Shown here piece after piece: positions 1 through 64,000 of a stretch of DNA of 64,000 nucleotides. The stretch's first letter is position 1; each line of letters begins with the position of its first letter. The position numbers were made by a program, and so were the translations under genes. The notes beneath the pieces were generated by a model. It saw only the letters and a program-made list of their open reading frames with translations. It made no database searches and was not told the DNA's origin. Location: contig JAFRNE010000002.1 of the NCBI GenBank assembly GCA_017430325.1, positions 2,386 to 66,385 on the forward strand. Direction: 5' to 3'. Source of the DNA: Eubacterium sp. Lineage in GTDB: Bacteria; Bacillota; Clostridia; Lachnospirales; Lachnospiraceae.

Positions 1-1668
1 ACCCGGAGCCACAGCCTCTATAGATACCTGATCGTCCACAATACTTACCGTTGCTATAACTGTAGACTTTCCGGTTTGATAAACGGAAATACGGTTTTCT
101 CCATGTGCCATTTCAAGTATATAATCGACCTTTTCCGAATAATCTATACCATCCCACTTCACATTCATATTGAATGTATTGGTCGTTCCTTTATTGACGC
201 CAAGCACACCGTCCTGCGCACTGCCGTCATACTGACGCGACGGTATGAAGTTGGTCGCAAGGCCTTTGGATGTCAGCCTGTAAAGATAGAAACCATTTGG
301 AAAATCAGTTGCCGGTTTCTGTTTATATACCGCTGTAGCAGTAAGGTTTCCGTCAAGAAAGACCTTTCCCAGATTCTTTCTTGTTCCTGTTATTTCATCT
401 TCTCCGTCATACCGTAACTCCCAATAATCGAATTCACATCCATCAGGTGCCTGAATTCCAAGATGAGCATAATCCTTAAAATCAGCCAGTGTAACAGTAT
501 TTCCTGACGGATAAGTGATGGTATTTCCCTGACCGTTTCCGGTTCCTGCTTTATATGTAACAGTATAAGTCTGCTGACCTTCAAGACACCACACAGTATC
601 AAGAGTGATATCCTCTGTCACCTTAAAACTTCCATTGGTGTAACCTATATTGCCATGTTCATCCGGAACATACCAGCCATATAGCGTATAGCCTTCAGGC
701 GCAGTAAAACCATAATCACTTACCGATCTAAAGTTGTAGTTTTGTCCAAGCTGCACCTCTTCACTATAGTTTTCGCCGGTTCCTATTCCCGGTGTTATGG
801 TCACGGTCGCTTTATCATTCACTCCCGGAGTGATAAAATTCGGATATATTATGTCGCCGTCATTTTGAGGCGCATATACCTCTCCCGGTTTTCCGGCTCC
901 ACTCCAGTCATAAAAGATCTGCCCATCCGGAACAGTGCCGTTAAAGTCCGGAAGGATAAGGCCATAATTACGAACCCAATAACATGCTCCATGTTCATCA
1001 TTTGCACTTTCCTTAAAGATTACTCTTTTACAATCCTCCTTAGCCGGAAACTGCTCCTGTCCGCCGTTATTCTTAAAATTAACAGTGTAATTCCTCTCAG
1101 CATATCCGTCAGCCGAGTCTTTTCCAGCCTCATTAACGTTTACCGAAACAGTTATATTTACATTTCCTGCCTCGGATCTGCTGAGCTTAAAGCTATGATT
1201 GAAATATCCGTCACCGTTTTGATTATTGCCGTTTATTTCAACGGAGTCTTCAGCCGTATATGTATTGCCGTTTCCTGAGCCGCCATCAGGATCGCCACCG
1301 TTTTTATTCGAACTGATAACCACCTTGTCATCATTTGTCTCTACCCTTAAAGTGACAGGCAGATTCTGCTGCTCATTGCTCTGGGATTCAAGAAAATATC
1401 TGAAGCTCACGTTTGCGGTTATCTCCAGCTCCTCCCCGACAGCCACCTCAAAGCTGTCGCTGTTCTGATTATTTCCGCCGCCCGGATTCTGCTGGTTATT
1501 TCCGCCGCCCGGCTCATTCTGATTCGTACTCAGATAGATATTTACATCCTGAATAGTAACTCCCTCAATTTTCTGTGCCGAAAGCTGCCTTGGAGTCACT
1601 CCGCCAAATACACCTGTAAGTGTCAAAAGGGCGGATGTCATTATTGCTACAAACTTCTTTCCTCTCAT
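1..1668 (-). CDS. Secreted/surface protein with Listeria-Bacteroides (InlB B/Flg_new)-like repeats, partial (runs off the window start; absent from ORF track)
   Basis: Manual translation: ATG at 1668 after an AG-rich RBS (AGGAGAGG), open to position 1 (556 codons). Signal peptide MRGKKFVAIMTSALLTLTGVFGG; repeat-like segments YGFTAPEGYTLYGWY and IQAPDGCEFDYW. Confidence 0.8.
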   Translation of the reverse strand, partial: MRGKKFVAIMTSALLTLTGVFGGVTPRQLSAQKIEGVTIQDVNIYLSTNQNEPGGGNNQQNPGGGNNQNSDSFEVAVGEELEITANVSFRYFLESQSNEQQNLPVTLRVETNDDKVVISSNKNGGDPDGGSGNGNTYTAEDSVEINGNNQNGDGYFNHSFKLSRSEAGNVNITVSVNVNEAGKDSADGYAERNYTVNFKNNGGQEQFPAKEDCKRVIFKESANDEHGACYWVRNYGLILPDFNGTVPDGQIFYDWSGAGKPGEVYAPQNDGDIIYPNFITPGVNDKATVTITPGIGTGENYSEEVQLGQNYNFRSVSDYGFTAPEGYTLYGWYVPDEHGNIGYTNGSFKVTEDITLDTVWCLEGQQTYTVTYKAGTGNGQGNTITYPSGNTVTLADFKDYAHLGIQAPDGCEFDYWELRYDGEDEITGTRKNLGKVFLDGNLTATAVYKQKPATDFPNGFYLYRLTSKGLATNFIPSRQYDGSAQDGVLGVNKGTTNTFNMNVKWDGIDYSEKVDYILEMAHGENRISVYQTGKSTVIATVSIVDDQVSIEAVAPG

Positions 1669-1728
1669 CAACACCTCTCCTTTCCTTCCCGCCATGCAGT
1701 TATTCCTTTTGCCGCATACGGTTTTATA

Positions 1729-2217
1729 TCATTCTCCTGCTGCCGTATTTTCTCTCCTTTTCAGAAGCTCAACCCCCCGGTTGATGTCCCTTATCTCCTT
1801 CTTATAGATCATACTCTGGATCATCCAGATCAGCGCATAAGCGACCATATATGCCAGTATCTGGATATAATTCCATATCCCCATCTTTGGCGACAGCCAG
1901 CCAAGCGTTATACCTACCAGAATATATACCCCGATCGTACACAGGAAATGGACCACCGTTGCTTTCAGCAGACTCCAGCTTTCCAGTTCATATACCACTG
2001 AACCGCCCATTCCGACTACTCCGATAAGGCCTACAAGAAGGAGTTCGATCACCAGTACAGTCATATCATTTTTTATCCTTCCCGACAGAACTGAGTCCTG
2101 AAGAAAATCCTTCTCACCGCCAAATGAAACCGATAACACCGTGATCGCTATTCCGATTATGACAGCCAGAGAGAATCCAATTGATGCCTTATAAATAAAT
2201 CTTTTTTTCGTGTTCAT
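1729..2217 (-). CDS. DUF3021-family membrane protein (putative inhibitor of the LytTR regulator)
   Basis: About 4 TM segments; motifs SVVYELESWSLLKATVVHF and YKKEIRDINRGV; directly downstream of a LytTR gene. Confidence 0.85.
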   Translation of the reverse strand: MNTKKRFIYKASIGFSLAVIIGIAITVLSVSFGGEKDFLQDSVLSGRIKNDMTVLVIELLLVGLIGVVGMGGSVVYELESWSLLKATVVHFLCTIGVYILVGITLGWLSPKMGIWNYIQILAYMVAYALIWMIQSMIYKKEIRDINRGVELLKRRENTAAGE

Positions 2218-2226
2218 ATCATTCTC

Positions 2227-2706
2227 CTACATTGATTCCCCGAAGCTCTTTTTCAGCTTATCCCTCAAGGGTTTTACACATCTCCTTGATACCCAGCTCT
2301 TCTCCCCGTTATCAAGCTCCACACTGACATTTCCGATCATATTAAAGTCAAAGAAGCTGACCTTATACAGATTGATGATCTCTGACTGCGATATCCTGAA
2401 AAAACGTTCACTGTCCAGCTCATTCTCAAACTTTGTAATAGTACCGTTCACCGGATATGAGCTGTCCGCCGTATCCAGATAGACCTTACGCCCTTCCTTT
2501 CTGATCCTGTAAATCTCTCTCTGGGAGATGTATTTTATCCCACCGTCAATATTTACAGGCACTGACGGATAACTGCTTCGCGACATGTTTTCTATCGCAT
2601 CAATGATCCTGTCAACCTGACCGGTCCTGTTCTTCGTAAATATCTCGACCCTCGGATTGACGGAATTCTCATCGATTATTACCTTGATCTCTATCATTTC
2701 TTCCAT
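2227..2706 (-). CDS. Stand-alone LytTR DNA-binding regulator
   Basis: LytTR motifs FFRISQSEIINL and VSRR; no receiver domain. Confidence 0.9.
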   Translation of the reverse strand: MEEMIEIKVIIDENSVNPRVEIFTKNRTGQVDRIIDAIENMSRSSYPSVPVNIDGGIKYISQREIYRIRKEGRKVYLDTADSSYPVNGTITKFENELDSERFFRISQSEIINLYKVSFFDFNMIGNVSVELDNGEKSWVSRRCVKPLRDKLKKSFGESM

Positions 2707-2743
2707 AGTTCTTCTCTCTCTGTTTAAAATACTGCATAGGCTG

Positions 2744-2815
2744 ATTATACTATACGCACATGACGAAAAGAAGTGGTCCTTGCATATGTGGTCATATGGT
2801 ATGTCTAATCGGTCA
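2744..2815 (-). promoter_or_regulatory. Putative LytTR-bound direct repeats and -10 box
   Basis: Minus strand: TGACCGATT-N12-TGACCACAT (2815-2786), a third copy GGACCACTT (2779-2771), and TATAAT at 2749-2744. Confidence 0.55.
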
Positions 2816-2843
2816 ATCGTTTTTTACTGATATTGTATTCAAT

Positions 2844-2875
2844 AAAAAAGGACATCAACAACGGTGATGCCCTTC
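2844..2875 (-). terminator. Intrinsic terminator after the prepilin peptidase gene
   Basis: Minus strand GAAGGGCATCA-ccgttgt-TGATGTCCTTTTTT: stem plus U tract. Confidence 0.65.
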
Positions 2876-2985
2876 ATATATTTTCTCAATTGTTTTGTAC
2901 TTCTGATTTTCTCGAGTATATCCCGGGTTTTTATCGTATCTCTGAGTTTCCCGGTTGTTCCATCGATGAGCTGATCAAAAAATGA

Positions 2986-3822
2986 TCAGTGTGTCATCTG
3001 TGCCTCAAGGATATCTCCGTACCAGTTGATGATATCCATACCGTAGATAACCGCAAGGCCAAGTCCTATACAGAGTGATGGTCCGAATGGCATATGATCC
3101 TTGCCACCCTTCTTCTTTCTGATAAGGACAATAACTCCGATAAAGCCTCCGATAAATATACCGAATATAAAGCCCATCAGAACTAACTTCCAGCCAAGCA
3201 GGAATCCTGTTGCAAACATCAGCTTGATATCTCCGCCGCCGAAGGCGTCCGGAATAGCAAAGTTAAACAGTCTGAGCGGAAGGCTTATACATACAAGTCC
3301 GATCAGTCTGTCCTTGATACTGATCTCAGGCACCAGCCAGATAGAAGCCACACCGAGAAGGAGTATCATATAATTGAGATATGGAGGTATTTCCATAGTA
3401 TCTCTATCAATAAAACCAATGATGAAAAGCAGTATGTAGAGGATCATCATCAGAACAAGCTCTGCTCCGAAATCGAAATGTCTTCCGAGAAAGAATCCAC
3501 CGACCAGTCCGAGCAAGGTCGATCCGAATACTCTAAGGTTGGAAACCGTTGCTCTTTCAGGCATGAATTCAAGGAACTCGCCTCGTTCGCCTGTTATCTC
3601 ATCCCAGATTACCGAACCTATCTTAGCCGGCAGCCTTTTGTCTCTAAGCGCCTGCTTTTTCTTCTTCAGGATCTTCTCATCTATTTTCTTGTCTTTCTCA
3701 TACGCTCTCTCATATGCGGCATCTCTCGCAAGTATCCACGCAGATATCTTTGCTATAAAAAAGCATGATATTGCAAAACTTAAGCCGATGATGATCGCAC
3801 ATACTATTTCTGTTACACCCAT
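2986..3822 (-). CDS. Prepilin peptidase, family A24
   Basis: Two catalytic Asp motifs, FIDRDTMEIP and GGGDIKL, and a C-terminal MPFGPSL; no CxxC Zn motifs. Confidence 0.9.
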   Translation of the reverse strand: MGVTEIVCAIIIGLSFAISCFFIAKISAWILARDAAYERAYEKDKKIDEKILKKKKQALRDKRLPAKIGSVIWDEITGERGEFLEFMPERATVSNLRVFGSTLLGLVGGFFLGRHFDFGAELVLMMILYILLFIIGFIDRDTMEIPPYLNYMILLLGVASIWLVPEISIKDRLIGLVCISLPLRLFNFAIPDAFGGGDIKLMFATGFLLGWKLVLMGFIFGIFIGGFIGVIVLIRKKKGGKDHMPFGPSLCIGLGLAVIYGMDIINWYGDILEAQMTH

Positions 3823-3942
3823 ATTAGCCCCTCATTTTATCAGATTTACGACAATGGTTACCGACTACACATTATCGCAACAGATTATGATAATATCTAT
3901 CACTTTCATGATTTAATTATCATTATTATTCACCTATGTGAA

Positions 3943-5745
3943 CTATTCCTCGTCATTTTTCTTAACGATAGCGATATTAAGCTCCTCAAGCTGAGCATCT
4001 GTAACACCGCCCGGAGCGTCCATCATGATATCCTGTGCATTCTTGTTCATTGGGAATGCGATGATCTCACGGATAGACTCCTCGCCTGCAAGAAGCATGA
4101 TCATTCTGTCAACGCCAGGAGCGATACCTGCGTGTGGAGGTGCTCCATAAGTAAATGCATTGTACATAGCAGGGAACTTAGCCTTAACCTCGTCCTCACC
4201 AAGACGAACCATCTTGAACGCCTCGATCATGATCTCAGGATCATGGTTTCTTACAGCTCCTGAAGAAAGCTCGATACCGTTACATACAAGGTCGTACTGA
4301 TCAGCCATGATGCTGAGCGGATCAACCTCGCCTGCAGCTGCCTTCTCAAGTATTTCCTTGCCGCCGATAGGCATGGAGAATGGATTGTGGCAGAACTCAA
4401 GAAGTCCTGACTCCTCACCGATCTCGTACATTGGGAAGTCAACGATCCAGCAGAACTCATATCTTTCCTTATCCATATGACCTTCGCACTCTACACCGAG
4501 CATCTTAACAGCAACGCCGGCGATCTTCTGTGCAAGAGTTTTCTTGCCTGCGCCAACTACAACAAGTGTATTTGGAGCAAGACCGAGCTTGTTTGAAATA
4601 GCCTCTGCGATAGCAGGATCAGCATTAACAAACTTAGCGATTCCTCCGGCGATAGCACCTGTCTCATCAGTCTTGAACCAATAAGCCTTAGCGCCTGCCT
4701 GAACCTCTATATTTGCGCAGATCGCATCGATCTGCTTTCTTGTAAGCTTGCAGTCAGATACAGGAACTGCCTTAACTACGTTGCCCTTAAATGGCTCGAA
4801 ACCGCAGTCAGCGAGTTCATCTGTAACGTCCTTTACTCTGAGGTCGATACGAAGATCCGGCTTGTCTGTACCGAACTCGTCCATAGCCTGAAGGTAAGGG
4901 ATTCTTGTAAATGGTGACTCTGAAGCAATATTGTATGTACCATATTTAGCAAATACAGGAGGAAGTACATCCTCGATGATAGCAAATACATCTTCCTTCG
5001 ATGCAAATGCCATCTCCATATCAAGCTGGTAGAACTCTCCAGGTGAACGGTCTCCTCTTGCGTCCTCATCTCTGAAGCAAGGAGCGATCTGGAAATATCT
5101 GTCAAAACCTGCAGTCATAAGCAGCTGCTTGAACTGCTGCGGAGCCTGTGGAAGTGCATAGAACTTACCAGGATGCTTTCTTGCAGGAACAAGATAATCT
5201 CTTGCACCCTCAGGTGATGAAGCTGTAAGGATAGGTGTTGTGATCTCAAGGAAGCCATGCTCGATCATAGCGCTTCTGAGAGCAGCAACAACGTTACATC
5301 TCATAACGATATTGTTCTTAACTGCCGGATTACGAAGATCCAGATAACGGTATTTGAGACGGAAGGTCTCATCTGCCTCTCTTGAACGATTGATCTCGAA
5401 CGGAAGCTCAGCATGATAATTCTTTCCGAGCAGCTCGATCTCTGTAGGTACTATCTCTATCTCACCTGTAGGTATATTCTTGTTGATGTTACTTCTCTCA
5501 CGAACAGTACCGGTAATCTTCAGAGTCGACTCCTTGTTTAGCGGCTTGATCTTCTCCATCATATCTTCGCTCTCGATAACCACCTGTGTTGTTCCGTAAA
5601 AATCACGCATAACTACAAATGCGAGGTTTCCGCCTACCATTCTGACGTTCTCCATCCAGCCGACTATTGTGACTGTTTCGCCTGCATTTGCTTTCCTAAG
5701 TTCACCGCATGTGTGCGTTCTAGACTGCATTGTATTATCCTCCAT
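3943..5745 (-). CDS. aspS: Aspartate--tRNA ligase
   Basis: RTHTCGELR start; RYLDLR, GARDYLVP, LPQAPQQFKQLLM, FRDED, PPHAGIAPGVDR. Confidence 0.98.
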   Translation of the reverse strand: MEDNTMQSRTHTCGELRKANAGETVTIVGWMENVRMVGGNLAFVVMRDFYGTTQVVIESEDMMEKIKPLNKESTLKITGTVRERSNINKNIPTGEIEIVPTEIELLGKNYHAELPFEINRSREADETFRLKYRYLDLRNPAVKNNIVMRCNVVAALRSAMIEHGFLEITTPILTASSPEGARDYLVPARKHPGKFYALPQAPQQFKQLLMTAGFDRYFQIAPCFRDEDARGDRSPGEFYQLDMEMAFASKEDVFAIIEDVLPPVFAKYGTYNIASESPFTRIPYLQAMDEFGTDKPDLRIDLRVKDVTDELADCGFEPFKGNVVKAVPVSDCKLTRKQIDAICANIEVQAGAKAYWFKTDETGAIAGGIAKFVNADPAIAEAISNKLGLAPNTLVVVGAGKKTLAQKIAGVAVKMLGVECEGHMDKERYEFCWIVDFPMYEIGEESGLLEFCHNPFSMPIGGKEILEKAAAGEVDPLSIMADQYDLVCNGIELSSGAVRNHDPEIMIEAFKMVRLGEDEVKAKFPAMYNAFTYGAPPHAGIAPGVDRMIMLLAGEESIREIIAFPMNKNAQDIMMDAPGGVTDAQLEELNIAIVKKNDEE

Positions 5746-5807
5746 ATATATCTATATTCGCTACTGACAGGTGCCATTCTCGACTCATCTGTCATGCGCT
5801 CTTAATT

Positions 5808-7115
5808 TTATATATCCCTGTCCGCAAAAAACTCCACGATCGCGGTGTAGCCTTCTGCTGTAAGCTGGTCCTTCTGGAACTTCTTGTTCTTCTTCATCAT
5901 TACGATGTTTATGTTCTCGCCGGCTGCTCTTCTTTCCTTAGCCATTGTAAGGATCTTAGCCATCTTATCCTCAGGCATGTTCTTCTCGATCATGAAGGCT
6001 GTCTTCAGAGAGCTGCCTGGAACCTTGAAGTCTCTCTCAAGGAGAAGCATAACGATTCTTTCGAAACCGATTGAGAAACCGCAGGCAGGTGTCTGCTGGC
6101 CTGTGAAACGTCCGATCATCTCATCGTAACGTCCGCCGCCACCGACTGATCCGCCGTACTCATCCATTGATATTTCAAATATAGGTCCTGTATAGTAAGA
6201 CATTCCGCGAACAAGGGTCGGATCGAATGCCATCTTAAACTCTGCGTCCTTCGCGGCTTCAACATTCTGGATGATAAATGCAAGTCCGTCCGTAACGCTC
6301 TCGTCGAGATACTTGCCAAGAGTCTCCTTAAGGAACCTTATGCCTGCAACATCAGATGTTGTCTTGTTAAAGAGCTCAAGGTATTTGTCAACGGTCTCGC
6401 TGCTGTTTCCTGCGGAAATAAGTTCTTCCCTGACGCCATCAAGACCGATCTTGTCCATCTTATCAAGTGTGATGAAGATACCGTCGTAATCAACCGAATC
6501 AGCCTTAACCGGCTCAGCATTCTCATCGCCTGTGATCATAAGTGGCTCAAAGCCTGCGTAATCAACCATGGCACGAAGGATTCTTCTGTCATTTATTCTT
6601 ATTGTGAAATTCTTGAAATCAAGCTTGCCAAGCAGTGTCGAGGTTGCGAGGATGAGCTCGATCTCAGCAAGATTTGCAGGCTCACCGAGGATATCGATAT
6701 CGCACTGCATGAACTGTCTGTAACGGCCTCTCTGAGGTCTGTCGGCACGCCATACATTTCCCATCTGGAGCGCCTTGAAAGGACTTGGAAGCACGTTTGC
6801 ATTGTTTGAATAATATCTTGAAAGCGGAACAGTAAGGTCGTATCTGAGGCCGCCGTCCACAAGATCATCAGCACTCTTTGCCTCATCAAGACGGAGCTTC
6901 TCGCCACGCTTCAGTATTTTAAATATAAGCTTCTCGTTCTCGCCGCCCTGCTTTGAAGACAGGTTCTCTATATGCTCTACGGCCGGAGTCTCAACCGAAG
7001 TGAAACCAAACTTCTTGTAGGTTTCCTTGATGAGACCGATCGCGTAGTCTCTTATTTCCATTTCTCTCGGAAGGATGTCCTTCATACCGGTTACCGGCTT
7101 CTTAGTCATACTCAT
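5808..7115 (-). CDS. hisS: Histidine--tRNA ligase
   Basis: GMKD, LRYDLTVP, GRYRQFMQCD, RGMSYYTG, GGGRYD. Confidence 0.97.
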   Translation of the reverse strand: MSMTKKPVTGMKDILPREMEIRDYAIGLIKETYKKFGFTSVETPAVEHIENLSSKQGGENEKLIFKILKRGEKLRLDEAKSADDLVDGGLRYDLTVPLSRYYSNNANVLPSPFKALQMGNVWRADRPQRGRYRQFMQCDIDILGEPANLAEIELILATSTLLGKLDFKNFTIRINDRRILRAMVDYAGFEPLMITGDENAEPVKADSVDYDGIFITLDKMDKIGLDGVREELISAGNSSETVDKYLELFNKTTSDVAGIRFLKETLGKYLDESVTDGLAFIIQNVEAAKDAEFKMAFDPTLVRGMSYYTGPIFEISMDEYGGSVGGGGRYDEMIGRFTGQQTPACGFSIGFERIVMLLLERDFKVPGSSLKTAFMIEKNMPEDKMAKILTMAKERRAAGENINIVMMKKNKKFQKDQLTAEGYTAIVEFFADRDI

Positions 7116-7174
7116 CTTTCACTTACTCTCCTTAATTATAAACGCACGCTTATATCACGCCGCTAAAACTCGTT

Positions 7175-8665
7175 TTACTGATTAATTCTTTCGTTCCCAA
7201 CGGAATCACGTTTCTTATCAAGCATTTCCTCGATACGATTTATATAATCATCGACATTCTTGGTGTTGGCGATGCGTTCCACGTTGCCCTTAAACGGATT
7301 CACAAGCTTGGTTGACGCACCTGCGCCCGCTCCGAAGATGTCGACCTTCTCTTCCATGATAAGCATATTGTAGAGGCATTCCTTACCCGGCTTTGAGTAG
7401 CCCACATTCTCAAGGTTGCCCGCAATATTTTTCTGCCTGTACATATAGTACGGCTTCATACCCATATGCTTTGCGTACTCTGCCGCAAGGGCCTGCATTT
7501 CCCTTGCATCATGATTGATCACATCCTGATAGGTTGCAAGCTCTTCTTTAAGATGCGCCGCTCTCTTGACTGCGAGCGAATGCACCGTAAGACTCTCCGG
7601 ACGAAGCCTCTTCAGCGCCTCCAGAGTCATCTCCATATTTCGCAGCTTCTCCATCGGAAGTCCCGCGATAATATCTGTATTTATGTTGTCGAATCCGCTC
7701 TTTCTCGCCATCTCGAAGGCTTTCACAAACTGCTCGGAGGTATGCGCCCTTCCGATGATGTGCAGCGTCTGGTCGTTAATGGTCTGCGGATTGATACTTA
7801 TCCTTGTTACGCCGTGGGCTTTCATGATGTCCAGCTTACCCTGGGTAATACTGTCCGGGCGCCCCGCCTCGATAGTGTACTCCTTTAGATGCGATAAGTC
7901 AAAATATCTTAACGCTTCCGTCAGAAGATTGTCAAATGAAAGCTCGCCGAGGGAGGTTGGCGTTCCTCCTCCGATATAGACCGAAACCAGTCTTCTGTCC
8001 CTGTTGACGTAGGAAATAAACTGCAGCTCCTTTGAAAGGGCCGCAAGATAATCCGGTATCTTGTATTTGTATTCATTCACAGGAAATGCCGCAAATGAAC
8101 AGTAGAGACACCTGCTCGGACAGAACGGAATATTGATATAGAGGCCGTAATCCCTGGTGGTCACGATGTCCTCTCGCTCGAATTTATCCATCTCGCACTT
8201 CGCCACCTTGAGGGCAAGCTGTGCCTTCTCCGGTGTCGCCGCATATCTTCTTTCATATTCACTGATGATGTCCTGATCGGTCTGATTTTCCTTCAGTCCC
8301 TGCATGGCTATCTTGGTCGGCCTTACTCCTGTGAGACTTCCCCAAGGAAGTGTCCTTCCGGTGAATTCGGAAAGCATCTGGTAAGCCGCAAGCTTAAGCC
8401 TGTTTCTGAAGCTCTTTCTGTCCTCGTAGTCACCGCTGATATATGCAAAATACTTTACTACGGCCTTCTCCTCTATCTTCAGCATCGAACGCTTCTCGTT
8501 AAAGAGCGCAGTAAAGCAAAGGGTGAACTCATTGTGAAGCTCCCTTCCAAGGGAAGCTACCGCTGCCGGCTTCATTTCCGTCAGCTTTTCACCCGGATAA
8601 AATGCCATGATCATCGCACGAAGATCATTATTATACAGTTCGCTGTTCTGAACCAGAAGGATCAT
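7175..8665 (-). CDS. hemZ: Radical SAM coproporphyrinogen dehydrogenase-like protein HemZ
   Basis: PWGSLTGVRPTK, CPSRCLYC, GGGTPT, PYYMYRQKN; conserved position upstream of hisS. Confidence 0.92.
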   Translation of the reverse strand: MILLVQNSELYNNDLRAMIMAFYPGEKLTEMKPAAVASLGRELHNEFTLCFTALFNEKRSMLKIEEKAVVKYFAYISGDYEDRKSFRNRLKLAAYQMLSEFTGRTLPWGSLTGVRPTKIAMQGLKENQTDQDIISEYERRYAATPEKAQLALKVAKCEMDKFEREDIVTTRDYGLYINIPFCPSRCLYCSFAAFPVNEYKYKIPDYLAALSKELQFISYVNRDRRLVSVYIGGGTPTSLGELSFDNLLTEALRYFDLSHLKEYTIEAGRPDSITQGKLDIMKAHGVTRISINPQTINDQTLHIIGRAHTSEQFVKAFEMARKSGFDNINTDIIAGLPMEKLRNMEMTLEALKRLRPESLTVHSLAVKRAAHLKEELATYQDVINHDAREMQALAAEYAKHMGMKPYYMYRQKNIAGNLENVGYSKPGKECLYNMLIMEEKVDIFGAGAGASTKLVNPFKGNVERIANTKNVDDYINRIEEMLDKKRDSVGNERINQ

Positions 8666-8760
8666 TCGGGTACCTCGATTTAAGTCCTGTATATATTGCA
8701 GCTGCCATCAACACACCATCCTGTAAACAGTCCGGTGTATTAATCCGTTTCATCTGCTGC

Positions 8761-9393
8761 CTAGAAAAACATATTACTTGTCTTCTCTCTTCCCACCGTG
8801 GTGCGGGAATTGTGTCCCGGATAAACCACTGTATCATCAGGAAGTGTAAATATCTTCTCTCTGATATTTATGAGGAGAGCCTCTCCGTCGCCTGTCGGGA
8901 AGTCCGATCTTCCGATGCTTCCACAGAAGAGGGTGTCTCCGTCAAATATCATCTTGTTCTCTTCAATGTAATAGCACATGCCGCCCTTTGTATGTCCCGG
9001 TACTTCGATGCATTTGATCTTAGTTCCGAGCAGCTCCAGCTCCTGGCCGTCAGAAACCAGCTCATCCGCCTTAAGGGAGATCGGTTCTGCAAACATGAGC
9101 GAAAGATTTGCGGCAGGTGTTCTGAGGATATCCTCATCATTTTTGCCGATCACGACAGGAACCTCCGGATAAGCCTCCTTCAGTCCCTTCACTCCCTCAA
9201 CATGGTCGAAATGTCCGTGTGTCAGAAGTATCTTCACCAGCTTATACTGCTGGTTCTTTATCATACTGATGAGGAAGGGAGCATTTGCAGCCGGGTCGAT
9301 GATGACCGCTTCGCGTGTCGCTGTATTTACGACCGTATAGCAGTTGGTTCCCAGATCACCAAGCATATTTGTTACTACTATTAAGTTCTGCAT
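8761..9393 (-). CDS. MBL-fold metallo-hydrolase (glyoxalase II-like)
   Basis: THGHFDH, PGHT, GDTLF, YPGH. Start placed at 9393 from the GGAGG RBS (ORF track starts at 9408). Confidence 0.9.
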   Translation of the reverse strand: MQNLIVVTNMLGDLGTNCYTVVNTATREAVIIDPAANAPFLISMIKNQQYKLVKILLTHGHFDHVEGVKGLKEAYPEVPVVIGKNDEDILRTPAANLSLMFAEPISLKADELVSDGQELELLGTKIKCIEVPGHTKGGMCYYIEENKMIFDGDTLFCGSIGRSDFPTGDGEALLINIREKIFTLPDDTVVYPGHNSRTTVGREKTSNMFF

Positions 9394-9467
9394 TTCGTTC
9401 CTCCTCATGCATATATTGTTAGTTTATCAATACTAAAGGATCCGTATACGTCCGTAGCACGTATATA

Positions 9468-11846
9468 TTATCCGCGTGTACGCTCGATATCGATAACTCC
9501 TTCGATATTTCTGAGCTTGGCTGTTATCCACGCAAGCTGCTCCTTTGAACGGATACCGAACTGCATGGTGACAGTTGCCTTACCCTGCTTATTGATGCGG
9601 ACGTTCACGCCCTTGAGGTCGATCTTCGCCTCATTAAATACCTTGGAAATATCAAACAGCATGCCCTGACGGTTCATGGTGTAAATATTGATCTCAGTAG
9701 TGAATTCCTTCTCTTCACCGTTCACGCTGCTATCAATCCACTCAGCATCGATAAGTCTTGTTCTCTCGCCTTCCTCCATGCAGAGGACGTTGATACAGTC
9801 GGTTCTGTGGATGGAAACGCCACGGCCTCTTGTTACGAAGCCAACTATCTCATCACCCGGAACCGGTGAACAGCACTTGGAGAATCTAACGGCAACATCG
9901 TCTATACCCTTAACCTGGATGCTTCCCTTAGGTATGTCGTAATGTCTATTGTCACGTTTAAGCTCAGCAAGCACGTCATCGTCGGTCTTGTTTGCTTCCT
10001 TCTCCTTGTTGATCTCCTCAAGCAGACGGTTAACAACCTGGCCTTCCTTGATGCCGCCGTGACCGATGGCCGCCATAAGCGAATCCCAGTCAGGGAAATT
10101 GTATTTCTTAAGTACCTTCTCCTGGTATTTAACCTGAAGGATGCTTGACTGATCTATACCCTTGTTCTTGCAGTAATCTTCAACGGCGCTCTTGCCCTTG
10201 ACGATATTTTCTGCCTTGTGTTCCTGACGGAACCACTGATTGATCTTGGTACGGGCCTGAGTACTCTGAACGATGTTCAGCCAGTCCATAGAAGGACCGC
10301 GTGAATTCTGCGAGGTGATGATCTCAACACGGTCACCGCTCTTCAGCTTGTACTCTATCGGAACCTGTCTGCCGTTAACACGGGCGCCGACCATTCTGTT
10401 TCCGACAGCCGTATGTACAACGTAGGCAAAGTCGATCGGTGTCGAGCCGGCCGGAAGTGTCTTAACGTCACCGTCCGGAGTGAAGCAGTAAACCTGATCC
10501 TGGAAGATGTCCAGATCGGTCTTGACTACGTTCATGAACTCGCGGTTATCAGCAGTATCGTTCTGCCACTCAAGGATCTTACGGAGCCAGTTCAGCTTCT
10601 CCTCTTCCTTGTTGACATTTGTGCTGCCGCTTTCCTTGTATTTCCAATGCGCAGCGATACCGTATTCAGCGGTACGGTGCATTTCGTAGGTTCTTATCTG
10701 TATTTCAAACGGTCTTCCGCCATGACCTATAAGCGTCGTATGAAGCGACTGGTACATGTTTGCCTTCGGCATGGCGATGTAGTCCTTGAAACGGCCCGGG
10801 ATAGGCTTGTATTTTTCATGAATGATACCGAGAGCAGCATAGCAGTCCCTGACGGTATCAACCTTGATCCTGAGAGCAAATATATCAAATATCTGATCCA
10901 GTGTTTTGTCCTGGGTCTTCATCTTCTTGAAAATACTGAAGAGATGCTTAACTCGTCCATCGATCTCAGCCTTGATGCCTGCTTCCTTTATGTAATCGCG
11001 CACCTCAGCAACCATCTCGTTGATGAACTCCTCCCTCTCGGTAAGTCTTTCATCGATCTTGGTACGAAGGTCCATATAAACCTCAGGATAAAGGTACTGC
11101 ATCGAAAGGTCATCGAGCTCAATCTTGATCTTACTGATACCAAGTCTGTGAGCGATCGGAGAATATATGTCCATAGTCTCTCTGGCCTTCTCGATCTGTT
11201 TCTCATGAGACTGATACTGGAGAGTTCTGAGGTTATGAAGTCGGTCGGCAAGCTTGATGATGATAACTCTGATATCCTGCGCCATGGCAAGGAACATCTT
11301 TCTGAGGTTCTCTGCCTGAAGCTCGATCTTATCCTGTGACAGGTTCAATTTTGTAAGTTTTGTAACACCGTCAACAAGAAGAGCGATCTCTTCCGAGAAT
11401 TCTCTTGCGAGCTCCTCCTTCGTAACAACCGTATCCTCGATAACATCGTGCAGAAGTCCCGCAACAATGGTCTCCTTATCCATTTCAAGCTCTGCAAGGA
11501 TGATGCCTACGCAGATAGGATGGATAATGTATGGCTCGCCCGACTTACGCTTCTGTCCGTTATGAGCTTCGTCTGCAAGCTTGTAAGCTTTCTCTATCAT
11601 TGAGAAATCCTCTGAAGGATGATAAAGCTTGATCTTCTCGATAAGCTCTCTGTAGAGGGTTTCCGGTGGAGTGAAATCAGCAGGCGTCTGCAGATCTCCG
11701 GCTCTCTTTCTGCCATATACATCATAAACGATGCTTATAGGCTGCGGTTCGCTCTTCTCCTGCTCTGCTCCGTTCACTGTATTTTCAGCTGTTTCTGTCT
11801 TAACTTCCGCTTCTTCAACTGTCATGTCTTTTAATTCTTCCGCCAT
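9468..11846 (-). CDS. relA: Bifunctional (p)ppGpp synthetase/hydrolase Rel
   Basis: HD hydrolase motif (LLHDVIED), synthetase motif YQSLHT, TGS domain (TPIDFAY), CC motif and ACT domain. Confidence 0.98.
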   Translation of the reverse strand: MAEELKDMTVEEAEVKTETAENTVNGAEQEKSEPQPISIVYDVYGRKRAGDLQTPADFTPPETLYRELIEKIKLYHPSEDFSMIEKAYKLADEAHNGQKRKSGEPYIIHPICVGIILAELEMDKETIVAGLLHDVIEDTVVTKEELAREFSEEIALLVDGVTKLTKLNLSQDKIELQAENLRKMFLAMAQDIRVIIIKLADRLHNLRTLQYQSHEKQIEKARETMDIYSPIAHRLGISKIKIELDDLSMQYLYPEVYMDLRTKIDERLTEREEFINEMVAEVRDYIKEAGIKAEIDGRVKHLFSIFKKMKTQDKTLDQIFDIFALRIKVDTVRDCYAALGIIHEKYKPIPGRFKDYIAMPKANMYQSLHTTLIGHGGRPFEIQIRTYEMHRTAEYGIAAHWKYKESGSTNVNKEEEKLNWLRKILEWQNDTADNREFMNVVKTDLDIFQDQVYCFTPDGDVKTLPAGSTPIDFAYVVHTAVGNRMVGARVNGRQVPIEYKLKSGDRVEIITSQNSRGPSMDWLNIVQSTQARTKINQWFRQEHKAENIVKGKSAVEDYCKNKGIDQSSILQVKYQEKVLKKYNFPDWDSLMAAIGHGGIKEGQVVNRLLEEINKEKEANKTDDDVLAELKRDNRHYDIPKGSIQVKGIDDVAVRFSKCCSPVPGDEIVGFVTRGRGVSIHRTDCINVLCMEEGERTRLIDAEWIDSSVNGEEKEFTTEINIYTMNRQGMLFDISKVFNEAKIDLKGVNVRINKQGKATVTMQFGIRSKEQLAWITAKLRNIEGVIDIERTRG

Positions 11847-11947
11847 ACTAATTCCTCCTTTCTATTCTTTTCATAATTATTTTTATTAACATCATATCAG
11901 CTTACGCCGACACCGATGTTTCAGCCACATATTCTTTGTATCGCGGA

Positions 11948-12475
11948 TCATTCTCCCTCGAACTTAACGATGGATGCAACATCGTAGTCCTTAAGTACTT
12001 CACGGCCCTTGAGTTCCGGAAGCTCGATGATAAATATCATCTTAACAACCTCAGCACCAAGACGCTCTACAAGTCTTGCAGCTGCAGCAATAGTTCCGCC
12101 TGTTGCGATCAGGTCATCCACGAGAACAACCTTGTCACCCGGCTTGATATCATTCTTGCTGACCTCGATTGTTGCTGTACCGTATTCGAGATCGTAGGTC
12201 TCCTCAACGGTCTCTCTTGGAAGCTTACCCTTCTTTCTTATAAGTGTAAGCGGCTTATTGTTCTTATATGCGAGAGGTGCACCGAAGACGAAGCCTCTTG
12301 CCTCAACACCTGCGATCATGTCATAATCCACACCTTCAAGGAGCTTATCCAGCTCATCTACCGCAAGCTTCAGACCATCAGCATTGTTGATCACTGATGT
12401 TATATCTCTGAAAAGTATTCCCGGCTTTGGAAAATCCGGAATTGTAACTATATAATCCTCAAGCTTCTTCTTCAT
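11948..12475 (-). CDS. apt: Adenine phosphoribosyltransferase
   Basis: IPDFPKPGILFRDI, VDDLIATGGT. Confidence 0.98.
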   Translation of the reverse strand: MKKKLEDYIVTIPDFPKPGILFRDITSVINNADGLKLAVDELDKLLEGVDYDMIAGVEARGFVFGAPLAYKNNKPLTLIRKKGKLPRETVEETYDLEYGTATIEVSKNDIKPGDKVVLVDDLIATGGTIAAAARLVERLGAEVVKMIFIIELPELKGREVLKDYDVASIVKFEGE

Positions 12476-12548
12476 CTTATCTTCCTCCCTATCTACTCGT
12501 TAGTTCTTAGTAGTATATGTCTTTGCTTAATTTTCACATTACACTGCT

Positions 12549-14300
12549 CTATGCCGGCTGATAATCCACCAGCATAAACTGCACTTCTCTACTGCCCATA
12601 TATTCATTTATCTGTGGGCGATAGGCTATATTCAACCTTACGTTGTTTAAAGCCCCTCCTTCTATTTTATCACATTCAGCGGCCCCAAACCACTCTTTTA
12701 TATTATTAAAGAAGCCCTGAACATCAAATGATATAAGCCTGTATCTGCCTCCCTGGCTGTCCTCGACGAAGAGCCAGAGGCAGTTTTTCAGCTTGCCTCT
12801 CACCTCAGCGCGTCTGACCTTCAGACCCGCATCCGCAAATACAGCCTCTCTGTTTCCCTCCCCCACCGGTTCGAGAACGCTGAGCTGTTCCACATTCGCC
12901 AGGTTGAAATACGACATTCCAACCTTCGCATCTATGATAAGCTTCGGAGCAAGATCCTCCTCGGCTATATTTTCGTTTTCATTTATCGCTATCCTGAAGG
13001 CATCGAGATTCTCTTTTCTGAGGCTGAGTCCGGCCGCCTTCTTGTGGCCTCCGCATGTATTTAAAAGGGTGCTGACCTTCTCCAGCTCAGTGGCCAGATC
13101 ATAGCCGTCGATGCCTCTCGCAGAGCCCTTGTAAAGCCCGTCATCCAGCTCGGAATCCGTAAATACGATCGCCGGCCTGTAATATTTCTCCTTCAGCTTT
13201 GCAGCAACTATTCCTGCAAGACTTTCGTGAAGATCCGGTACGTGAACAACGATTATATTGTCGCCTCGAAGATCTTCTCTCGACTCGATAAGCTCGATAG
13301 CTCTCTTCATTCCGGCATCGCATATGCTCTTTCTGCTCTCGTTCAGTTCCACAAGATGCTTTGCTATTATATCCGCCTGCTCGCGGTCATTTGAACTAAA
13401 AAGCTCAACCGCCTGCTCAGCCGACTCCACTCTTCCCGCAGAATTGATGCAAGGTCCGAGGATGAAACTTATTGCGTAGGCATCCAGTTCCTTGCCCTCT
13501 CTGCCGGTTGCGGCGATAAGTGCACGGATTCCCTCATTACTGCTCCTGCCTATCAGTCGAAGTGCTTCCTTCGCATAGATCCTGCTTTCATCCTGAAGCT
13601 TCATGACATCACAGATTGTAGCAAGTCCCACAAATGGAACAAAGTATTCCTCGTCGAATTCCTTACCGAGTTTCTTATACAAACATTTGATAAATTTAAA
13701 GGCTATCGTCGCACCACAGATATCCTCATAAGGATAATCGCAGGTGACCAGCTTCTGGTCAATCACGACATCAGCCATAACATTTCTTTCCTTAGGTTCA
13801 TGATGATCAGTAACTATGACCGTCATGCCCTGAGCCTTTGCAAGCTCCACCGCATCAAAGGCGGCAATACCGTTGTCACAGGTGATGACCGTATCAACAT
13901 CATCAGCCAGCGCATCAGATATAAGGCGAACATTCATTCCGTAACCGTCGGTGATCCTGTGTGGGATCCTGTAATCCACATCTGCTCCCAGATCACTGAG
14001 GCCCTTCAGAAGGATGTATGTGGCAGTCACGCCATCCACATCATAATCGCCGATAACGCGGATCTTCTTACCTTCTTCGAGCTTCTTGATCATAAGCTCG
14101 GTGCCTTCGTCCATTCCGTCCAGAAGGAGCGGATCGTGGCAGTTCGAAAGCCCGCCACTGAGAAACATCTCGAAGCCTTTCTCATCCTCCACATCACGAT
14201 TTCTGATAACCTTCGCGATCAGAGGGTCGATATTAAATTGTGCCGAAATCTTTGCATAATCAAGATTTCTGTTCCTTAGTATCCATTTAGGCTGCGCCAT
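12549..14300 (-). CDS. recJ: ssDNA exonuclease RecJ
   Basis: DHH-family motifs DYDVDG, TDHH, GSARG, GGHKKAAG. Confidence 0.96.
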   Translation of the reverse strand: MAQPKWILRNRNLDYAKISAQFNIDPLIAKVIRNRDVEDEKGFEMFLSGGLSNCHDPLLLDGMDEGTELMIKKLEEGKKIRVIGDYDVDGVTATYILLKGLSDLGADVDYRIPHRITDGYGMNVRLISDALADDVDTVITCDNGIAAFDAVELAKAQGMTVIVTDHHEPKERNVMADVVIDQKLVTCDYPYEDICGATIAFKFIKCLYKKLGKEFDEEYFVPFVGLATICDVMKLQDESRIYAKEALRLIGRSSNEGIRALIAATGREGKELDAYAISFILGPCINSAGRVESAEQAVELFSSNDREQADIIAKHLVELNESRKSICDAGMKRAIELIESREDLRGDNIIVVHVPDLHESLAGIVAAKLKEKYYRPAIVFTDSELDDGLYKGSARGIDGYDLATELEKVSTLLNTCGGHKKAAGLSLRKENLDAFRIAINENENIAEEDLAPKLIIDAKVGMSYFNLANVEQLSVLEPVGEGNREAVFADAGLKVRRAEVRGKLKNCLWLFVEDSQGGRYRLISFDVQGFFNNIKEWFGAAECDKIEGGALNNVRLNIAYRPQINEYMGSREVQFMLVDYQPA

Positions 14301-14328
14301 GTATTTCTCCTGTTTTCTTTAAAAAATA

Positions 14329-14451
14329 CCGGACGGCAAACCGTCCCTCACTCTATTGCCGGTCCTGTTTCGGTCCGGTCATATAAAATACACTACGGGG
14401 ACGATTTCCTCTCTGTCGGAATCTCTCCCGACATCGGGAAAACCGTCCCCG
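14329..14451 (-). terminator. Intergenic stem-loops between secDF and recJ (attenuating terminator or processing site)
   Basis: Minus strand: interrupted hairpin CGGGGACG...CGTCCCCG (14396-14451) and GGACGG-tttg-CCGTCC followed by a T-rich run. Confidence 0.5.
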
Positions 14452-14471
14452 CTGTAACTTTTGCTATAAAA

Positions 14472-16721
14472 TTATACTTCTGCCTTCTTCTTGCCTCTCT
14501 TCTTGAATGAAAGCCAGAGTGGACCTGTGATGAAGATTGAAGAATATGTACCGCAAAGGATACCTACCATAAGCGTAAGTGTGAACTCCTTGATAGCGGC
14601 AACGCCGAGTATATAAAGTACAAGTACAGTCACAAAGGTTGTGAGTGATGAATAGATATTTCTTGAAAGTGTCTGTGAAATACTTGTATTTACGATCTTC
14701 TCGTAACCATCTGTCTCAGGACTCATGAGTTTAAGGTTCTCACGGATTCTGTCGAAGATGACGATAGTTGCGTTGATAGAGTAACCAAGTATGGTCAGCA
14801 TACATGCGATGAAGGTACTGCCTACTGACAGGTATGCAACCGAATAAACCATGAACACGATCATTACATCGTGGATAAGGGCGATAACCGCACTTATACC
14901 GAACTTTGTATCAGAGAATCTGAATGCGATGTAGATAAGCATAAGGATCGAAGCGATAACAACTGCGATGATAGCATCTCTACGCATCTCATTACTGATA
15001 GTACTACTGATATTCTCTGACTCTATGTCAGCGTCTGTAACGCCAAACTTTTCCTTAACTGCATTTGAAACTGCAACTCTCTTCTCTTCATTAAGCTCTG
15101 AAGTCTTGAAGATGATCTGGTTGTTGCTGTCAACGATCTGGATCTGGATAGATCCTTCAGAAACGCCTGCTGCCTCAGCGATAACAGGTCTGATCTCTGA
15201 CTCTGCCTCTGAAAGAGTGTACTCCTTGTTAAAGGTGATAGATGTTGATGTACCGCCTGAGAACTCCAGGCTGAAGTTCATGTTGTCTCCTCTGCTGCCG
15301 ATTCCCTTATTTACAAAGAGGAATGCGATACCCATAACGATGAGGAGTACTGAAATAGAACCTGTAACCTTGAAATACTTTGAGTAAGAACGAACCTTAA
15401 CCTTCTTAGCACGTCCGTAAAGCTTCTCGTTTGTTACGCCGAGAGTTGTAAATACATAAAGCAGGAATCTTGTGATGAAAAGTGCAGAGATCATTGAAAT
15501 AACAATACCAAGAATAAGTGTTCTTGCAAAGCCCTTAACTGAACCTGAACCCATGTAAAGAAGTACAACGCCTGCTATGATAGTTGTGATATTTCCATCA
15601 ACGATAGCTGAAGTAGCCTTTGAGAAACCGGCCTGAACAGCTGTCTTAACGCCCTTGCCTGCAGCGATCTCTTCCTTGATACGCGTAAATATGATAACGT
15701 TCGCATCGACGGCCATACCAATTGAAAGAATGATACCTGCAATACCCGGAAGGGTAAGTGTTATATGTAAAGTCTGTAAGAAGAAAAGCTCAAGGATAAT
15801 ATATGTACCGAGTGCTAATGATGCAAGGAATCCAGGGAATCTGAATACGATGATCATGATAAGGAAAATGATACCGATACCGATAGCACCTGCAAGAAGT
15901 GATGTATCAACAGCGTCATTACCAAGCTTAGCACCTACTACCTGTGAACGAAGCTCTGAAAGAGTAAGTGGAAGGGCACCGATCTTGATGGTACTTGCAA
16001 GCTGTTTAGCCTCATCTAAGTCTTCCTGTCCCTCGATAACTGCAGAACCACCTGTGATCGCAGACTTAACTACAGGTGAGCTTACGATAGCTCCGTCGTA
16101 AACGATGTAAACGATATTTCCTACATTTGCAGAAGTAACGTCTGCAAACTTCTTGGTTCCTTCATCAGTAAACGCAAGCTCAACAACGTACTCGTCGCCT
16201 GTTGTTGCTCTCTGGATAGCTGCATTTGCGTCTTTGATATCAGCTCCTGTAAGAGCAGGTGTATAAGCCTCGCCTGAAAGGAACTTTGTCATATTATCGC
16301 TGTCCAGGAAAAGAAGCTCGCCCGGACGTCCAAGGTCATCAAGGATGGCATTTGGATCATACTTGCTGGTGTCTACAGGGATCTCAACGGTAATACGGTC
16401 GCTTCCTTCCTTGTAAACCTCACCATCCGGGCTGTAGGTATCAACTCTTCGCTGAAGCTTGTCGATAGTACTGTCTATCTCCTCGCTTGACGGATTGTCG
16501 TCCTCGATCTGGTAAGTAACACTGACACCACCCCTAAGGTCAAGACCCAGTGCAATGTCTGATGCACGGCCGATCATAACCGCATCTCTTCCTTCGTCTG
16601 AAGCCTTTACTCCGTTGTTCTTCTCCTCAACAATACCGAACAGAACGGAATAAACTCCGCCTGCTACGGCAGCTAAGAAAAGAATGAACAGAAGTAATGC
16701 TTTCCTTTTTGCTTTCTTCAT
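14472..16721 (-). CDS. secDF: Protein translocase SecD/SecF fusion
   Basis: LGLDLRGG, GMAVDANVIIF, FSLEFSGG, GYSINATIVIFDRIREN. Confidence 0.97.
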   Translation of the reverse strand: MKKAKRKALLLFILFLAAVAGGVYSVLFGIVEEKNNGVKASDEGRDAVMIGRASDIALGLDLRGGVSVTYQIEDDNPSSEEIDSTIDKLQRRVDTYSPDGEVYKEGSDRITVEIPVDTSKYDPNAILDDLGRPGELLFLDSDNMTKFLSGEAYTPALTGADIKDANAAIQRATTGDEYVVELAFTDEGTKKFADVTSANVGNIVYIVYDGAIVSSPVVKSAITGGSAVIEGQEDLDEAKQLASTIKIGALPLTLSELRSQVVGAKLGNDAVDTSLLAGAIGIGIIFLIMIIVFRFPGFLASLALGTYIILELFFLQTLHITLTLPGIAGIILSIGMAVDANVIIFTRIKEEIAAGKGVKTAVQAGFSKATSAIVDGNITTIIAGVVLLYMGSGSVKGFARTLILGIVISMISALFITRFLLYVFTTLGVTNEKLYGRAKKVKVRSYSKYFKVTGSISVLLIVMGIAFLFVNKGIGSRGDNMNFSLEFSGGTSTSITFNKEYTLSEAESEIRPVIAEAAGVSEGSIQIQIVDSNNQIIFKTSELNEEKRVAVSNAVKEKFGVTDADIESENISSTISNEMRRDAIIAVVIASILMLIYIAFRFSDTKFGISAVIALIHDVMIVFMVYSVAYLSVGSTFIACMLTILGYSINATIVIFDRIRENLKLMSPETDGYEKIVNTSISQTLSRNIYSSLTTFVTVLVLYILGVAAIKEFTLTLMVGILCGTYSSIFITGPLWLSFKKRGKKKAEV

Positions 16722-16756
16722 TTTCTTCTCCTCTTGTCACTTTAATTATTTAATAC

Positions 16757-16828
16757 GGAGCCGAACAAATATATACCCATTCGGTTGTAGCAAAATACGC
16801 CCTCATGGGCACATATTTGCTCGACTCC
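16757..16828 (-). other. 24-bp RNA stem-loop between scfB and secDF
   Basis: GGAGUCGAGCAAAUAUGUGCCCAU pairs fully with AUGGGUAUAUAUUUGUUCGGCUCC (four G.U pairs) around a 24-nt loop. Confidence 0.7.
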
Positions 16829-16849
16829 TTATCGTTCTCTAATTATATT

Positions 16850-18385
16850 TTAACGCATCGTATAAGTAAAAGCGTCATCAGGAGCGCAGTCGTTCCCTTC
16901 GTCGCAGTCACTTGTTGTGGTGCTTGCGCAGTCGCTGACATTTAGGTCTGCCGGTTTGTTCCAGCCTTTCGCAGCATCAATGTCGGCCATAGCGGCTTTC
17001 ATCATGAGCGCACACTCGATTCTCTTACGCTCAAGCTCGCAGCCGATATCATAAGCGTCGAGCAGGCTTCCGTGGAACTGGTATGCATTTGCTGCACAAC
17101 CGCCACTGCAGTAGAATCTCGCGAAGCAGTCACGGCATTTGTCCTTGGCATATACGTTGCAGAGCTTAAACTCGTCAACTATGTCGGTACGCTTTATGCC
17201 TTCATCGACATTTCCGATAACAAAATCAGGATTGCCGACAAACTGATGGCAAGGATACAGGTCTCCCGAAGGAGTAACAGCCAGATACTCTGTTCCCGAA
17301 CCACAGCCTGAAAGCCTCTTGTAAACACAAGGTCCGCCCTCAAGGTCTATCATGAAGTGGAAGAAATTTACAGGTCTTCCTTCTTCATAACGCTTAAGGA
17401 GTTCCTTCGCAAGCACATCGTACTGCTCCTTTATGATATCAACATCAGCCTCTGTTATCGCATAATCCTCTGTAGGTGCTGCAACAACCGGCTCCATTGA
17501 AACCTCATCAAAGCCTTCATCCATAAGTGCTATCACGTCGTTACTGAAATCAGTATTGAAGTGTGTAAAGGTACCTCTTACGTAGTACTGGCCCTTTCTC
17601 TTCGCACGGAAATCCTTGTATTTCTTAAGGATGATATCGTGGCTTCCCTTACCGTTTCTTGTTGGACGCATCTTGTCATTAACAGCCTTACGTCCATCGA
17701 TACTGAGAACCACATTGACAAGCTCCTTATTTGCAAACTCAAGTACTTCGTCATTTAAGAGTATACCGTTTGTCGTCAGCGTGAACCTGAACTTCTTGTC
17801 AGTCTCCGCCTCGCGCTTCCTGCCGTATGCAACAAGCTTCTTTACAACCTCAAAGTTCATAAGCGGCTCGCCGCCGAAGAAATCAACTTCAAGGTTTCTC
17901 CTGCTGCCTGAGTTGGCGATCAGGAAATCAAGTGCCTTGCAGCCAACCTCGTAGCTCATTATCTCACGAGGTCCGTTGTATTCGCCCTGCCCTGCGAAGC
18001 AGTATTTGCATGCAAGATTACAGTCATGCGATACATTGAGGCACAGCGCCTTGACTACGGTCTGCCTCTTTTTGAAATCTATTATAATATTTTTATATTC
18101 GTCTTCAGTGAAAAGCTGCCCGCTCTCAGCGAGTGAGGTTACCGCATCGTAAGCCTCCGTTATCTCGCTTTTCTTTTCGTCCTCCGAAAGGGCACTCCAT
18201 GCTCCCGACTTACCTGAAACGTCGTATTCCTTACCGTTCCTGAGCACGGCCTGGACAACCTCATCCTTTGTCCTGCCTGAATACAACTCAATTATGTCGT
18301 AAACAAGCTCATCTACAACATGGACTGATCCGCTGCACACGTCCAGAACCATGTTGTATCCATTGTTCTTATACTGATGAACCAT
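16850..18385 (-). CDS. scfB: SCIFF ranthipeptide radical SAM/SPASM maturase
   Basis: N-terminal RRE-like region, CNLACKYC, FFGGEP, SPASM motifs CGSG..YPCHQF and CRDCFARFYCSGGC. Confidence 0.95.
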   Translation of the reverse strand: MVHQYKNNGYNMVLDVCSGSVHVVDELVYDIIELYSGRTKDEVVQAVLRNGKEYDVSGKSGAWSALSEDEKKSEITEAYDAVTSLAESGQLFTEDEYKNIIIDFKKRQTVVKALCLNVSHDCNLACKYCFAGQGEYNGPREIMSYEVGCKALDFLIANSGSRRNLEVDFFGGEPLMNFEVVKKLVAYGRKREAETDKKFRFTLTTNGILLNDEVLEFANKELVNVVLSIDGRKAVNDKMRPTRNGKGSHDIILKKYKDFRAKRKGQYYVRGTFTHFNTDFSNDVIALMDEGFDEVSMEPVVAAPTEDYAITEADVDIIKEQYDVLAKELLKRYEEGRPVNFFHFMIDLEGGPCVYKRLSGCGSGTEYLAVTPSGDLYPCHQFVGNPDFVIGNVDEGIKRTDIVDEFKLCNVYAKDKCRDCFARFYCSGGCAANAYQFHGSLLDAYDIGCELERKRIECALMMKAAMADIDAAKGWNKPADLNVSDCASTTTSDCDEGNDCAPDDAFTYTMR

Positions 18386-18509
18386 TCATGCACTCCCAAA
18401 TACAACACTCTAAAAGAGGACTATCCTCTGAATGGCCCTCTTTCAGTATGAATATTGCTGTTATGATCTTCTATATTATTCCCGCAAGCAACGGCGGAAA
18501 CAAGGATCA

Positions 18510-18653
18510 TTATTTATTGCTCTCGCAGTGCTGATTTCCTACTGTACAAGATGTCTTACATGCTGACTGGCATGATGTCTGGCACTCGCCGCATCCACCT
18601 GTCTTAACTGTATTGTTAAGTGTCTTAGTTGTAAGAGTTTTGATTCTTTCCAT
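18510..18653 (-). CDS. scfA: SCIFF (six-cysteine) ranthipeptide precursor, 47 aa; absent from ORF track
   Basis: Manual translation MERIKTLTTKTLNNTVKTGGCGECQTSCQSACKTSCTVGNQHCESNK*, with an AGGAGG RBS, immediately upstream of scfB. Confidence 0.97.
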   Translation of the reverse strand: MERIKTLTTKTLNNTVKTGGCGECQTSCQSACKTSCTVGNQHCESNK

Positions 18654-18776
18654 CTCGTTAGTCCTCCTGAAATTAATCTAATAACGGATAGTGGTTTGTA
18701 GAAAAAACCCACTATCCGAGCTATTATAGCATATGTATGCAGTATTGAAAAGAAGATTTTTAGACGCCGCCTAGTA

Positions 18777-19742
18777 TTATTCATCAAATACCATTGAAAT
18801 GACTTCTTCAGAGATACCCTCTTCTCTATAAACATCCTTATCCATTTCTCCGGAGCGATGCAGGGCAAGCGCTCTCTTGAATTCATCTAAATCATCTTCG
18901 CGAGTCACCTCGATAAGTCCTTCGCCCAAATTACACATGACGTTCACCTCCTGTTTATATGAATCCATCACAAGACCATATTTTTCCTTTAGGAACTTTA
19001 TCTTATCCGCAGGTTTGCGTTTTTCTACAAAAACATCATATAAAAGTTCATGAAGATCGGACGGCGGGTTCTTGGCCGTCATCAGTCCTCCTCTTTTTGG
19101 CATCCTCACGGTCACAACACGAAGGAGATCACAGCGTTCGTAATCCTCGCACTCCCCATAGGTTGCTCTGTGCTGTATTTCATATGATGATATCGTATTT
19201 GACGTTTCCTGTGAGCAGTTAAATATGATCCAAATCGAATACACTTTCTCAAGCGAATCATAATTACCATGCTTAACATTTCTGTCTATTTGTTCAGACA
19301 ACATCCTTCCGCAGTACAGTATTCCTCGCGGAACAAGCTGATATCCCGGATTCGGCTTCTTTTGTGCCTCGATGTCAACTATCATCCTGACTTCGCCAAC
19401 CTTATCCGATTTAGGGTTCTTCACAAAAAACCTCACATCGTATGTGACCAGTCCCTCTTTCAGTACCTTTGATTCAGTCGGCAAACCAGTCACCAACTCA
19501 TTTGTAAGTCCCGGATCCACTCCGACACTAGATACCGCAGGTTCCTCGATATAAGGAATAATATCCTCCGGATCCATGTCGCAAAATTCGGAAGTTGTCC
19601 ATTTCAAAATCCTAGCGATCAACTGCTTGTCCGCCAACAGCTTCTTAACCGACGCATCATATTCTTCAATAGTCAATGATGCCGTCACAGCCTTTCCTAA
19701 GTGGCTTAAAGCCTGTGTTTCATGTTCATCATTTTGTCTCAT
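18777..19742 (-). CDS. Rpn-family recombination-promoting nuclease / PD-(D/E)XK putative transposase-like protein
   Basis: YDASVKKLLADK, YDVRF..IVDIEAQ, YCGRMLSEQ, VYSIWII. Confidence 0.75.
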   Translation of the reverse strand: MRQNDEHETQALSHLGKAVTASLTIEEYDASVKKLLADKQLIARILKWTTSEFCDMDPEDIIPYIEEPAVSSVGVDPGLTNELVTGLPTESKVLKEGLVTYDVRFFVKNPKSDKVGEVRMIVDIEAQKKPNPGYQLVPRGILYCGRMLSEQIDRNVKHGNYDSLEKVYSIWIIFNCSQETSNTISSYEIQHRATYGECEDYERCDLLRVVTVRMPKRGGLMTAKNPPSDLHELLYDVFVEKRKPADKIKFLKEKYGLVMDSYKQEVNVMCNLGEGLIEVTREDDLDEFKRALALHRSGEMDKDVYREEGISEEVISMVFDE

Positions 19743-19809
19743 CTGCTTACCGCCTCCTTAATTATAATTCATCTTATTTCCTTATACAAGTATGTACAAT
19801 TTGTATTTT

Positions 19810-19980
19810 CTAAGCATTATCGCTGTTTTGATTGGTAACCCTGTGAAATTCCTTAAGTTCCTCACCGCTTATTTCCGGACAATCATCATCAAATACAACC
19901 GGTCTATCCTTCAAATCATTGAGCTTTTTCTTTTCTTCAACAGTCAGCGGAGCCTCAAAATCAACATTCTTCCTTACCAT
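19810..19980 (-). CDS. Small BrnA-antitoxin-like protein lacking the C-terminal RHH (56 aa; absent from ORF track)
   Basis: Manual translation MVRKNVDFEAPLTVEEKKKLNDLKDRPVVFDDDCPEISGEELKEFHRVTNQNSDNA*, with a strong AGGAGG RBS. Family call is from recall of the RP.V.D.DCPE motif. Confidence 0.55.
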   Translation of the reverse strand: MVRKNVDFEAPLTVEEKKKLNDLKDRPVVFDDDCPEISGEELKEFHRVTNQNSDNA

Positions 19981-20142
19981 TTTATCCCTCCTTATTATCC
20001 CTATTTTGTTTGTTTATCAGAATAAATACCCATGCACCCCTTCTACGCGTTGCGTGTCTGTAAGATTACTTTACCGCATCCTCGCCTGCGGCTCAATACC
20101 AATTACACACCCAAATATTCAATGTACAATTTTCTAGACAGC

Positions 20143-20170
20143 AAAAGACCGGTGGGTTGCCCCACCGGCC
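20143..20170 (-). terminator. Intrinsic terminator after the giant surface protein gene
   Basis: Minus strand CCGGTGGG-gca-aCCCACCGG followed by TCTTTT. Confidence 0.75.
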
Positions 20171-20188
20171 CAGATTAAAACTTAATTA

Positions 20189-23100
20189 TTACTCCTTCTT
20201 CTTTCTCTTCTTACCGAGGATGATGAAGAAGGTTGCTGCAGCTATAAGAAGTGCTGCGCCGCCTGCGATGAGGAGCCACAGCCAGCTGCTTGTCTTACCG
20301 TACTCAAACTTGATTGTCATGGTTGACTCATTGCCTGCATCATCGACTGCCTCGATAACCAGCTCGTAGTCGCCCTTATCACGAACCTCAAGTGTTGCGG
20401 TATTGTTTACGATAGCGATCGCCTCACCATTCAGCTTAACTGACTTTAATGAATCCTCTGTCAGCTGAAGTGATACAGTGATCGTTGTTGGCTCCTGAAG
20501 GTTATCGTCCTCCTCAACTCCCGTTACGATGATACCAGGTTTAACTGTATCAAGTATGAAGTAGAAGCTTCTCTCTGCTGTATTTCCAACCTCGTCCTCT
20601 GCGGTGATCTTAAGAGTATGGAAACCATCCTCGATCTCTGAAAGTCCATCGTAGAGAACTCCGTCCATATACATCTTGTAGCTTACAGTTGTCAGATCAG
20701 TAACGATATCGTCTGCCTCGTAGTCGAACTCGAAGTTGCTGAAGATCGGGATCAGCTTCTTGGCGTCCTTATCATTTGCCGCAACTGCGTCTGTGTATGC
20801 CTTGTAGTCTTCCTCGTCGGCAAGCTCCTCAAGATCCTTGATCAGAGGCTTTGTCTTGTCGATGGTGAACTGAACTGTCTGAACGGTCTCATTTCCGGCA
20901 ACGTCCTTGGATGTTACCTTGATGTTGTAGATTCCGTCCTCAGTAAATAACTGCTCGAAGTTAGCCGAAGCTGTTCTTGTGAGCCTTGAGTAATCATCAA
21001 ATACGATTGCCTTGCCCTTAGGATCATCAAGAGTCTTTACAGTACCCTCAAGCTTAACGTTGTTTCCGAGGTAGAAGGTCTCATCAACCTGTACACCGAA
21101 GGAAACGTCTTCATCTGTGAGGTATCCGTCAACACCCGAAAGGATGATGACCGGTGCATTTTCATCAAGGATGAAGGTGAAGGATTCAGTTGCCTGGTTG
21201 CCCGCCTTATCCTGTGCCGTGAACTCGAATCGGTACTGACCATCCTCCTTGAAGGTCTCAGAAAGTGCTGTGCTTGCGCCGCTTGCGGTAATCTCAACCG
21301 TTCTGATCGGTGTCTCGCCCATACCATCAACCTTCTGGTAGATCTTAACTGTTGCGGAGGTCATATCCCAATAGAAGTCCTCGAGCATATTGTAAGTGAT
21401 CGTTGTATCCTCTGCTGCCGTCGCATCTCTTGTGATACCTGAGAATGACAGCTGCGGAGCAGTCTTATCAACTCGGAAGGTAAGAGTTATAGGATCACTC
21501 TTATTTCCGGCTCTGTCGATAGCTGTGTATGTGATCTCGTAATCAGCTTCTGTTGTGTATGAAACTGCGCCCTCAAGAGCTCCCGTCTCCTCTGAAGTCT
21601 CAGCCGATGCAGAAGGTCTTGTCATCTTAACAATCCTTGTAACATCGTCTTCATCCTCATTTGTGTCGCTTACCGAAAGGTAAACAGATGCGTCAGTCTG
21701 AAGGAACTGCTCGGTAATGCTTGACGAATTGTTGAGTGTTGCTGAAAGTCCTGGAGCTGACTTGTCGATGATGAAGCTTACTGACTTGGAAACGGCTTCA
21801 TTTCCTGACATATCAGTTACTATGATCTTGACAACGTGCTCACCCTCATCGGAAACTGTCACGCTGCTTGCAGTTCTCTCGTCACCACTGCCTGAGAAGG
21901 TTACCGGAATAACCTCGTCATTATCTGTTACTACTATCTTCGATACGTTGTAATCAAATACTGCCATATCCATCGCAACGCTCTCGTTATAATACTGACC
22001 ATATGTATAAGCGGTGTTGAAATGTCCGTTTGTATTTGAATACTCGTTATGGTATTTGTCGATCTTTGCAGGTGCCTTCGTCGTGATCCTGATATCAGAC
22101 TGTGGCTTTGTGTTATCGATCGTGAAACCGATCTTAGCCGTTGAAGAGTTGCCTGCTCTGTCGACTACTGTGTAAGTTACTGTGTAATAAGCGTTCTGCT
22201 TATAAGTTTCCTGAAGAGCTGTTACATAAGACTTATCGGTCTTGGTAGCCGAATGATCTGACGGAACTATCTCGTAGTAGCGAAGAACGTCGTCAGCGTC
22301 ATGGTTCTTATCCTCTATCTTCAGTCCGACAACTGCATCCGATGCGCAGTATCTGTCGGTTGCGCTGTACTTCTCACCATCAAGTGTTGTGGTAAGTGCC
22401 GGCGCCGTCTTGTCGATGATGAAGCTGAGCTCTGAGCTCTTTCCTGTATTTCCGGACTTATCAACCGACTCGGCCTTGATAATATGAGAACCCTCTTCCG
22501 AAACAGTGATCTCAGCCGTGTACAGGCCGTTGCCCTGATCCTTGAACTCAGGTGTCACCTTTTCGTCGTTGTCGTAAACGGTAAAGTCCTTAACATCATA
22601 ATCAAATACAGAAATCTTTACCTTTACATTTTCCTTATAATACTGGCCGTACTCATAACCGTCCTTGTCTGTTGTGAAGTAACCTTCAACCGCCGGCTTG
22701 TAAGTTCTCTTGAACTTGTCGATCTTAGCAGGCTTAGAGGTTGTGATCTTCAGATCGATTTCCGGCTTCTGATTATCAATAACGAAGCTTGCGCTGTCGC
22801 TTGATGAATTACCAGCCTTGTCGATTGCAGTGATCTTAACCTCGTAGGTACCGTTCTCCTTGAAGGTCTTCTTCGCATCATCGTAAAGCTCTTCCGGTAC
22901 AGGATCCTTCTTAGAACCGCCTGCAGGTGTAAATACATATGTGATCTTTACATCTGTAGAGTCCTTATTAGTATCTGTGAGCTTGTATCCGATAGATACA
23001 TCTCCGTCAACACGGAGCATATCTTCAGGATCAGTCTCACCGTTAAGTGTAAGGTCGAGAGTTGGGTTAGTCTTATCGATAGTGAACTCAACCGGTGTTG

Positions 23101-26100
23101 ATGTTCCCTGACCGGTTGCTGTATCAGTAGCCTCAACTACTATCTTATGCTTTCCTTCTTCAGAAACCTTGATCTTTGCGGTGTATTCACCATTTGAGCC
23201 TGTGAAGTCTGCCGCGATCTTTTCACCATTATCTTTAACGGTGATCGTATCTTTGTTGTAATCAAATACCTTTAATGTAAGCTCAACGTCCTTATTAAAG
23301 AACTGGCTGTAAGTATAAGTTGTATTATAATGAGTTCCTGTGTGCTTATACTCACTGGTGAACTTATTCTTTGTTGCTGCCGTGTCAACCTTAACGTCGA
23401 TGTCAGGGTTAACCTTGTCGATCATGAAGTATACCTTGTCGGATGTAAGCTTATTTCCCGCATAGTCAGTAGCCTCAACCCAAACACAGTACTCACCATC
23501 TTTTTCGAAGGTCAGATTGTTTGGCTTTACTCCACTAAAGGTTATCTGCTTAGGGAAGGTTTCTGTCTCAGAACCGGTAGCAGATTTGAATGTTCCGCAA
23601 AGATATACATCCTTCTGATCAAGATTTTTATCTTCATCATCCAGTGCCGGCATGTTTACTCTGACTGTTGTATTGTAAATATAATGTGTTGCTTCTGAAT
23701 TCTTCTCCTGTACTGATTCATTAAGCGAAATGTTTGTTGTTGGAGCAGCTTTGTCGATTGTAAACTCAACCTTCTGTGTCGCACGAACGTTAGCCGCTGT
23801 TCCGGCATTATCAGTTGCTGCGATTGTTACAGAATGCTTACCAGCCAAGAACTCATAAGAACCTGTCCACGTCTTGGTTGTAGCATCATAACTCCAACCT
23901 AAGTTAGCGGTCGGAATTATTACATCATTGTCTTTAACAACAATATTGTCTGCAACAACGTTATCATCTACCACAGTAAATGTTAATGTCTTATTAACTC
24001 TCGCGTACTTATAGTAATCATAGTTACGTGCCGCATCATCAGTTACATATGAAGCCTTAACTTCATCGCCATGTGTACCTGTAGACTTCGGATCTGTAAG
24101 AACTTTTGCATTTATATCAGCAATTGGAGCAGTTCCATCAATGATGATTGTAATCGTCTGAGTTCCTAACTCATTGTTAGCGATATCATATGCATCAAGT
24201 GTTAATACATAAGTACCTTCTACAAGTTCAACTCCGGCATCATCTCCACTTACTATCTTACTAAGCTCCCTCGTGAAGTACTCTCTTGTTACACGTCCTG
24301 ATCCACCTACTGGATTATTAACAACATATCCTGTATAAGTCTCAGATTTAATAATTGAATCATAATTACTTGGAGCCGATATACACTTAATAATCACATC
24401 GTTGACATGCATATTATCAGTAATGGCTGCACTAACACTAACATCACTTGTAACAGTAAATGTCGTTTTGTCAGCAGTTACATCCTCTGTTCCTACCTTG
24501 AATGTACCATCTGCAATGGCCGGTTTAATACCATCGACCTTAATCTTTTTATTGTCATTAGTATATGTATTGCCAAGCTTATCCTTGATAGAGAAGCTTA
24601 TTGCCGTTCCTTCCAGCTCTGTAGAATTATTAACTTTGAACAGGAAGCTATATGGTTGTCCGCCATTATTCACTGTAGTTGGGAAAGTAGCACTGTCAGG
24701 AACTACCATTCCACTATACGCAGGATTACCATTCGCCCCATCATTAACAAGATCAATATCGGCAGGAAGTCCAACATTTGCATCGGTAACACTTGAAAAA
24801 ATCAGATAAACATTCTTATACCATGAATCATAATCTGTTATTTTATTATCATTAGTAGTAAAACTACTGTTATATCCCGTAACATCGCCTGTCGGATTTG
24901 TAATATCAGCATAGAATACTGAAGCAGCTTCAGTACTTGTTGATGTCTGACCAAATACATTAGTAACCGATACATGATCAAGTGTTATGCTTCCCGTTGC
25001 GATATCAACCTCAGGAGTAGTAAATGTATAAACATACTTACCCGACTCTGTCGTTGTTGTATCACATGTAATAGTGCCAATCGAATTGTTTTCTGAATCT
25101 ACACCAACTATCGATGCTGTATCCAATGGCACTTCTGATTTAACTGTAATGGTGAAGAACAGCTTTATGCCCGAACCATCAATATTGTTATAATTAGCGT
25201 ATGTATTGGAATCAATAACTACGTTATCCTTTGTTCCACTTGTTGATGGTACAAACGAAATTTCTGCATTCTCGTTATAGAATGTAAGTGTTTTTGAAAC
25301 AGTCGCTGCAGAATTTTCATCATTATCCTTTACATTGATTGTGAGATCATATTCCCCACCACCGACAGCAGGAGTAAGATCATTAGCAGGAATATCTATG
25401 TAGTAATATCCAGGTTTATCATCATCCGTACTATCCGGATCACCTATATCAGGTTTAACAGCAGGAGTGCTGCTTGTGGTATATGTCTTATCAATTAATG
25501 TACCATCTGATCCACCCACAAGTGTGACAGAAATATCATCCTCATTAATACCCGATCCAGTCATGTAATTATCAGCCGGTGGGTCATCATTTAATCTAAA
25601 ATATACTCTGACACTCTTTTTGCTTGTAAGCTTCTTTGTGTCTATAGCTATGCTTTCAAGAGCGTTATCATTATTCTGATCCTGAAGAATATCAACCTCA
25701 CTTATAACAGGTATTTTTTCGTCATGGAAAAGTAATACACCGGCAAAAGTACTATCAGCATTTATATTATCTTTTGCTGTAATCGTGAAGCGAGCAGAAT
25801 TACCATTTACTGCCCATGCGTGAAAATTCGACAGGTAATCATTTTCTTTAAAATTAATATGAAGTACATAAGATCCATCTTCAGCTTTGGTTATATATCC
25901 CGCCGTATTGTTTTCATTAACTGTATAGTTAAATGATTTCGTTATCTCAGTACCATTTGTTTTGGTGTATACAATGTCTACCGTCACCTTAGTTAGATTT
26001 GGATCTTCAGCCTTGAATCCGATATCAAACGACTTATAACCACTTTCTGTGGTGCCAGCATAAAGCTTATGTGAGTTACCGCCCGATGTTATTTCAGTTT

Positions 26101-29100
26101 TGCTTTCTTCTTCACCGATAGTCTGACTGACATAAACATCACTTATAATAGGTGAAGCTTCATCGATAAACGGAATCTCTTTTGTCAATTCTGTAGCTAT
26201 AGCCTCAGCCTCATTGTTATCTTTGTCTTTAGCTGTAATCACACAGTTAAGCTTACAATTCTGTTTTGCCTTTACGATATCTTCTGAGCTTAAGGTTATC
26301 TCCGTACTATAGTGCTTTCCGCTACCGTAGGTGTCGTTATTAATAGTTCCAACTGGCGTAAAACTGGTAGCTTCTGTATCACCTACTTTAAGTGTATAAC
26401 TATCAAGATTTACTTCGAAGATATCAAATTCAACAGTAAACTTGGTATCTGAATCTACTGCTAAAATTTGATTTGCCCTCTCTGCCTCATCATCACTAAG
26501 TGTTGACACCAGAGTTTTCTTTACCCCACCGATTTCCTGGGTGATTAATACATTATCAACAACCGGATTTACTTCATCAACAAATGGGATATCATTTGTT
26601 ACCTGATCAGCCACCTCTTCAGCAGCGTTTTCTTTATCCCTAGCAGTTATTGTATATGTCAGCTTACCATTTCTTTTTGCAGCAATTTTGTCATCCGAAC
26701 CAAGTGTAATTGTTGCTGTATATGATGCTCCCTTGCCGTACGTCTGATCAACTAAAGGTGTACCATCACTAAGACTAACAACCGTTGTTGTATCTGTTCC
26801 AATAGCAAGTACAACTGATTGAATATCTTCTTCATACACATTAAACTCTACTGCTAATGGGTCATCAGCCTCGTATTTTGTTTTTGTTTCTCCGTCCTGT
26901 TTTACAACAACATCTCTAACAATCGGTTTAACTTCATCAACGAAAGGAATTTCTCCTGTCAAAGCGCCTTCTTCATCTACAGCGACGTTTCCAGCAGTAT
27001 CCGCCGCCGAGATTGTATATGCAAGAGTTGCATATGTTTTTGCTTTTGTAAGATCAGGATCTGCTAACTGAATATTTTCAAATTTGTAATGCTTCCCAGA
27101 AGTTATATCTGTTGAAGAGAACCCTGTTGCACTACTATCAAATGTGGTTTCACCAATTCGTAATGAAACCGTAGTATTATCAACACCTACCGAATCAAGC
27201 ACATCAAACTCTACAGAAAAAGCTGAATCCGCATCCAGTTGTAATATCTGAGATGCACTTTCCGCTTCATCTGTACTCAACGTTGGAACGAGCGTTTTTT
27301 CACCCTGCTTAATCGTTACATTATTAACAACAGGTTTTGTTGCATCATACTGAAGGTAGTACGGATCTGATGTGACCGAAACAACTGATGCTTCTTCGCC
27401 AGTCCCCTTCGTTCCCTCAGCAATAATATAAAACGCCTTCTTTTCCTCTGTTCCAAAAGTATATGTGCCTGTCCACTTACTCTTATCTGTTTCATTTTGA
27501 GTTAACGTGGCCAAAAGGGTTCCTTCTGTCGCTGCAGAATACACCTCCACACTCTGTTCGGTGAGTCCATCTCCAATATCAGCTGTCACAACAAGTGTAT
27601 TCTCTGTAGCATGATTTGTTAGTAATGGAGTAGCCTCATTATTCGGTACTACATTTGTGTTATTAATCGCCACATTATCTATTGAGATAGTATTATAGCT
27701 ATATTTAACAGTTATTGTGGCAACATGAGTTAATGTATTCGGAGCAGCCGCGCCATTAGTGATTGTCAATCTATACTTAACAATATCTCCATCTAAAATA
27801 CCCTCATCAGCAGGTATTGTATTAGTTCCAATGTATTTACCTGCTTCATTAACAACAAGGGTAGCAGAATCTACATCTGTATAGGTTGGATCACTTTCTG
27901 TACCACCTATTTTTTCCAATTTTGTTGTTGCTTCCTCATCAGTCGCTATTGTTAATACAATGTTCTTAGTCTTATCAGCATCATCAATAATTCCCGCTAT
28001 ATCATCTGCCGGCGTTGTAGCCATAAATAATACAGGTTCAGTTTCCCCTTCGCCAACATGACCATCATTAGCTGTAACTCTTGTATCAAGCTCTCTGTTG
28101 ATATTTACAGTCTTCGGATTTGTAGTATCTGTATAATAAACATATCCACCATTTCCATCACTAACATCTGTAACATACCTTTGATAAACATAGTACGTTC
28201 CATCATTTGGATAATATGTGGTTAATGCCGCATTAATAACAGATGCTTGATATGACGTCTCTGATGCAAGCTGATCAGCCGTTAACTCAACACCACTTAT
28301 AATAAATTCATTATGGCCATAATAGAATTCATTAGCTCCTGCACCAACACCCCACTTATCTGTTATTTCGCCAGTAGACGCATTTATTGTATAATTGTCT
28401 GTTGAGGAAGGAGCCTTTGTTTCACATTTAACGGTGAACACCTCTACGCCAGTAACCTCGTCAGCCAAATAATTCGTACCATTAAGTGCATTTTCTAACG
28501 CTGCCTTACCACCTTGACCATCTGAATCCTCATTCCCCCATGTATAATCTCCATATCTTTGACGTGATGCAGTATATGTTTTACCATCAACCATGCTACT
28601 GTTGAGCAAAGTATTGTCAAAGTTTTCAAATTTGTAGTTATAACTAATCGTTATATATGGTCTGTCCGTCGGGTTATCTACAAATGTATTATTTGGGTCC
28701 GAATATTTTACTGGTTCTTTAACCAAATTTACGCCATCCATTTTAATAGTATAGCTATCTATGTACATTCCTGATGGCTGACCATCATTCCACCCATAAC
28801 TCGTAAATGGCGGCTGCGGTAATTCAAACGATACCTTGTCATTTTGAATATAAACAATACAATCGTGATCTGTCTTGTCATAATTATAATAATCATGAAA
28901 AACTTCGCGAAGCTTAGCCTTACCCTCAGATGCGTCTATATAGTAATTAATTCCGCCTATTAATTTGCCATTAGTTCCATCAGCCAGAAAACTACTATCC
29001 GTTACACCTTCAGTTGTCCCTTCCCCGGCCTTTGCTACCTTCTTACTGTCATTCACCTTCACAACTGTGAAAACCATTGCCACAGCCATGATGAAGGCAA

Positions 29101-29161
29101 TTATTCTGTTTCGTATTTGTCTTTTTCTTCTGTTTTTACTCATACTGAATTCTACCTCCAT
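20189..29161 (-). CDS. Giant (~2990 aa) membrane-anchored surface protein with tandem Ig-like domains
   Basis: Signal peptide (probable start MSKN at 29143, after GGAGG); many D(K)xxP-ending beta-rich modules (IDKTAP, VDKTAP, DKAGN); C-terminal TM plus KKRKKKE; no LPXTG. Confidence 0.85.
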   Translation of the reverse strand: MEVEFSMSKNRRKRQIRNRIIAFIMAVAMVFTVVKVNDSKKVAKAGEGTTEGVTDSSFLADGTNGKLIGGINYYIDASEGKAKLREVFHDYYNYDKTDHDCIVYIQNDKVSFELPQPPFTSYGWNDGQPSGMYIDSYTIKMDGVNLVKEPVKYSDPNNTFVDNPTDRPYITISYNYKFENFDNTLLNSSMVDGKTYTASRQRYGDYTWGNEDSDGQGGKAALENALNGTNYLADEVTGVEVFTVKCETKAPSSTDNYTINASTGEITDKWGVGAGANEFYYGHNEFIISGVELTADQLASETSYQASVINAALTTYYPNDGTYYVYQRYVTDVSDGNGGYVYYTDTTNPKTVNINRELDTRVTANDGHVGEGETEPVLFMATTPADDIAGIIDDADKTKNIVLTIATDEEATTKLEKIGGTESDPTYTDVDSATLVVNEAGKYIGTNTIPADEGILDGDIVKYRLTITNGAAAPNTLTHVATITVKYSYNTISIDNVAINNTNVVPNNEATPLLTNHATENTLVVTADIGDGLTEQSVEVYSAATEGTLLATLTQNETDKSKWTGTYTFGTEEKKAFYIIAEGTKGTGEEASVVSVTSDPYYLQYDATKPVVNNVTIKQGEKTLVPTLSTDEAESASQILQLDADSAFSVEFDVLDSVGVDNTTVSLRIGETTFDSSATGFSSTDITSGKHYKFENIQLADPDLTKAKTYATLAYTISAADTAGNVAVDEEGALTGEIPFVDEVKPIVRDVVVKQDGETKTKYEADDPLAVEFNVYEEDIQSVVLAIGTDTTTVVSLSDGTPLVDQTYGKGASYTATITLGSDDKIAAKRNGKLTYTITARDKENAAEEVADQVTNDIPFVDEVNPVVDNVLITQEIGGVKKTLVSTLSDDEAERANQILAVDSDTKFTVEFDIFEVNLDSYTLKVGDTEATSFTPVGTINNDTYGSGKHYSTEITLSSEDIVKAKQNCKLNCVITAKDKDNNEAEAIATELTKEIPFIDEASPIISDVYVSQTIGEEESKTEITSGGNSHKLYAGTTESGYKSFDIGFKAEDPNLTKVTVDIVYTKTNGTEITKSFNYTVNENNTAGYITKAEDGSYVLHINFKENDYLSNFHAWAVNGNSARFTITAKDNINADSTFAGVLLFHDEKIPVISEVDILQDQNNDNALESIAIDTKKLTSKKSVRVYFRLNDDPPADNYMTGSGINEDDISVTLVGGSDGTLIDKTYTTSSTPAVKPDIGDPDSTDDDKPGYYYIDIPANDLTPAVGGGEYDLTINVKDNDENSAATVSKTLTFYNENAEISFVPSTSGTKDNVVIDSNTYANYNNIDGSGIKLFFTITVKSEVPLDTASIVGVDSENNSIGTITCDTTTTESGKYVYTFTTPEVDIATGSITLDHVSVTNVFGQTSTSTEAASVFYADITNPTGDVTGYNSSFTTNDNKITDYDSWYKNVYLIFSSVTDANVGLPADIDLVNDGANGNPAYSGMVVPDSATFPTTVNNGGQPYSFLFKVNNSTELEGTAISFSIKDKLGNTYTNDNKKIKVDGIKPAIADGTFKVGTEDVTADKTTFTVTSDVSVSAAITDNMHVNDVIIKCISAPSNYDSIIKSETYTGYVVNNPVGGSGRVTREYFTRELSKIVSGDDAGVELVEGTYVLTLDAYDIANNELGTQTITIIIDGTAPIADINAKVLTDPKSTGTHGDEVKASYVTDDAARNYDYYKYARVNKTLTFTVVDDNVVADNIVVKDNDVIIPTANLGWSYDATTKTWTGSYEFLAGKHSVTIAATDNAGTAANVRATQKVEFTIDKAAPTTNISLNESVQEKNSEATHYIYNTTVRVNMPALDDEDKNLDQKDVYLCGTFKSATGSETETFPKQITFSGVKPNNLTFEKDGEYCVWVEATDYAGNKLTSDKVYFMIDKVNPDIDVKVDTAATKNKFTSEYKHTGTHYNTTYTYSQFFNKDVELTLKVFDYNKDTITVKDNGEKIAADFTGSNGEYTAKIKVSEEGKHKIVVEATDTATGQGTSTPVEFTIDKTNPTLDLTLNGETDPEDMLRVDGDVSIGYKLTDTNKDSTDVKITYVFTPAGGSKKDPVPEELYDDAKKTFKENGTYEVKITAIDKAGNSSSDSASFVIDNQKPEIDLKITTSKPAKIDKFKRTYKPAVEGYFTTDKDGYEYGQYYKENVKVKISVFDYDVKDFTVYDNDEKVTPEFKDQGNGLYTAEITVSEEGSHIIKAESVDKSGNTGKSSELSFIIDKTAPALTTTLDGEKYSATDRYCASDAVVGLKIEDKNHDADDVLRYYEIVPSDHSATKTDKSYVTALQETYKQNAYYTVTYTVVDRAGNSSTAKIGFTIDNTKPQSDIRITTKAPAKIDKYHNEYSNTNGHFNTAYTYGQYYNESVAMDMAVFDYNVSKIVVTDNDEVIPVTFSGSGDERTASSVTVSDEGEHVVKIIVTDMSGNEAVSKSVSFIIDKSAPGLSATLNNSSSITEQFLQTDASVYLSVSDTNEDEDDVTRIVKMTRPSASAETSEETGALEGAVSYTTEADYEITYTAIDRAGNKSDPITLTFRVDKTAPQLSFSGITRDATAAEDTTITYNMLEDFYWDMTSATVKIYQKVDGMGETPIRTVEITASGASTALSETFKEDGQYRFEFTAQDKAGNQATESFTFILDENAPVIILSGVDGYLTDEDVSFGVQVDETFYLGNNVKLEGTVKTLDDPKGKAIVFDDYSRLTRTASANFEQLFTEDGIYNIKVTSKDVAGNETVQTVQFTIDKTKPLIKDLEELADEEDYKAYTDAVAANDKDAKKLIPIFSNFEFDYEADDIVTDLTTVSYKMYMDGVLYDGLSEIEDGFHTLKITAEDEVGNTAERSFYFILDTVKPGIIVTGVEEDDNLQEPTTITVSLQLTEDSLKSVKLNGEAIAIVNNTATLEVRDKGDYELVIEAVDDAGNESTMTIKFEYGKTSSWLWLLIAGGAALLIAAATFFIILGKKRKKKE

Positions 29162-29164
29162 TCT

Positions 29165-30037
29165 TTAGTCATCCAGCGATTCGCCGGTATTTACTACTGT
29201 AGCTGAGTAAATGACTGTAACCATGTCCATGTAATCGGTGTTGTCTTCCTCCTCTGATGTCATCTCGTCTGTACTGCCGATCGAGCTGCCCATATCATTT
29301 ACTATATCTGTTCTGTCGTTACTTGTAAGTACGGAGGTTATATCCTCGCCGTAGCTTCCTGTAACCTTACTGCTGATATCCTCAACTTCGATCGACTTGC
29401 CGGCAAGGACATCTGTAACATCCTCGTCGAGGTCATCATCGAAGAGATCATCAGACTCGCCGCCCTCTGAACCAAGGATTGCGGTTTCTTCTTCGTTAAC
29501 CTTTGGATCGTCTCTTCTGAGACTTCCTGTATTTCCTCTGAGGACGTCTGTTGTTTCCTCGTCCGGAGCCTCAGCCGATCCAAATGTATCCTCGCGGAGA
29601 ACTTCTGTCGAATCATCATCGACCGCATCAGCTGCACCTGACTTTGCAGCTTCCTCGCCGTTCTTGCCATAGCCGAGGATCTCTGTTGCTGTGTCATCAT
29701 TGATATTTCCGAAGCCCACATCCGGTCTTGGTGTGTATTTCGGCTTATTGCTCTTCTTTTCTTCCTTCTTTTCTTCCTCGAGCTTTCCGGAATCGGCTGA
29801 CTTCATCTCAGCCTCACGAACTGTGATCTTGCTTGTCGAATCATGAATAGCCTTATTCTTTGAGACTGATTCATAACCGCTCTTTCTGATCTCTTCAATC
29901 CTCTTTCTCTGAGTACTTCCTGAAAGATTTCCAAATACAGCCGGTATCTTCAACACGAAGAAAAGTACTATCGTAAGAATGAGGAAGATGACTGCACATA
30001 CTATGCCACCGTAAAAAAGTATTTTATAGAATCCCAT
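29165..30037 (-). CDS. Single-pass membrane protein with an acidic cytoplasmic tail carrying repeated T-x-[VI]-L motifs
   Basis: N-terminal TM followed by the basic stretch RKRIEEIRK; tail motifs ATEIL, STEVL, TTDVL, ETAIL, VTDVL, ITSVL. Confidence 0.75.
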   Translation of the reverse strand: MGFYKILFYGGIVCAVIFLILTIVLFFVLKIPAVFGNLSGSTQRKRIEEIRKSGYESVSKNKAIHDSTSKITVREAEMKSADSGKLEEEKKEEKKSNKPKYTPRPDVGFGNINDDTATEILGYGKNGEEAAKSGAADAVDDDSTEVLREDTFGSAEAPDEETTDVLRGNTGSLRRDDPKVNEEETAILGSEGGESDDLFDDDLDEDVTDVLAGKSIEVEDISSKVTGSYGEDITSVLTSNDRTDIVNDMGSSIGSTDEMTSEEEDNTDYMDMVTVIYSATVVNTGESLDD

Positions 30038-30043
30038 GCGTCA

Positions 30044-32191
30044 TCACTCTCCCTTCTTGTCGTATTTTCCGTCGCGGAGGTCTCCGACTTTAACCTTGAG
30101 GGATGTCCACGAACTGTTGCTGTCGATATTTGGAACTCTGTTCTTTGCCTCATCGAAGAGGTTGTAGATGTCGAGTTTCTGGGTCTGAGTGTATTTCATT
30201 GGGTCGCCGTAGAACTCAAAGAGCGATGTAAGGTGAGCTGCGTAAACCTTTGCGATAGCGGTTGAATCAACCGAAAGGTTCTGCTCCCCCAGCTTAAAGT
30301 ACGTAAATGCGTTCTCGTAATCGCCCATGGCGATGTACATATCAGCGATACTTCTGATCTTTGACTCGTATGCAGACTGTGCAGCTTTGATGTTGCTGTT
30401 GCTGCTTGAAGATGCGAGATTGATAACGTTTCCGTCCTCATCTGTCTTCGAAGCGATAAGCTCAAGCATAGATCTGCTACGCTCGATCGCCAGACTGTAG
30501 TAACCGCTTGAACCGTCATGACCTGTGCCGTTGATAACCTCGAGCTCATAGGTTCTTGATGCGATATTCTGGTAGATCGTTGCTGCATAGTTTGTTATGT
30601 CGTATTCGTAAATAGCCGCGTTCTCAGATTCGTTGAGGTCATCCTCGGCCTGCTCAACTGCAGCACGGATAAGCTCAAGGTAATCCTTGTCAACTTCGCC
30701 TATTATTCTTGTATAACATTTAAGGATAAGGGTATAATTCGTGAACTTCTGATCGTTCGTATTTGAAAGTCCCTTATTATAGTTGTAAAAATCGGTTACG
30801 TTCACGTAAACCGCATTTGTATCCATGATACCGTTTGTAAGTGCTGATGCAACGGTTCCAAGGTATTTTGCAGATTTGCTGTAGGTATCGAATTCCTTGC
30901 TGTAATGATCGTCGTTCTTGTCATCGATCATCTGGAAATACTGTGCTGCAACTGCGTATTCCTCTTTTACGAAATACCTGTATGCTACCTGGTAGATAAC
31001 ATCCGCATTTACATTGTATGAAGGATCCTTGATCTTAGCCTCGATGGCCTTAAGTCCTGAATCCAGATCAAGCTCCGGCTCGCCGTCGCCTGTGTACTGG
31101 CTGTCAACCTTAACATACATGTCGAGCATTCTGAGGTAAGCATCAGAACTGTCCACGTTCAGGTTGATGGCATCCTTATAGTAGTTTGAAGCTTCCTTGT
31201 AATCTCCTGATTCGTAAGCTTCGTTACCGCTCTGTACAAGCTCTGTATAGTTCTCCATACGGAGTCTGTTAATACCCTTGTAACCAACGATAGCGGCAAC
31301 TCCTCCGACAACCGTAAGGACTGCCGAAGTGATAAAGAGGGCCATTTTCTTCTTATTCTTCTTTCTGAAGGTATCATCCAGCTCTGTATAATGGTCGAGG
31401 GCATACAGAAGCTCCGAACAAGACTGATATCTGTCGTTCGGGTCCGGCTGGGTACACTTCAGGATGATCTTCTCAAGACCTGTAGAAAGTGCAGGATTCC
31501 ACTGTCTTATTGGTTTCATTTCATACGGAGGCTCGCAAGGGTTCTTGCCGGTAACCATGTGGTACATGGTCGCGCCAAGATTGTAGATGTCCGTTCTGGC
31601 ATCTGTCTTGTAGATACCACGGCCCTGTGCATCACCGAACTGCTCCGGAGCGGCATAGCCTCTCGTACCGAGCGCAGTCGTATCCGCATTGTTCTCGATC
31701 GTATATTCCTTCGCGGTACCGAAGTCGATGAGCTTAACGCCGCCCTCAGGCTTCAGCATAACGTTTGAAGGCTTCATATCTCTATAGATGATAGGCGGGT
31801 TCATAGAATGCAGGTAGTCAAGAGCTGATGCAAGCTGTCTGCCCCACTCGATAACCTTTTCCTGCGGCTGCGCGCCTTCGTCCTTAAGTATTTCTGCAAT
31901 GTTGGTACCTTCTATGAAGTCCATTACAACGTAGATGATACCTCTGCTGTTAATGATGTCGACGATTCGTGGAAGAACAGGATGATCCACGTCCTTCAGT
32001 ATGTTAGCCTCTCGCTCAAGACCTTTCAGAAGAGTCTCACGGCTCTTGCTGCCGTCGTTCTTCATCTCCTTAACAGCCCACTGCTTGTTAAGACGATTAT
32101 CACGAGCAAGGTAAACTATGGACATACCGCCTCGACCAATCTCTTTCAGTATTTCATATTTACCGTCTAAAACAGTTCCCTCTTTTGTCAT
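30044..32191 (-). CDS. Hanks-type Ser/Thr protein kinase with TM and extracellular TPR-like region
   Basis: GRGGMSIVY, WAVKE, YRDMKPSN, DFG, GTRGYAAPE; one TM; helical A/Y-rich C-terminus; no PASTA repeats recognised. Confidence 0.95.
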   Translation of the reverse strand: MTKEGTVLDGKYEILKEIGRGGMSIVYLARDNRLNKQWAVKEMKNDGSKSRETLLKGLEREANILKDVDHPVLPRIVDIINSRGIIYVVMDFIEGTNIAEILKDEGAQPQEKVIEWGRQLASALDYLHSMNPPIIYRDMKPSNVMLKPEGGVKLIDFGTAKEYTIENNADTTALGTRGYAAPEQFGDAQGRGIYKTDARTDIYNLGATMYHMVTGKNPCEPPYEMKPIRQWNPALSTGLEKIILKCTQPDPNDRYQSCSELLYALDHYTELDDTFRKKNKKKMALFITSAVLTVVGGVAAIVGYKGINRLRMENYTELVQSGNEAYESGDYKEASNYYKDAINLNVDSSDAYLRMLDMYVKVDSQYTGDGEPELDLDSGLKAIEAKIKDPSYNVNADVIYQVAYRYFVKEEYAVAAQYFQMIDDKNDDHYSKEFDTYSKSAKYLGTVASALTNGIMDTNAVYVNVTDFYNYNKGLSNTNDQKFTNYTLILKCYTRIIGEVDKDYLELIRAAVEQAEDDLNESENAAIYEYDITNYAATIYQNIASRTYELEVINGTGHDGSSGYYSLAIERSRSMLELIASKTDEDGNVINLASSSSNSNIKAAQSAYESKIRSIADMYIAMGDYENAFTYFKLGEQNLSVDSTAIAKVYAAHLTSLFEFYGDPMKYTQTQKLDIYNLFDEAKNRVPNIDSNSSWTSLKVKVGDLRDGKYDKKGE

Positions 32192-32345
32192 TTTATAATC
32201 CTCTATACCCTGTTATGTGAATCATGCATTTGTTATGTGTTTTCGCAGTCTCCATCTGCGAATGCTGTCAATCCATGATGATTTATTTCATACCGTGTTT
32301 ACAGCTGTCACTGTATGTTTTGCATACGTGTCACCCGCGGTTTGA

Positions 32346-33119
32346 TTACTTCGTAGTCTTTACGACTACAACAGTGATGTTATCTGTCTCCTTGCGGTTC
32401 TTAACGAGCTCCGTAAGGTAAACACATCCGTATTGAAGTTCATCGTTTGTAGGTGTTGCTTTCGGTCCGAGCTTATCAAGTATCTCGTCCTCGCTTATCT
32501 GGTGTCTGAATCCGTCTGAGCAGAGGAGGTAAACTGCATTCTCCTTAACCTCACCCTTCAGGAAATCAGGCTGCACGATATTTGATGCTCCTACGCACTG
32601 CAGAAGAACGCTTCGTCTCGGGTCGATCTTTGCCTGCTCCTCAGTCATTCTTCCCATAGCAACCTCTCTTGCCACAAATGTCTGATCCTTTGTCAGAACC
32701 TTTGCGCTGTCGGTCAGCTCATATACGCGGCTGTCGCCAACATGCACGATGTAATACTCACCCTTGTACATGAGTATTGCCGAAACAGTAGTTCCGAGCA
32801 TGAAATTATTTGACGAACCGTAGTTGCCGAGCTTCTGATTCATAACCTGAATGATATTGTCCCAATCATCATGAAGGCTTCCAACAGAAAATGTATCCTT
32901 GCACGCCTGCTTTATAAACTTGGTGTCAAACCACTCGCTGAACGCGTAGATGACTTCCTTGCTCGCAAGCTCGCCCTTTGCAAGACCACCCATGCCATCG
33001 CAAATAATAGCAAATGCAGCCTTACCCGTAGGCGTATCAACAATTCTTACTGCAAGAGAATCCTGATTTGTACTTTTTCTTATGCCTATGTCTGTATTAT
33101 AACTGGCTGTAAATTCCAT
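32346..33119 (-). CDS. PP2C/PPM-family Ser/Thr phosphatase
   Basis: NQDS, ICDGMGG, HVGDSRVY, LCSDG, DNIT. Start placed at 33119 (ORF track 33155). Confidence 0.95.
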   Translation of the reverse strand: MEFTASYNTDIGIRKSTNQDSLAVRIVDTPTGKAAFAIICDGMGGLAKGELASKEVIYAFSEWFDTKFIKQACKDTFSVGSLHDDWDNIIQVMNQKLGNYGSSNNFMLGTTVSAILMYKGEYYIVHVGDSRVYELTDSAKVLTKDQTFVAREVAMGRMTEEQAKIDPRRSVLLQCVGASNIVQPDFLKGEVKENAVYLLCSDGFRHQISEDEILDKLGPKATPTNDELQYGCVYLTELVKNRKETDNITVVVVKTTK

Positions 33120-33213
33120 TCTATTCTCCATTCCGCCTGTCACCAGTGCGGTCAAATAAATACCTTGTCACTAAACAACTCCATCACTTAGCCGTTAGCC
33201 GGCTGTCGCGATC

Positions 33214-36015
33214 TTATTCTCCACTGCGGAGACGGAAGATGAATTCCTCATCGCCAAGCTTAACCTTGGTACCATCTGTAAGAAGCTGCTTCTTGCCTGC
33301 TTCTATCTTCACGCCGTTAACGTAGGTTCCGTTAGTAGACTTATTGTCTGTGATATAGTTAGCGCCGTTAGCATCTCTTGTGACTATACAATGTTCTCTG
33401 CTGACTGCTGTATTGTGCTCGATCGCATAGTCTGCATGAAGCTTTGATTTACCGATGATGAACTCAGGCTTTGTGATGTAGATGTTCTCATTCGTCTTGG
33501 TTCTGATGAATCTCGGAACAACCTTATTTCCTGCGATCGCAGAATCATTAACGAGTGAAGTAACCTCTTCAACAGGCTCTTTATCAACCTTGCCGGCTGC
33601 TGCCTGTGCTGCCTGCTGTGCCGCTTCACGTCTTGCTCTCTTCTCAGCCTCAACCTTCTCTGCTGCATCCATAAGGATCTGTGGAATACCAGGATCCTGT
33701 GTCGGTACTGCCTGTGGCTGTGCCGGTGCCTGTGGCTTAACCATGTGCGGAGGAATCTTCTGGAAATCAGTATCATCGATAAATGAGAATGATTCCTGAT
33801 TCATCTCGTTCAATATATCGTCATATGTATTTGCTTTCTTCTCTTCTGTCTTTGGAGCTTCCGGAGCTTTAACTTCAGGTGCTGCCTGTGGTACAACCGG
33901 AGGAACAGGTGTCTGTGGAGCCTGCTGTGGTACTGGCTGTGCTACAGCAGGTACAGGTGTCTGTACTGCTTGAGGTGGTACCGGAGGTACAGGTGATTTA
34001 ACCTGTGGTGCTACCGGCGGTTTAACCTGTGGTGCTACAGGTGAAATCGGCTGACCTCCCTGTGGTGGTGCTACAGATGGAACCGGCTGGCCTCCCTGCG
34101 GTGGTGCTACAGGTGATTTTGCCTGTGGTGGCATCTGTCCCATCGGAGGTACTGGTGGTACCGGAGAAATTGGCTGTCCACCTTGTGGTGGCATTACAGG
34201 TGGTACCGGAGCCTGCTGTGGCTTCTGTCCCATCGGAACCTGTGGTCCTGTAAGCGGTACCTTAGGTGCCTGTGGTGCTACCGGTGCTACAGGTGGAATC
34301 GGCCGACCTCCCTGTGGTGGTGCTACCGGTGGTTTAACCTGTGGTGCTACAGGCGGAACCGGCTGGCCTCCCTGTGGTGGTGCTACCGGTGGTTTAACCT
34401 GTGGTGGTATCTGTCCCATCGGAGGTACTGGTGGTACCGGAGGAATTGGCTGTCCACCTTGTGGTGGCATTACAGGTGGTACCGGAGGAACCGGTGCCTG
34501 AGGTGCCTTCTCCTCAACCTTTTCTTCAACCTTTTCGATCTTCTCTTCGATCTTTTCTTCTATCTTTTCTTCTATCTTTTCAGCAGCCGGAGCTTCCGGT
34601 GCTGCGTCTTTCTTCTCTTCAACAGGTGTTTCAGGAGCCTTAGCATCCTGTACTTCAGCTGCCTTCTCTGCTACTGCATCGGCCGCCTTCTCAACTGTTT
34701 CTGCAACCTTCTCAGCAGCTGCCGCCTCAGGTGCTGCATCCTTCTTTTCATCAACAGGTACTTCAGACGCTTTTGCTTCAGGTGCTACCGGTGGCACAGG
34801 TGGTACCGGAGCTTTAACCTCTGGAGCCTGACCCTGTGGTGGAAGCGGCTGTCCCGGCTGGCCCTGTCCAAACTGAGGAGGCATTCCAGGCTGGCCCTGT
34901 GGTCCCTGACCGAATGGCGACTGACCCTGCGGTGCCTTTCCGAACTGCGGTGGAACCGGCTGACCCTGCGGTGCCTTTCCGAACTGCGGTGGAACCGGCT
35001 GTCCCGGCTGTCCCTGTCCAAACTGAGGTGACATTCCAGGCTGGCCCTGTGGCCCCTGACCGAATGGCGGCTGGCCCTGCGGTGCCTTTCCGAACTGCGG
35101 TGGAACCGGCTGTCCAGGCTGGCCCTGTGGCGCCTTTCCGAACTGCGGTGGAACCGACTGTCCCTGTGGCGGCATTCCAGGCTGACCCATTGGTGGTCTG
35201 CCCTGTGGTGGCATTCCAGGCTGGCCCTGTCCAAACTGAGGAGGCATTCCAGGCTGGCCCTGTCCAAACTGAGGAGGCATTCCAGGCTGGCCCTGTGGCG
35301 CCTGACCATATGGTGGCATTCCAGGCTGACCATAAGGCATCTGTCCGTATGGCATCTGATTTGCCTGATTCTGTGCACGGTTTCTCATAAGCTCCATGCG
35401 ATTTATCTTGCCCGGATTTACATTTGCTCCCTGTGGAGCAGCTGCGGCCTGCGGAACAAATCCCTGCACGCCCGCCTCACTCATCATCTGCTTAACTGCA
35501 TTTCCGAAGTTCATGAGCGAGAAATTGAATCCGTTTATTTCGTTGAAAAGTCTTGCGACATAATTGTCCTTGTCTGATGTATCGAATCTGAGCATCGCCA
35601 GAACACTTCTGAAGAAATCAGTGATGTCCTTAACAGCGATCGGAGTCTTCTGTACAGGGATCGCGATACAGATAACCTCAAGTGTCTCAGGGTTGACAAA
35701 TATCTTGCTTGCATCCCTCACGATATAGCTGATCTGAATTCCCTTAGGGCCTATGCTGAATGACTTAACAAGTCCGTCCATAAGTCTGAGCACATCAGCC
35801 TTGTTTCTCTCCTTCTTGCTGAAGGTCTCAAGGTTCGGGTAATCCGTTGTAATTGCGGAAATACTCTTGTCGTCGTTCACCTTGATCGGCGCAACTCCCG
35901 GTATTATCTCCTTACTGAGCTTCTCAGCCGCCGTTGTATCAACAACGTCAACGAGGTCAAGCTCGTATTTCAAAATAACATTGCCATTTTCATGTGTTTC
36001 AACTATTTTCCCCAT
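33214..36015 (-). CDS. FHA-domain protein with DUF6382-like N-terminus and a long Pro/Gln-rich repeat linker
   Basis: C-terminal FHA (IGKS, VSREHC, DNKSTNGTYVNG); N-terminal ~180 aa resembles 36167-37771; central GQPGMPPQFG and PPVPPV repeats. Confidence 0.85.
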   Translation of the reverse strand: MGKIVETHENGNVILKYELDLVDVVDTTAAEKLSKEIIPGVAPIKVNDDKSISAITTDYPNLETFSKKERNKADVLRLMDGLVKSFSIGPKGIQISYIVRDASKIFVNPETLEVICIAIPVQKTPIAVKDITDFFRSVLAMLRFDTSDKDNYVARLFNEINGFNFSLMNFGNAVKQMMSEAGVQGFVPQAAAAPQGANVNPGKINRMELMRNRAQNQANQMPYGQMPYGQPGMPPYGQAPQGQPGMPPQFGQGQPGMPPQFGQGQPGMPPQGRPPMGQPGMPPQGQSVPPQFGKAPQGQPGQPVPPQFGKAPQGQPPFGQGPQGQPGMSPQFGQGQPGQPVPPQFGKAPQGQPVPPQFGKAPQGQSPFGQGPQGQPGMPPQFGQGQPGQPLPPQGQAPEVKAPVPPVPPVAPEAKASEVPVDEKKDAAPEAAAAEKVAETVEKAADAVAEKAAEVQDAKAPETPVEEKKDAAPEAPAAEKIEEKIEEKIEEKIEKVEEKVEEKAPQAPVPPVPPVMPPQGGQPIPPVPPVPPMGQIPPQVKPPVAPPQGGQPVPPVAPQVKPPVAPPQGGRPIPPVAPVAPQAPKVPLTGPQVPMGQKPQQAPVPPVMPPQGGQPISPVPPVPPMGQMPPQAKSPVAPPQGGQPVPSVAPPQGGQPISPVAPQVKPPVAPQVKSPVPPVPPQAVQTPVPAVAQPVPQQAPQTPVPPVVPQAAPEVKAPEAPKTEEKKANTYDDILNEMNQESFSFIDDTDFQKIPPHMVKPQAPAQPQAVPTQDPGIPQILMDAAEKVEAEKRARREAAQQAAQAAAGKVDKEPVEEVTSLVNDSAIAGNKVVPRFIRTKTNENIYITKPEFIIGKSKLHADYAIEHNTAVSREHCIVTRDANGANYITDNKSTNGTYVNGVKIEAGKKQLLTDGTKVKLGDEEFIFRLRSGE

Positions 36016-36166
36016 GATACTTCCTCCTGAAACATTTATGTCGTTCTGCTTAAAAACTTAAATATCACCCGATTCCGGGTGAAAAACCGTCAAAAAATCA
36101 CTTTATTTTATAACGACTTTATGAGAACCCTCATCAGGTTCTCATAAAGCTATTAATCGTATGCTA

Positions 36167-37771
36167 TTAGCCAAGTTTAAAGAGAAATTCCTCGTCGCCG
36201 AGCTTGATCTTGCTGTTATTCTTAAGGAGCACCTCCTGACCCTCTGCAAGCTGCTCATTGTTTACATATGTATGGTTGGTTGACTTGTTGTCCTTGATGT
36301 AGAAACCGTCATCCTTTCTTGTGATGATAGCGTGCTGTCTTGAGATAGCACCGTTACCTGCAACGGAATAATCAACACCACGGTTTGCCTTACCGATCTT
36401 AAATACATTCTTTGTGATTATGATCTTCTCTTCTGTATTTACACGGATCATGTATGGGTTGATGGTTATTGTTGCGCCGCCACCGAGAATAGATCCGCCG
36501 GCTGTCGGAGCCTTCGCAAGTGTTCCCTGTCCGATCGAGCCTGTCTTAGCCTGATTAGCTGCATCGTCGATATTTTCGATGATCGCTTCTCCGGAATCTC
36601 TCTTTCTTGTCTCGCCTGCAACCTCGATAACATCTGTCTCGCCATCTGCTGCTTCATCCGCCTCAGCTGCACCTTCCTCAGCAGCATTCTGAACAAGCGC
36701 CGCTCTGTTGATCCTTATGTTCTTAGCCTGGATACGTGGGTTGTTTGGAACAACCTCGTCAAGCTCTTCATTCTTCAGATACTCTGTGAGACCAGGCTCC
36801 TTCTTTGGCTCTTCCTTGCTGTTAACGATCTCTTCGATTCTTTCCTTAACCTCAGCCTCTGTTACCGCCTTCTTGTCTTTCTTCTTTTTCTTATCGCCGG
36901 CCTGCTCAGCTTCTACTCTTGCAGCTTCAGCTCTTGCAGCTTCCATCGTTTCCTTGTCATGAGCTGTAAGCATGCCTGTTGCTGTTTCAACGAGCTGATC
37001 GATATCCATCTCATCAACAGGAGTTGTATCTACTTCTTCGTCATCTTCCTCGTCTTCGCCGTCATCACCGATCTCAGGAAGCACATCGCTTGCAGCTCCA
37101 AGATTGTTCATGTAGCTTCCAACGCCCGAATCATCCTGACCTTCACCGCCTGCCATGATCTCGGTTCCGTCCTCAGTTGAAAATGCGCTTTCTGCATCGA
37201 AGTCGATTCCCGAATCCTCCATCAGGGCCTCTGTAAGTCCGATCAGACCTCTTAAGTTGAAGGAGTCACTATTGATATATGTCAGAAGCTGTCCTACGTA
37301 AGACAGATCTTCATTAACATCGAATCTCATGTGAGCCAGGAGCTGTCTGATGAAGCCCTTGAACTCTATACTGAGCGATCCATCGCTTTCAACCGGCAGA
37401 CACAGGAACTGTATACTGTAAGTAGCCGGATCGATATATACAAACTTTTTATTCAGGAGAATGTAAGAGAGATGAATTGCTTCCTCCTTGAGTGTTACAA
37501 GGCCGAGGGAGATATTTCTCAGGATCGTAAATACCTGTGCCTTGTTCATTGTTCTCTTTGTAAACTCACCGAGCTCTGTCTTGCCGGTTACATCATAGGA
37601 AAGATAATCGAAATCATCATCCTCCTCGTAAATAACACTGACAAGCTCGTCAAGTCCGTCCTCTTCCATAGCATCAAGAACGTCTTCGTCTACCTCACAG
37701 CCTTCCCCGATAGTATATGTGAGATAACGTTCATCCCCAATATTTTTTACAGCAAAGCTAAAATTCCTCAT
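36167..37771 (-). CDS. DUF6382-like/FHA-domain protein with an acidic linker
   Basis: C-terminal FHA (IGK, ISRQHA, DNKSTNHTYVN); N-terminal YDVTGK...ILLNKKFVYIDP...FLCLPV. Confidence 0.85.
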   Translation of the reverse strand: MRNFSFAVKNIGDERYLTYTIGEGCEVDEDVLDAMEEDGLDELVSVIYEEDDDFDYLSYDVTGKTELGEFTKRTMNKAQVFTILRNISLGLVTLKEEAIHLSYILLNKKFVYIDPATYSIQFLCLPVESDGSLSIEFKGFIRQLLAHMRFDVNEDLSYVGQLLTYINSDSFNLRGLIGLTEALMEDSGIDFDAESAFSTEDGTEIMAGGEGQDDSGVGSYMNNLGAASDVLPEIGDDGEDEEDDEEVDTTPVDEMDIDQLVETATGMLTAHDKETMEAARAEAARVEAEQAGDKKKKKDKKAVTEAEVKERIEEIVNSKEEPKKEPGLTEYLKNEELDEVVPNNPRIQAKNIRINRAALVQNAAEEGAAEADEAADGETDVIEVAGETRKRDSGEAIIENIDDAANQAKTGSIGQGTLAKAPTAGGSILGGGATITINPYMIRVNTEEKIIITKNVFKIGKANRGVDYSVAGNGAISRQHAIITRKDDGFYIKDNKSTNHTYVNNEQLAEGQEVLLKNNSKIKLGDEEFLFKLG

Positions 37772-37847
37772 GTCGACCTGTCTCCTCCTGCTAATCTATA
37801 TTTTATGTCGTATTGTATGCTTATTTGTTTTACCGACCGGTTACATC

Positions 37848-39023
37848 TTACCAGTCGTCATCATCGTCGTCATCATCATCCGACTCGCCATCGCCATCGC
37901 CGTCACCGTCGGTATCCTCATCATCCTTTGGAATACCATTCATCCAGCGCTCATCGTCCGATGTATCCTCGTGTTCCTCAAGAGTCTCACTGAACTTGTG
38001 ATAACCCTTCTCTTCATTGACCAGTCGATAGTAATAATAATCGTTATCGTCCGGATTGAGCACTGCGTAAATACATGCATATCCCGGATTACTGATCGGT
38101 CCTGCCGGAAGTCCCGCGTAAAGGTAAGTGTTGTATGGTGAATCAAGCTCGAGATCCGCGTAGGTAACAACTTCCTTGTTGTACAGACCCTCGGTCAGCG
38201 GATAAAGCACTGTAGGGTCAACCTGCAATGGCATCTCATCATCAAGACGGTTGTAATAAACTCTTGCCATCATTGAACGCTCTTCCGAAACCTTGCACTC
38301 TCTCTCGAGTATCGATGCAAGAGTGATGACCTCGTAGGTTGTAAGTCCCATCTCTTCAGCCTTTTCCTGAAGAGTATCCGTATATGCATTCTTAAACGCA
38401 CGGAGCATCTCTCTTACAAGGATGTCTGCCGTTGTGTCTTTGTAAATATCGTAGGTCGCCGGGAAGAGGAAGCCTTCCAGTCTGTATCTAACATCCGCGC
38501 CGCTCGGTACCTCTGAGAGATATCCGAAATCGCTTGAAGTGATCGACTTAACTGCCTTGACGAAATCTGACTTGGAACAGATACCCTGTTCCTCGCACCG
38601 TTCGGCGATCTGGTCTATCGTGAAGCCCTCGGGAACGACCAGCTTGTCGATTGGTCCCTCAACTTCCTTCTCCTCTGACATGATCCTCATCATCTCGAGA
38701 GTATTCATGCCTGTATTTAAAGTGTAAACTCCACTCTTCAGCTTACCGCTGTATTCGGAGTTCGAAAGTCTCCTCGTAAATGCGGTCTTATATTTGATAA
38801 GCCCCTTCCTCTTCAGGATCTTGGCTATATCCTTCTCCGTCGCGCCTTCAGGGATCTCGACTACTATGTCCTTACCCTGCGTGATCTGCGTATTTGTATA
38901 CTCATGTTGATAATCGTCGTAAATATCCTTTATATAGTCCTTCACAACTCCGAAGAGCATGATGGAGACGATTATTCCTATTACCCACTTAACTATTTTT
39001 ACCGATACTTTCCTTACACTCAT
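37848..39023 (-). CDS. mltG: Endolytic transglycosylase MltG (YceG-like)
   Basis: N-terminal TM; VPEGFT, LEGFLFPATY, LASILERE, LQVDPT, SPYNTY, GLPAGPISNPG; acidic tail. Confidence 0.93.
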   Translation of the reverse strand: MSVRKVSVKIVKWVIGIIVSIMLFGVVKDYIKDIYDDYQHEYTNTQITQGKDIVVEIPEGATEKDIAKILKRKGLIKYKTAFTRRLSNSEYSGKLKSGVYTLNTGMNTLEMMRIMSEEKEVEGPIDKLVVPEGFTIDQIAERCEEQGICSKSDFVKAVKSITSSDFGYLSEVPSGADVRYRLEGFLFPATYDIYKDTTADILVREMLRAFKNAYTDTLQEKAEEMGLTTYEVITLASILERECKVSEERSMMARVYYNRLDDEMPLQVDPTVLYPLTEGLYNKEVVTYADLELDSPYNTYLYAGLPAGPISNPGYACIYAVLNPDDNDYYYYRLVNEEKGYHKFSETLEEHEDTSDDERWMNGIPKDDEDTDGDGDGDGESDDDDDDDDDW

Positions 39024-39201
39024 TATTCAAACAATAGACTCCGTTTACATAAAATGTCCGACAAATCGCCCACAAATACAGCATCTGCGTCACAATTTGT
39101 CTTGTTCTCGTCCTAAAAATGGACATACTTGAAGTAATTTTACATTAATGTTATTATATTACCATCTTTTATAAATAATTTCAAGAAAGGATGATAGTAT
39201 T

Positions 39202-39726
39202 TTGGCAAATCCAACAGGAATCTTAACAATGGCAAACGGCGATGTGATAAAGTTCGAACTTTACCCTGAAATCGCACCAAACACAGTAAATAATTTCATC
39301 TCTCTGGTTAACAAAGGCTTCTACAACGGCCTTATCTTCCACAGAGTAATTGCAGGCTTCATGATCCAGGGCGGATGCCCTGAGGGACGTGGAACAGGCG
39401 GACCGGGATATTCGATCAGAGGCGAGTTCTCAGACAACGGCTTCAAGAACGACCTTAAGCATACAGCAGGCGTTCTTTCTATGGCTCGTTCAATGAATCC
39501 TGATTCTGCAGGATCACAGTTCTTCATCATGCATCAGGATGCACCTCACCTTGACGGACAGTATGCAGCTTTCGGAAAGGTTACAGAGGGAATGGATATC
39601 GTAAATAAGATCGCGATGACACGCACCGGCTGGGGCGACAAGCCTATGGAAGAGCAGAAGATCCAGAGCATCGTTATCGATACTCAGGGTGTGACATATC
39701 CAGAACCTGAAACACTTGCGAGATAG
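39202..39726 (+). CDS. Cyclophilin-type peptidyl-prolyl isomerase (TTG start)
   Basis: [34 protein letters not shown]. Confidence 0.95.
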
Positions 39727-39814
39727 TCGCATATTTCTAAATATTTCTAAAACAAACGACAGGATGCAACAGTTATTTTAAAATACTTTTGCAACCTGTC
39801 TGTTTTTATATTTC

Positions 39815-40312
39815 TTACCACGATAAGCGGTGAAGTTCTCCCTTCGTCTCAAGCCCCGCAAAATCCATCTGGCGGAGGGCTTCGAAGGTGACGATTGCAA
39901 CGGAATCGGCGAGGTTGAGGGAACGTTCCTCAGGCATCATAGGAATACGGACACAGCTGTCCGGATGCTCCACAAGTATCTCCTCAGGTATACCTGCGCT
40001 CTCCTTCCCGAACATGATGTAGCAGCCATCGCTGTAGCTTACATCAGTGTAACGGTTCTTTGCTTTTGTGGTCGCAAAAAACATATTTCCGACAGCGGTC
40101 GGATTCTTCTCCAGAAAATCGTTATAATCAAGATATCTTTCATAATTCAGGCGGGGCCAGTAATCAAGCCCTGCTCTTTTTACAGCCTTTTCAGAAAGGT
40201 GGAACCCAAGAGGTTCGATCAGATGAAGCTTTGCACCCGTGATGACACAGGTTCTGCCGATATGTCCTGTATTTGCAGGCATTTCCGGCTCAAAGAGAAC
40301 TATATTAATCAT
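39815..40312 (-). CDS. trmL: tRNA (cytidine(34)-2'-O)-methyltransferase
   Basis: SPOUT motifs LFEPEMPANTG, RAGLDYW, FGKES, RSLNLA. Confidence 0.93.
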   Translation of the reverse strand: MINIVLFEPEMPANTGHIGRTCVITGAKLHLIEPLGFHLSEKAVKRAGLDYWPRLNYERYLDYNDFLEKNPTAVGNMFFATTKAKNRYTDVSYSDGCYIMFGKESAGIPEEILVEHPDSCVRIPMMPEERSLNLADSVAIVTFEALRQMDFAGLETKGELHRLSW

Positions 40313-40423
40313 ATTTTCACATCCTCATAGTTTTTATCGATCATACATGTTTTATCATGTCCGGATCATAATGATACATGTACAAAGAGCAGCCATTTTA
40401 CAGCCTGCTCCAATTATCAAAAA

Positions 40424-41701
40424 TCAGATATCAAGGTCCCAGAAACCATCAAGTGTTGCGAAATAATCATCGATAGTCTCGGCACGACGGATCAGTGTAA
40501 CGTCGCCATTCTCGCGGAGGAGAAGCTCTGCAGACCAGAGACGTCCGTTGTAGTTGTAGCCCATTGCGAAACCATGCGCGCCTGTATCATGGATAGCAAG
40601 ATAATCGCCCATATCGATCTTCGGAAGCTTTCTGTCGATTGCAAACTTATCGCAGTTCTCGCAGAGTGAACCGGTAACATCATAAACATGATCAAGTGGC
40701 TCATTCTCCTTACCAAGAACTGTTATATGATGATATGAACCATAAACAGCCGGTCTCATAAGGTTAGCTGCGCAGGCATCAACACCGATGTACTCCTTGT
40801 AGATATGCTTCTCGTGGATAGCCTTTGTTACAAGGTGTCCGTAAGGAGCAAGCATGAAACGTCCAAGCTCTGTATAGATCTCAACGTCGTCCATTCCTGC
40901 AGGAACAAGAACTTCTTCATAAGCCTTCTTAACGCCCTCACCGATCTTTAAGATGTCATTTGCAGGCTGTTCAGGCTTGTAATCGATTCCTACACCACCT
41001 GAAAGATTTATAAACTTAAGCTGTACACCTGTCTTCTCCTTGATCTCAACAGCAAGGCTGAAAAGGATCTTCGCAAGCGCAGGATAATAATCGTTTGAAA
41101 TAGTATTACTTGCAAGGAACGCATGCATACCAAACTCTTCAACACCCTCGGCCTTGAGTGTGCTGTATGCTTCCATGAGCTGTTCCTTGGTCATACCGTA
41201 TTTTGCATCGCCCGGATTGTCCATAACCTGGAAACCTTCCTTGCTCTCGCCGAGAGTGAAAACTCCGCCCGGATTGTATCTGCAGGACATTCTCTTAGGG
41301 ATGCTTCCGCAAGCCTTCTTCACGAAAGGAATATGTGTGATATCGTCAAGGTTGATGGTTGCACCGATCTCTGCCGCATAAGCGAATTCCTCGTCCGGTG
41401 TATCATTCGAAGAAAACATGATGTCGTTGCCAGAAAGTCCGATCCTGTGTGACATCACAAGCTCAGCCATTGAAGAGCAGTCTGTTCCGCAGCCCTCCTC
41501 GTGAAGTATCCGGAGGATGCTCGGATTCGGAGTTGCTTTCACTGCAAAATACTCCTTAAAGCCCTTATTCCACGCAAAAGCTTCCTTCAGCTTTCTTGCA
41601 TTTTCGCGTATTCCCTTCTCGTCATATATGTGGAACGGTGTAGGGTAGCTCTTAACTATCTCTTCAACCTGTTCCTTGGTTACAAATGCTTTCTTTTCCA
41701 T
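40424..41701 (-). CDS. lysA: Diaminopimelate decarboxylase
   Basis: YPTPFHIYDE, FAVKATPN (PLP Lys), GSLCENCD, GAHGFAMGYNYN. Start placed at 41701 from the GGAGG RBS. Confidence 0.9.
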   Translation of the reverse strand: MEKKAFVTKEQVEEIVKSYPTPFHIYDEKGIRENARKLKEAFAWNKGFKEYFAVKATPNPSILRILHEEGCGTDCSSMAELVMSHRIGLSGNDIMFSSNDTPDEEFAYAAEIGATINLDDITHIPFVKKACGSIPKRMSCRYNPGGVFTLGESKEGFQVMDNPGDAKYGMTKEQLMEAYSTLKAEGVEEFGMHAFLASNTISNDYYPALAKILFSLAVEIKEKTGVQLKFINLSGGVGIDYKPEQPANDILKIGEGVKKAYEEVLVPAGMDDVEIYTELGRFMLAPYGHLVTKAIHEKHIYKEYIGVDACAANLMRPAVYGSYHHITVLGKENEPLDHVYDVTGSLCENCDKFAIDRKLPKIDMGDYLAIHDTGAHGFAMGYNYNGRLWSAELLLRENGDVTLIRRAETIDDYFATLDGFWDLDI

Positions 41702-41927
41702 CTTCATGTCCTCCGGTGTTTCTTTTATATTTTTGATTCTTTTTATATCTGTTTTGTTTTTGCGGGTTTTTAACATGCTTTTATATTTTATTATTGCATT
41801 TCTCTTATGTCAAGGAATCTGTCAACCTATAAAAAGTTATAAAGAGTTATAAAAAAAGCTAGATGCTGCGTAGGATTCATCGGTTGTACAGCCAACCTGA
41901 ACTCCATGTATCGGATCACGCTTCACA

Positions 41928-42767
41928 TTATCGTTCGTACATAAACTCCACCTGACTATAGATGTATTTAAAATCAATCTCGCACTTTCCGTCCCAGATC
42001 CCGATCGGGATCGTGTCATCAAAGGTGTAATTAACCGGCTCTGTACTTTTCTCAAAATTATATACCGAAACCCGCTTCTCATCCGGAAATACAATCCAGT
42101 ATTCTCTGACTCCTGCCCATTTGTATTTTAAAAACTTGACCATAACGTCAGTGAAAGGATTGCTCGGAGATACAACTTCAACAACCAGATCCGGCGCTCC
42201 GACTATCCTCGCTCTGGTGATCTTACTCCTGTCGCAGACAACAAGAACATCCGGCTGAACCATTGTCTTGTCGTCACAGTCCAGCTGAACATCGGTCGGT
42301 GCGATAAACGGAACACATTTGCCGCCGTTTTTAGAAATATGCATTTTAAAAATAGCCCATAATTCCGCCCCGATACTCTGATGAATAGTCGTCGGCGCGG
42401 GCATATCATAAAAAACGCCGTCTATCATCTCCACGCGTGTTCCCTCCGGAAGCGCGATGTATTCCTCCATCGTTCTGTCGCCCACGCGCCCGAACACTCT
42501 TTTAATCTCTTTATTTTCCTGTCCGATCGTATGCACCGCGTTCGGCTCGTAACTAACGTTGTAGGCCGGTTCAGGTTCTCGCGCCTCACTCGAAGGTTCA
42601 ATCATAAGCGCCCTCTTGATCGCCTCGATAGTAACAAATCTCGGTGAAACCGTTTCCCCGCTCAGTATCTTCTGTATAGTCCCGACCGGCACTCCTGATA
42701 TCTCCGAGAGCCTCTTGTTGGTATAACCCAGCTCCTTCTTTCTCTTTTTCATCTCCTCTATCGTCAT
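41928..42767 (-). CDS. XRE-type HTH fused to a Uma2-family endonuclease domain
   Basis: N-terminal LSEISGVPVGTIQKILSG HTH; Uma2 motifs VEMIDG, VQPDVLV, PDLVVEVVSPS, GVREYWIV. Confidence 0.88.
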   Translation of the reverse strand: MTIEEMKKRKKELGYTNKRLSEISGVPVGTIQKILSGETVSPRFVTIEAIKRALMIEPSSEAREPEPAYNVSYEPNAVHTIGQENKEIKRVFGRVGDRTMEEYIALPEGTRVEMIDGVFYDMPAPTTIHQSIGAELWAIFKMHISKNGGKCVPFIAPTDVQLDCDDKTMVQPDVLVVCDRSKITRARIVGAPDLVVEVVSPSNPFTDVMVKFLKYKWAGVREYWIVFPDEKRVSVYNFEKSTEPVNYTFDDTIPIGIWDGKCEIDFKYIYSQVEFMYER

Positions 42768-43065
42768 ATACTTTTTCCTCCTTTCGCACTTGAAAATACC
42801 CGTTTACGGTGTTTTTTTTGATAAAAATCACATTGAATCACCGAAATTTATTATATTCTAACATCGGCGACACCGTTTTTCAACCGTTTTTTATCATTTT
42901 AAGCATCTTTTATTATCATCAACCGTTTATGCTGTCCGTTTGTGATGTACGGTGGTACTGTCCGATGTTTTTATGATATTTTGAGTGCTTCTTTTTTTTG
43001 AATCCGCCCGGCTGTTAAATATATTTGTTTACTCCCCCCGGAACACGATCCACAGCTGATCACGT

Positions 43066-43092
43066 AAAAAGGGCTGCGCCTTCGCGCAGCCC
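43066..43092 (-). terminator. Intrinsic terminator
   Basis: GGGCTGCGC-GAAG-GCGCAGCCC-TTTTT on the minus strand. Confidence 0.85.
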
Positions 43093-43185
43093 TACAGATC
43101 GTTGCCATTACAGCCGGATCAGATACAATTAATGCTCTATCATTCGAATGTTCCCTGATAATAAACATCGGATGCGCCCTCTTCA

Positions 43186-45756
43186 TCAGTCAAGCGGTCC
43201 GGATGTGTATGACAGATTGTCCTCAAAGATCTCAGTGATCTCTTCTGTCTCATAATTCTTCTCAACACATTTGAACGGTATCGTGAAGCTCAGTCCCTCG
43301 CCGTAATTCTCGTGCACATCGCCAGTCGCTGAAATGCTGATATAAAGGTGCTGAACGCATCCCGGTTGGACGTCGCCTCCGCCCAGAGTTCCCGACGACT
43401 TCTTTGCCTCCGTTCCATCGGACAAGGCGAAGGTAACATCTTCCTCATTGCCGATCCAGACAGGATTCTCGCGGTCATTGAAGATATACCCTTCAAAGGA
43501 TATCTGAGTTTCCGCATCATCATGGTACCCCACATCACCCTTTACGATATAGATCCTAACGCCGTCGCGATCGATCAGCGGTGTAAGACCGCTCACGTCA
43601 GGTCTGTCATCCTTATCTGCCGGAGCACTCTCACCATGAGGATAATAGGTTACCCACTTCATGATGTTCGGTCCGTCCGTCGAATATACGAGCATACAGT
43701 TTACATATGCAGGATCTGACAGAAGGTACATGAAGTCGCTTCCATAGGAGAAGGTCTGCTTTATATCAAGCGATTCATTTGCCTTCAGAGTCATATTGTT
43801 TACAGTCTCGTCATTCCAGAGGAAATCAATATACGAGCCGCCGGAAATATGATTCATCTGAATATAATATCCTCTCATCCAGTTGATATCCGAAGCAGTC
43901 TTATTTGTTATCGTAAGATCCCATACATATGGCTTCTCATAGTACTCATGACCGTTCCTTCCGGCAGTGATGATCGTGATATTCTTAACCTCGATCTTGA
44001 TGTTTTCGTCCTCGTAGAAGATAGGCTGCTCCGGCACATAAGACAGATCCTTCTGCTCATTCGGAGACTGAAGCCATCCCTCAAGCTCAGGGTCAATATT
44101 ATCTTCCGGTGTGTCCGGTGTGTCCGGTGTCTCCGGAATGTCTACCGCGACTGCTGTTCCATTTGAAAATACAACAGTAGGCAGAAACGCCTCGAAGGCT
44201 GCCTTTGAAGCATCGGAACGATCATACCACCGCGAACCGGATGAGCCTCCGTCCTTAAATAAATACACGTCATCTCCGTGCTGGGTATAGTATTTATAAA
44301 CTCCGAGCTCATCATCCGCCTTATTTGCATTGAAGCTGTAGTCACCTATCGTTACGGTCTCATACTCCGTAAAAAGACTATATACAACATCCTCTATCTT
44401 TTTATTCTTATACAAAGTAGTCACGATGCTGAAGTCCATCTTTGAGAAGCTTTCACCGTATACCTGGATCACAGTTTTCTCTTCAACCTCTCCGAAAGCG
44501 TCCTCTTCCAGTGAAATAGCATATCCGCAGAAAGGAAGTGAAGGATCCTGAGTGTATGAAAGATCCGGAAGTTCCGGTGTAAGCGTTGCTCCGAAAGCAG
44601 AATCCTCTATCTTTGTTGTAGCGATAGCGTCATCAAGTACTTTACGTTCTCCCTCTGACGGTGAATAGAAATATATGATATATAAATGACCGCCGTCATC
44701 ACACATCTCGTAAATATAACTGTTTTCCACATATTCATAGAACGTATGACCATCAACAGTCTTCGTTTCAAGCCCTGCTGTTTCAATTCCGATATCAGAT
44801 ATGCTCATCCCTATATAATTATAGTAGGTCAGTTCAGTACCGTCTCTGAGCTCATAATACAGTGTCTTATAGATGTCATTACCGTCCTTATCCTTGTACA
44901 GATCCATACCTACGGATTCTACACCCGAAGGAGGCGTGATATGCATGTTGAAGACATAAACATCTTCCAACAGATTTGGTTCCTGCAGCTCTGCAACATC
45001 CTCTGTTGTAGCCTCGGTGGTAGCTCCTGATGTGGCTTCTGTTCCCGTACCGGCCCCTGTTCCTGTTTCAGTTGTACCGTTATTCTCCGTGGAAGCAGCC
45101 GTAGTTTTTTCGTCGTCCTTTTTATCTTTATCCTTTTTGCCACCCAGAAGAAGTATCGCTGCAATAGTTCCCGCGATAACCACCACAGCGGCTATTATAG
45201 CTATTATCAGACCTTTTTTACTTCCTGATTTTCCACCATTACCGCTGGTTCCGCCCGGTTTCTTCTCAGCCTTATCCTTAGCCTTTTCCGGCTGATCTGA
45301 TGGTTGTTGATCATAGTCCTGCTGGTTGTATGACTGCTGGTCATATCCCTGCTGACTATATGCCTGCTGGTCGTATCCCTGCTGATAGTATCCCTGCTGA
45401 TAGTATCCCTGCTGTGCATATGTCTGTTGATCATACCCCTGCTGTGCATATGTCTGTTGATCATACCCCTGCTGTGCATATGTCTGTTGATCATATTCCT
45501 GTTGACTATATGCCTGCTGATCATACCCCTGCTGGTAATATGGCCGCTGATCATAGGTCTGCTGCGCATACGCCTGTTGATCGTAACCCTGTTGATCATA
45601 TGTCTGCTGTGCATACACCTGCTGATCGTAACCCCGTTGATCATATGTCTGCTGTGCATACACCTGCGGGTCATAGTTCTGCTGACCGTCCCCCTGCGGG
45701 TCATAACTCTGCGGATCATATCCCTGACCGTTGTATCCCTGCTCGTTATTATCCAT
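43186..45756 (-). CDS. Single-pass membrane protein with a cytoplasmic Tyr/Gln pentapeptide repeat and large extracellular domains
   Basis: Start MDNNEQ at 45756 after GGAGG (ORF track 45873); about 28 x-Y-x-Q-Q units, a TM, a Thr-rich linker, then globular domains. Confidence 0.8.
45305..45745 (-). repeat. Coding 15/30-bp tandem repeats (xYxQQ)
   Basis: On the plus strand the unit cctgctgtgcatatgtctgttgatcatacc occurs about 3 times at ~45408-45495, among degenerate 15-mers. Confidence 0.85.
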
Positions 45757-45852
45757 ACATTTCCCTCCTCTTCCCGGACCACGTCCGTAATTTTTGTGTT
45801 CATGCTTAGTATTATACCATATCTTCGGGATAAATACAGAAATAAGAAATAA

Positions 45853-45883
45853 ATAGAGGGTTGCGCAACTCACAACCCTCTAT
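45853..45883 (-). terminator. Intrinsic terminator
   Basis: ATAGAGGGTTG-N9-CAACCCTCTAT, followed by a T-rich run on the minus strand. Confidence 0.7.
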
Positions 45884-45915
45884 CTGTCTTCATATATTTC
45901 TTCTACATACTTCGT

Positions 45916-47619
45916 TTATTCTGACTTATCAGATCTGACCTTCTTTTTTCTTCTCATAACGAGGCATACCGCCAGTCCTGCCGCACTGATTCCCATCAGC
46001 ATCAGAACAGTACTCATCATGAAGTTGTCGCCGGTCTTGGCACTGCTGTCTGTATTTGTTGCTGCAGGTTCAGCACTTTCTGTGTCATCCGTACCATCCT
46101 CTACCACAGCGTCCTTAGCCTTTTCTTCCGTTACAGCTTCATCGGTTACTTCATCTGTCGAATCGTCTGTTGCTTCATCCGAGGTTTTATCTGAAGCGTC
46201 ATCTGCTGTTTCTTTGTCAGCGTCTGTATCGTCCGCATCATCGGTATCTTCATCGGCATCCTTCTCGGAATCGTCAACTACTTCTTCGTCCTTGTTCGAA
46301 TCCTCATCAGCGTCCTTCTCATCATCCTCTGCATCGGTTTCGTCATCCTCTTCCTCTTCTTCCGCTGCAAGGATCTTTGTCGTCTTCTGACCGTATCCGT
46401 CTGTAAAGTTCACTGTATAATCAACACTTCCGATCTCAAGCCCGTCCATATATTCCGCCGGGAATGTGATGACTGTCGAGCCTGTTGTTGCCGTGTATTT
46501 TGAAGCATCTATAACTGTTTCACCGATGCAGACATTTAACAGCTTATCCTTGTCCGCTTCCAGAACATGAAGCACATAGGTTTCATCCGAGCCCTGCGTG
46601 TATTCATCCTTCGCCTCGATCTCATAGATATGCGGAGCAAACTTTGCATAGAATACCTTATCGCCTGTCGAGCCCTTAGCTATCTCTGTTACTGCTGTTC
46701 CCGTAAAGTCCGCATTATCGTACCATCCGAGGAACTCCTCTCCGAGCTTTGAGATAACATCCTTTCCCGGAAGAGCTATACTATCAGCATCTGTGTAGCT
46801 TTCCGGAGCTGAGTAATCATCATCAAAACTACCACCATTTGTCTTAAATGTGATGCTGTACTTTGTCGATATCTTCGCGTAGAGATCTATGTCCGTAGAG
46901 GAACCGGCTGCAACCGATGTCACCGCATCGCCGGTAAGCTCAGCATTGCCATACCATCCTTCAAGGATCTCATTTTCGGCGAACTCTATTTCCTCCGCAG
47001 TAAGGCCTTCCTTGTCAAGAAGCTCCGCGCCTTCTTCGTCAACATAATACTTAACGACAGTTTTTTCACCGACATGGTATGTGATCTTATGTGTTGAAAC
47101 AGCCTCAAGCTTCACTCTGTACTCTATACGTTCAGCACTTTCCTTTTTCGTCTCAATATTCGTTATCTTCCATGCTCGAACAGTACCTTCTTTTCCATAA
47201 TTCTCGTTGTACGCTTCACTGCCCGGAAATGCGCCTGACCATCTACCATTGTCAAATACATTGACCCAGTACATTATCGGAACAACAGGTGTCTCCTCAG
47301 GAAACTGTAACTGACTTCGAAAATCTGGATCTTTAACATTCAACTCCAAATACGCAATATAAAACCAACTCGTACCCTCGCTCGGTCCGCCGGCCTGCTT
47401 ATTAATCTTGAAAGTGTCACCTGCCCAGACGATCGTTCCTTCCAGATCTTCATCGTATGAGATATAATAACTGCTGTAATCATCGTTCTCATAATCCGGA
47501 TTCAATTCATACTCTTTAGCGAAGGCCGGCACATTGTAGCAAAGCACCATCATTAAGGCGAGACACAGTGCCATAAAGCTGCGCCTTCTTCCCCTCCTTC
47601 TTTGACTTCCTTTAATCAT
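45916..47619 (-). CDS. Sortase-anchored-type surface protein with InlB B-like repeats and an acidic stalk
   Basis: Signal peptide; two GWY..A..TG.AVT.(V/I)A.GS repeats; D/E-rich linker; AKTGD plus TM plus RRKKK. Confidence 0.8.
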   Translation of the reverse strand: MIKGSQRRRGRRRSFMALCLALMMVLCYNVPAFAKEYELNPDYENDDYSSYYISYDEDLEGTIVWAGDTFKINKQAGGPSEGTSWFYIAYLELNVKDPDFRSQLQFPEETPVVPIMYWVNVFDNGRWSGAFPGSEAYNENYGKEGTVRAWKITNIETKKESAERIEYRVKLEAVSTHKITYHVGEKTVVKYYVDEEGAELLDKEGLTAEEIEFAENEILEGWYGNAELTGDAVTSVAAGSSTDIDLYAKISTKYSITFKTNGGSFDDDYSAPESYTDADSIALPGKDVISKLGEEFLGWYDNADFTGTAVTEIAKGSTGDKVFYAKFAPHIYEIEAKDEYTQGSDETYVLHVLEADKDKLLNVCIGETVIDASKYTATTGSTVITFPAEYMDGLEIGSVDYTVNFTDGYGQKTTKILAAEEEEEDDETDAEDDEKDADEDSNKDEEVVDDSEKDADEDTDDADDTDADKETADDASDKTSDEATDDSTDEVTDEAVTEEKAKDAVVEDGTDDTESAEPAATNTDSSAKTGDNFMMSTVLMLMGISAAGLAVCLVMRRKKKVRSDKSE

Positions 47620-47748
47620 ATAGATTCCTCCTCTTCTTGTACTTTTCTTAAGTATATCGGTTTACGATGCTTTTTTCTAAGCAGCCGAAATACCTGACAT
47701 TTATATTCCCCACTGCAGGAAATATGATAGCACACGCAAACTTCAAAA

Positions 47749-48444
47749 TCAACGAATAATATACTTGAGATGCCTCATTCCGTCCCTGAGTGTCCTAAGC
47801 TTGGAATGTCTCTTAACCTCACACCTTCTGAGCTTCACTGGAAGCTGCCCTATCCGGAGTTTTCTCTTCACGCCTTCCGCTATCAGCTCCGTCGCAAACT
47901 CCATCCCGGTGGTCCTGAGCGTCATAGCCTCCAGAGCCTCCCTCGTAAAGCCGCGGAGTCCGCAATGAAAGTCCCTCACTCTTGTATGAAACCTCAGCCT
48001 TGCAGCGAGTGAAAGCATTCTTGCGCCTATCTTATGCGACAGAGGCATAGCCCCTCTCTCTATTCCTCCGGCGAAGCGGTCGCCTATTATCATATCGAAC
48101 CTGCCCCTGTCCAGAAGCTTATACATCCCGGCCACATATCTTAAGTCGTAGGTCGTGTCGCAATCCGCCATGATAACAACTCTGCCCCGGCTCTCCATAA
48201 AGCCCGTTCTGAGCGCCCTGCCGTAGCCTCTTCTTCCTTCGGATATGACCCTCGCGCCGTGAGCCTCCGCGCTACGAAAGGACCCGTCCTCCGAGCCGTT
48301 ATCCACAACTATCACCTCGCCCGAAAGTCCGCACCGTCTGATCATTCCGTACGCCTCATCTACGCAGCTGCCGACAGTCCCCTCCTCATTGAGGCAGGGC
48401 ATAACGATCGAGATATCAAGTTCTTCTCTTCTTCTTATTTTCAT
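47749..48444 (-). CDS. GT2 glycosyltransferase (DPM1/GtrB-like, polyprenol-phosphate glycosyltransferase)
   Basis: IVMPCLNEE, VVDNGSED, GYGRAL, MADCDTTY, DFHCGLRG; no C-terminal TMs. Confidence 0.9.
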   Translation of the reverse strand: MKIRRREELDISIVMPCLNEEGTVGSCVDEAYGMIRRCGLSGEVIVVDNGSEDGSFRSAEAHGARVISEGRRGYGRALRTGFMESRGRVVIMADCDTTYDLRYVAGMYKLLDRGRFDMIIGDRFAGGIERGAMPLSHKIGARMLSLAARLRFHTRVRDFHCGLRGFTREALEAMTLRTTGMEFATELIAEGVKRKLRIGQLPVKLRRCEVKRHSKLRTLRDGMRHLKYIIR

Positions 48445-49714
48445 GCCTGAAAAGTCTCCAATCTATCATCTCTCCCACGATGAGAGCCGTCGCCAGGATC
48501 GTCGCGATAAGCGTCCTGAAGGTGAAAAATGCGTGCAGGAACGAATGATTATGCAGCACCAGATATCTCACAAACGGCACACAGGCCACCGCCGTATACA
48601 TCAGGACCGGCTTCAGCCTGACCTTCTTTTTCTTATACACATAGCATAGATATATGATCGCAAAGCCGCCCGCCAGAGTTGCAAATATCCCAAAGCCTCC
48701 GAAGCCCCACGGAAGGAGCATACGTATATTTCTGCTTATCGAGCCCTTCAGGTATTCCCACGTTCCGATACCTATATTTCCGTTTATCCTCTCCTCGAGA
48801 TTCTCCTTAACATACGGAATGACATTCTCGCCGAGCACTATAGCGGCAAGTATCCATTTGGTGAGCCACATACCGACATAGCCCGCGCTCCAGCCCACCG
48901 CAGGCGCCGCGATCCTCTTCCATCCGAAGTCTTCGTTTCTCGGTTCTCTCCATCTGAACCATATAACGATAAGAAGCGGAACCAGCAATGTCAGCAGTTC
49001 CGTAGTCAGAAAGTCCATAAAGCAGGTGATCATCCCGCAGATCATGAACGGTATCACAAGTGCCGTCTTCCTTCCCCTTCTTTCACGCAGCACCATCACT
49101 ATCGACATGATGAGCGTTATATAGAAGGTCCAGGTATATTCCAGCGAATAAGGCACATACCACACCGATGCCGCTGCAAAACCTGCCGCGAGTCCGATCG
49201 CAGGCGCAATTGCCCCTTCTCTTATAAGCAGGGCGAACAGAAACGCCGCAAGAACGGTAAGCATCACCGCGTTTAATATATATATCCCCTTCAGGCTGAA
49301 GATAAGATGAAGCGGTCTGACTATTACATTTGAGCCATGCCAATATCTTAAATACTGCCGGTTCGCTTCCTTCCCCTCTTTCACCGCCTCAAGAAGATTG
49401 AAATTTTCATCCGTAAATTCTTTATTGTAGTAGGCCGACCACATGACCGACTCGAGCGGTTTTTCAATGTCATAGCTGTACGCGATACCGAGGAGTATCG
49501 AGTCCGCGTATCTGTCGATCTTTCCCGCTTCAAGCCCTCCCGGCATTCTCATAAATACATCATTCCTGCAGAGAAGCTCCGCGGAGCGGCGCATATTTTC
49601 CCTTATACTGCTCCGTGGGATTAGCGCGACCGCCACCAGAAGTCCGACGAGGACCGCTGCCGTGATGATGTAGGCGGATATGTATTTGAATGCATCCTTC
49701 ATGACCTTTCTCAT
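48416..49714 (-). CDS. Polytopic membrane protein (possible GT-C-fold transferase)
   Basis: First TM, large loop with DRYAD and YLRYWHG, then ~8 TMs; stop overlaps the GT2 start. Confidence 0.6.
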   Translation of the reverse strand: MRKVMKDAFKYISAYIITAAVLVGLLVAVALIPRSSIRENMRRSAELLCRNDVFMRMPGGLEAGKIDRYADSILLGIAYSYDIEKPLESVMWSAYYNKEFTDENFNLLEAVKEGKEANRQYLRYWHGSNVIVRPLHLIFSLKGIYILNAVMLTVLAAFLFALLIREGAIAPAIGLAAGFAAASVWYVPYSLEYTWTFYITLIMSIVMVLRERRGRKTALVIPFMICGMITCFMDFLTTELLTLLVPLLIVIWFRWREPRNEDFGWKRIAAPAVGWSAGYVGMWLTKWILAAIVLGENVIPYVKENLEERINGNIGIGTWEYLKGSISRNIRMLLPWGFGGFGIFATLAGGFAIIYLCYVYKKKKVRLKPVLMYTAVACVPFVRYLVLHNHSFLHAFFTFRTLIATILATALIVGEMIDWRLFRHENKKKRRT

Positions 49715-49869
49715 GTGCGTTTTCTCTCCTGTATTTGTCCAATGTCAATTATCTTCCTTCTTGCACCCTGCGTCAATTAAAATATGATTTTACGCTAGCG
49801 TTTGACGTTCGTGTCCCCAAAATGGTATATTTTAAGCAGGTGTTTACTATACAAACAGGAGGTGCAGAA

Positions 49870-51228
49870 ATGTTCAGAAAATATAGGTCAGTTCTTTCCG
49901 TAATAGCCGTTCTTACGGTAAGCATGCTATGCAGCTGTGGAAAGAAAGAAAACGGTACAGATCAGAATAACACAAGAAATACAGTACACATCACGACGCA
50001 GACTGAAGTGGCAGCTTCGACAACAACCGAGTCAGATATTACCACATCCGATACAGTTTCCTCAGATACGGGAACAACAACAGAACAGACGACAACAGAA
50101 GAAATAACAAGTGAAAATACAGAAGAAGCTAAGCCGCCATTTTCGGATTCAATAGATGTATTTACGGAGGATGGATCCGCGTCAGCACAGTTTTTCGCTC
50201 TTGATACCTTGATCTCGATCAAGGTTTACGGTGAAAACTCCGAAACCGTAGTAAAGGATATAGCCGACCTGATAGACCATATGGACGGTATCCTGTCAAC
50301 AGAACGTACAGACTCGGAACTGTATAGGCTGAATACGACCGGGAAAGCCGCCTGTTCCGATGACCTGCTGAATACGATCACCAAGGCAAAGCAGATCTCA
50401 ACAGATACAAACGGCACCTTCGATGTGACAGTTTATCCGCTTGTGAAGCTGTGGGGCTTTACAGATCTGAGTGAGGATGCAGAGCACAGTATGCCTTCCG
50501 AGGAGGATATCAAAAGCGCTCTTGCTCTGTTAGGCTCCGAAGATATAAACATCAAAGAGCTTCCCGCAGGTGAGTGGCCGAATGCATATTCGGACGGCTA
50601 TGTAAGTGCGGGAGATACATCAACACAATTATTTGGAATAGAATACGCCAAAGATGGGATGGCTGTGGATCTGTCTGCTATCGGCAAGGGCTATATCGGT
50701 GACAAAATCTCGGAACTCCTTCTAAGCAGGAAGGACGAGGGACTTACCGGTGCCGTGATCTCGCTTGGCGGATCCGTATGCCTTGTAGGCTCGAAGCCGG
50801 ACGGCAGTAAGTGGGGAGTAGGCATTCGGGATCCGAGGGGATCGGCAGACCAAACCATCGCAGTACTCTCCTTTGAAGCTCAGTACGGCGATGATCTTTC
50901 ACCGATTTCTATTTCGACTGCCGGAACGTATGAAAGGTACGTGGAGATTGATAACTATTTCTATCATCATATCCTGGATCCGAAAACCGGTTATCCGACA
51001 GAAACCGACCTTTTATCCGCAACCGTGCTTACCGAGGACGGTGCTCTTGCAGATGCTCTATCAACCGCACTCGTCGTAATGGGGTGTGACAAAGCAATAG
51101 AATTCTGGAGAAACGGTCCTTATGACTTTGAGATGGTACTGACTGGCGACGATTATTCGTTATACGTAACAGAAGGACTTAAGGATATTTATTCAAGCAG
51201 CGAACAAACGGAGTTTATCAGTCGATAA
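49870..51228 (+). CDS. apbE: FAD:protein FMN transferase ApbE (lipoprotein)
   Basis: Lipobox LCSC; FFALDT, FDVTV, DLSAIGKGY, ISLGGS, STAGTYERY, HHILDPKTGYP, ADALST. Start at 49870 after AGGAGG. Confidence 0.92.
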   Translation: MFRKYRSVLSVIAVLTVSMLCSCGKKENGTDQNNTRNTVHITTQTEVAASTTTESDITTSDTVSSDTGTTTEQTTTEEITSENTEEAKPPFSDSIDVFTEDGSASAQFFALDTLISIKVYGENSETVVKDIADLIDHMDGILSTERTDSELYRLNTTGKAACSDDLLNTITKAKQISTDTNGTFDVTVYPLVKLWGFTDLSEDAEHSMPSEEDIKSALALLGSEDINIKELPAGEWPNAYSDGYVSAGDTSTQLFGIEYAKDGMAVDLSAIGKGYIGDKISELLLSRKDEGLTGAVISLGGSVCLVGSKPDGSKWGVGIRDPRGSADQTIAVLSFEAQYGDDLSPISISTAGTYERYVEIDNYFYHHILDPKTGYPTETDLLSATVLTEDGALADALSTALVVMGCDKAIEFWRNGPYDFEMVLTGDDYSLYVTEGLKDIYSSSEQTEFISR

Positions 51229-51482
51229 GAATATACTTCAAATGCCTCATTCCGTCTCTGACGGTGCGGAGCTTTGAGCGTCTGGAAACCTCGCAGCGGC
51301 GCAGCTTTACCGGCACCTGTCCGATCCGAAGCCCATTACGTACAGCCTCCGCGACAAACTCGGTTGCAAATTCCATACCTGTTGTCCGAAGCCTCATCAA
51401 CGCAGCTTCCAACTGTCTTCTCCTCATTCAGACACGGCATCACGATAGAAATATCAAGCTCTTCTCTTCTTCTTATTTTCAT
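51218..51482 (-). pseudogene. Internally deleted, frameshifted paralog of the GT2 at 47749-48444
   Basis: MKIRRREELDISIVMPCLNEEKTVGSCVDEA joins out of frame to LRTTGMEFATE; about 145 codons are missing. Confidence 0.85.
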
Positions 51483-51909
51483 GCTTCAGAAGCCCCCAGT
51501 CTATTATTTCTCCCATGATGAGAGTCACTGCCAGCACCGTCACGATCAGCGTTCTGAAGGTGAAGAAATAGTGCAAATACGCATGATTATGCAGCACCAG
51601 GTATCTTACGAATGGGATCACAGCTATCACCGCATAGATAAATACAGCTGTCCGCCTGACAGTCTTCTTCTTGTAAACGTAGCACAGATACAGCACTGCC
51701 AGAATCATAACAAACCCGATAAATACACCAAAGCCACCGAAGTTCCACGGCAGAAGTGCGGTTATATTTTTTGTGAGAGCACCCTTCAGAAAGTCCCACT
51801 TTTCGAGTCCGACATATCCGCTGATCCTCTCCTCGAGATTCTCCTTAACATACGGAATAACACTCTCTCCGAGCACTATGCTTGCAGTGATCCATTTCGT
51901 GCGCCACAT
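51454..51909 (-). pseudogene. 5'-truncated paralog of the membrane protein at 48416-49714
   Basis: Only the C-terminal ~150 aa remain (about 60-65% identical by eye); no RBS and no upstream coding continuity. Confidence 0.8.
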
Positions 51910-52046
51910 ACATTTTTGTGTGATTTTATGTATGAATTCCCATCTTCCTTGTGGTAAAATACAGGCACTACACTTACACCGCCCCGGACACGCAGCCGGT
52001 CCCGGAATGATATATGTTATGCAACACCCACGAAAGGAACACCTTT

Positions 52047-54938
52047 ATGAAAAAGATCGCCGATTTTCTCGTTAAAACACGATATATCCTGCTTACAGTT
52101 TTTCTGCTTTTTGCAGCCGCAAGCTTCTTTCTGATGGACAAGGTCAACATCAATTACGAAATGTCCAAATACCTTCCGGACTCTTCCAGGATGAAGGAGG
52201 GTACCGATATACTCGCAGAGGAATTCCCGGATATGACCGAGCCGAGCGGCGTCAGAGTCATGTTCGACAACCTCAGTGACACCCAGAAGCTGAACGTCAA
52301 GACTCAGCTCGAGGCTATCAAATACGTTGATTCCGTGACCTACGAGCCGGACAGTATTTACTACAACAAGGACAACCACACTCTCTACATCCTTGAGTCG
52401 AAATACGACTACAACACCGACGAATTTAAGAGCATTCTGGCCACCCTCGATGAGGATTTTATCGACAGCTACGACGCTGTTTATTCATCAAACGAGGCAG
52501 GTTCAGGCGCGCTTCCGACCTATATCGTGGCAGGCGCCGTTGCCATTCTCATGGTGATCCTTATCCTCATGTGCAACTCATGGGTTGAGCCTTTCCTTTT
52601 CCTTTTCTCGATCGGACTTGCCATCCTCATAAATATGGGCACAAATGTATTCCTTCCAAGTGTTTCAAATACAACACATTCCATCACCGCGATACTTCAG
52701 CTTGTTCTCGCGATGGATTACTCCATAATTCTTTCCAATCGTTACCGTCAGGAGAGAAAGCGTCTGGCGGCGAATTTCAGCAGCACCGCAGTCGCAGTTC
52801 AGGCCTCTGCACAAACTGTTATATCACAGACTGACACCGCTCAGACTGACCCACAGACCACTGCAGCTCATCCGGCTGATGCAGGAAAAACTATCGCCGG
52901 TATGCAGGACGTTGACCCTCGCGAAGCAATGAGAAATGCCATCCGTTCTGCCATCCCTTCGGTATGCAGCTCATCGCTCACCACAATCGTTGGTCTTCTG
53001 TCACTCTGCTTCATGAATTTCAAGATTGGCGCCGACCTCGGCGTGGTTCTTGCGAAGGGCGTATTTATCAGTCTTCTCTGCGTATTTACGGTTCTTCCGG
53101 GACTTATCATCCTCTTCGACAAGCTTATCAAGAAGACCGCCAAGAAGAGCCTGACCGTTCCGACAGGCGGCCTTGCACGCTTTGAGTTTTCTGCAAGGAT
53201 TGTTATCGCTATACTTTTCATTTTTGTATTTGCGGGTGTATTTATCGCCAAGGGAAATGCGAAGATCACCTACGGTTCGCCGGCTAATCAGGATGCGGTG
53301 AACAAGGTCTTCCCGCGCGACAACCGCTTCGTCCTCCTCTACAGCAATTCTGACGAGGACAAGATGGAAGACATGGTTGAGATCATGAGCACCAAGGATG
53401 GTGTAACCGCCGTAAATACCTACTCAAATACCCTCGGCAGCAGAATGGACGCCGACACAATGTTTGGATACATTAGCAGCATGATGGGGCTTGACGGTTC
53501 CGAAAGCAGTTCTTCACCTCTCGGCGACTTCACACTTGATGCACAGATGGTGCGTTTCCTTTACTACGACCACTATTCAAGCCGTTCCGACGAGAGGCTT
53601 ACTCTCGAGGAGTTTATCGGCTTTGTTAACAGCGCGATCCTTTCGAATCCGCTCTATGCTTCACAGCTGGACGAGGCATCACTTAAGGCTCTTAAGGAAT
53701 TCGGCCCTCTCTGCAGCAAGGCCGCTCTCACAAGTGACAGAACCCCTGCTGAGATTTCCGCAATGTTCGGCATAGACCAGGATGCTCTGAAGCTCCTTAT
53801 GACTTACCTCAACGTAAATACCATCAGCATCGTTGAGCTGCTTGAAGGCCTGCAGCGTTCCGAGGTTCAGTTTGCACTTTCGCTTTCAAACGCTCTCGGC
53901 CAGAAGGAAAAGGATACCATCTCCTTCTATAAGAGCATCGTCGACAGCATCATGTCAGAGAAGACCTACACTTCATCTGAAATGGCATACATGCTGCTCC
54001 TCATCTCTGACCGTGCCGCAAACCCTTCATCAACCGCCATCCCAAATGTTGATGACAAGACTAAGAAATACACCGATCTTGTTTATGAACTGTATTTTTC
54101 AGACAAGAATTACAAGTCCTCATGGAAGATGACTATCGAGGAGCTTTTTAATCACGTTCTCGAATCAGAAACCTTCGATATCTTCCTTGATGACGATACA
54201 CGTACCATCCTGAACGCTGTCAGAATAGGTCTCCTTTCAGGAAAGAGCCAGCTGATCGGTAAGGATCACTCACTCTTCGTCATGAATACCATTCTTGTTG
54301 ACGGCGAAGACGAATCAATGAACTTCACAAAAGAACTTGATGAACTCTGCAGCGAAAAGCTTGACGGAGAATACTACCTCATCGGCAGCACACCTATGGC
54401 TGTTGAGATGTCAAAGTCCTTCAAGTCCGAACTGAACAAGATCACTCTTATTACCGCTATCGCGATATTTATCGTTGTTCTTGTAACCTTCAGAAATATC
54501 ATGATACCGCTGATACTCGTTCTTCTGATCCAGTGCTCTGTTTATATAACCATGTTCGTGATGAGTGTAATGGGCGCGGACATGAACTATCTTGCACTTC
54601 TCATCGTACAGAGTCTCCTGATGGGTGCAACTATCGATTACGCTATCGTATTTACGAATTTCTATATTGAGAAGCGTCTGGACAGAGGCAAAAAAGAAGC
54701 CCTGATCTCAACTTATAAAGCATCGATCAGGACTATCCTTACTTCCGGCATGATCATGGTATTTATTACCTGGATCATGGGTTATGTTTTCGAAGATCCG
54801 TCTGTCGGCCAGATCTGTCATATTATTTCTATCGGTGTAGCATGCGCTCTCGTCATGATACTTTTATTCCTGCCGGCTATCCTTGCCGCCTGCGACAGAG
54901 TTATCGTACCGAAGAGAGCCTCTACAGATCAACCTTAG
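52047..54938 (+). CDS. MMPL/RND-family transporter
   Basis: Two 1+5 TM halves, LAMDYSIIL and GATIDYAIV motifs, large helical insert. Start placed at 52047. Confidence 0.88.
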   Translation: MKKIADFLVKTRYILLTVFLLFAAASFFLMDKVNINYEMSKYLPDSSRMKEGTDILAEEFPDMTEPSGVRVMFDNLSDTQKLNVKTQLEAIKYVDSVTYEPDSIYYNKDNHTLYILESKYDYNTDEFKSILATLDEDFIDSYDAVYSSNEAGSGALPTYIVAGAVAILMVILILMCNSWVEPFLFLFSIGLAILINMGTNVFLPSVSNTTHSITAILQLVLAMDYSIILSNRYRQERKRLAANFSSTAVAVQASAQTVISQTDTAQTDPQTTAAHPADAGKTIAGMQDVDPREAMRNAIRSAIPSVCSSSLTTIVGLLSLCFMNFKIGADLGVVLAKGVFISLLCVFTVLPGLIILFDKLIKKTAKKSLTVPTGGLARFEFSARIVIAILFIFVFAGVFIAKGNAKITYGSPANQDAVNKVFPRDNRFVLLYSNSDEDKMEDMVEIMSTKDGVTAVNTYSNTLGSRMDADTMFGYISSMMGLDGSESSSSPLGDFTLDAQMVRFLYYDHYSSRSDERLTLEEFIGFVNSAILSNPLYASQLDEASLKALKEFGPLCSKAALTSDRTPAEISAMFGIDQDALKLLMTYLNVNTISIVELLEGLQRSEVQFALSLSNALGQKEKDTISFYKSIVDSIMSEKTYTSSEMAYMLLLISDRAANPSSTAIPNVDDKTKKYTDLVYELYFSDKNYKSSWKMTIEELFNHVLESETFDIFLDDDTRTILNAVRIGLLSGKSQLIGKDHSLFVMNTILVDGEDESMNFTKELDELCSEKLDGEYYLIGSTPMAVEMSKSFKSELNKITLITAIAIFIVVLVTFRNIMIPLILVLLIQCSVYITMFVMSVMGADMNYLALLIVQSLLMGATIDYAIVFTNFYIEKRLDRGKKEALISTYKASIRTILTSGMIMVFITWIMGYVFEDPSVGQICHIISIGVACALVMILLFLPAILAACDRVIVPKRASTDQP

Positions 54939-56295
54939 GAAGAGTATCGAAGCTCTTCTGGAGCTCTTCGTCTGTTGGGATGTAGTCGCTCATCTCACCG
55001 TTATTAAACTTCTCATATGCAACCATATCGAAGTAGCCTGTTCCGGTAAGACCGAATACAATGGTCTTCTCTTCGCCTGTTTCCCTGCATTTGATCGCCT
55101 CATCGATGGCAACTCTGATAGCATGGCTTGATTCAGGCGCCGGAAGGATACCTTCAACTCTTGCGAACTGAGTAGCAGCTTCAAATACAGCTGTCTGCTC
55201 AACGCTTCTTGCCTCCATATATCCATCATGATAAAGCTGTGAAAGGATAGGGCTCATTCCGTGATATCTGAGACCACCTGCATGGTTTGCGGAAGGAATG
55301 AAGTTGCTGCCGAGAGTATACATCTTGGCAAGTGGACAAACCTTTCCTGTATCGCAGAAGTCATATGCAAACTTACCTCTTGTGAAGCTTGGGCATGATG
55401 CAGGCTCAACTGCGATTATCTGATAATTGTTCTCTCCACGGAGCATCTCGCCGATAAATGGTGATACAAGACCGCCGAGGTTTGAACCGCCTCCTGCACA
55501 GCCGATGATCATATCAGGCTTGATGTTGTATTTATCAAGTGCAGCCTTTGTCTCAAGACCGATAACTGTCTGGTGAAGAAGTACCTGGTTGAGAACGCTG
55601 CCGAGAACGTATTTGTAACCGTCAAGCTTCATCTCAGCTTCAACAGCCTCGGAAATAGCACAGCCAAGGCTTCCTGTTGTTCCCGGATGCTCAGCAAGGA
55701 TCTTTCTTCCGATCTCTGTTGTCTCACTTGGTGAAGGAGTTACTGTGGCACCATAGGTGCGCATAACCTCTCTTCTGAAAGGCTTCTGCTCATAAGAAAC
55801 CTTAACCATGTAAACCCTGCAGTCAAGTCCGAGATATGCGCATGCCATTGAAAGCGCTGTACCCCACTGACCTGCACCCGTCTCTGTAGTCACACCCTTA
55901 AGGCCCTGCTTCTTTGCATAATATGCCTGAGCTATGGCAGAGTTAAGCTTGTGGCTTCCGCTGGTATTATTTCCCTCGAATTTGTAATAGATCTTTGCCG
56001 GTGTCTTAAGCTTCTCCTCAAGGCAGTAAGCTCTGACAAGCGGTGATGGACGGTACATCTTGTAGAAACCAAGTATTTCCTCAGGGATTGGGATATACTG
56101 TGTTGTATCGTCAAGCTCCTGAGCGATAAGTTCATCGCAGAAAACTCCTGCAAGCTCCTCAGCAGTCATTGGCTGAAGTGTGCCCGGATTGATAAGCGGA
56201 GCCGGCTTGATCTTCATGTCCGATCTCACGTTATACCATGCTTTAGGCATCTCGCTTTCTTCAAGATATATCTTGTAAGGTATGCTATTTTCCAT
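54922..56295 (-). CDS. TrpB-like PLP enzyme (TrpB2), stand-alone
   Basis: YRPSPLVRA, GSHKLNSA, TETGAGQWG, CAGGGSN, HAGGLRYHG, PAPESSHA. Start placed at 56295. Confidence 0.93.
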   Translation of the reverse strand: MENSIPYKIYLEESEMPKAWYNVRSDMKIKPAPLINPGTLQPMTAEELAGVFCDELIAQELDDTTQYIPIPEEILGFYKMYRPSPLVRAYCLEEKLKTPAKIYYKFEGNNTSGSHKLNSAIAQAYYAKKQGLKGVTTETGAGQWGTALSMACAYLGLDCRVYMVKVSYEQKPFRREVMRTYGATVTPSPSETTEIGRKILAEHPGTTGSLGCAISEAVEAEMKLDGYKYVLGSVLNQVLLHQTVIGLETKAALDKYNIKPDMIIGCAGGGSNLGGLVSPFIGEMLRGENNYQIIAVEPASCPSFTRGKFAYDFCDTGKVCPLAKMYTLGSNFIPSANHAGGLRYHGMSPILSQLYHDGYMEARSVEQTAVFEAATQFARVEGILPAPESSHAIRVAIDEAIKCRETGEEKTIVFGLTGTGYFDMVAYEKFNNGEMSDYIPTDEELQKSFDTLPKVDL

Positions 56296-56523
56296 TGAAA
56301 AATCCTCCTCAAAATAAACTGAGACATATTGTACAACACCCACTGTCTATATGTCAAAATATTTGCCATTATCCCCCTAATATGGTAAAGTGATATGTGG
56401 GGGTTTCTATATTTTTCTACTACTGTTTTTGCCCATGAAACCTCTATAAAACAGACAACCTTTTGTGGCTGTCAGGATCCTTTTCGGCGGCCGAAATATA
56501 CAAAACAGAGTGAGGGTGAAAAT

Positions 56524-58122
56524 ATGAGGAAGAACAGATTCAAACTATTATTAGTATCAGCCATGCTGGTAGCAGGAATGACTGCCTGCGGTAAAAAAGA
56601 CGACAAAAAGGAAGATACAACAACCGCTACAGCTACGGAAACTACTGTAGATCCAACCACTGAAGCAACATCCAATGATACTGCTACAGAAACAACAACC
56701 GAAGCTTCAACAAGCGATACACAGACAACCCAGAGCGGTATCAATACAGGCGGCAACGGTATCTCAACCTCAGGCTTTAATATTGGTAATTCAGGAAATA
56801 TCAGTAACAACGGCCTGACCATGAATAACATCGGCGATATCAACAATGGACTCAACCAGGGCGGCGGAGATATCACCGTAAACGATGAGATATGTAAGGC
56901 ATATCTCGTCACACTCAAGCAGCATTCAGATGTGATAAATGCCTATACCTTCCAGTATGAAAATGCACGTGACAGCGAATTAGTTCCTGCCGACGGAGTT
57001 CCTCATCCGATCGCTTTTTCGGATGTTAACGGCAGCGGTGTTCGCGATCTTCTCTATATCTATTCAGACAAAGCAAATACAGCAAGGCTCAGTATCTTTA
57101 GCTTTATGGACAGTGACGCATACCAGATCTACGACGAATATATCGATGTTCAGGCCGGTGGTGCATCAAGCTACTGCCTCTTCAAGGTAAAGGGCAATGA
57201 TAACCTCTTCATTTACAGATCCTATGGTGATCAGAACTGGACCAATTCCATAAGTGAGCTTTCCTTTAAGACCTATCCGTTTACCAAGGTCCATGAATAC
57301 GATCTCAATTTCTATTACGATGAGACAACCGGTAATAATGAGATCCTCTATAAGATTGACGACAAAGATGTTACCCAGAATGAATTTCTCATAGCTACTT
57401 CAGATATCTACGATAATATCACTGAGGTTCTTCTTTATAACGGCTACCTTGACGATAATGAACTTATAGCTGCAGCAAAGGAAACCGGTCTCAACTGCCT
57501 TTCTTATGAAAATGCATGTGCTATGCTCGAAACAGGCGGTGCATCACAGAACGGCAACTTTGTCGATCCTGACGGAAATAACAATAACGATCCCGACACA
57601 GGTAACAATGGCAATGGTATCGAAGCTCTCGAAGATATACCAACACTGTATTTCTCAAGTGGTGCCGGCGGCTGGGCAACAGTCCTCGAAATCGACGAGG
57701 AAGGTACCTTTGACGGCGTATATTATGACAGCAACATGGGTGAAACAGGCGACGGTTATCCTAACGGAACCGTTTATATCTGTGAGTTCAGCGGACAGTT
57801 TACTGATATAAAGAAGGTATCGGATTACGAATACACAATGAGAATGCAGAGCTTTACTCCTTTCTATGATGCAGGTCAGGAATGGATAGCTGATGACGTA
57901 CGTTATGTTGCAGCTGCTCCTTATGGACTTGAAACCGATACAACTACCGTTTATACACTCTACCTTCCTGGTGCAGACACCAGTAAGATGTCAGAGGATT
58001 TCCTCTCATGGGTTGGCGCTCCGCTTGCAGTCGGTGTCGATGAGATCCCGAATCCGTTCCCATACTACGGTCTCTACAATCCAACCTCAGGCACAGGCTT
58101 CTGGGGCGATGACGGAGAGTAA
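56524..58122 (+). CDS. Lipoprotein with Thr-rich and Asn/Gly-rich linkers and a conserved C-terminal FSSGAGGW domain
   Basis: Lipobox MTAC; start 56524 after GAGG; low-complexity linkers; function unknown. Confidence 0.75.
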   Translation: MRKNRFKLLLVSAMLVAGMTACGKKDDKKEDTTTATATETTVDPTTEATSNDTATETTTEASTSDTQTTQSGINTGGNGISTSGFNIGNSGNISNNGLTMNNIGDINNGLNQGGGDITVNDEICKAYLVTLKQHSDVINAYTFQYENARDSELVPADGVPHPIAFSDVNGSGVRDLLYIYSDKANTARLSIFSFMDSDAYQIYDEYIDVQAGGASSYCLFKVKGNDNLFIYRSYGDQNWTNSISELSFKTYPFTKVHEYDLNFYYDETTGNNEILYKIDDKDVTQNEFLIATSDIYDNITEVLLYNGYLDDNELIAAAKETGLNCLSYENACAMLETGGASQNGNFVDPDGNNNNDPDTGNNGNGIEALEDIPTLYFSSGAGGWATVLEIDEEGTFDGVYYDSNMGETGDGYPNGTVYICEFSGQFTDIKKVSDYEYTMRMQSFTPFYDAGQEWIADDVRYVAAAPYGLETDTTTVYTLYLPGADTSKMSEDFLSWVGAPLAVGVDEIPNPFPYYGLYNPTSGTGFWGDDGE

Positions 58123-58138
58123 TTATTAAAACAACATT

Positions 58139-58222
58139 ATCCGGGAATGATACCCAGGAATACAATGACATGATCCGGGTTATGATATAAATACATAATT
58201 GATCGATCCGGGTTATGATATA
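58139..58222 (+). repeat. Phased direct repeats upstream of the EAL gene
   Basis: GATCCGGGTTATGATATA at 58172 and 58205 (33-bp period), plus a degenerate ATCCGGGAATGATA at 58139. Confidence 0.65.
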
Positions 58223-58300
58223 CAGAAATAATATTTAACAGGAAGTACCAGTGATGAAGTAGCATATTGTTTATTGATATATGAATGTGAGGTACCGTCT

Positions 58301-60520
58301 ATGAAAAAGCTAATTGGATGGGTCCGTCAGGAATTGGGTTTTCACCGCAATTCCAACTACGAAACACAATATCTAAACGAAACAAATATCCGCACGGCGG
58401 TTTACATGTCCATCGTTGTCATCTCTCTCGAAATCTGGATGCTTATCCGTTATGTCGATAAGCGACCGGGGCTCAAGTTTATCGAGTATTTTGACGGCTG
58501 GACCAACTATCTTATCCTGCTTTCGTCAGCGGTCATCTCACTGACCTTCGCAATAAGATTCAGACTGAAAGAAAATGCTGTTGAAAGAACCAAAAGCATA
58601 TCAGGTATCATAGTCGGCATCCTGACTCTCATCCTGGATATACTTATGTTCATACGTTTTGTATATGTACGTAAAGGGATGAAATTCAGCGACCTCTTTG
58701 ACGAGGCCAAATACCTCATCATGCTTACCGTCCTCATATGCGCATATCTTATTTTTGAATTCTTCTTTGCATCAGTAAGCCATCGCAAAGCTGCTATCTA
58801 CGGTCAGTTTCTGAACGTAATATTTGCACTGATCTGCCTTGGTTTCGGTATCGAAACCTCAGTATATGATGTTTCAAGAGAGCGACAGATACTCTGCTTC
58901 GTAACCATGGTCATCTATGCAGCCTGTCTCCTTATCTGGAAGCCTTACGTTTCCATCATCATTCTGAGTGTGGCTTTCACATATTTCTACAAAGACTGGA
59001 AGCCTATCATGAAGGCTTACGATTCACCATATGCTGAGAAGATCATGGAAGCAAACCAGATCAATTTCCTTACCTTCTGGATCGCACTCACCATGGTCAG
59101 CATAAGTATCTATCAACAGCGATTGGCAGAGGCCAAAAAAGATGAAAACCTTGTTTCGGCAAATGCCCGTCTGAAAAAACTTGCTGTCGAAGATGAGCTT
59201 ACAGGAATAAGCAATATCTACCAGTTCGTTCAGGATGCTGAAAGTGTCATGATGACCTCTCCCGGATCCCGCATATATCTTTTTATCAATATTGAAAACT
59301 TCAAGAATTACAACGATCAGTTCGGTTATCTTGCAGGAAACAACTTCCTCAAGAAGGTTGCACGTATCATCAAGAAAACCTTTGACGGCTGTCCCGTTGC
59401 CAGACAGGCTTACGATCATTTCGTTGTCCTTACAAAAACAGAAGATGTAGAGGCAAAGATAAAGGAGGTTCGCGAACTGATAATCAATATAAATACCGAT
59501 ATTTATATCGATGTTAAGGTCGGTTCATATACTCCTCACAAAGAAATGTCCGAAAGCACCATTCTTACCTCAGAAAGCAGTCACTCAGAAAAAGAGTTGA
59601 AGGCAGTAGGTAAACTGATCGATCCTCGTATCGCTATCGACCGTGCACGTTTTGCATGCAGTCTGCTGAAGCATAAATACGATAAGCACTATATGGAATA
59701 TACCTCCAAGCTCGATATGGATTTCCATAAGCGCCAGTATATCGTAAACAATATTGATAACGCTGTTGAAAAAGGCTATATACAGGTTTATTACCAGCCG
59801 GTTGTATGGTCGGAAAGTCACACCCTCTGCGGCTGTGAAGCTCTTGCAAGATGGGTCGATCCAAAATACGGATTCCTCTCACCTGCCGATTTTATTCCGG
59901 TACTCGAGGAATACCGCCAGATCCACAAGCTGGACAAATGTATCTGGGAAACAGTTTGCAGAGATATTCATAATGTTACGGAAAGCGGAAAACATCCTGT
60001 TCCTGTATCACTCAATTTCTCCAGACTCGACTTCGAACTTATGGATACAGTTTCAGTCCTCGAAGATCTTGTAACGAGATACCACGTAAATAAAAAAGAC
60101 CTTCACATAGAGATAACTGAAAGTGCCCTGACTGATGATATGGGTATACTTCAGAAATCAATGCAGAAGCTGAAGGAGGACGGATTCTCATTATGGCTTG
60201 ATGATTTCGGTTCAGGTTATTCATCACTTAACGTTCTTAAGGATTACAGCTTTGACGTTCTTAAGATCGATATGAAATTCCTTTCAAGCTTCGACTCAAA
60301 TGAGAAGTCCAAGATAATCTTAAATATGATCATCGACCTCGCAACAAACCTCGGAATGTATTCTCTTACCGAAGGTGTTGAAACTCAGGAGGAAGCCGAT
60401 TTCCTTGCAAGAGTCGGCTGCGGAAGGCTGCAGGGCTACTACTTCGGAAAGCCTATGCCACTGGAGCAGATAATTGAAAAAATAAATGACGGAACATATG
60501 TTATAAAGAGGCTGGTTTAA
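58301..60520 (+). CDS. Membrane GGDEF-EAL protein; degenerate GGDEF, probable c-di-GMP phosphodiesterase
   Basis: About 6 N-terminal TMs; RQAYDHF in place of GGDEF; intact EAL and DDFGSGYSS, plus EGVET. Confidence 0.9.
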   Translation: MKKLIGWVRQELGFHRNSNYETQYLNETNIRTAVYMSIVVISLEIWMLIRYVDKRPGLKFIEYFDGWTNYLILLSSAVISLTFAIRFRLKENAVERTKSISGIIVGILTLILDILMFIRFVYVRKGMKFSDLFDEAKYLIMLTVLICAYLIFEFFFASVSHRKAAIYGQFLNVIFALICLGFGIETSVYDVSRERQILCFVTMVIYAACLLIWKPYVSIIILSVAFTYFYKDWKPIMKAYDSPYAEKIMEANQINFLTFWIALTMVSISIYQQRLAEAKKDENLVSANARLKKLAVEDELTGISNIYQFVQDAESVMMTSPGSRIYLFINIENFKNYNDQFGYLAGNNFLKKVARIIKKTFDGCPVARQAYDHFVVLTKTEDVEAKIKEVRELIININTDIYIDVKVGSYTPHKEMSESTILTSESSHSEKELKAVGKLIDPRIAIDRARFACSLLKHKYDKHYMEYTSKLDMDFHKRQYIVNNIDNAVEKGYIQVYYQPVVWSESHTLCGCEALARWVDPKYGFLSPADFIPVLEEYRQIHKLDKCIWETVCRDIHNVTESGKHPVPVSLNFSRLDFELMDTVSVLEDLVTRYHVNKKDLHIEITESALTDDMGILQKSMQKLKEDGFSLWLDDFGSGYSSLNVLKDYSFDVLKIDMKFLSSFDSNEKSKIILNMIIDLATNLGMYSLTEGVETQEEADFLARVGCGRLQGYYFGKPMPLEQIIEKINDGTYVIKRLV

Positions 60521-60534
60521 CCGGCCTCTTTTTT
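60505..60534. terminator. Bidirectional intrinsic terminator
   Basis: AAAGAGGCTGG-tttaa-CCGGCCTCTTTTTT between convergent genes. Confidence 0.75.
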
Positions 60535-60592
60535 GTAATCTGCTATGCAGGATCATGCATCTAACCTCAAGTTATTATCCGGCTCCCGGCTG

Positions 60593-62002
60593 TCACATAC
60601 AATAAAAATCCACCGTTGCGAAGCTGACGATATCTCCATAGTTAAGCCAGGTCGGCGCAGTGATCCTTACAGAATTCACATAGGTTCCATTCGTTGAATT
60701 AAGATCATTTATATAATAGCCCGAACCATTTCTTACTATCTCCGCGTGACGTCTGCTGATCCCCGGAACAGCCAGACAATAATCCACCACTTCGGAAGTT
60801 CTTCCCACAACAAGCCTGTCCCCCGTTAGTAATATCTGTCCTTCCATACCGATCAGACTGAGGTCTACCGGAACCAGCCTTGTAACCTTCTCCTCAACAG
60901 TTTGCTGTGCCGGTTCCTGTACCATAAAAGCCGTATCCAACCCGGAATCATATCCACCCGATGAATAAACCTCTGTTCCGTACTTCACCGGATATAACTC
61001 CGTTTCGCATCCATTCGACGCAAAAATGTTTTCAACATCTCTGACAAAATTAACCGGTTCCTCACCGGCTGAATACACACGCATATCTTCCTCTAATTTC
61101 TCTTCCTCTCTGGTTTTTAATATCCGGTTTATAAGCACAGCAATGTATACCACAGCTACAGCCATTACTATCTTCAGGCCGGAAAGACCGTAGGTTATCG
61201 CGATCATCACACCGACCGCTGCAATAACTCCTCCTACACAATACATCCCGATATTATTTATCTTTTCAGCTTCGTTGCTTTTATGTGTCACACCCCCTCG
61301 ATCTTCGTCAACTGCTTGAGTTGGTTTTACTTTTATAGTTTCGCTACTTAATAAACAATCCCCGTTGACTCCTGCAGTTTCACGTTCTGTTTCCGCCTGA
61401 CCGCACATACAACTTACAGCAGTATATCCCCCTGTTTCAAATCTGCCGCCCATACTGTATCCATCAGCACCCTGCATGATCCCCAGAAATGATTCCGGTG
61501 TGAAATTATCTCTAAGAACATTACCCGAAAAAAAGCTGTAAATAAACATCGCAGCTTCATGATCACTGTGATCCATAACCGAAAGCAGCTCTTCCATCAG
61601 GCTTCTCAGCTGCTGTGAAAAATCCCTGTATTCTCCGGGCACAAGAATAAATCTATAGTGTCCGCTGCGGTTATCGAAAAGTATATAATTCGCATCAATG
61701 ATCAGGTTCTCCGGCTTGAGCAGATACTCTTTCATTTCATTAATACAGGCTGCAAGATCGGACAGAAAGCCGAGTATTTCCCTGACCTCAAGGCTTCCTC
61801 TCTGGAGCAGCTTCGACATGATACTCATACCATCCAGCTTGCAGAGCATGATCAGCTCGCCATCCATCTCTCTGAAGCGGCTGTCGGCCAGATAAGCAAA
61901 ACTGTTATTCCTTATCATTTCTATCTGAAGGCTGTCACTTCCATCTATTCCGTGTATTTCGAAGAGATTATTCACCGAACGTGTCTTCTGCAATATCATC
62001 AT
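60593..62002 (-). CDS. Tad-locus DUF6382-like / TM / FHA protein
   Basis: N-terminus similar to 36167-37771 (LKPENLIIDANYI..YRFILVP), two TMs, FHA (VGR, ISRRHA, DLNSTNGTYVN). Confidence 0.82.
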   Translation of the reverse strand: MMILQKTRSVNNLFEIHGIDGSDSLQIEMIRNNSFAYLADSRFREMDGELIMLCKLDGMSIMSKLLQRGSLEVREILGFLSDLAACINEMKEYLLKPENLIIDANYILFDNRSGHYRFILVPGEYRDFSQQLRSLMEELLSVMDHSDHEAAMFIYSFFSGNVLRDNFTPESFLGIMQGADGYSMGGRFETGGYTAVSCMCGQAETERETAGVNGDCLLSSETIKVKPTQAVDEDRGGVTHKSNEAEKINNIGMYCVGGVIAAVGVMIAITYGLSGLKIVMAVAVVYIAVLINRILKTREEEKLEEDMRVYSAGEEPVNFVRDVENIFASNGCETELYPVKYGTEVYSSGGYDSGLDTAFMVQEPAQQTVEEKVTRLVPVDLSLIGMEGQILLTGDRLVVGRTSEVVDYCLAVPGISRRHAEIVRNGSGYYINDLNSTNGTYVNSVRITAPTWLNYGDIVSFATVDFYCM

Positions 62003-62390
62003 ACAGCTGCCACCTCCTCAGCCGGTCAGTGCACAAGCCAAACTCTGTACTGCACCCGATATAAGTTGTCCCCTTCATGTCAATATGGCCGATCATACTA
62101 ATATTATCTGTCCCGGTTATCGCATCCATTCCATAATCCTCGCACCACAAAAGAAAGTCGTCGATATCTCCCGACTTCGCACTTTTCGACAGATATTCTT
62201 TACTTTTTATAAGCGGCGCCGTATATATCTTCTCGTACATAAAGGCTCTTATCGTTTCACAATTCATCACATACATCATTCCGAAAATACAGAAAACTAT
62301 CATCACCATAGTTATGAACATAACAACCGACGCCTCTATTGAGATCACTCCCGAATTATTTTTATTTCTATCTAATGACATTTTTGACAT
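61968..62390 (-). CDS. TadE-like minor pilin
   Basis: Class III signal peptide SG|VISIEAS (Glu at +5) followed by a hydrophobic helix. Confidence 0.75.
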   Translation of the reverse strand: MSKMSLDRNKNNSGVISIEASVVMFITMVMIVFCIFGMMYVMNCETIRAFMYEKIYTAPLIKSKEYLSKSAKSGDIDDFLLWCEDYGMDAITGTDNISMIGHIDMKGTTYIGCSTEFGLCTDRLRRWQLYDDIAEDTFGE

Positions 62391-63157
62391 TCGCCCAAAC
62401 CTCCGACCTCACTCAGCTTGACCCTCTTAACCGTCCTCAGCAGTCTCGAGCAATTTGGACTGCTGTGATATTTTTCACCATCCCCTGTTATAAATACAAA
62501 CGCTCCGGCATCAGATGCATGACAATAAGAACACGGCTCATAGCCACTCTTCTCAGCCGTATTTTTTCTCGTATACGTCGTGTAGTGATACAAATACGTG
62601 CATCCCCTGGAATGATGATAAACAACCCCGTTTTCCGCCACATAAACATAGATATCCTTCGGATCGTCATACTCCTCATCTGCACCCTTATAGCCTACAT
62701 AAGCTTTCTGCCTTATCGTATCTACATAAGTCTTTTCGAAGGTTCCGATCACCGGAACCGATATCCTCACTGTATAGCGAACCGAAATATCAATATAACC
62801 ATCATCATCCGGTATACCTGTTCCGATAAGCCTTATCCCATCAGCACCGCCGGATATGTATTTATCAACCAGCTCCTTATCATCCAGATAATCATCTATT
62901 TTCGACTGAGCCATTAAAAGATTTGAATACTCCAGCCCATCTGCTTTACCTGAGAGATAAGCGTACTCAGCCAGGTATTCTGCCGCTTCAACCGCTGCCG
63001 CCTCATATACGACCGTCCTTACGGCAATAACCCTGCAGAACAGAATAAAGGCATACATACACATCATAAATATCGGCAGGCATATAGAAGCTTCAAATGC
63101 AAGCGAACCACGGTTATCTTTCGTCCTCTTTCCACTTTTCGTATTACTGCTATCCAT
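62372..63157 (-). CDS. TadE-like pilin with two C-terminal His/Cys metal-binding motifs
   Basis: RG|SLAFEAS; YHHSRGC..PCSYC and YHSSPNC..ECQKC. Confidence 0.8.
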   Translation of the reverse strand: MDSSNTKSGKRTKDNRGSLAFEASICLPIFMMCMYAFILFCRVIAVRTVVYEAAAVEAAEYLAEYAYLSGKADGLEYSNLLMAQSKIDDYLDDKELVDKYISGGADGIRLIGTGIPDDDGYIDISVRYTVRISVPVIGTFEKTYVDTIRQKAYVGYKGADEEYDDPKDIYVYVAENGVVYHHSRGCTYLYHYTTYTRKNTAEKSGYEPCSYCHASDAGAFVFITGDGEKYHSSPNCSRLLRTVKRVKLSEVGGLGECQKCH

Positions 63158-63210
63158 CTAATGCGTATCCTCCCAACATGATCTCAACATCTTCTTTCCA
63201 TATTCTTTAA

Positions 63211-63333
63211 AAATATATGCTCCGGAACGAACACCGGGACCGTCTATTTTACCGTGCACTTTGGAGAGGTGAATGCTTGATTTTTAAACAAATCGATCAA
63301 GGCCGTATAGTGTTCGTTCCGCAGCATATATTT
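63211..63333. repeat. 123-bp intergenic element bounded by 24-bp inverted repeats
   Basis: 63211-63234 AAATATATGCTCCGGAACGAACAC versus 63310-63333 GTGTTCGTTCCGCAGCATATATTT: one mismatch, 75-nt spacer. Confidence 0.85.
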
Positions 63334-63380
63334 GTTGCTTATTTCACATTTTCATTACCTATCCTTCTCGCGCACTTCCA

Positions 63381-64000
63381 TCAATATCCATCTTCTCTGT
63401 AAAGCTTTATCTCCGTATCTCCATACTCAATAACAGCATCCACAGCAAACTCAACCGCTGCATTCTCCATCCTGAAGTCAGGATAAAACTGCCTTGTATT
63501 CAGCTCTATCAGATCAGCGGTTCTGTAATAAAGCTTATCCCCCTGGAGAGCCATAAGGATCATCAGGTATTCCTCATAATCCAGCCCTCTGTCATCATCC
63601 TCCTTCTCAACCGAAAGAAGCTCCTTTATACCATAAAGATCAGTCACCCAGTCCTCTTCCTTTTTCACAAGCGGAACCTTCTTACCCTCCACAAGAAATC
63701 TTGTGTCCGCACAGCTTTCCACATAGGCCCAGCAGCCTGCAAGAAGGTATTTTACAAGGGGCTGAAGGTATGGTGCCCACCAGGTAAGCGTTGCCGCGAG
63801 TGCAGAAACTCTGGCCATCTTTGAAGCATCCGTGATAATATATGCAAAGTTAAAGCCCAGTCTGAGTTTAATAAGTTTCTTTATCGTCCCGACATAATTC
63901 TCAGGATCACCGGCCTCACCGCAGATCAGATACTCCCTTTCCATATTCAGATAGGTCTCACGCTCTCTCTGATCCCTCAGGCACTTGAATACCTCGCTGT
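63381..64000 (-). CDS. DUF5702-like Tad-locus protein, partial (extends beyond window end)
   Basis: Frame stays open from 63944 to 64000 (SEVFKCLRDQRERETYLN); EREYLICG, AGCWAYVES, LDYEEYL, DLIELN motifs. Confidence 0.7.
   Translation of the reverse strand, partial: SEVFKCLRDQRERETYLNMEREYLICGEAGDPENYVGTIKKLIKLRLGFNFAYIITDASKMARVSALAATLTWWAPYLQPLVKYLLAGCWAYVESCADTRFLVEGKKVPLVKKEEDWVTDLYGIKELLSVEKEDDDRGLDYEEYLMILMALQGDKLYYRTADLIELNTRQFYPDFRMENAAVEFAVDAVIEYGDTEIKLYREDGY

Follow-up and report, generated by a model that had tools for sequence, protein, structure and literature searches.

The analysed window, a stretch of 64,000 nucleotides from the genome of a rumen Lachnospiraceae bacterium (Eubacterium sp.), harbors on its reverse strand a cassette encoding a Hanks-type Ser/Thr kinase (STK), a PP2C phosphatase, two FHA proteins, a giant surface protein and a small membrane protein with a long acidic tail (hereafter the tail protein), for which Pfam, NCBIfam and PDB sequence searches returned no family (Table 1). 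The genes follow one another in the order DUF6382-FHA, FHA, PP2C, STK, tail and giant protein, and the same order is found across 64 related loci, with the STK followed by the tail gene in 62 of them, i.e., in all that have a recognised tail gene, and also in 16 of 18 further Lachnospiraceae loci, the tail ORF being unrecognised in L108 and L109. The PP2C and giant-protein genes flank the kinase-tail pair wherever a locus reaches that far, and in most loci one or two FHA genes lie beside the pair on its upstream side. Here, the cassette lies between mltG and secDF, a conserved site of the chromosome. The kinase has a very short linker of ~10–15 residues between kinase domain and TM helix, with ~99 aa from the APE motif to the TM helix, while the 933-aa FHA protein consists of an N-terminal domain, a Pro/Gln-rich linker of ~500 aa and, at its C-terminus, an FHA domain of the GK type. 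The giant protein, which is always encoded downstream of the tail gene, combines a signal peptide, Ig-like/OmpL47-type repeats and a C-terminal TM segment with a KKRKKK stub. The whole genome encodes seven Hanks kinases and 14 FHA domains, hence writer and reader need not be neighbours.

Table 1. Genes, domains and motifs of the kinase-tail cassette and of the Tad pilus locus (positions in the window; motif residues numbered in the tail protein).
Feature	Position	Strand	Basis and remarks
Tail protein gene (TseH-like), 290 aa	29165..30037	-	ORF; TM anchor, basic juxtamembrane segment, acidic tail predicted to be disordered
TM helix, N-terminal, aa 2-29	29951..30034	-	AlphaFold2 (AF2) helix, pLDDT 83-94
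Basic juxtamembrane segment, aa 31-80 (IPAVFGNLSGSTQRKRIEEIRK...), conserved	29798..29947	-	Invariant alignment columns
Motif 1, T118-E-I-L (DDTATEILG)	29675..29686	-	L121 invariant; T118 invariant in 48-sequence alignment
Motif 2, T144-E-V-L (DDDSTEVLR)	29597..29608	-	T144 and L147 invariant (18-sequence alignment)
Motif 3, T163-D-V-L (DEETTDVLR)	29540..29551	-	T163 and L166 invariant (18-sequence alignment)
Motif 4, T185-A-I-L (NEEETAILG)	29474..29485	-	Close relatives keep EEETAILG
Motif 5, T208-D-V-L (DEDVTDVLA)	29405..29416	-	T208 and L211 nearly invariant in 48 sequences
Motif 6, T234-S-V-L (GEDITSVLT)	29327..29338	-	T234, V236 and L237 invariant (18-sequence alignment)
C-terminal element, aa 272-290 (MVTVIYSATVVNTGESLDD), conserved	29168..29224	-	Hydrophobic strand-like stretch, then acidic end
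Hanks-type Ser/Thr kinase	30044..32191	-	Pkinase 1.1e-46; one TM helix, TPR-like ectodomain; proposed writer
PP2C phosphatase	32346..33155	-	PP2C_2, 29.5 bits; syntenic in all loci; proposed eraser
FHA protein, 933 aa	33214..36015	-	FHA 6e-15; GK/SxxH/NGT residues; proposed reader
DUF6382 + FHA protein, 534 aa, TseJ-like, GK type	36167..37771	-	DUF6382 4.2e-11, FHA 1.5e-15; proposed reader
Giant surface protein, 2990 aa, TseI-like	20189..29161	-	Begins 3 nt past the end of the tail gene
Third DUF6382-TM-FHA paralog, Tad pilus locus	60593..62002	-	DUF6382 6.5e-31, FHA 2.1e-18; canonical GR type; possible additional reader

In the tail protein, only ~5 residues precede a hydrophobic stretch of ~25 residues, and in its family the 20 residues after the TM helix hold 4.3 K/R versus 0.45 before it, a positive-inside bias that is found in 99% of 155 members. 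Residues 82-290 contain 59 D/E versus 18 K/R and have a pLDDT of ~40. Based on the charge bias and the AF2 model, the protein is predicted to be single-pass, with a short outside N-terminus and a cytoplasmic, disordered C-terminal tail of ~210 residues. The TM helix and the start of the juxtamembrane segment are the part common to the tail protein and T7SS-linked TseH-like proteins. At the opposite end, the family displays a recurring pattern at the extreme C-terminus (e.g., ITVIYSETIVHTDESL or IVFIHTDEIIL), and AF2 returned no confident structure for the C-terminal element.

A sequence-only reading of this DNA had described an array of six acidic T-x-[VI]-L motifs at 29325-29695, each preceded by D/E residues. 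All six motifs were found (Table 1), with D/E before every one of them and with their first bases, from 29686 for motif 1 to 29338 for motif 6 (the higher coordinates in Table 1), within this interval, and the weaker motifs RTDIV, STDEM and NTDYM are present as well. Spacers had been given as 15–27 aa, of which the lower bound stands and the upper does not, as the start-to-start motif spacing of 19–26 aa leaves spacers of 15–22 aa. A further match, TIVL at residue 22, was left out as a seventh motif, as it lies within the TM helix. Shuffling of the tail (n = 100,000) yields a mean of 0.13 motifs and a maximum of four, compared with the six observed. Across every ORF of 80 aa or more in the 2.99-Mb genome (1.33 million residues), the strict form [DE][DE]xT[DESAT][VI]L has 14 matches, five of which lie in the tail protein. 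No DNA tandem repeats were found beneath the array, so the motif copies did not arise by recent duplication.

Conservation in homologs had been named as a check on the array and was borne out, since eight of the nine invariant tail columns in an 18-sequence alignment are motif residues (L121, T144, L147, T163, L166, T234, V236 and L237; the ninth is E286, outside the motifs), while the spacers drift, and since the motif recurs in 210 relatives. The family-wide consensus, drawn from 832 motif instances, is D-E-E-[AE]-T-D-V-L-[RTS], and for the six motifs of the tail protein it is D/E-D/E-x-T-[DE]-[VI]-L; in Oscillospirales-type loci the tail motif takes the form ETTVL. Leu at +3 is invariant or nearly so in the alignments, and in T7SS-linked relatives this position is L, M or F. 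The number of copies ranges from 0 to 15 per protein among the 210 members and reaches ~17 at one further locus, and their spacing varies between 7 and 32 aa, while D-E-E-x-T-D-V-L remains constant, which is how linear motifs in disordered stretches would be expected to behave. In some relatives, motifs are only 7–9 residues apart, so close that all sites are unlikely to be occupied at the same time. The putative phospho-acceptor is Thr and not Ser across the family: the 210 unique relatives contain 1335 T-x-[VIL]-L versus 44 S-x-[VIL]-L, i.e., a ratio of 30:1, on a roughly equal Thr:Ser background in the tails (4487:4077). Sites of kinases alone usually accept Ser as well. The mycobacterial kinase substrate motif, which Prisic and colleagues reportedly described in 2010, has acidic residues upstream and a hydrophobic residue at +3; the tail motif resembles it, a likeness that is given little weight here. 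FHA domains, on the other hand, are specific for pThr and read the +3 residue (PMC3953482).

A reservation about the FHA domains of the operon as readers (FHA1 in the 534-aa protein, FHA2 in the 933-aa protein) is that Lys replaces the canonical phosphate-contacting Arg in 43 of 43 FHA1 and 43 of 55 FHA2 orthologs. The Gly, Ser-x-x-His and Asn-Gly-Thr of the pThr pocket are kept, while the Tad-locus paralog and nine other FHA domains of the genome carry Gly-Arg. Related motifs had also been pointed out in two FHA proteins (ETDVI and VTSLV) and in the activation loop of the kinase (DTTAL), and all three are present; the loop (NADTTALGT) sets its T-x-x-L in acidic surroundings and hardly varies among orthologs. 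Among Lachnospiraceae, only close relatives keep the copies found in the two FHA proteins. In most Oscillospirales-type loci, two copies of GETTVL precede the FHA domain, lying 35 and 47 aa upstream of it (L061, L068-L070 and L072-L074; L065 has a single copy), and a tail-type motif is also found within the FHA proteins of T7SS-linked loci. Such a motif in cis beside an FHA domain is a GarA-like arrangement. Cis motifs upstream of FHA domains as a general feature were rejected, as they are regular only in Oscillospirales-type and T7SS-linked loci and not in Lachnospiraceae. Similarly, a link between GK-type FHA domains and cis motifs within the genome was dropped, as the GR-type Tad paralog has an upstream EEKVTRLV too.

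TseH and TsdH are components of two type VII secretion (T7SS) variants, T7SSe and T7SSd, respectively, described by Garrett, Higginson & Palmer (2024, Microlife; PMC11217815). In that study, several new T7SS variants were suggested to be regulated by Thr phosphorylation, yet no FHA-readable phospho-acceptor was named and neither a motif nor a function was described for TseH (PMC11217815). The tail protein is predicted to be built like TseH/TsdH, with a single N-terminal TM helix and, behind it, a cytoplasmic part that lacks structure, and the genomic context is likewise similar, comprising the TM Ser/Thr kinase TsxD, the PP2C TseF, the DUF6382 + FHA protein TseJ and the large TsxI with Sec signal, Ig-like repeats and C-terminal TM segment. 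Two T7SS-linked Lachnospiraceae loci, L094 and L096, were used as references; they were chosen in this analysis and not from the accession list of Garrett et al., and L096 was verified to encode EssC (FHA + FtsK), three WXG100 proteins and a DUF6382-FHA protein. The N-terminal module of the tail protein (aa 1-59) matches the small TM proteins encoded after the kinase in these loci (hhalign, 96.8% for L096 and 97.0% for L094, over 53–56 columns), the tails of which carry three to four acidic T-x-x-[L/M/F] motifs. As judged from its sequence, the tail protein thus falls into one family with the small TM protein that T7SSe-type loci encode, a membership that the sequence-only reading had missed. 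The small TM protein in question is probably TseH, the choice between H and K being made by gene position. The tail described here is about twice as long as that of the T7SS-linked protein and has six motifs.

Topology, gene company and sequence homology all agree with a TseH/TsdH-type protein, whereas a T7SS is found neither in the locus nor in the genome. No WXG100 gene and no EssC-type ATPase were found in the genome (99% complete), hence the cassette stands alone here. The FtsK-family matches comprise FtsK itself, a 1452-aa ORF on contig C22, which was considered as EssC and rejected, being a conjugative TraG/VirB4-like ATPase, and two weaker P-loop matches, one of which lies beside this ORF. 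No EssC was found within 10 kb at the 64 related loci, and the tail-protein family is present in 22 of 121 Lachnospiraceae genomes, 11 of the 22 having no WXG100. A locus labeled ‘Bifidobacterium catenulatum’ (L020) was rejected as a route to the actinobacterial T7SSd, as its genes are arranged exactly as in Coprococcus aceti and the family sample of its genome is Lachnospiraceae-like.

The position of the tail gene between a Ser/Thr kinase and the giant protein suggests that the tail is most likely a docking strip for neighbouring FHA proteins, i.e., a multivalent platform that is written by the kinase. The threonines of the motifs would be phosphorylated by the adjacent Hanks kinase with its TPR ectodomain and the phosphates taken off by the adjacent PP2C, so that each phosphorylated motif (pThr with Leu at +3) could serve as a docking site for an FHA domain. 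The readers would be the two FHA proteins encoded upstream, possibly joined by the third paralog at the Tad locus. Since the juxtamembrane linker of the kinase itself is so short, the docking sites would be supplied in trans, and the tail would act as a switchable multivalent platform at the membrane. This reading, in which phosphorylation by this kinase, FHA binding, multivalency and the downstream output are inferred, agrees with every sequence test that was made. The interpretation given in the sequence-only reading is thereby supported in part, since neither of the two refuting conditions open to sequence analysis, out of three, spoke against it.

Parallels to this proposal exist in other systems. 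In Agrobacterium tumefaciens, PpkA phosphorylates the membrane protein TssL, and the resulting pThr recruits Fha, which switches on the T6SS (Lin et al., 2014; PMC3953482). Both cases would involve a membrane protein with a cytoplasmic Thr, a TM Hanks kinase and an FHA protein recruited to a surface machine, and both clusters encode a phosphatase, that of A. tumefaciens being a TagF-PppA fusion (PppA). TssL, however, is a folded core component with Thr14 as its only site, and it has neither an array nor a sequence relationship to the tail protein. In Rv1747 of Mycobacterium tuberculosis, pT152 and pT210 lie in a disordered linker between FHA-1 and FHA-2 and are bound by these FHA domains, the neighbouring PknF is the writer, and multivalent FHA-pThr contacts drive clustering (PMC8339232). 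Disordered membrane-proximal pThr sites, a neighbouring kinase as writer and FHA domains as readers would be common to Rv1747 and the cassette, but in Rv1747 two sites share one polypeptide with the reader, whereas here a separate dedicated protein carries six copies, and up to ~17 in relatives. GarA is a soluble protein, in which a single N-terminal ETTS motif is bound intramolecularly by the FHA domain. GarA/OdhI and the tail have in common an acidic E-T-T-x-V-[F/L] motif, the ETTVL of the Oscillospirales being close to the ETTSVF of the GarA phosphopeptide VTVETTSVFR (PMC4322841). The tail protein itself has no FHA domain and falls outside the GarA/OdhI group.

Several other explanations were weighed against a phosphorylation-dependent docking platform. 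That chance or the low complexity of an acidic sequence produced the array as an artefact, as the bias of the tail towards D, E, S and T might suggest, is refuted, since none of the 100,000 composition-preserving shuffles reached six motifs, and motif residues, present in 1335 instances among 210 relatives, are conserved while spacers drift. An extracellular tail with reversed signal anchor, acting as an acidic, maybe O-glycosylated or cation-binding spacer together with the giant surface protein, would fit the near overlap of the tail gene with the gene for this secreted protein immediately downstream, and Thr-rich acidic repeats do occur in surface proteins. It is nevertheless very improbable: the K/R residues after the TM helix and the few residues before it place the tail inside by the positive-inside rule, which answers the concern about an extracellular tail raised in the sequence-only reading, the hydrophobic stretch is too long for a cleaved signal peptide, TseH/TsdH are described with a cytoplasmic unstructured region (PMC11217815), and FHA proteins that are clearly cytoplasmic contain the motif as well.

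A tail that stays inside could still be a multi-site kinase substrate rather than an FHA platform, namely a phosphate sink or decoy that buffers the kinase, or an inhibitor, regulated by charge, that acts on the kinase or on the giant protein's basic cytoplasmic stub. The extreme acidity of residues 82-290, the KKRKKK at the intracellular end of the giant protein and a motif density that in some relatives would not leave room for an FHA domain at each site speak for such a role, which we consider distinctly unlikely, as it leaves unexplained why Thr is strict and why Leu at +3 is strict, both being constraints of a reader and not of a writer, as well as the FHA genes that accompany the cassette in most loci and the motifs in cis beside FHA domains. 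Somewhat less doubtful, though still improbable, is that the motifs act independently of phosphorylation, by binding another partner (the DUF6382 domain, the kinase or PP2C) or by self-assembling as short β-strands, which would make the tail a constitutive tether with no switch. In favour of this reading, T-x-V-L with its β-branched residues has strand propensity, the canonical Arg is missing from the operon FHA domains, the FHA domains of T7SSb EssC are reported to bind EssB without phosphorylation (PMC11217815), and the conserved strand-like C-terminal element suggests that the tail has at least one interaction module unrelated to pThr. However, it is difficult to account for the excess of Thr over Ser at a solvent-exposed position of an acidic, disordered region unless the motifs are read in a phosphorylation-specific manner. 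In addition, the tail gene always comes with a PP2C and with a kinase that appears to be active, and the pThr pocket keeps its Ser-x-x-His and Asn. Concerning the wider role of the cassette, it is also conceivable, albeit unlikely, that it represents a free-standing, portable phospho-switch for surface sensing that has been borrowed by T7SSe and perhaps by Tad pili. In this form without a T7SS, the multiply phosphorylated tail and the Pro/Gln-rich FHA proteins would then form a multivalent, condensate-like hub under the membrane, through which the TPR-ectodomain kinase and the envelope-spanning giant protein would be linked to an output in the cytoplasm, e.g., the neighbouring MltG or the Tad-locus FHA paralog, with the number of motifs (1 to ~17) tuning the valency.

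No published description of the Thr-x-x-Leu motif array was found in the literature searched. For the TseH-like family, the array provides a concrete candidate phospho-acceptor, with the exact residues named. The set of kinase, PP2C, FHA proteins, tail protein and giant protein also occurs in genomes that lack a T7SS, which shows that it is an independent module, and in many Lachnospiraceae of rumen and gut this module is fixed at a housekeeping position between mltG and secDF. If the docking platform holds true, a dedicated membrane protein with a tunable array of pThr docking sites would represent a bacterial counterpart of eukaryotic multi-site scaffolds.

The array of acidic T-x-[VI]-L motifs lies in the product of a single minus-strand ORF, here called the tail protein. 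Along that strand, mltG is followed by the genes for a DUF6382+FHA protein, a 933-aa FHA protein, a PP2C phosphatase, a Hanks kinase and the tail protein, and then, after a gap of 3 nt, by the gene for a giant surface protein; the genes from the FHA proteins onward are referred to as the cassette. The tail protein begins with a hydrophobic helix of ~25 residues (MGFYKILFYGGIVCAVIFLILTIVLFFVLK), followed by a basic segment (STQRKRIEEIRK), while aa 82-290 are strongly acidic, with 59 D/E vs 18 K/R. Six T-x-[VI]-L motifs are found at aa 118, 144, 163, 185, 208 and 234, each with 2-4 acidic residues ahead of it and with start-to-start distances of 19-26 residues. The sequence-only reading had located them at 29325-29695, and the motif bases (29327-29686) all fall within this range; the weaker motifs it had listed (RTDIV, STDEM and NTDYM) were likewise found, as were the related ones in the FHA proteins (ETDVI, VTSLV) and the kinase (DTTAL). 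The tail protein has no match among the Pfam or NCBIfam models. No tandem repeat was found in the DNA under the array, hence the motif copies are maintained at the peptide level. The strict form [DE][DE]xT[DESAT][VI]L occurs 14 times in the 1.33 million residues encoded by all ORFs of ≥80 aa in the genome (2.99 Mb, 99% complete), and five of these 14 are within the tail protein. The only other ORF of the genome with at least two strict acidic T-x-V-L motifs encodes a 372-aa protein (contig C17, 35875-36993, minus strand, outside the window), which is thus a further candidate for an FHA ligand or a kinase substrate. Two exact LTGEEGTTVLS copies lie close to the N-terminus of this protein, which also has a C-terminal TM helix and, as in the 933-aa FHA protein, a region rich in Pro and Gln.

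Features of the cassette, in minus-strand order, and a related FHA gene
Feature	Coordinates	Strand	Remarks
mltG/yceG	37848-39023	(-)	
DUF6382+FHA protein	36167-37771	(-)	
933-aa FHA protein	33214-36015	(-)	Pro/Gln-rich linker
PP2C phosphatase	32346-33155	(-)	
Hanks kinase	30044-32191	(-)	one TM helix, TPR-like ectodomain
Tail gene, 290 aa	29165-30037	(-)	ORF containing the motif array
C-terminal element of tail protein	29168-29224	(-)	conserved at extreme C-termini of all relatives
Giant protein, 2990 aa	20189-29161	(-)	signal peptide, Ig-like/OmpL47-type repeats, C-terminal TM helix
Third DUF6382-TM-FHA paralog	60593-62002	(-)	canonical Gly-Arg type; edge of Tad pilus locus

A word-indexed search with the tail protein returned 29 related proteins, and an exhaustive phmmer search 625 representatives (E ≤ 0.001). 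In an alignment of 18 sequences, down to 34% identity, the invariant columns of the tail are L121, T144, L147, T163, L166, T234, V236, L237 and E286, all of them motif residues except E286, whereas the spacers drift; the motifs are conserved in homologs, a point that the sequence-only reading had proposed to check. The consensus from 832 motif instances is D-E-E-[A/E]-T-D-V-L-[R/T/S], and its form differs by lineage, with E-[AE]-T-D-V-L in most Lachnospiraceae and ETTVL, ATTVL, ATTLL or NETAVL in the tails of Ruminococcus, Acutalibacteraceae and other Lachnospiraceae. The number of motifs per protein has a median of 7 (range 0-15) and their spacing a median of 15 residues (range 7-32; 210 unique full-length members). 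The densest array seen, in the tail ORF of locus L114 (G022:C51, 7985-9037), has ~17 T-[DS]-[VI]-L motifs, one every 8-9 residues, and locus L101 has six NETxVL motifs with an exact 8-residue period. That the spacing varies, and falls as low as 7-9 residues, points to avidity or rebinding more than to a fixed geometry. Besides the motifs, the TM helix and the basic juxtamembrane segment form a module conserved family-wide. The C-terminal element is a hydrophobic strand-like stretch with an acidic tip, e.g. ITVIYSETIVHTDESL or IVFIHTDEIIL; after the hydrophobic stretch, the C-termini of the family end in [HS]-[TS]-[DE]-E-x-[LI], which is distinct from the T-x-x-L array. With the 18-sequence alignment as input, AlphaFold2 predicted a confident TM helix (pLDDT 83-94), low-confidence helices up to ~aa 80 and no fold for aa 82-290 (pLDDT ~40), and gave no confident structure for the C-terminal element.

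Scanning a single genome for each GTDB species gave 64 loci, mostly from Lachnospiraceae, including Eubacterium ruminantium, Coprococcus and Wujia, with a few from Ruminococcus or Acutalibacteraceae; the locus of Lachnospiraceae bacterium C6A11 has 80% identity. In 62 of these loci a tail ORF was identified, and every locus keeps the order [YceG]-FHA-[FHA]-PP2C-STK-tail-giant as far as its contig reaches and its genes could be recognised. The cassette is usually followed by a SCIFF/radical-SAM pair and secDF, and an FtsK/EssC-like gene within 10 kb is absent from all 64 loci. In the window, a PD-(D/E)XK transposase-like ORF (18777-19742, minus strand) separates the giant gene from the radical-SAM/SecDF genes; the corresponding interval of relatives holds a SCIFF peptide and the radical-SAM gene without such an ORF. 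Elsewhere in the window, an 895-aa ORF (43186-45873, minus strand) is without any Pfam match. One locus, L020 (CAVCCL010000248.1), is labelled Bifidobacterium catenulatum, yet its gene order is exactly that of Coprococcus aceti (L021), with near-identical proteins, and the "family" sample drawn for its genome behaves as Lachnospiraceae, so that the label probably reflects mis-binning or mislabelling of a MAG.

The kinase, as candidate writer, has a Gly-rich loop, a VAIK-type Lys, the catalytic YRDxKxxN, DFG and APE. Its activation loop, N-A-D-T-T-A-L-G-T, is nearly invariant among orthologs and places the Thr in an acidic T-x-x-L context, as in the tail motifs, which presumably resemble the mycobacterial kinase substrate consensus. 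About 99 residues separate APE from the TM helix, which leaves a juxtamembrane linker of only ~10-15 residues. Some receptor kinases carry docking sites within a long linker; as the linker is short here, such sites may be supplied by a separate protein, the tail protein.

The candidate readers belong to a genome total of 14 FHA domains, alongside seven Hanks kinases. Both operon FHA domains retain Gly, Ser-x-x-His and Asn-Gly-Thr, and have Gly-Lys, not the canonical Gly-Arg, in the pThr pocket, with Lys at the site of the phosphate-contacting Arg in other FHA domains of the genome. The pocket Lys is present in 43/43 orthologs of the FHA domain of the DUF6382+FHA protein, and in 43/55 of that of the 933-aa protein, and some EssC FHA domains from loci linked to a T7SS share it; it could contact the phosphate, although with real uncertainty. 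In most Oscillospirales-type loci (L061, L068-L070 and L072-L074), the only FHA protein has two GETTVL-type motifs, at 35 and 47 residues ahead of its FHA domain, and L065 has one such motif. The tail motif of these lineages is likewise ETTVL, and T7SS-linked FHA proteins have EEGTVLL or EESTTLL just ahead of the FHA domain. A cis motif beside the FHA domain is reminiscent of GarA/OdhI, with their ETTSVF phospho-motif (from the peptide list of PMC4322841), and links the motif with FHA domains even when the tail protein is left aside. The conservation of ETDVI and VTSLV is limited to close relatives. Two further Gly-Lys-type FHA proteins of the genome (C20:248223-249161 and C37:152451-153467) each carry DTTVL or ETMVL, with ~32-37 aa between this motif and the FHA domain that follows. 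Contig C37 also holds, at ~144-164 kb and outside the window, eight FHA-domain ORFs and three Hanks kinases in ~20 kb, several of the FHA domains being N-terminal on TM or polytopic proteins, and a ninth FHA ORF at ~96 kb. In the third DUF6382-TM-FHA paralog, which shares its architecture with TsfJ of T7SSf (Garrett et al., 2024), EEKVTRLV precedes the FHA domain by 23 aa.

The T7SSd and T7SSe systems were defined by Garrett, Higginson and Palmer (2024; PMC11217815), in the one paper of the literature searched to mention DUF6382, and include a TM kinase (TsxD), a PP2C (TseF), a DUF6382+FHA protein (TseJ) and TsxI, a large Sec-signal/Ig-like/C-terminal-TM protein; for their small TM protein, TsxH, neither motif nor function is reported there. 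The T7SS loci L094 and L096 have the order EssC (FHA+FtsK), WXG100, FHA protein, PP2C, kinase and a 135-153-aa TM protein. The WXG100 position is occupied by three Pfam-confirmed genes in L096 and by small candidate ORFs in L094, and the FHA protein is DUF6382+FHA (Pfam-confirmed) in L096 and protease-like, with TM and FHA, in L094. Their PP2C and kinase match those of the window at ~1e-75 and ~1e-140, respectively, and hhalign aligned the N-terminal module of the small TM protein with the tail family at 97% probability. The short tails carry EETSDL, GDTVLL, EETSAL and EATAVM (L094) or ETEIF, ATTLL and EQTSLL (L096), which fit acidic T-x-x-[L/M/F]; by this comparison, the tail protein is a long-tailed member of a family that is most probably TseH. 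Among 121 genomes sampled from the family of one related locus, which appears to be Lachnospiraceae, 32 have a WXG100 match at E ≤ 0.001 (26 above the Pfam cut-off); the tail family is present in 22 of the 121, 11 of them without any WXG100 match. No WXG100 gene was found in the genome of the window, whose FtsK-family matches are FtsK, two weaker P-loop matches and a 1452-aa ORF on contig C22, set aside as a conjugative TraG-like ATPase. The cassette therefore exists both within T7SS loci and free-standing.

Other explanations of the array can be weighed against docking. It could have arisen by chance, yet 100,000 shuffles of the tail gave a mean of 0.13 T-x-[VI]-L motifs and peaked at four, vs the six observed. 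The tail could be extracellular; among 155 members, however, K/R average 0.45 in the ~5 residues ahead of the TM helix and 4.3 in the 20 residues past it, with the positive charge greater after than before the helix in 99%, so that the positive-inside rule places the tail on the predicted cytoplasmic side. Alternatively, the motifs could be phospho-independent, or the tail a substrate sink. Against these stands what we consider the strongest single argument for a scaffold: T-x-[VIL]-L occurs 1335 times vs 44 for S-x-[VIL]-L in the 210 members, on a tail background of 4487 Thr and 4077 Ser, and this 30:1 Thr:Ser bias and the invariant +3 Leu are together the constraints that an FHA reader, and not a kinase by itself, should impose, FHA domains being pThr-specific with pT+3 selectivity (PMC3953482). 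A refined version of the docking scaffold advanced by the sequence-only reading is the most economical explanation.

Neither pThr-FHA docking nor the TseH component is new in itself; the literature searched yielded no description of a conserved Thr-x-x-Leu array as a family-defining feature, or of the tail family in a free-standing cassette of T7SS-less genomes. Precedents for each step of phospho-dependent docking are the Agrobacterium T6SS, with PpkA, TssL-pT14 and Fha (PMC3953482), and Rv1747, in which pT152/pT210 of a disordered linker are read by its own FHA domains (PMC8339232). Judged from sequence, it is somewhat probable that the tail protein acts in a similar way, namely as a TseH-family membrane scaffold with a disordered cytoplasmic tail, on which the kinase would phosphorylate, the PP2C dephosphorylate and the FHA domains read pThr-x-x-Leu sites in an array of variable valency.
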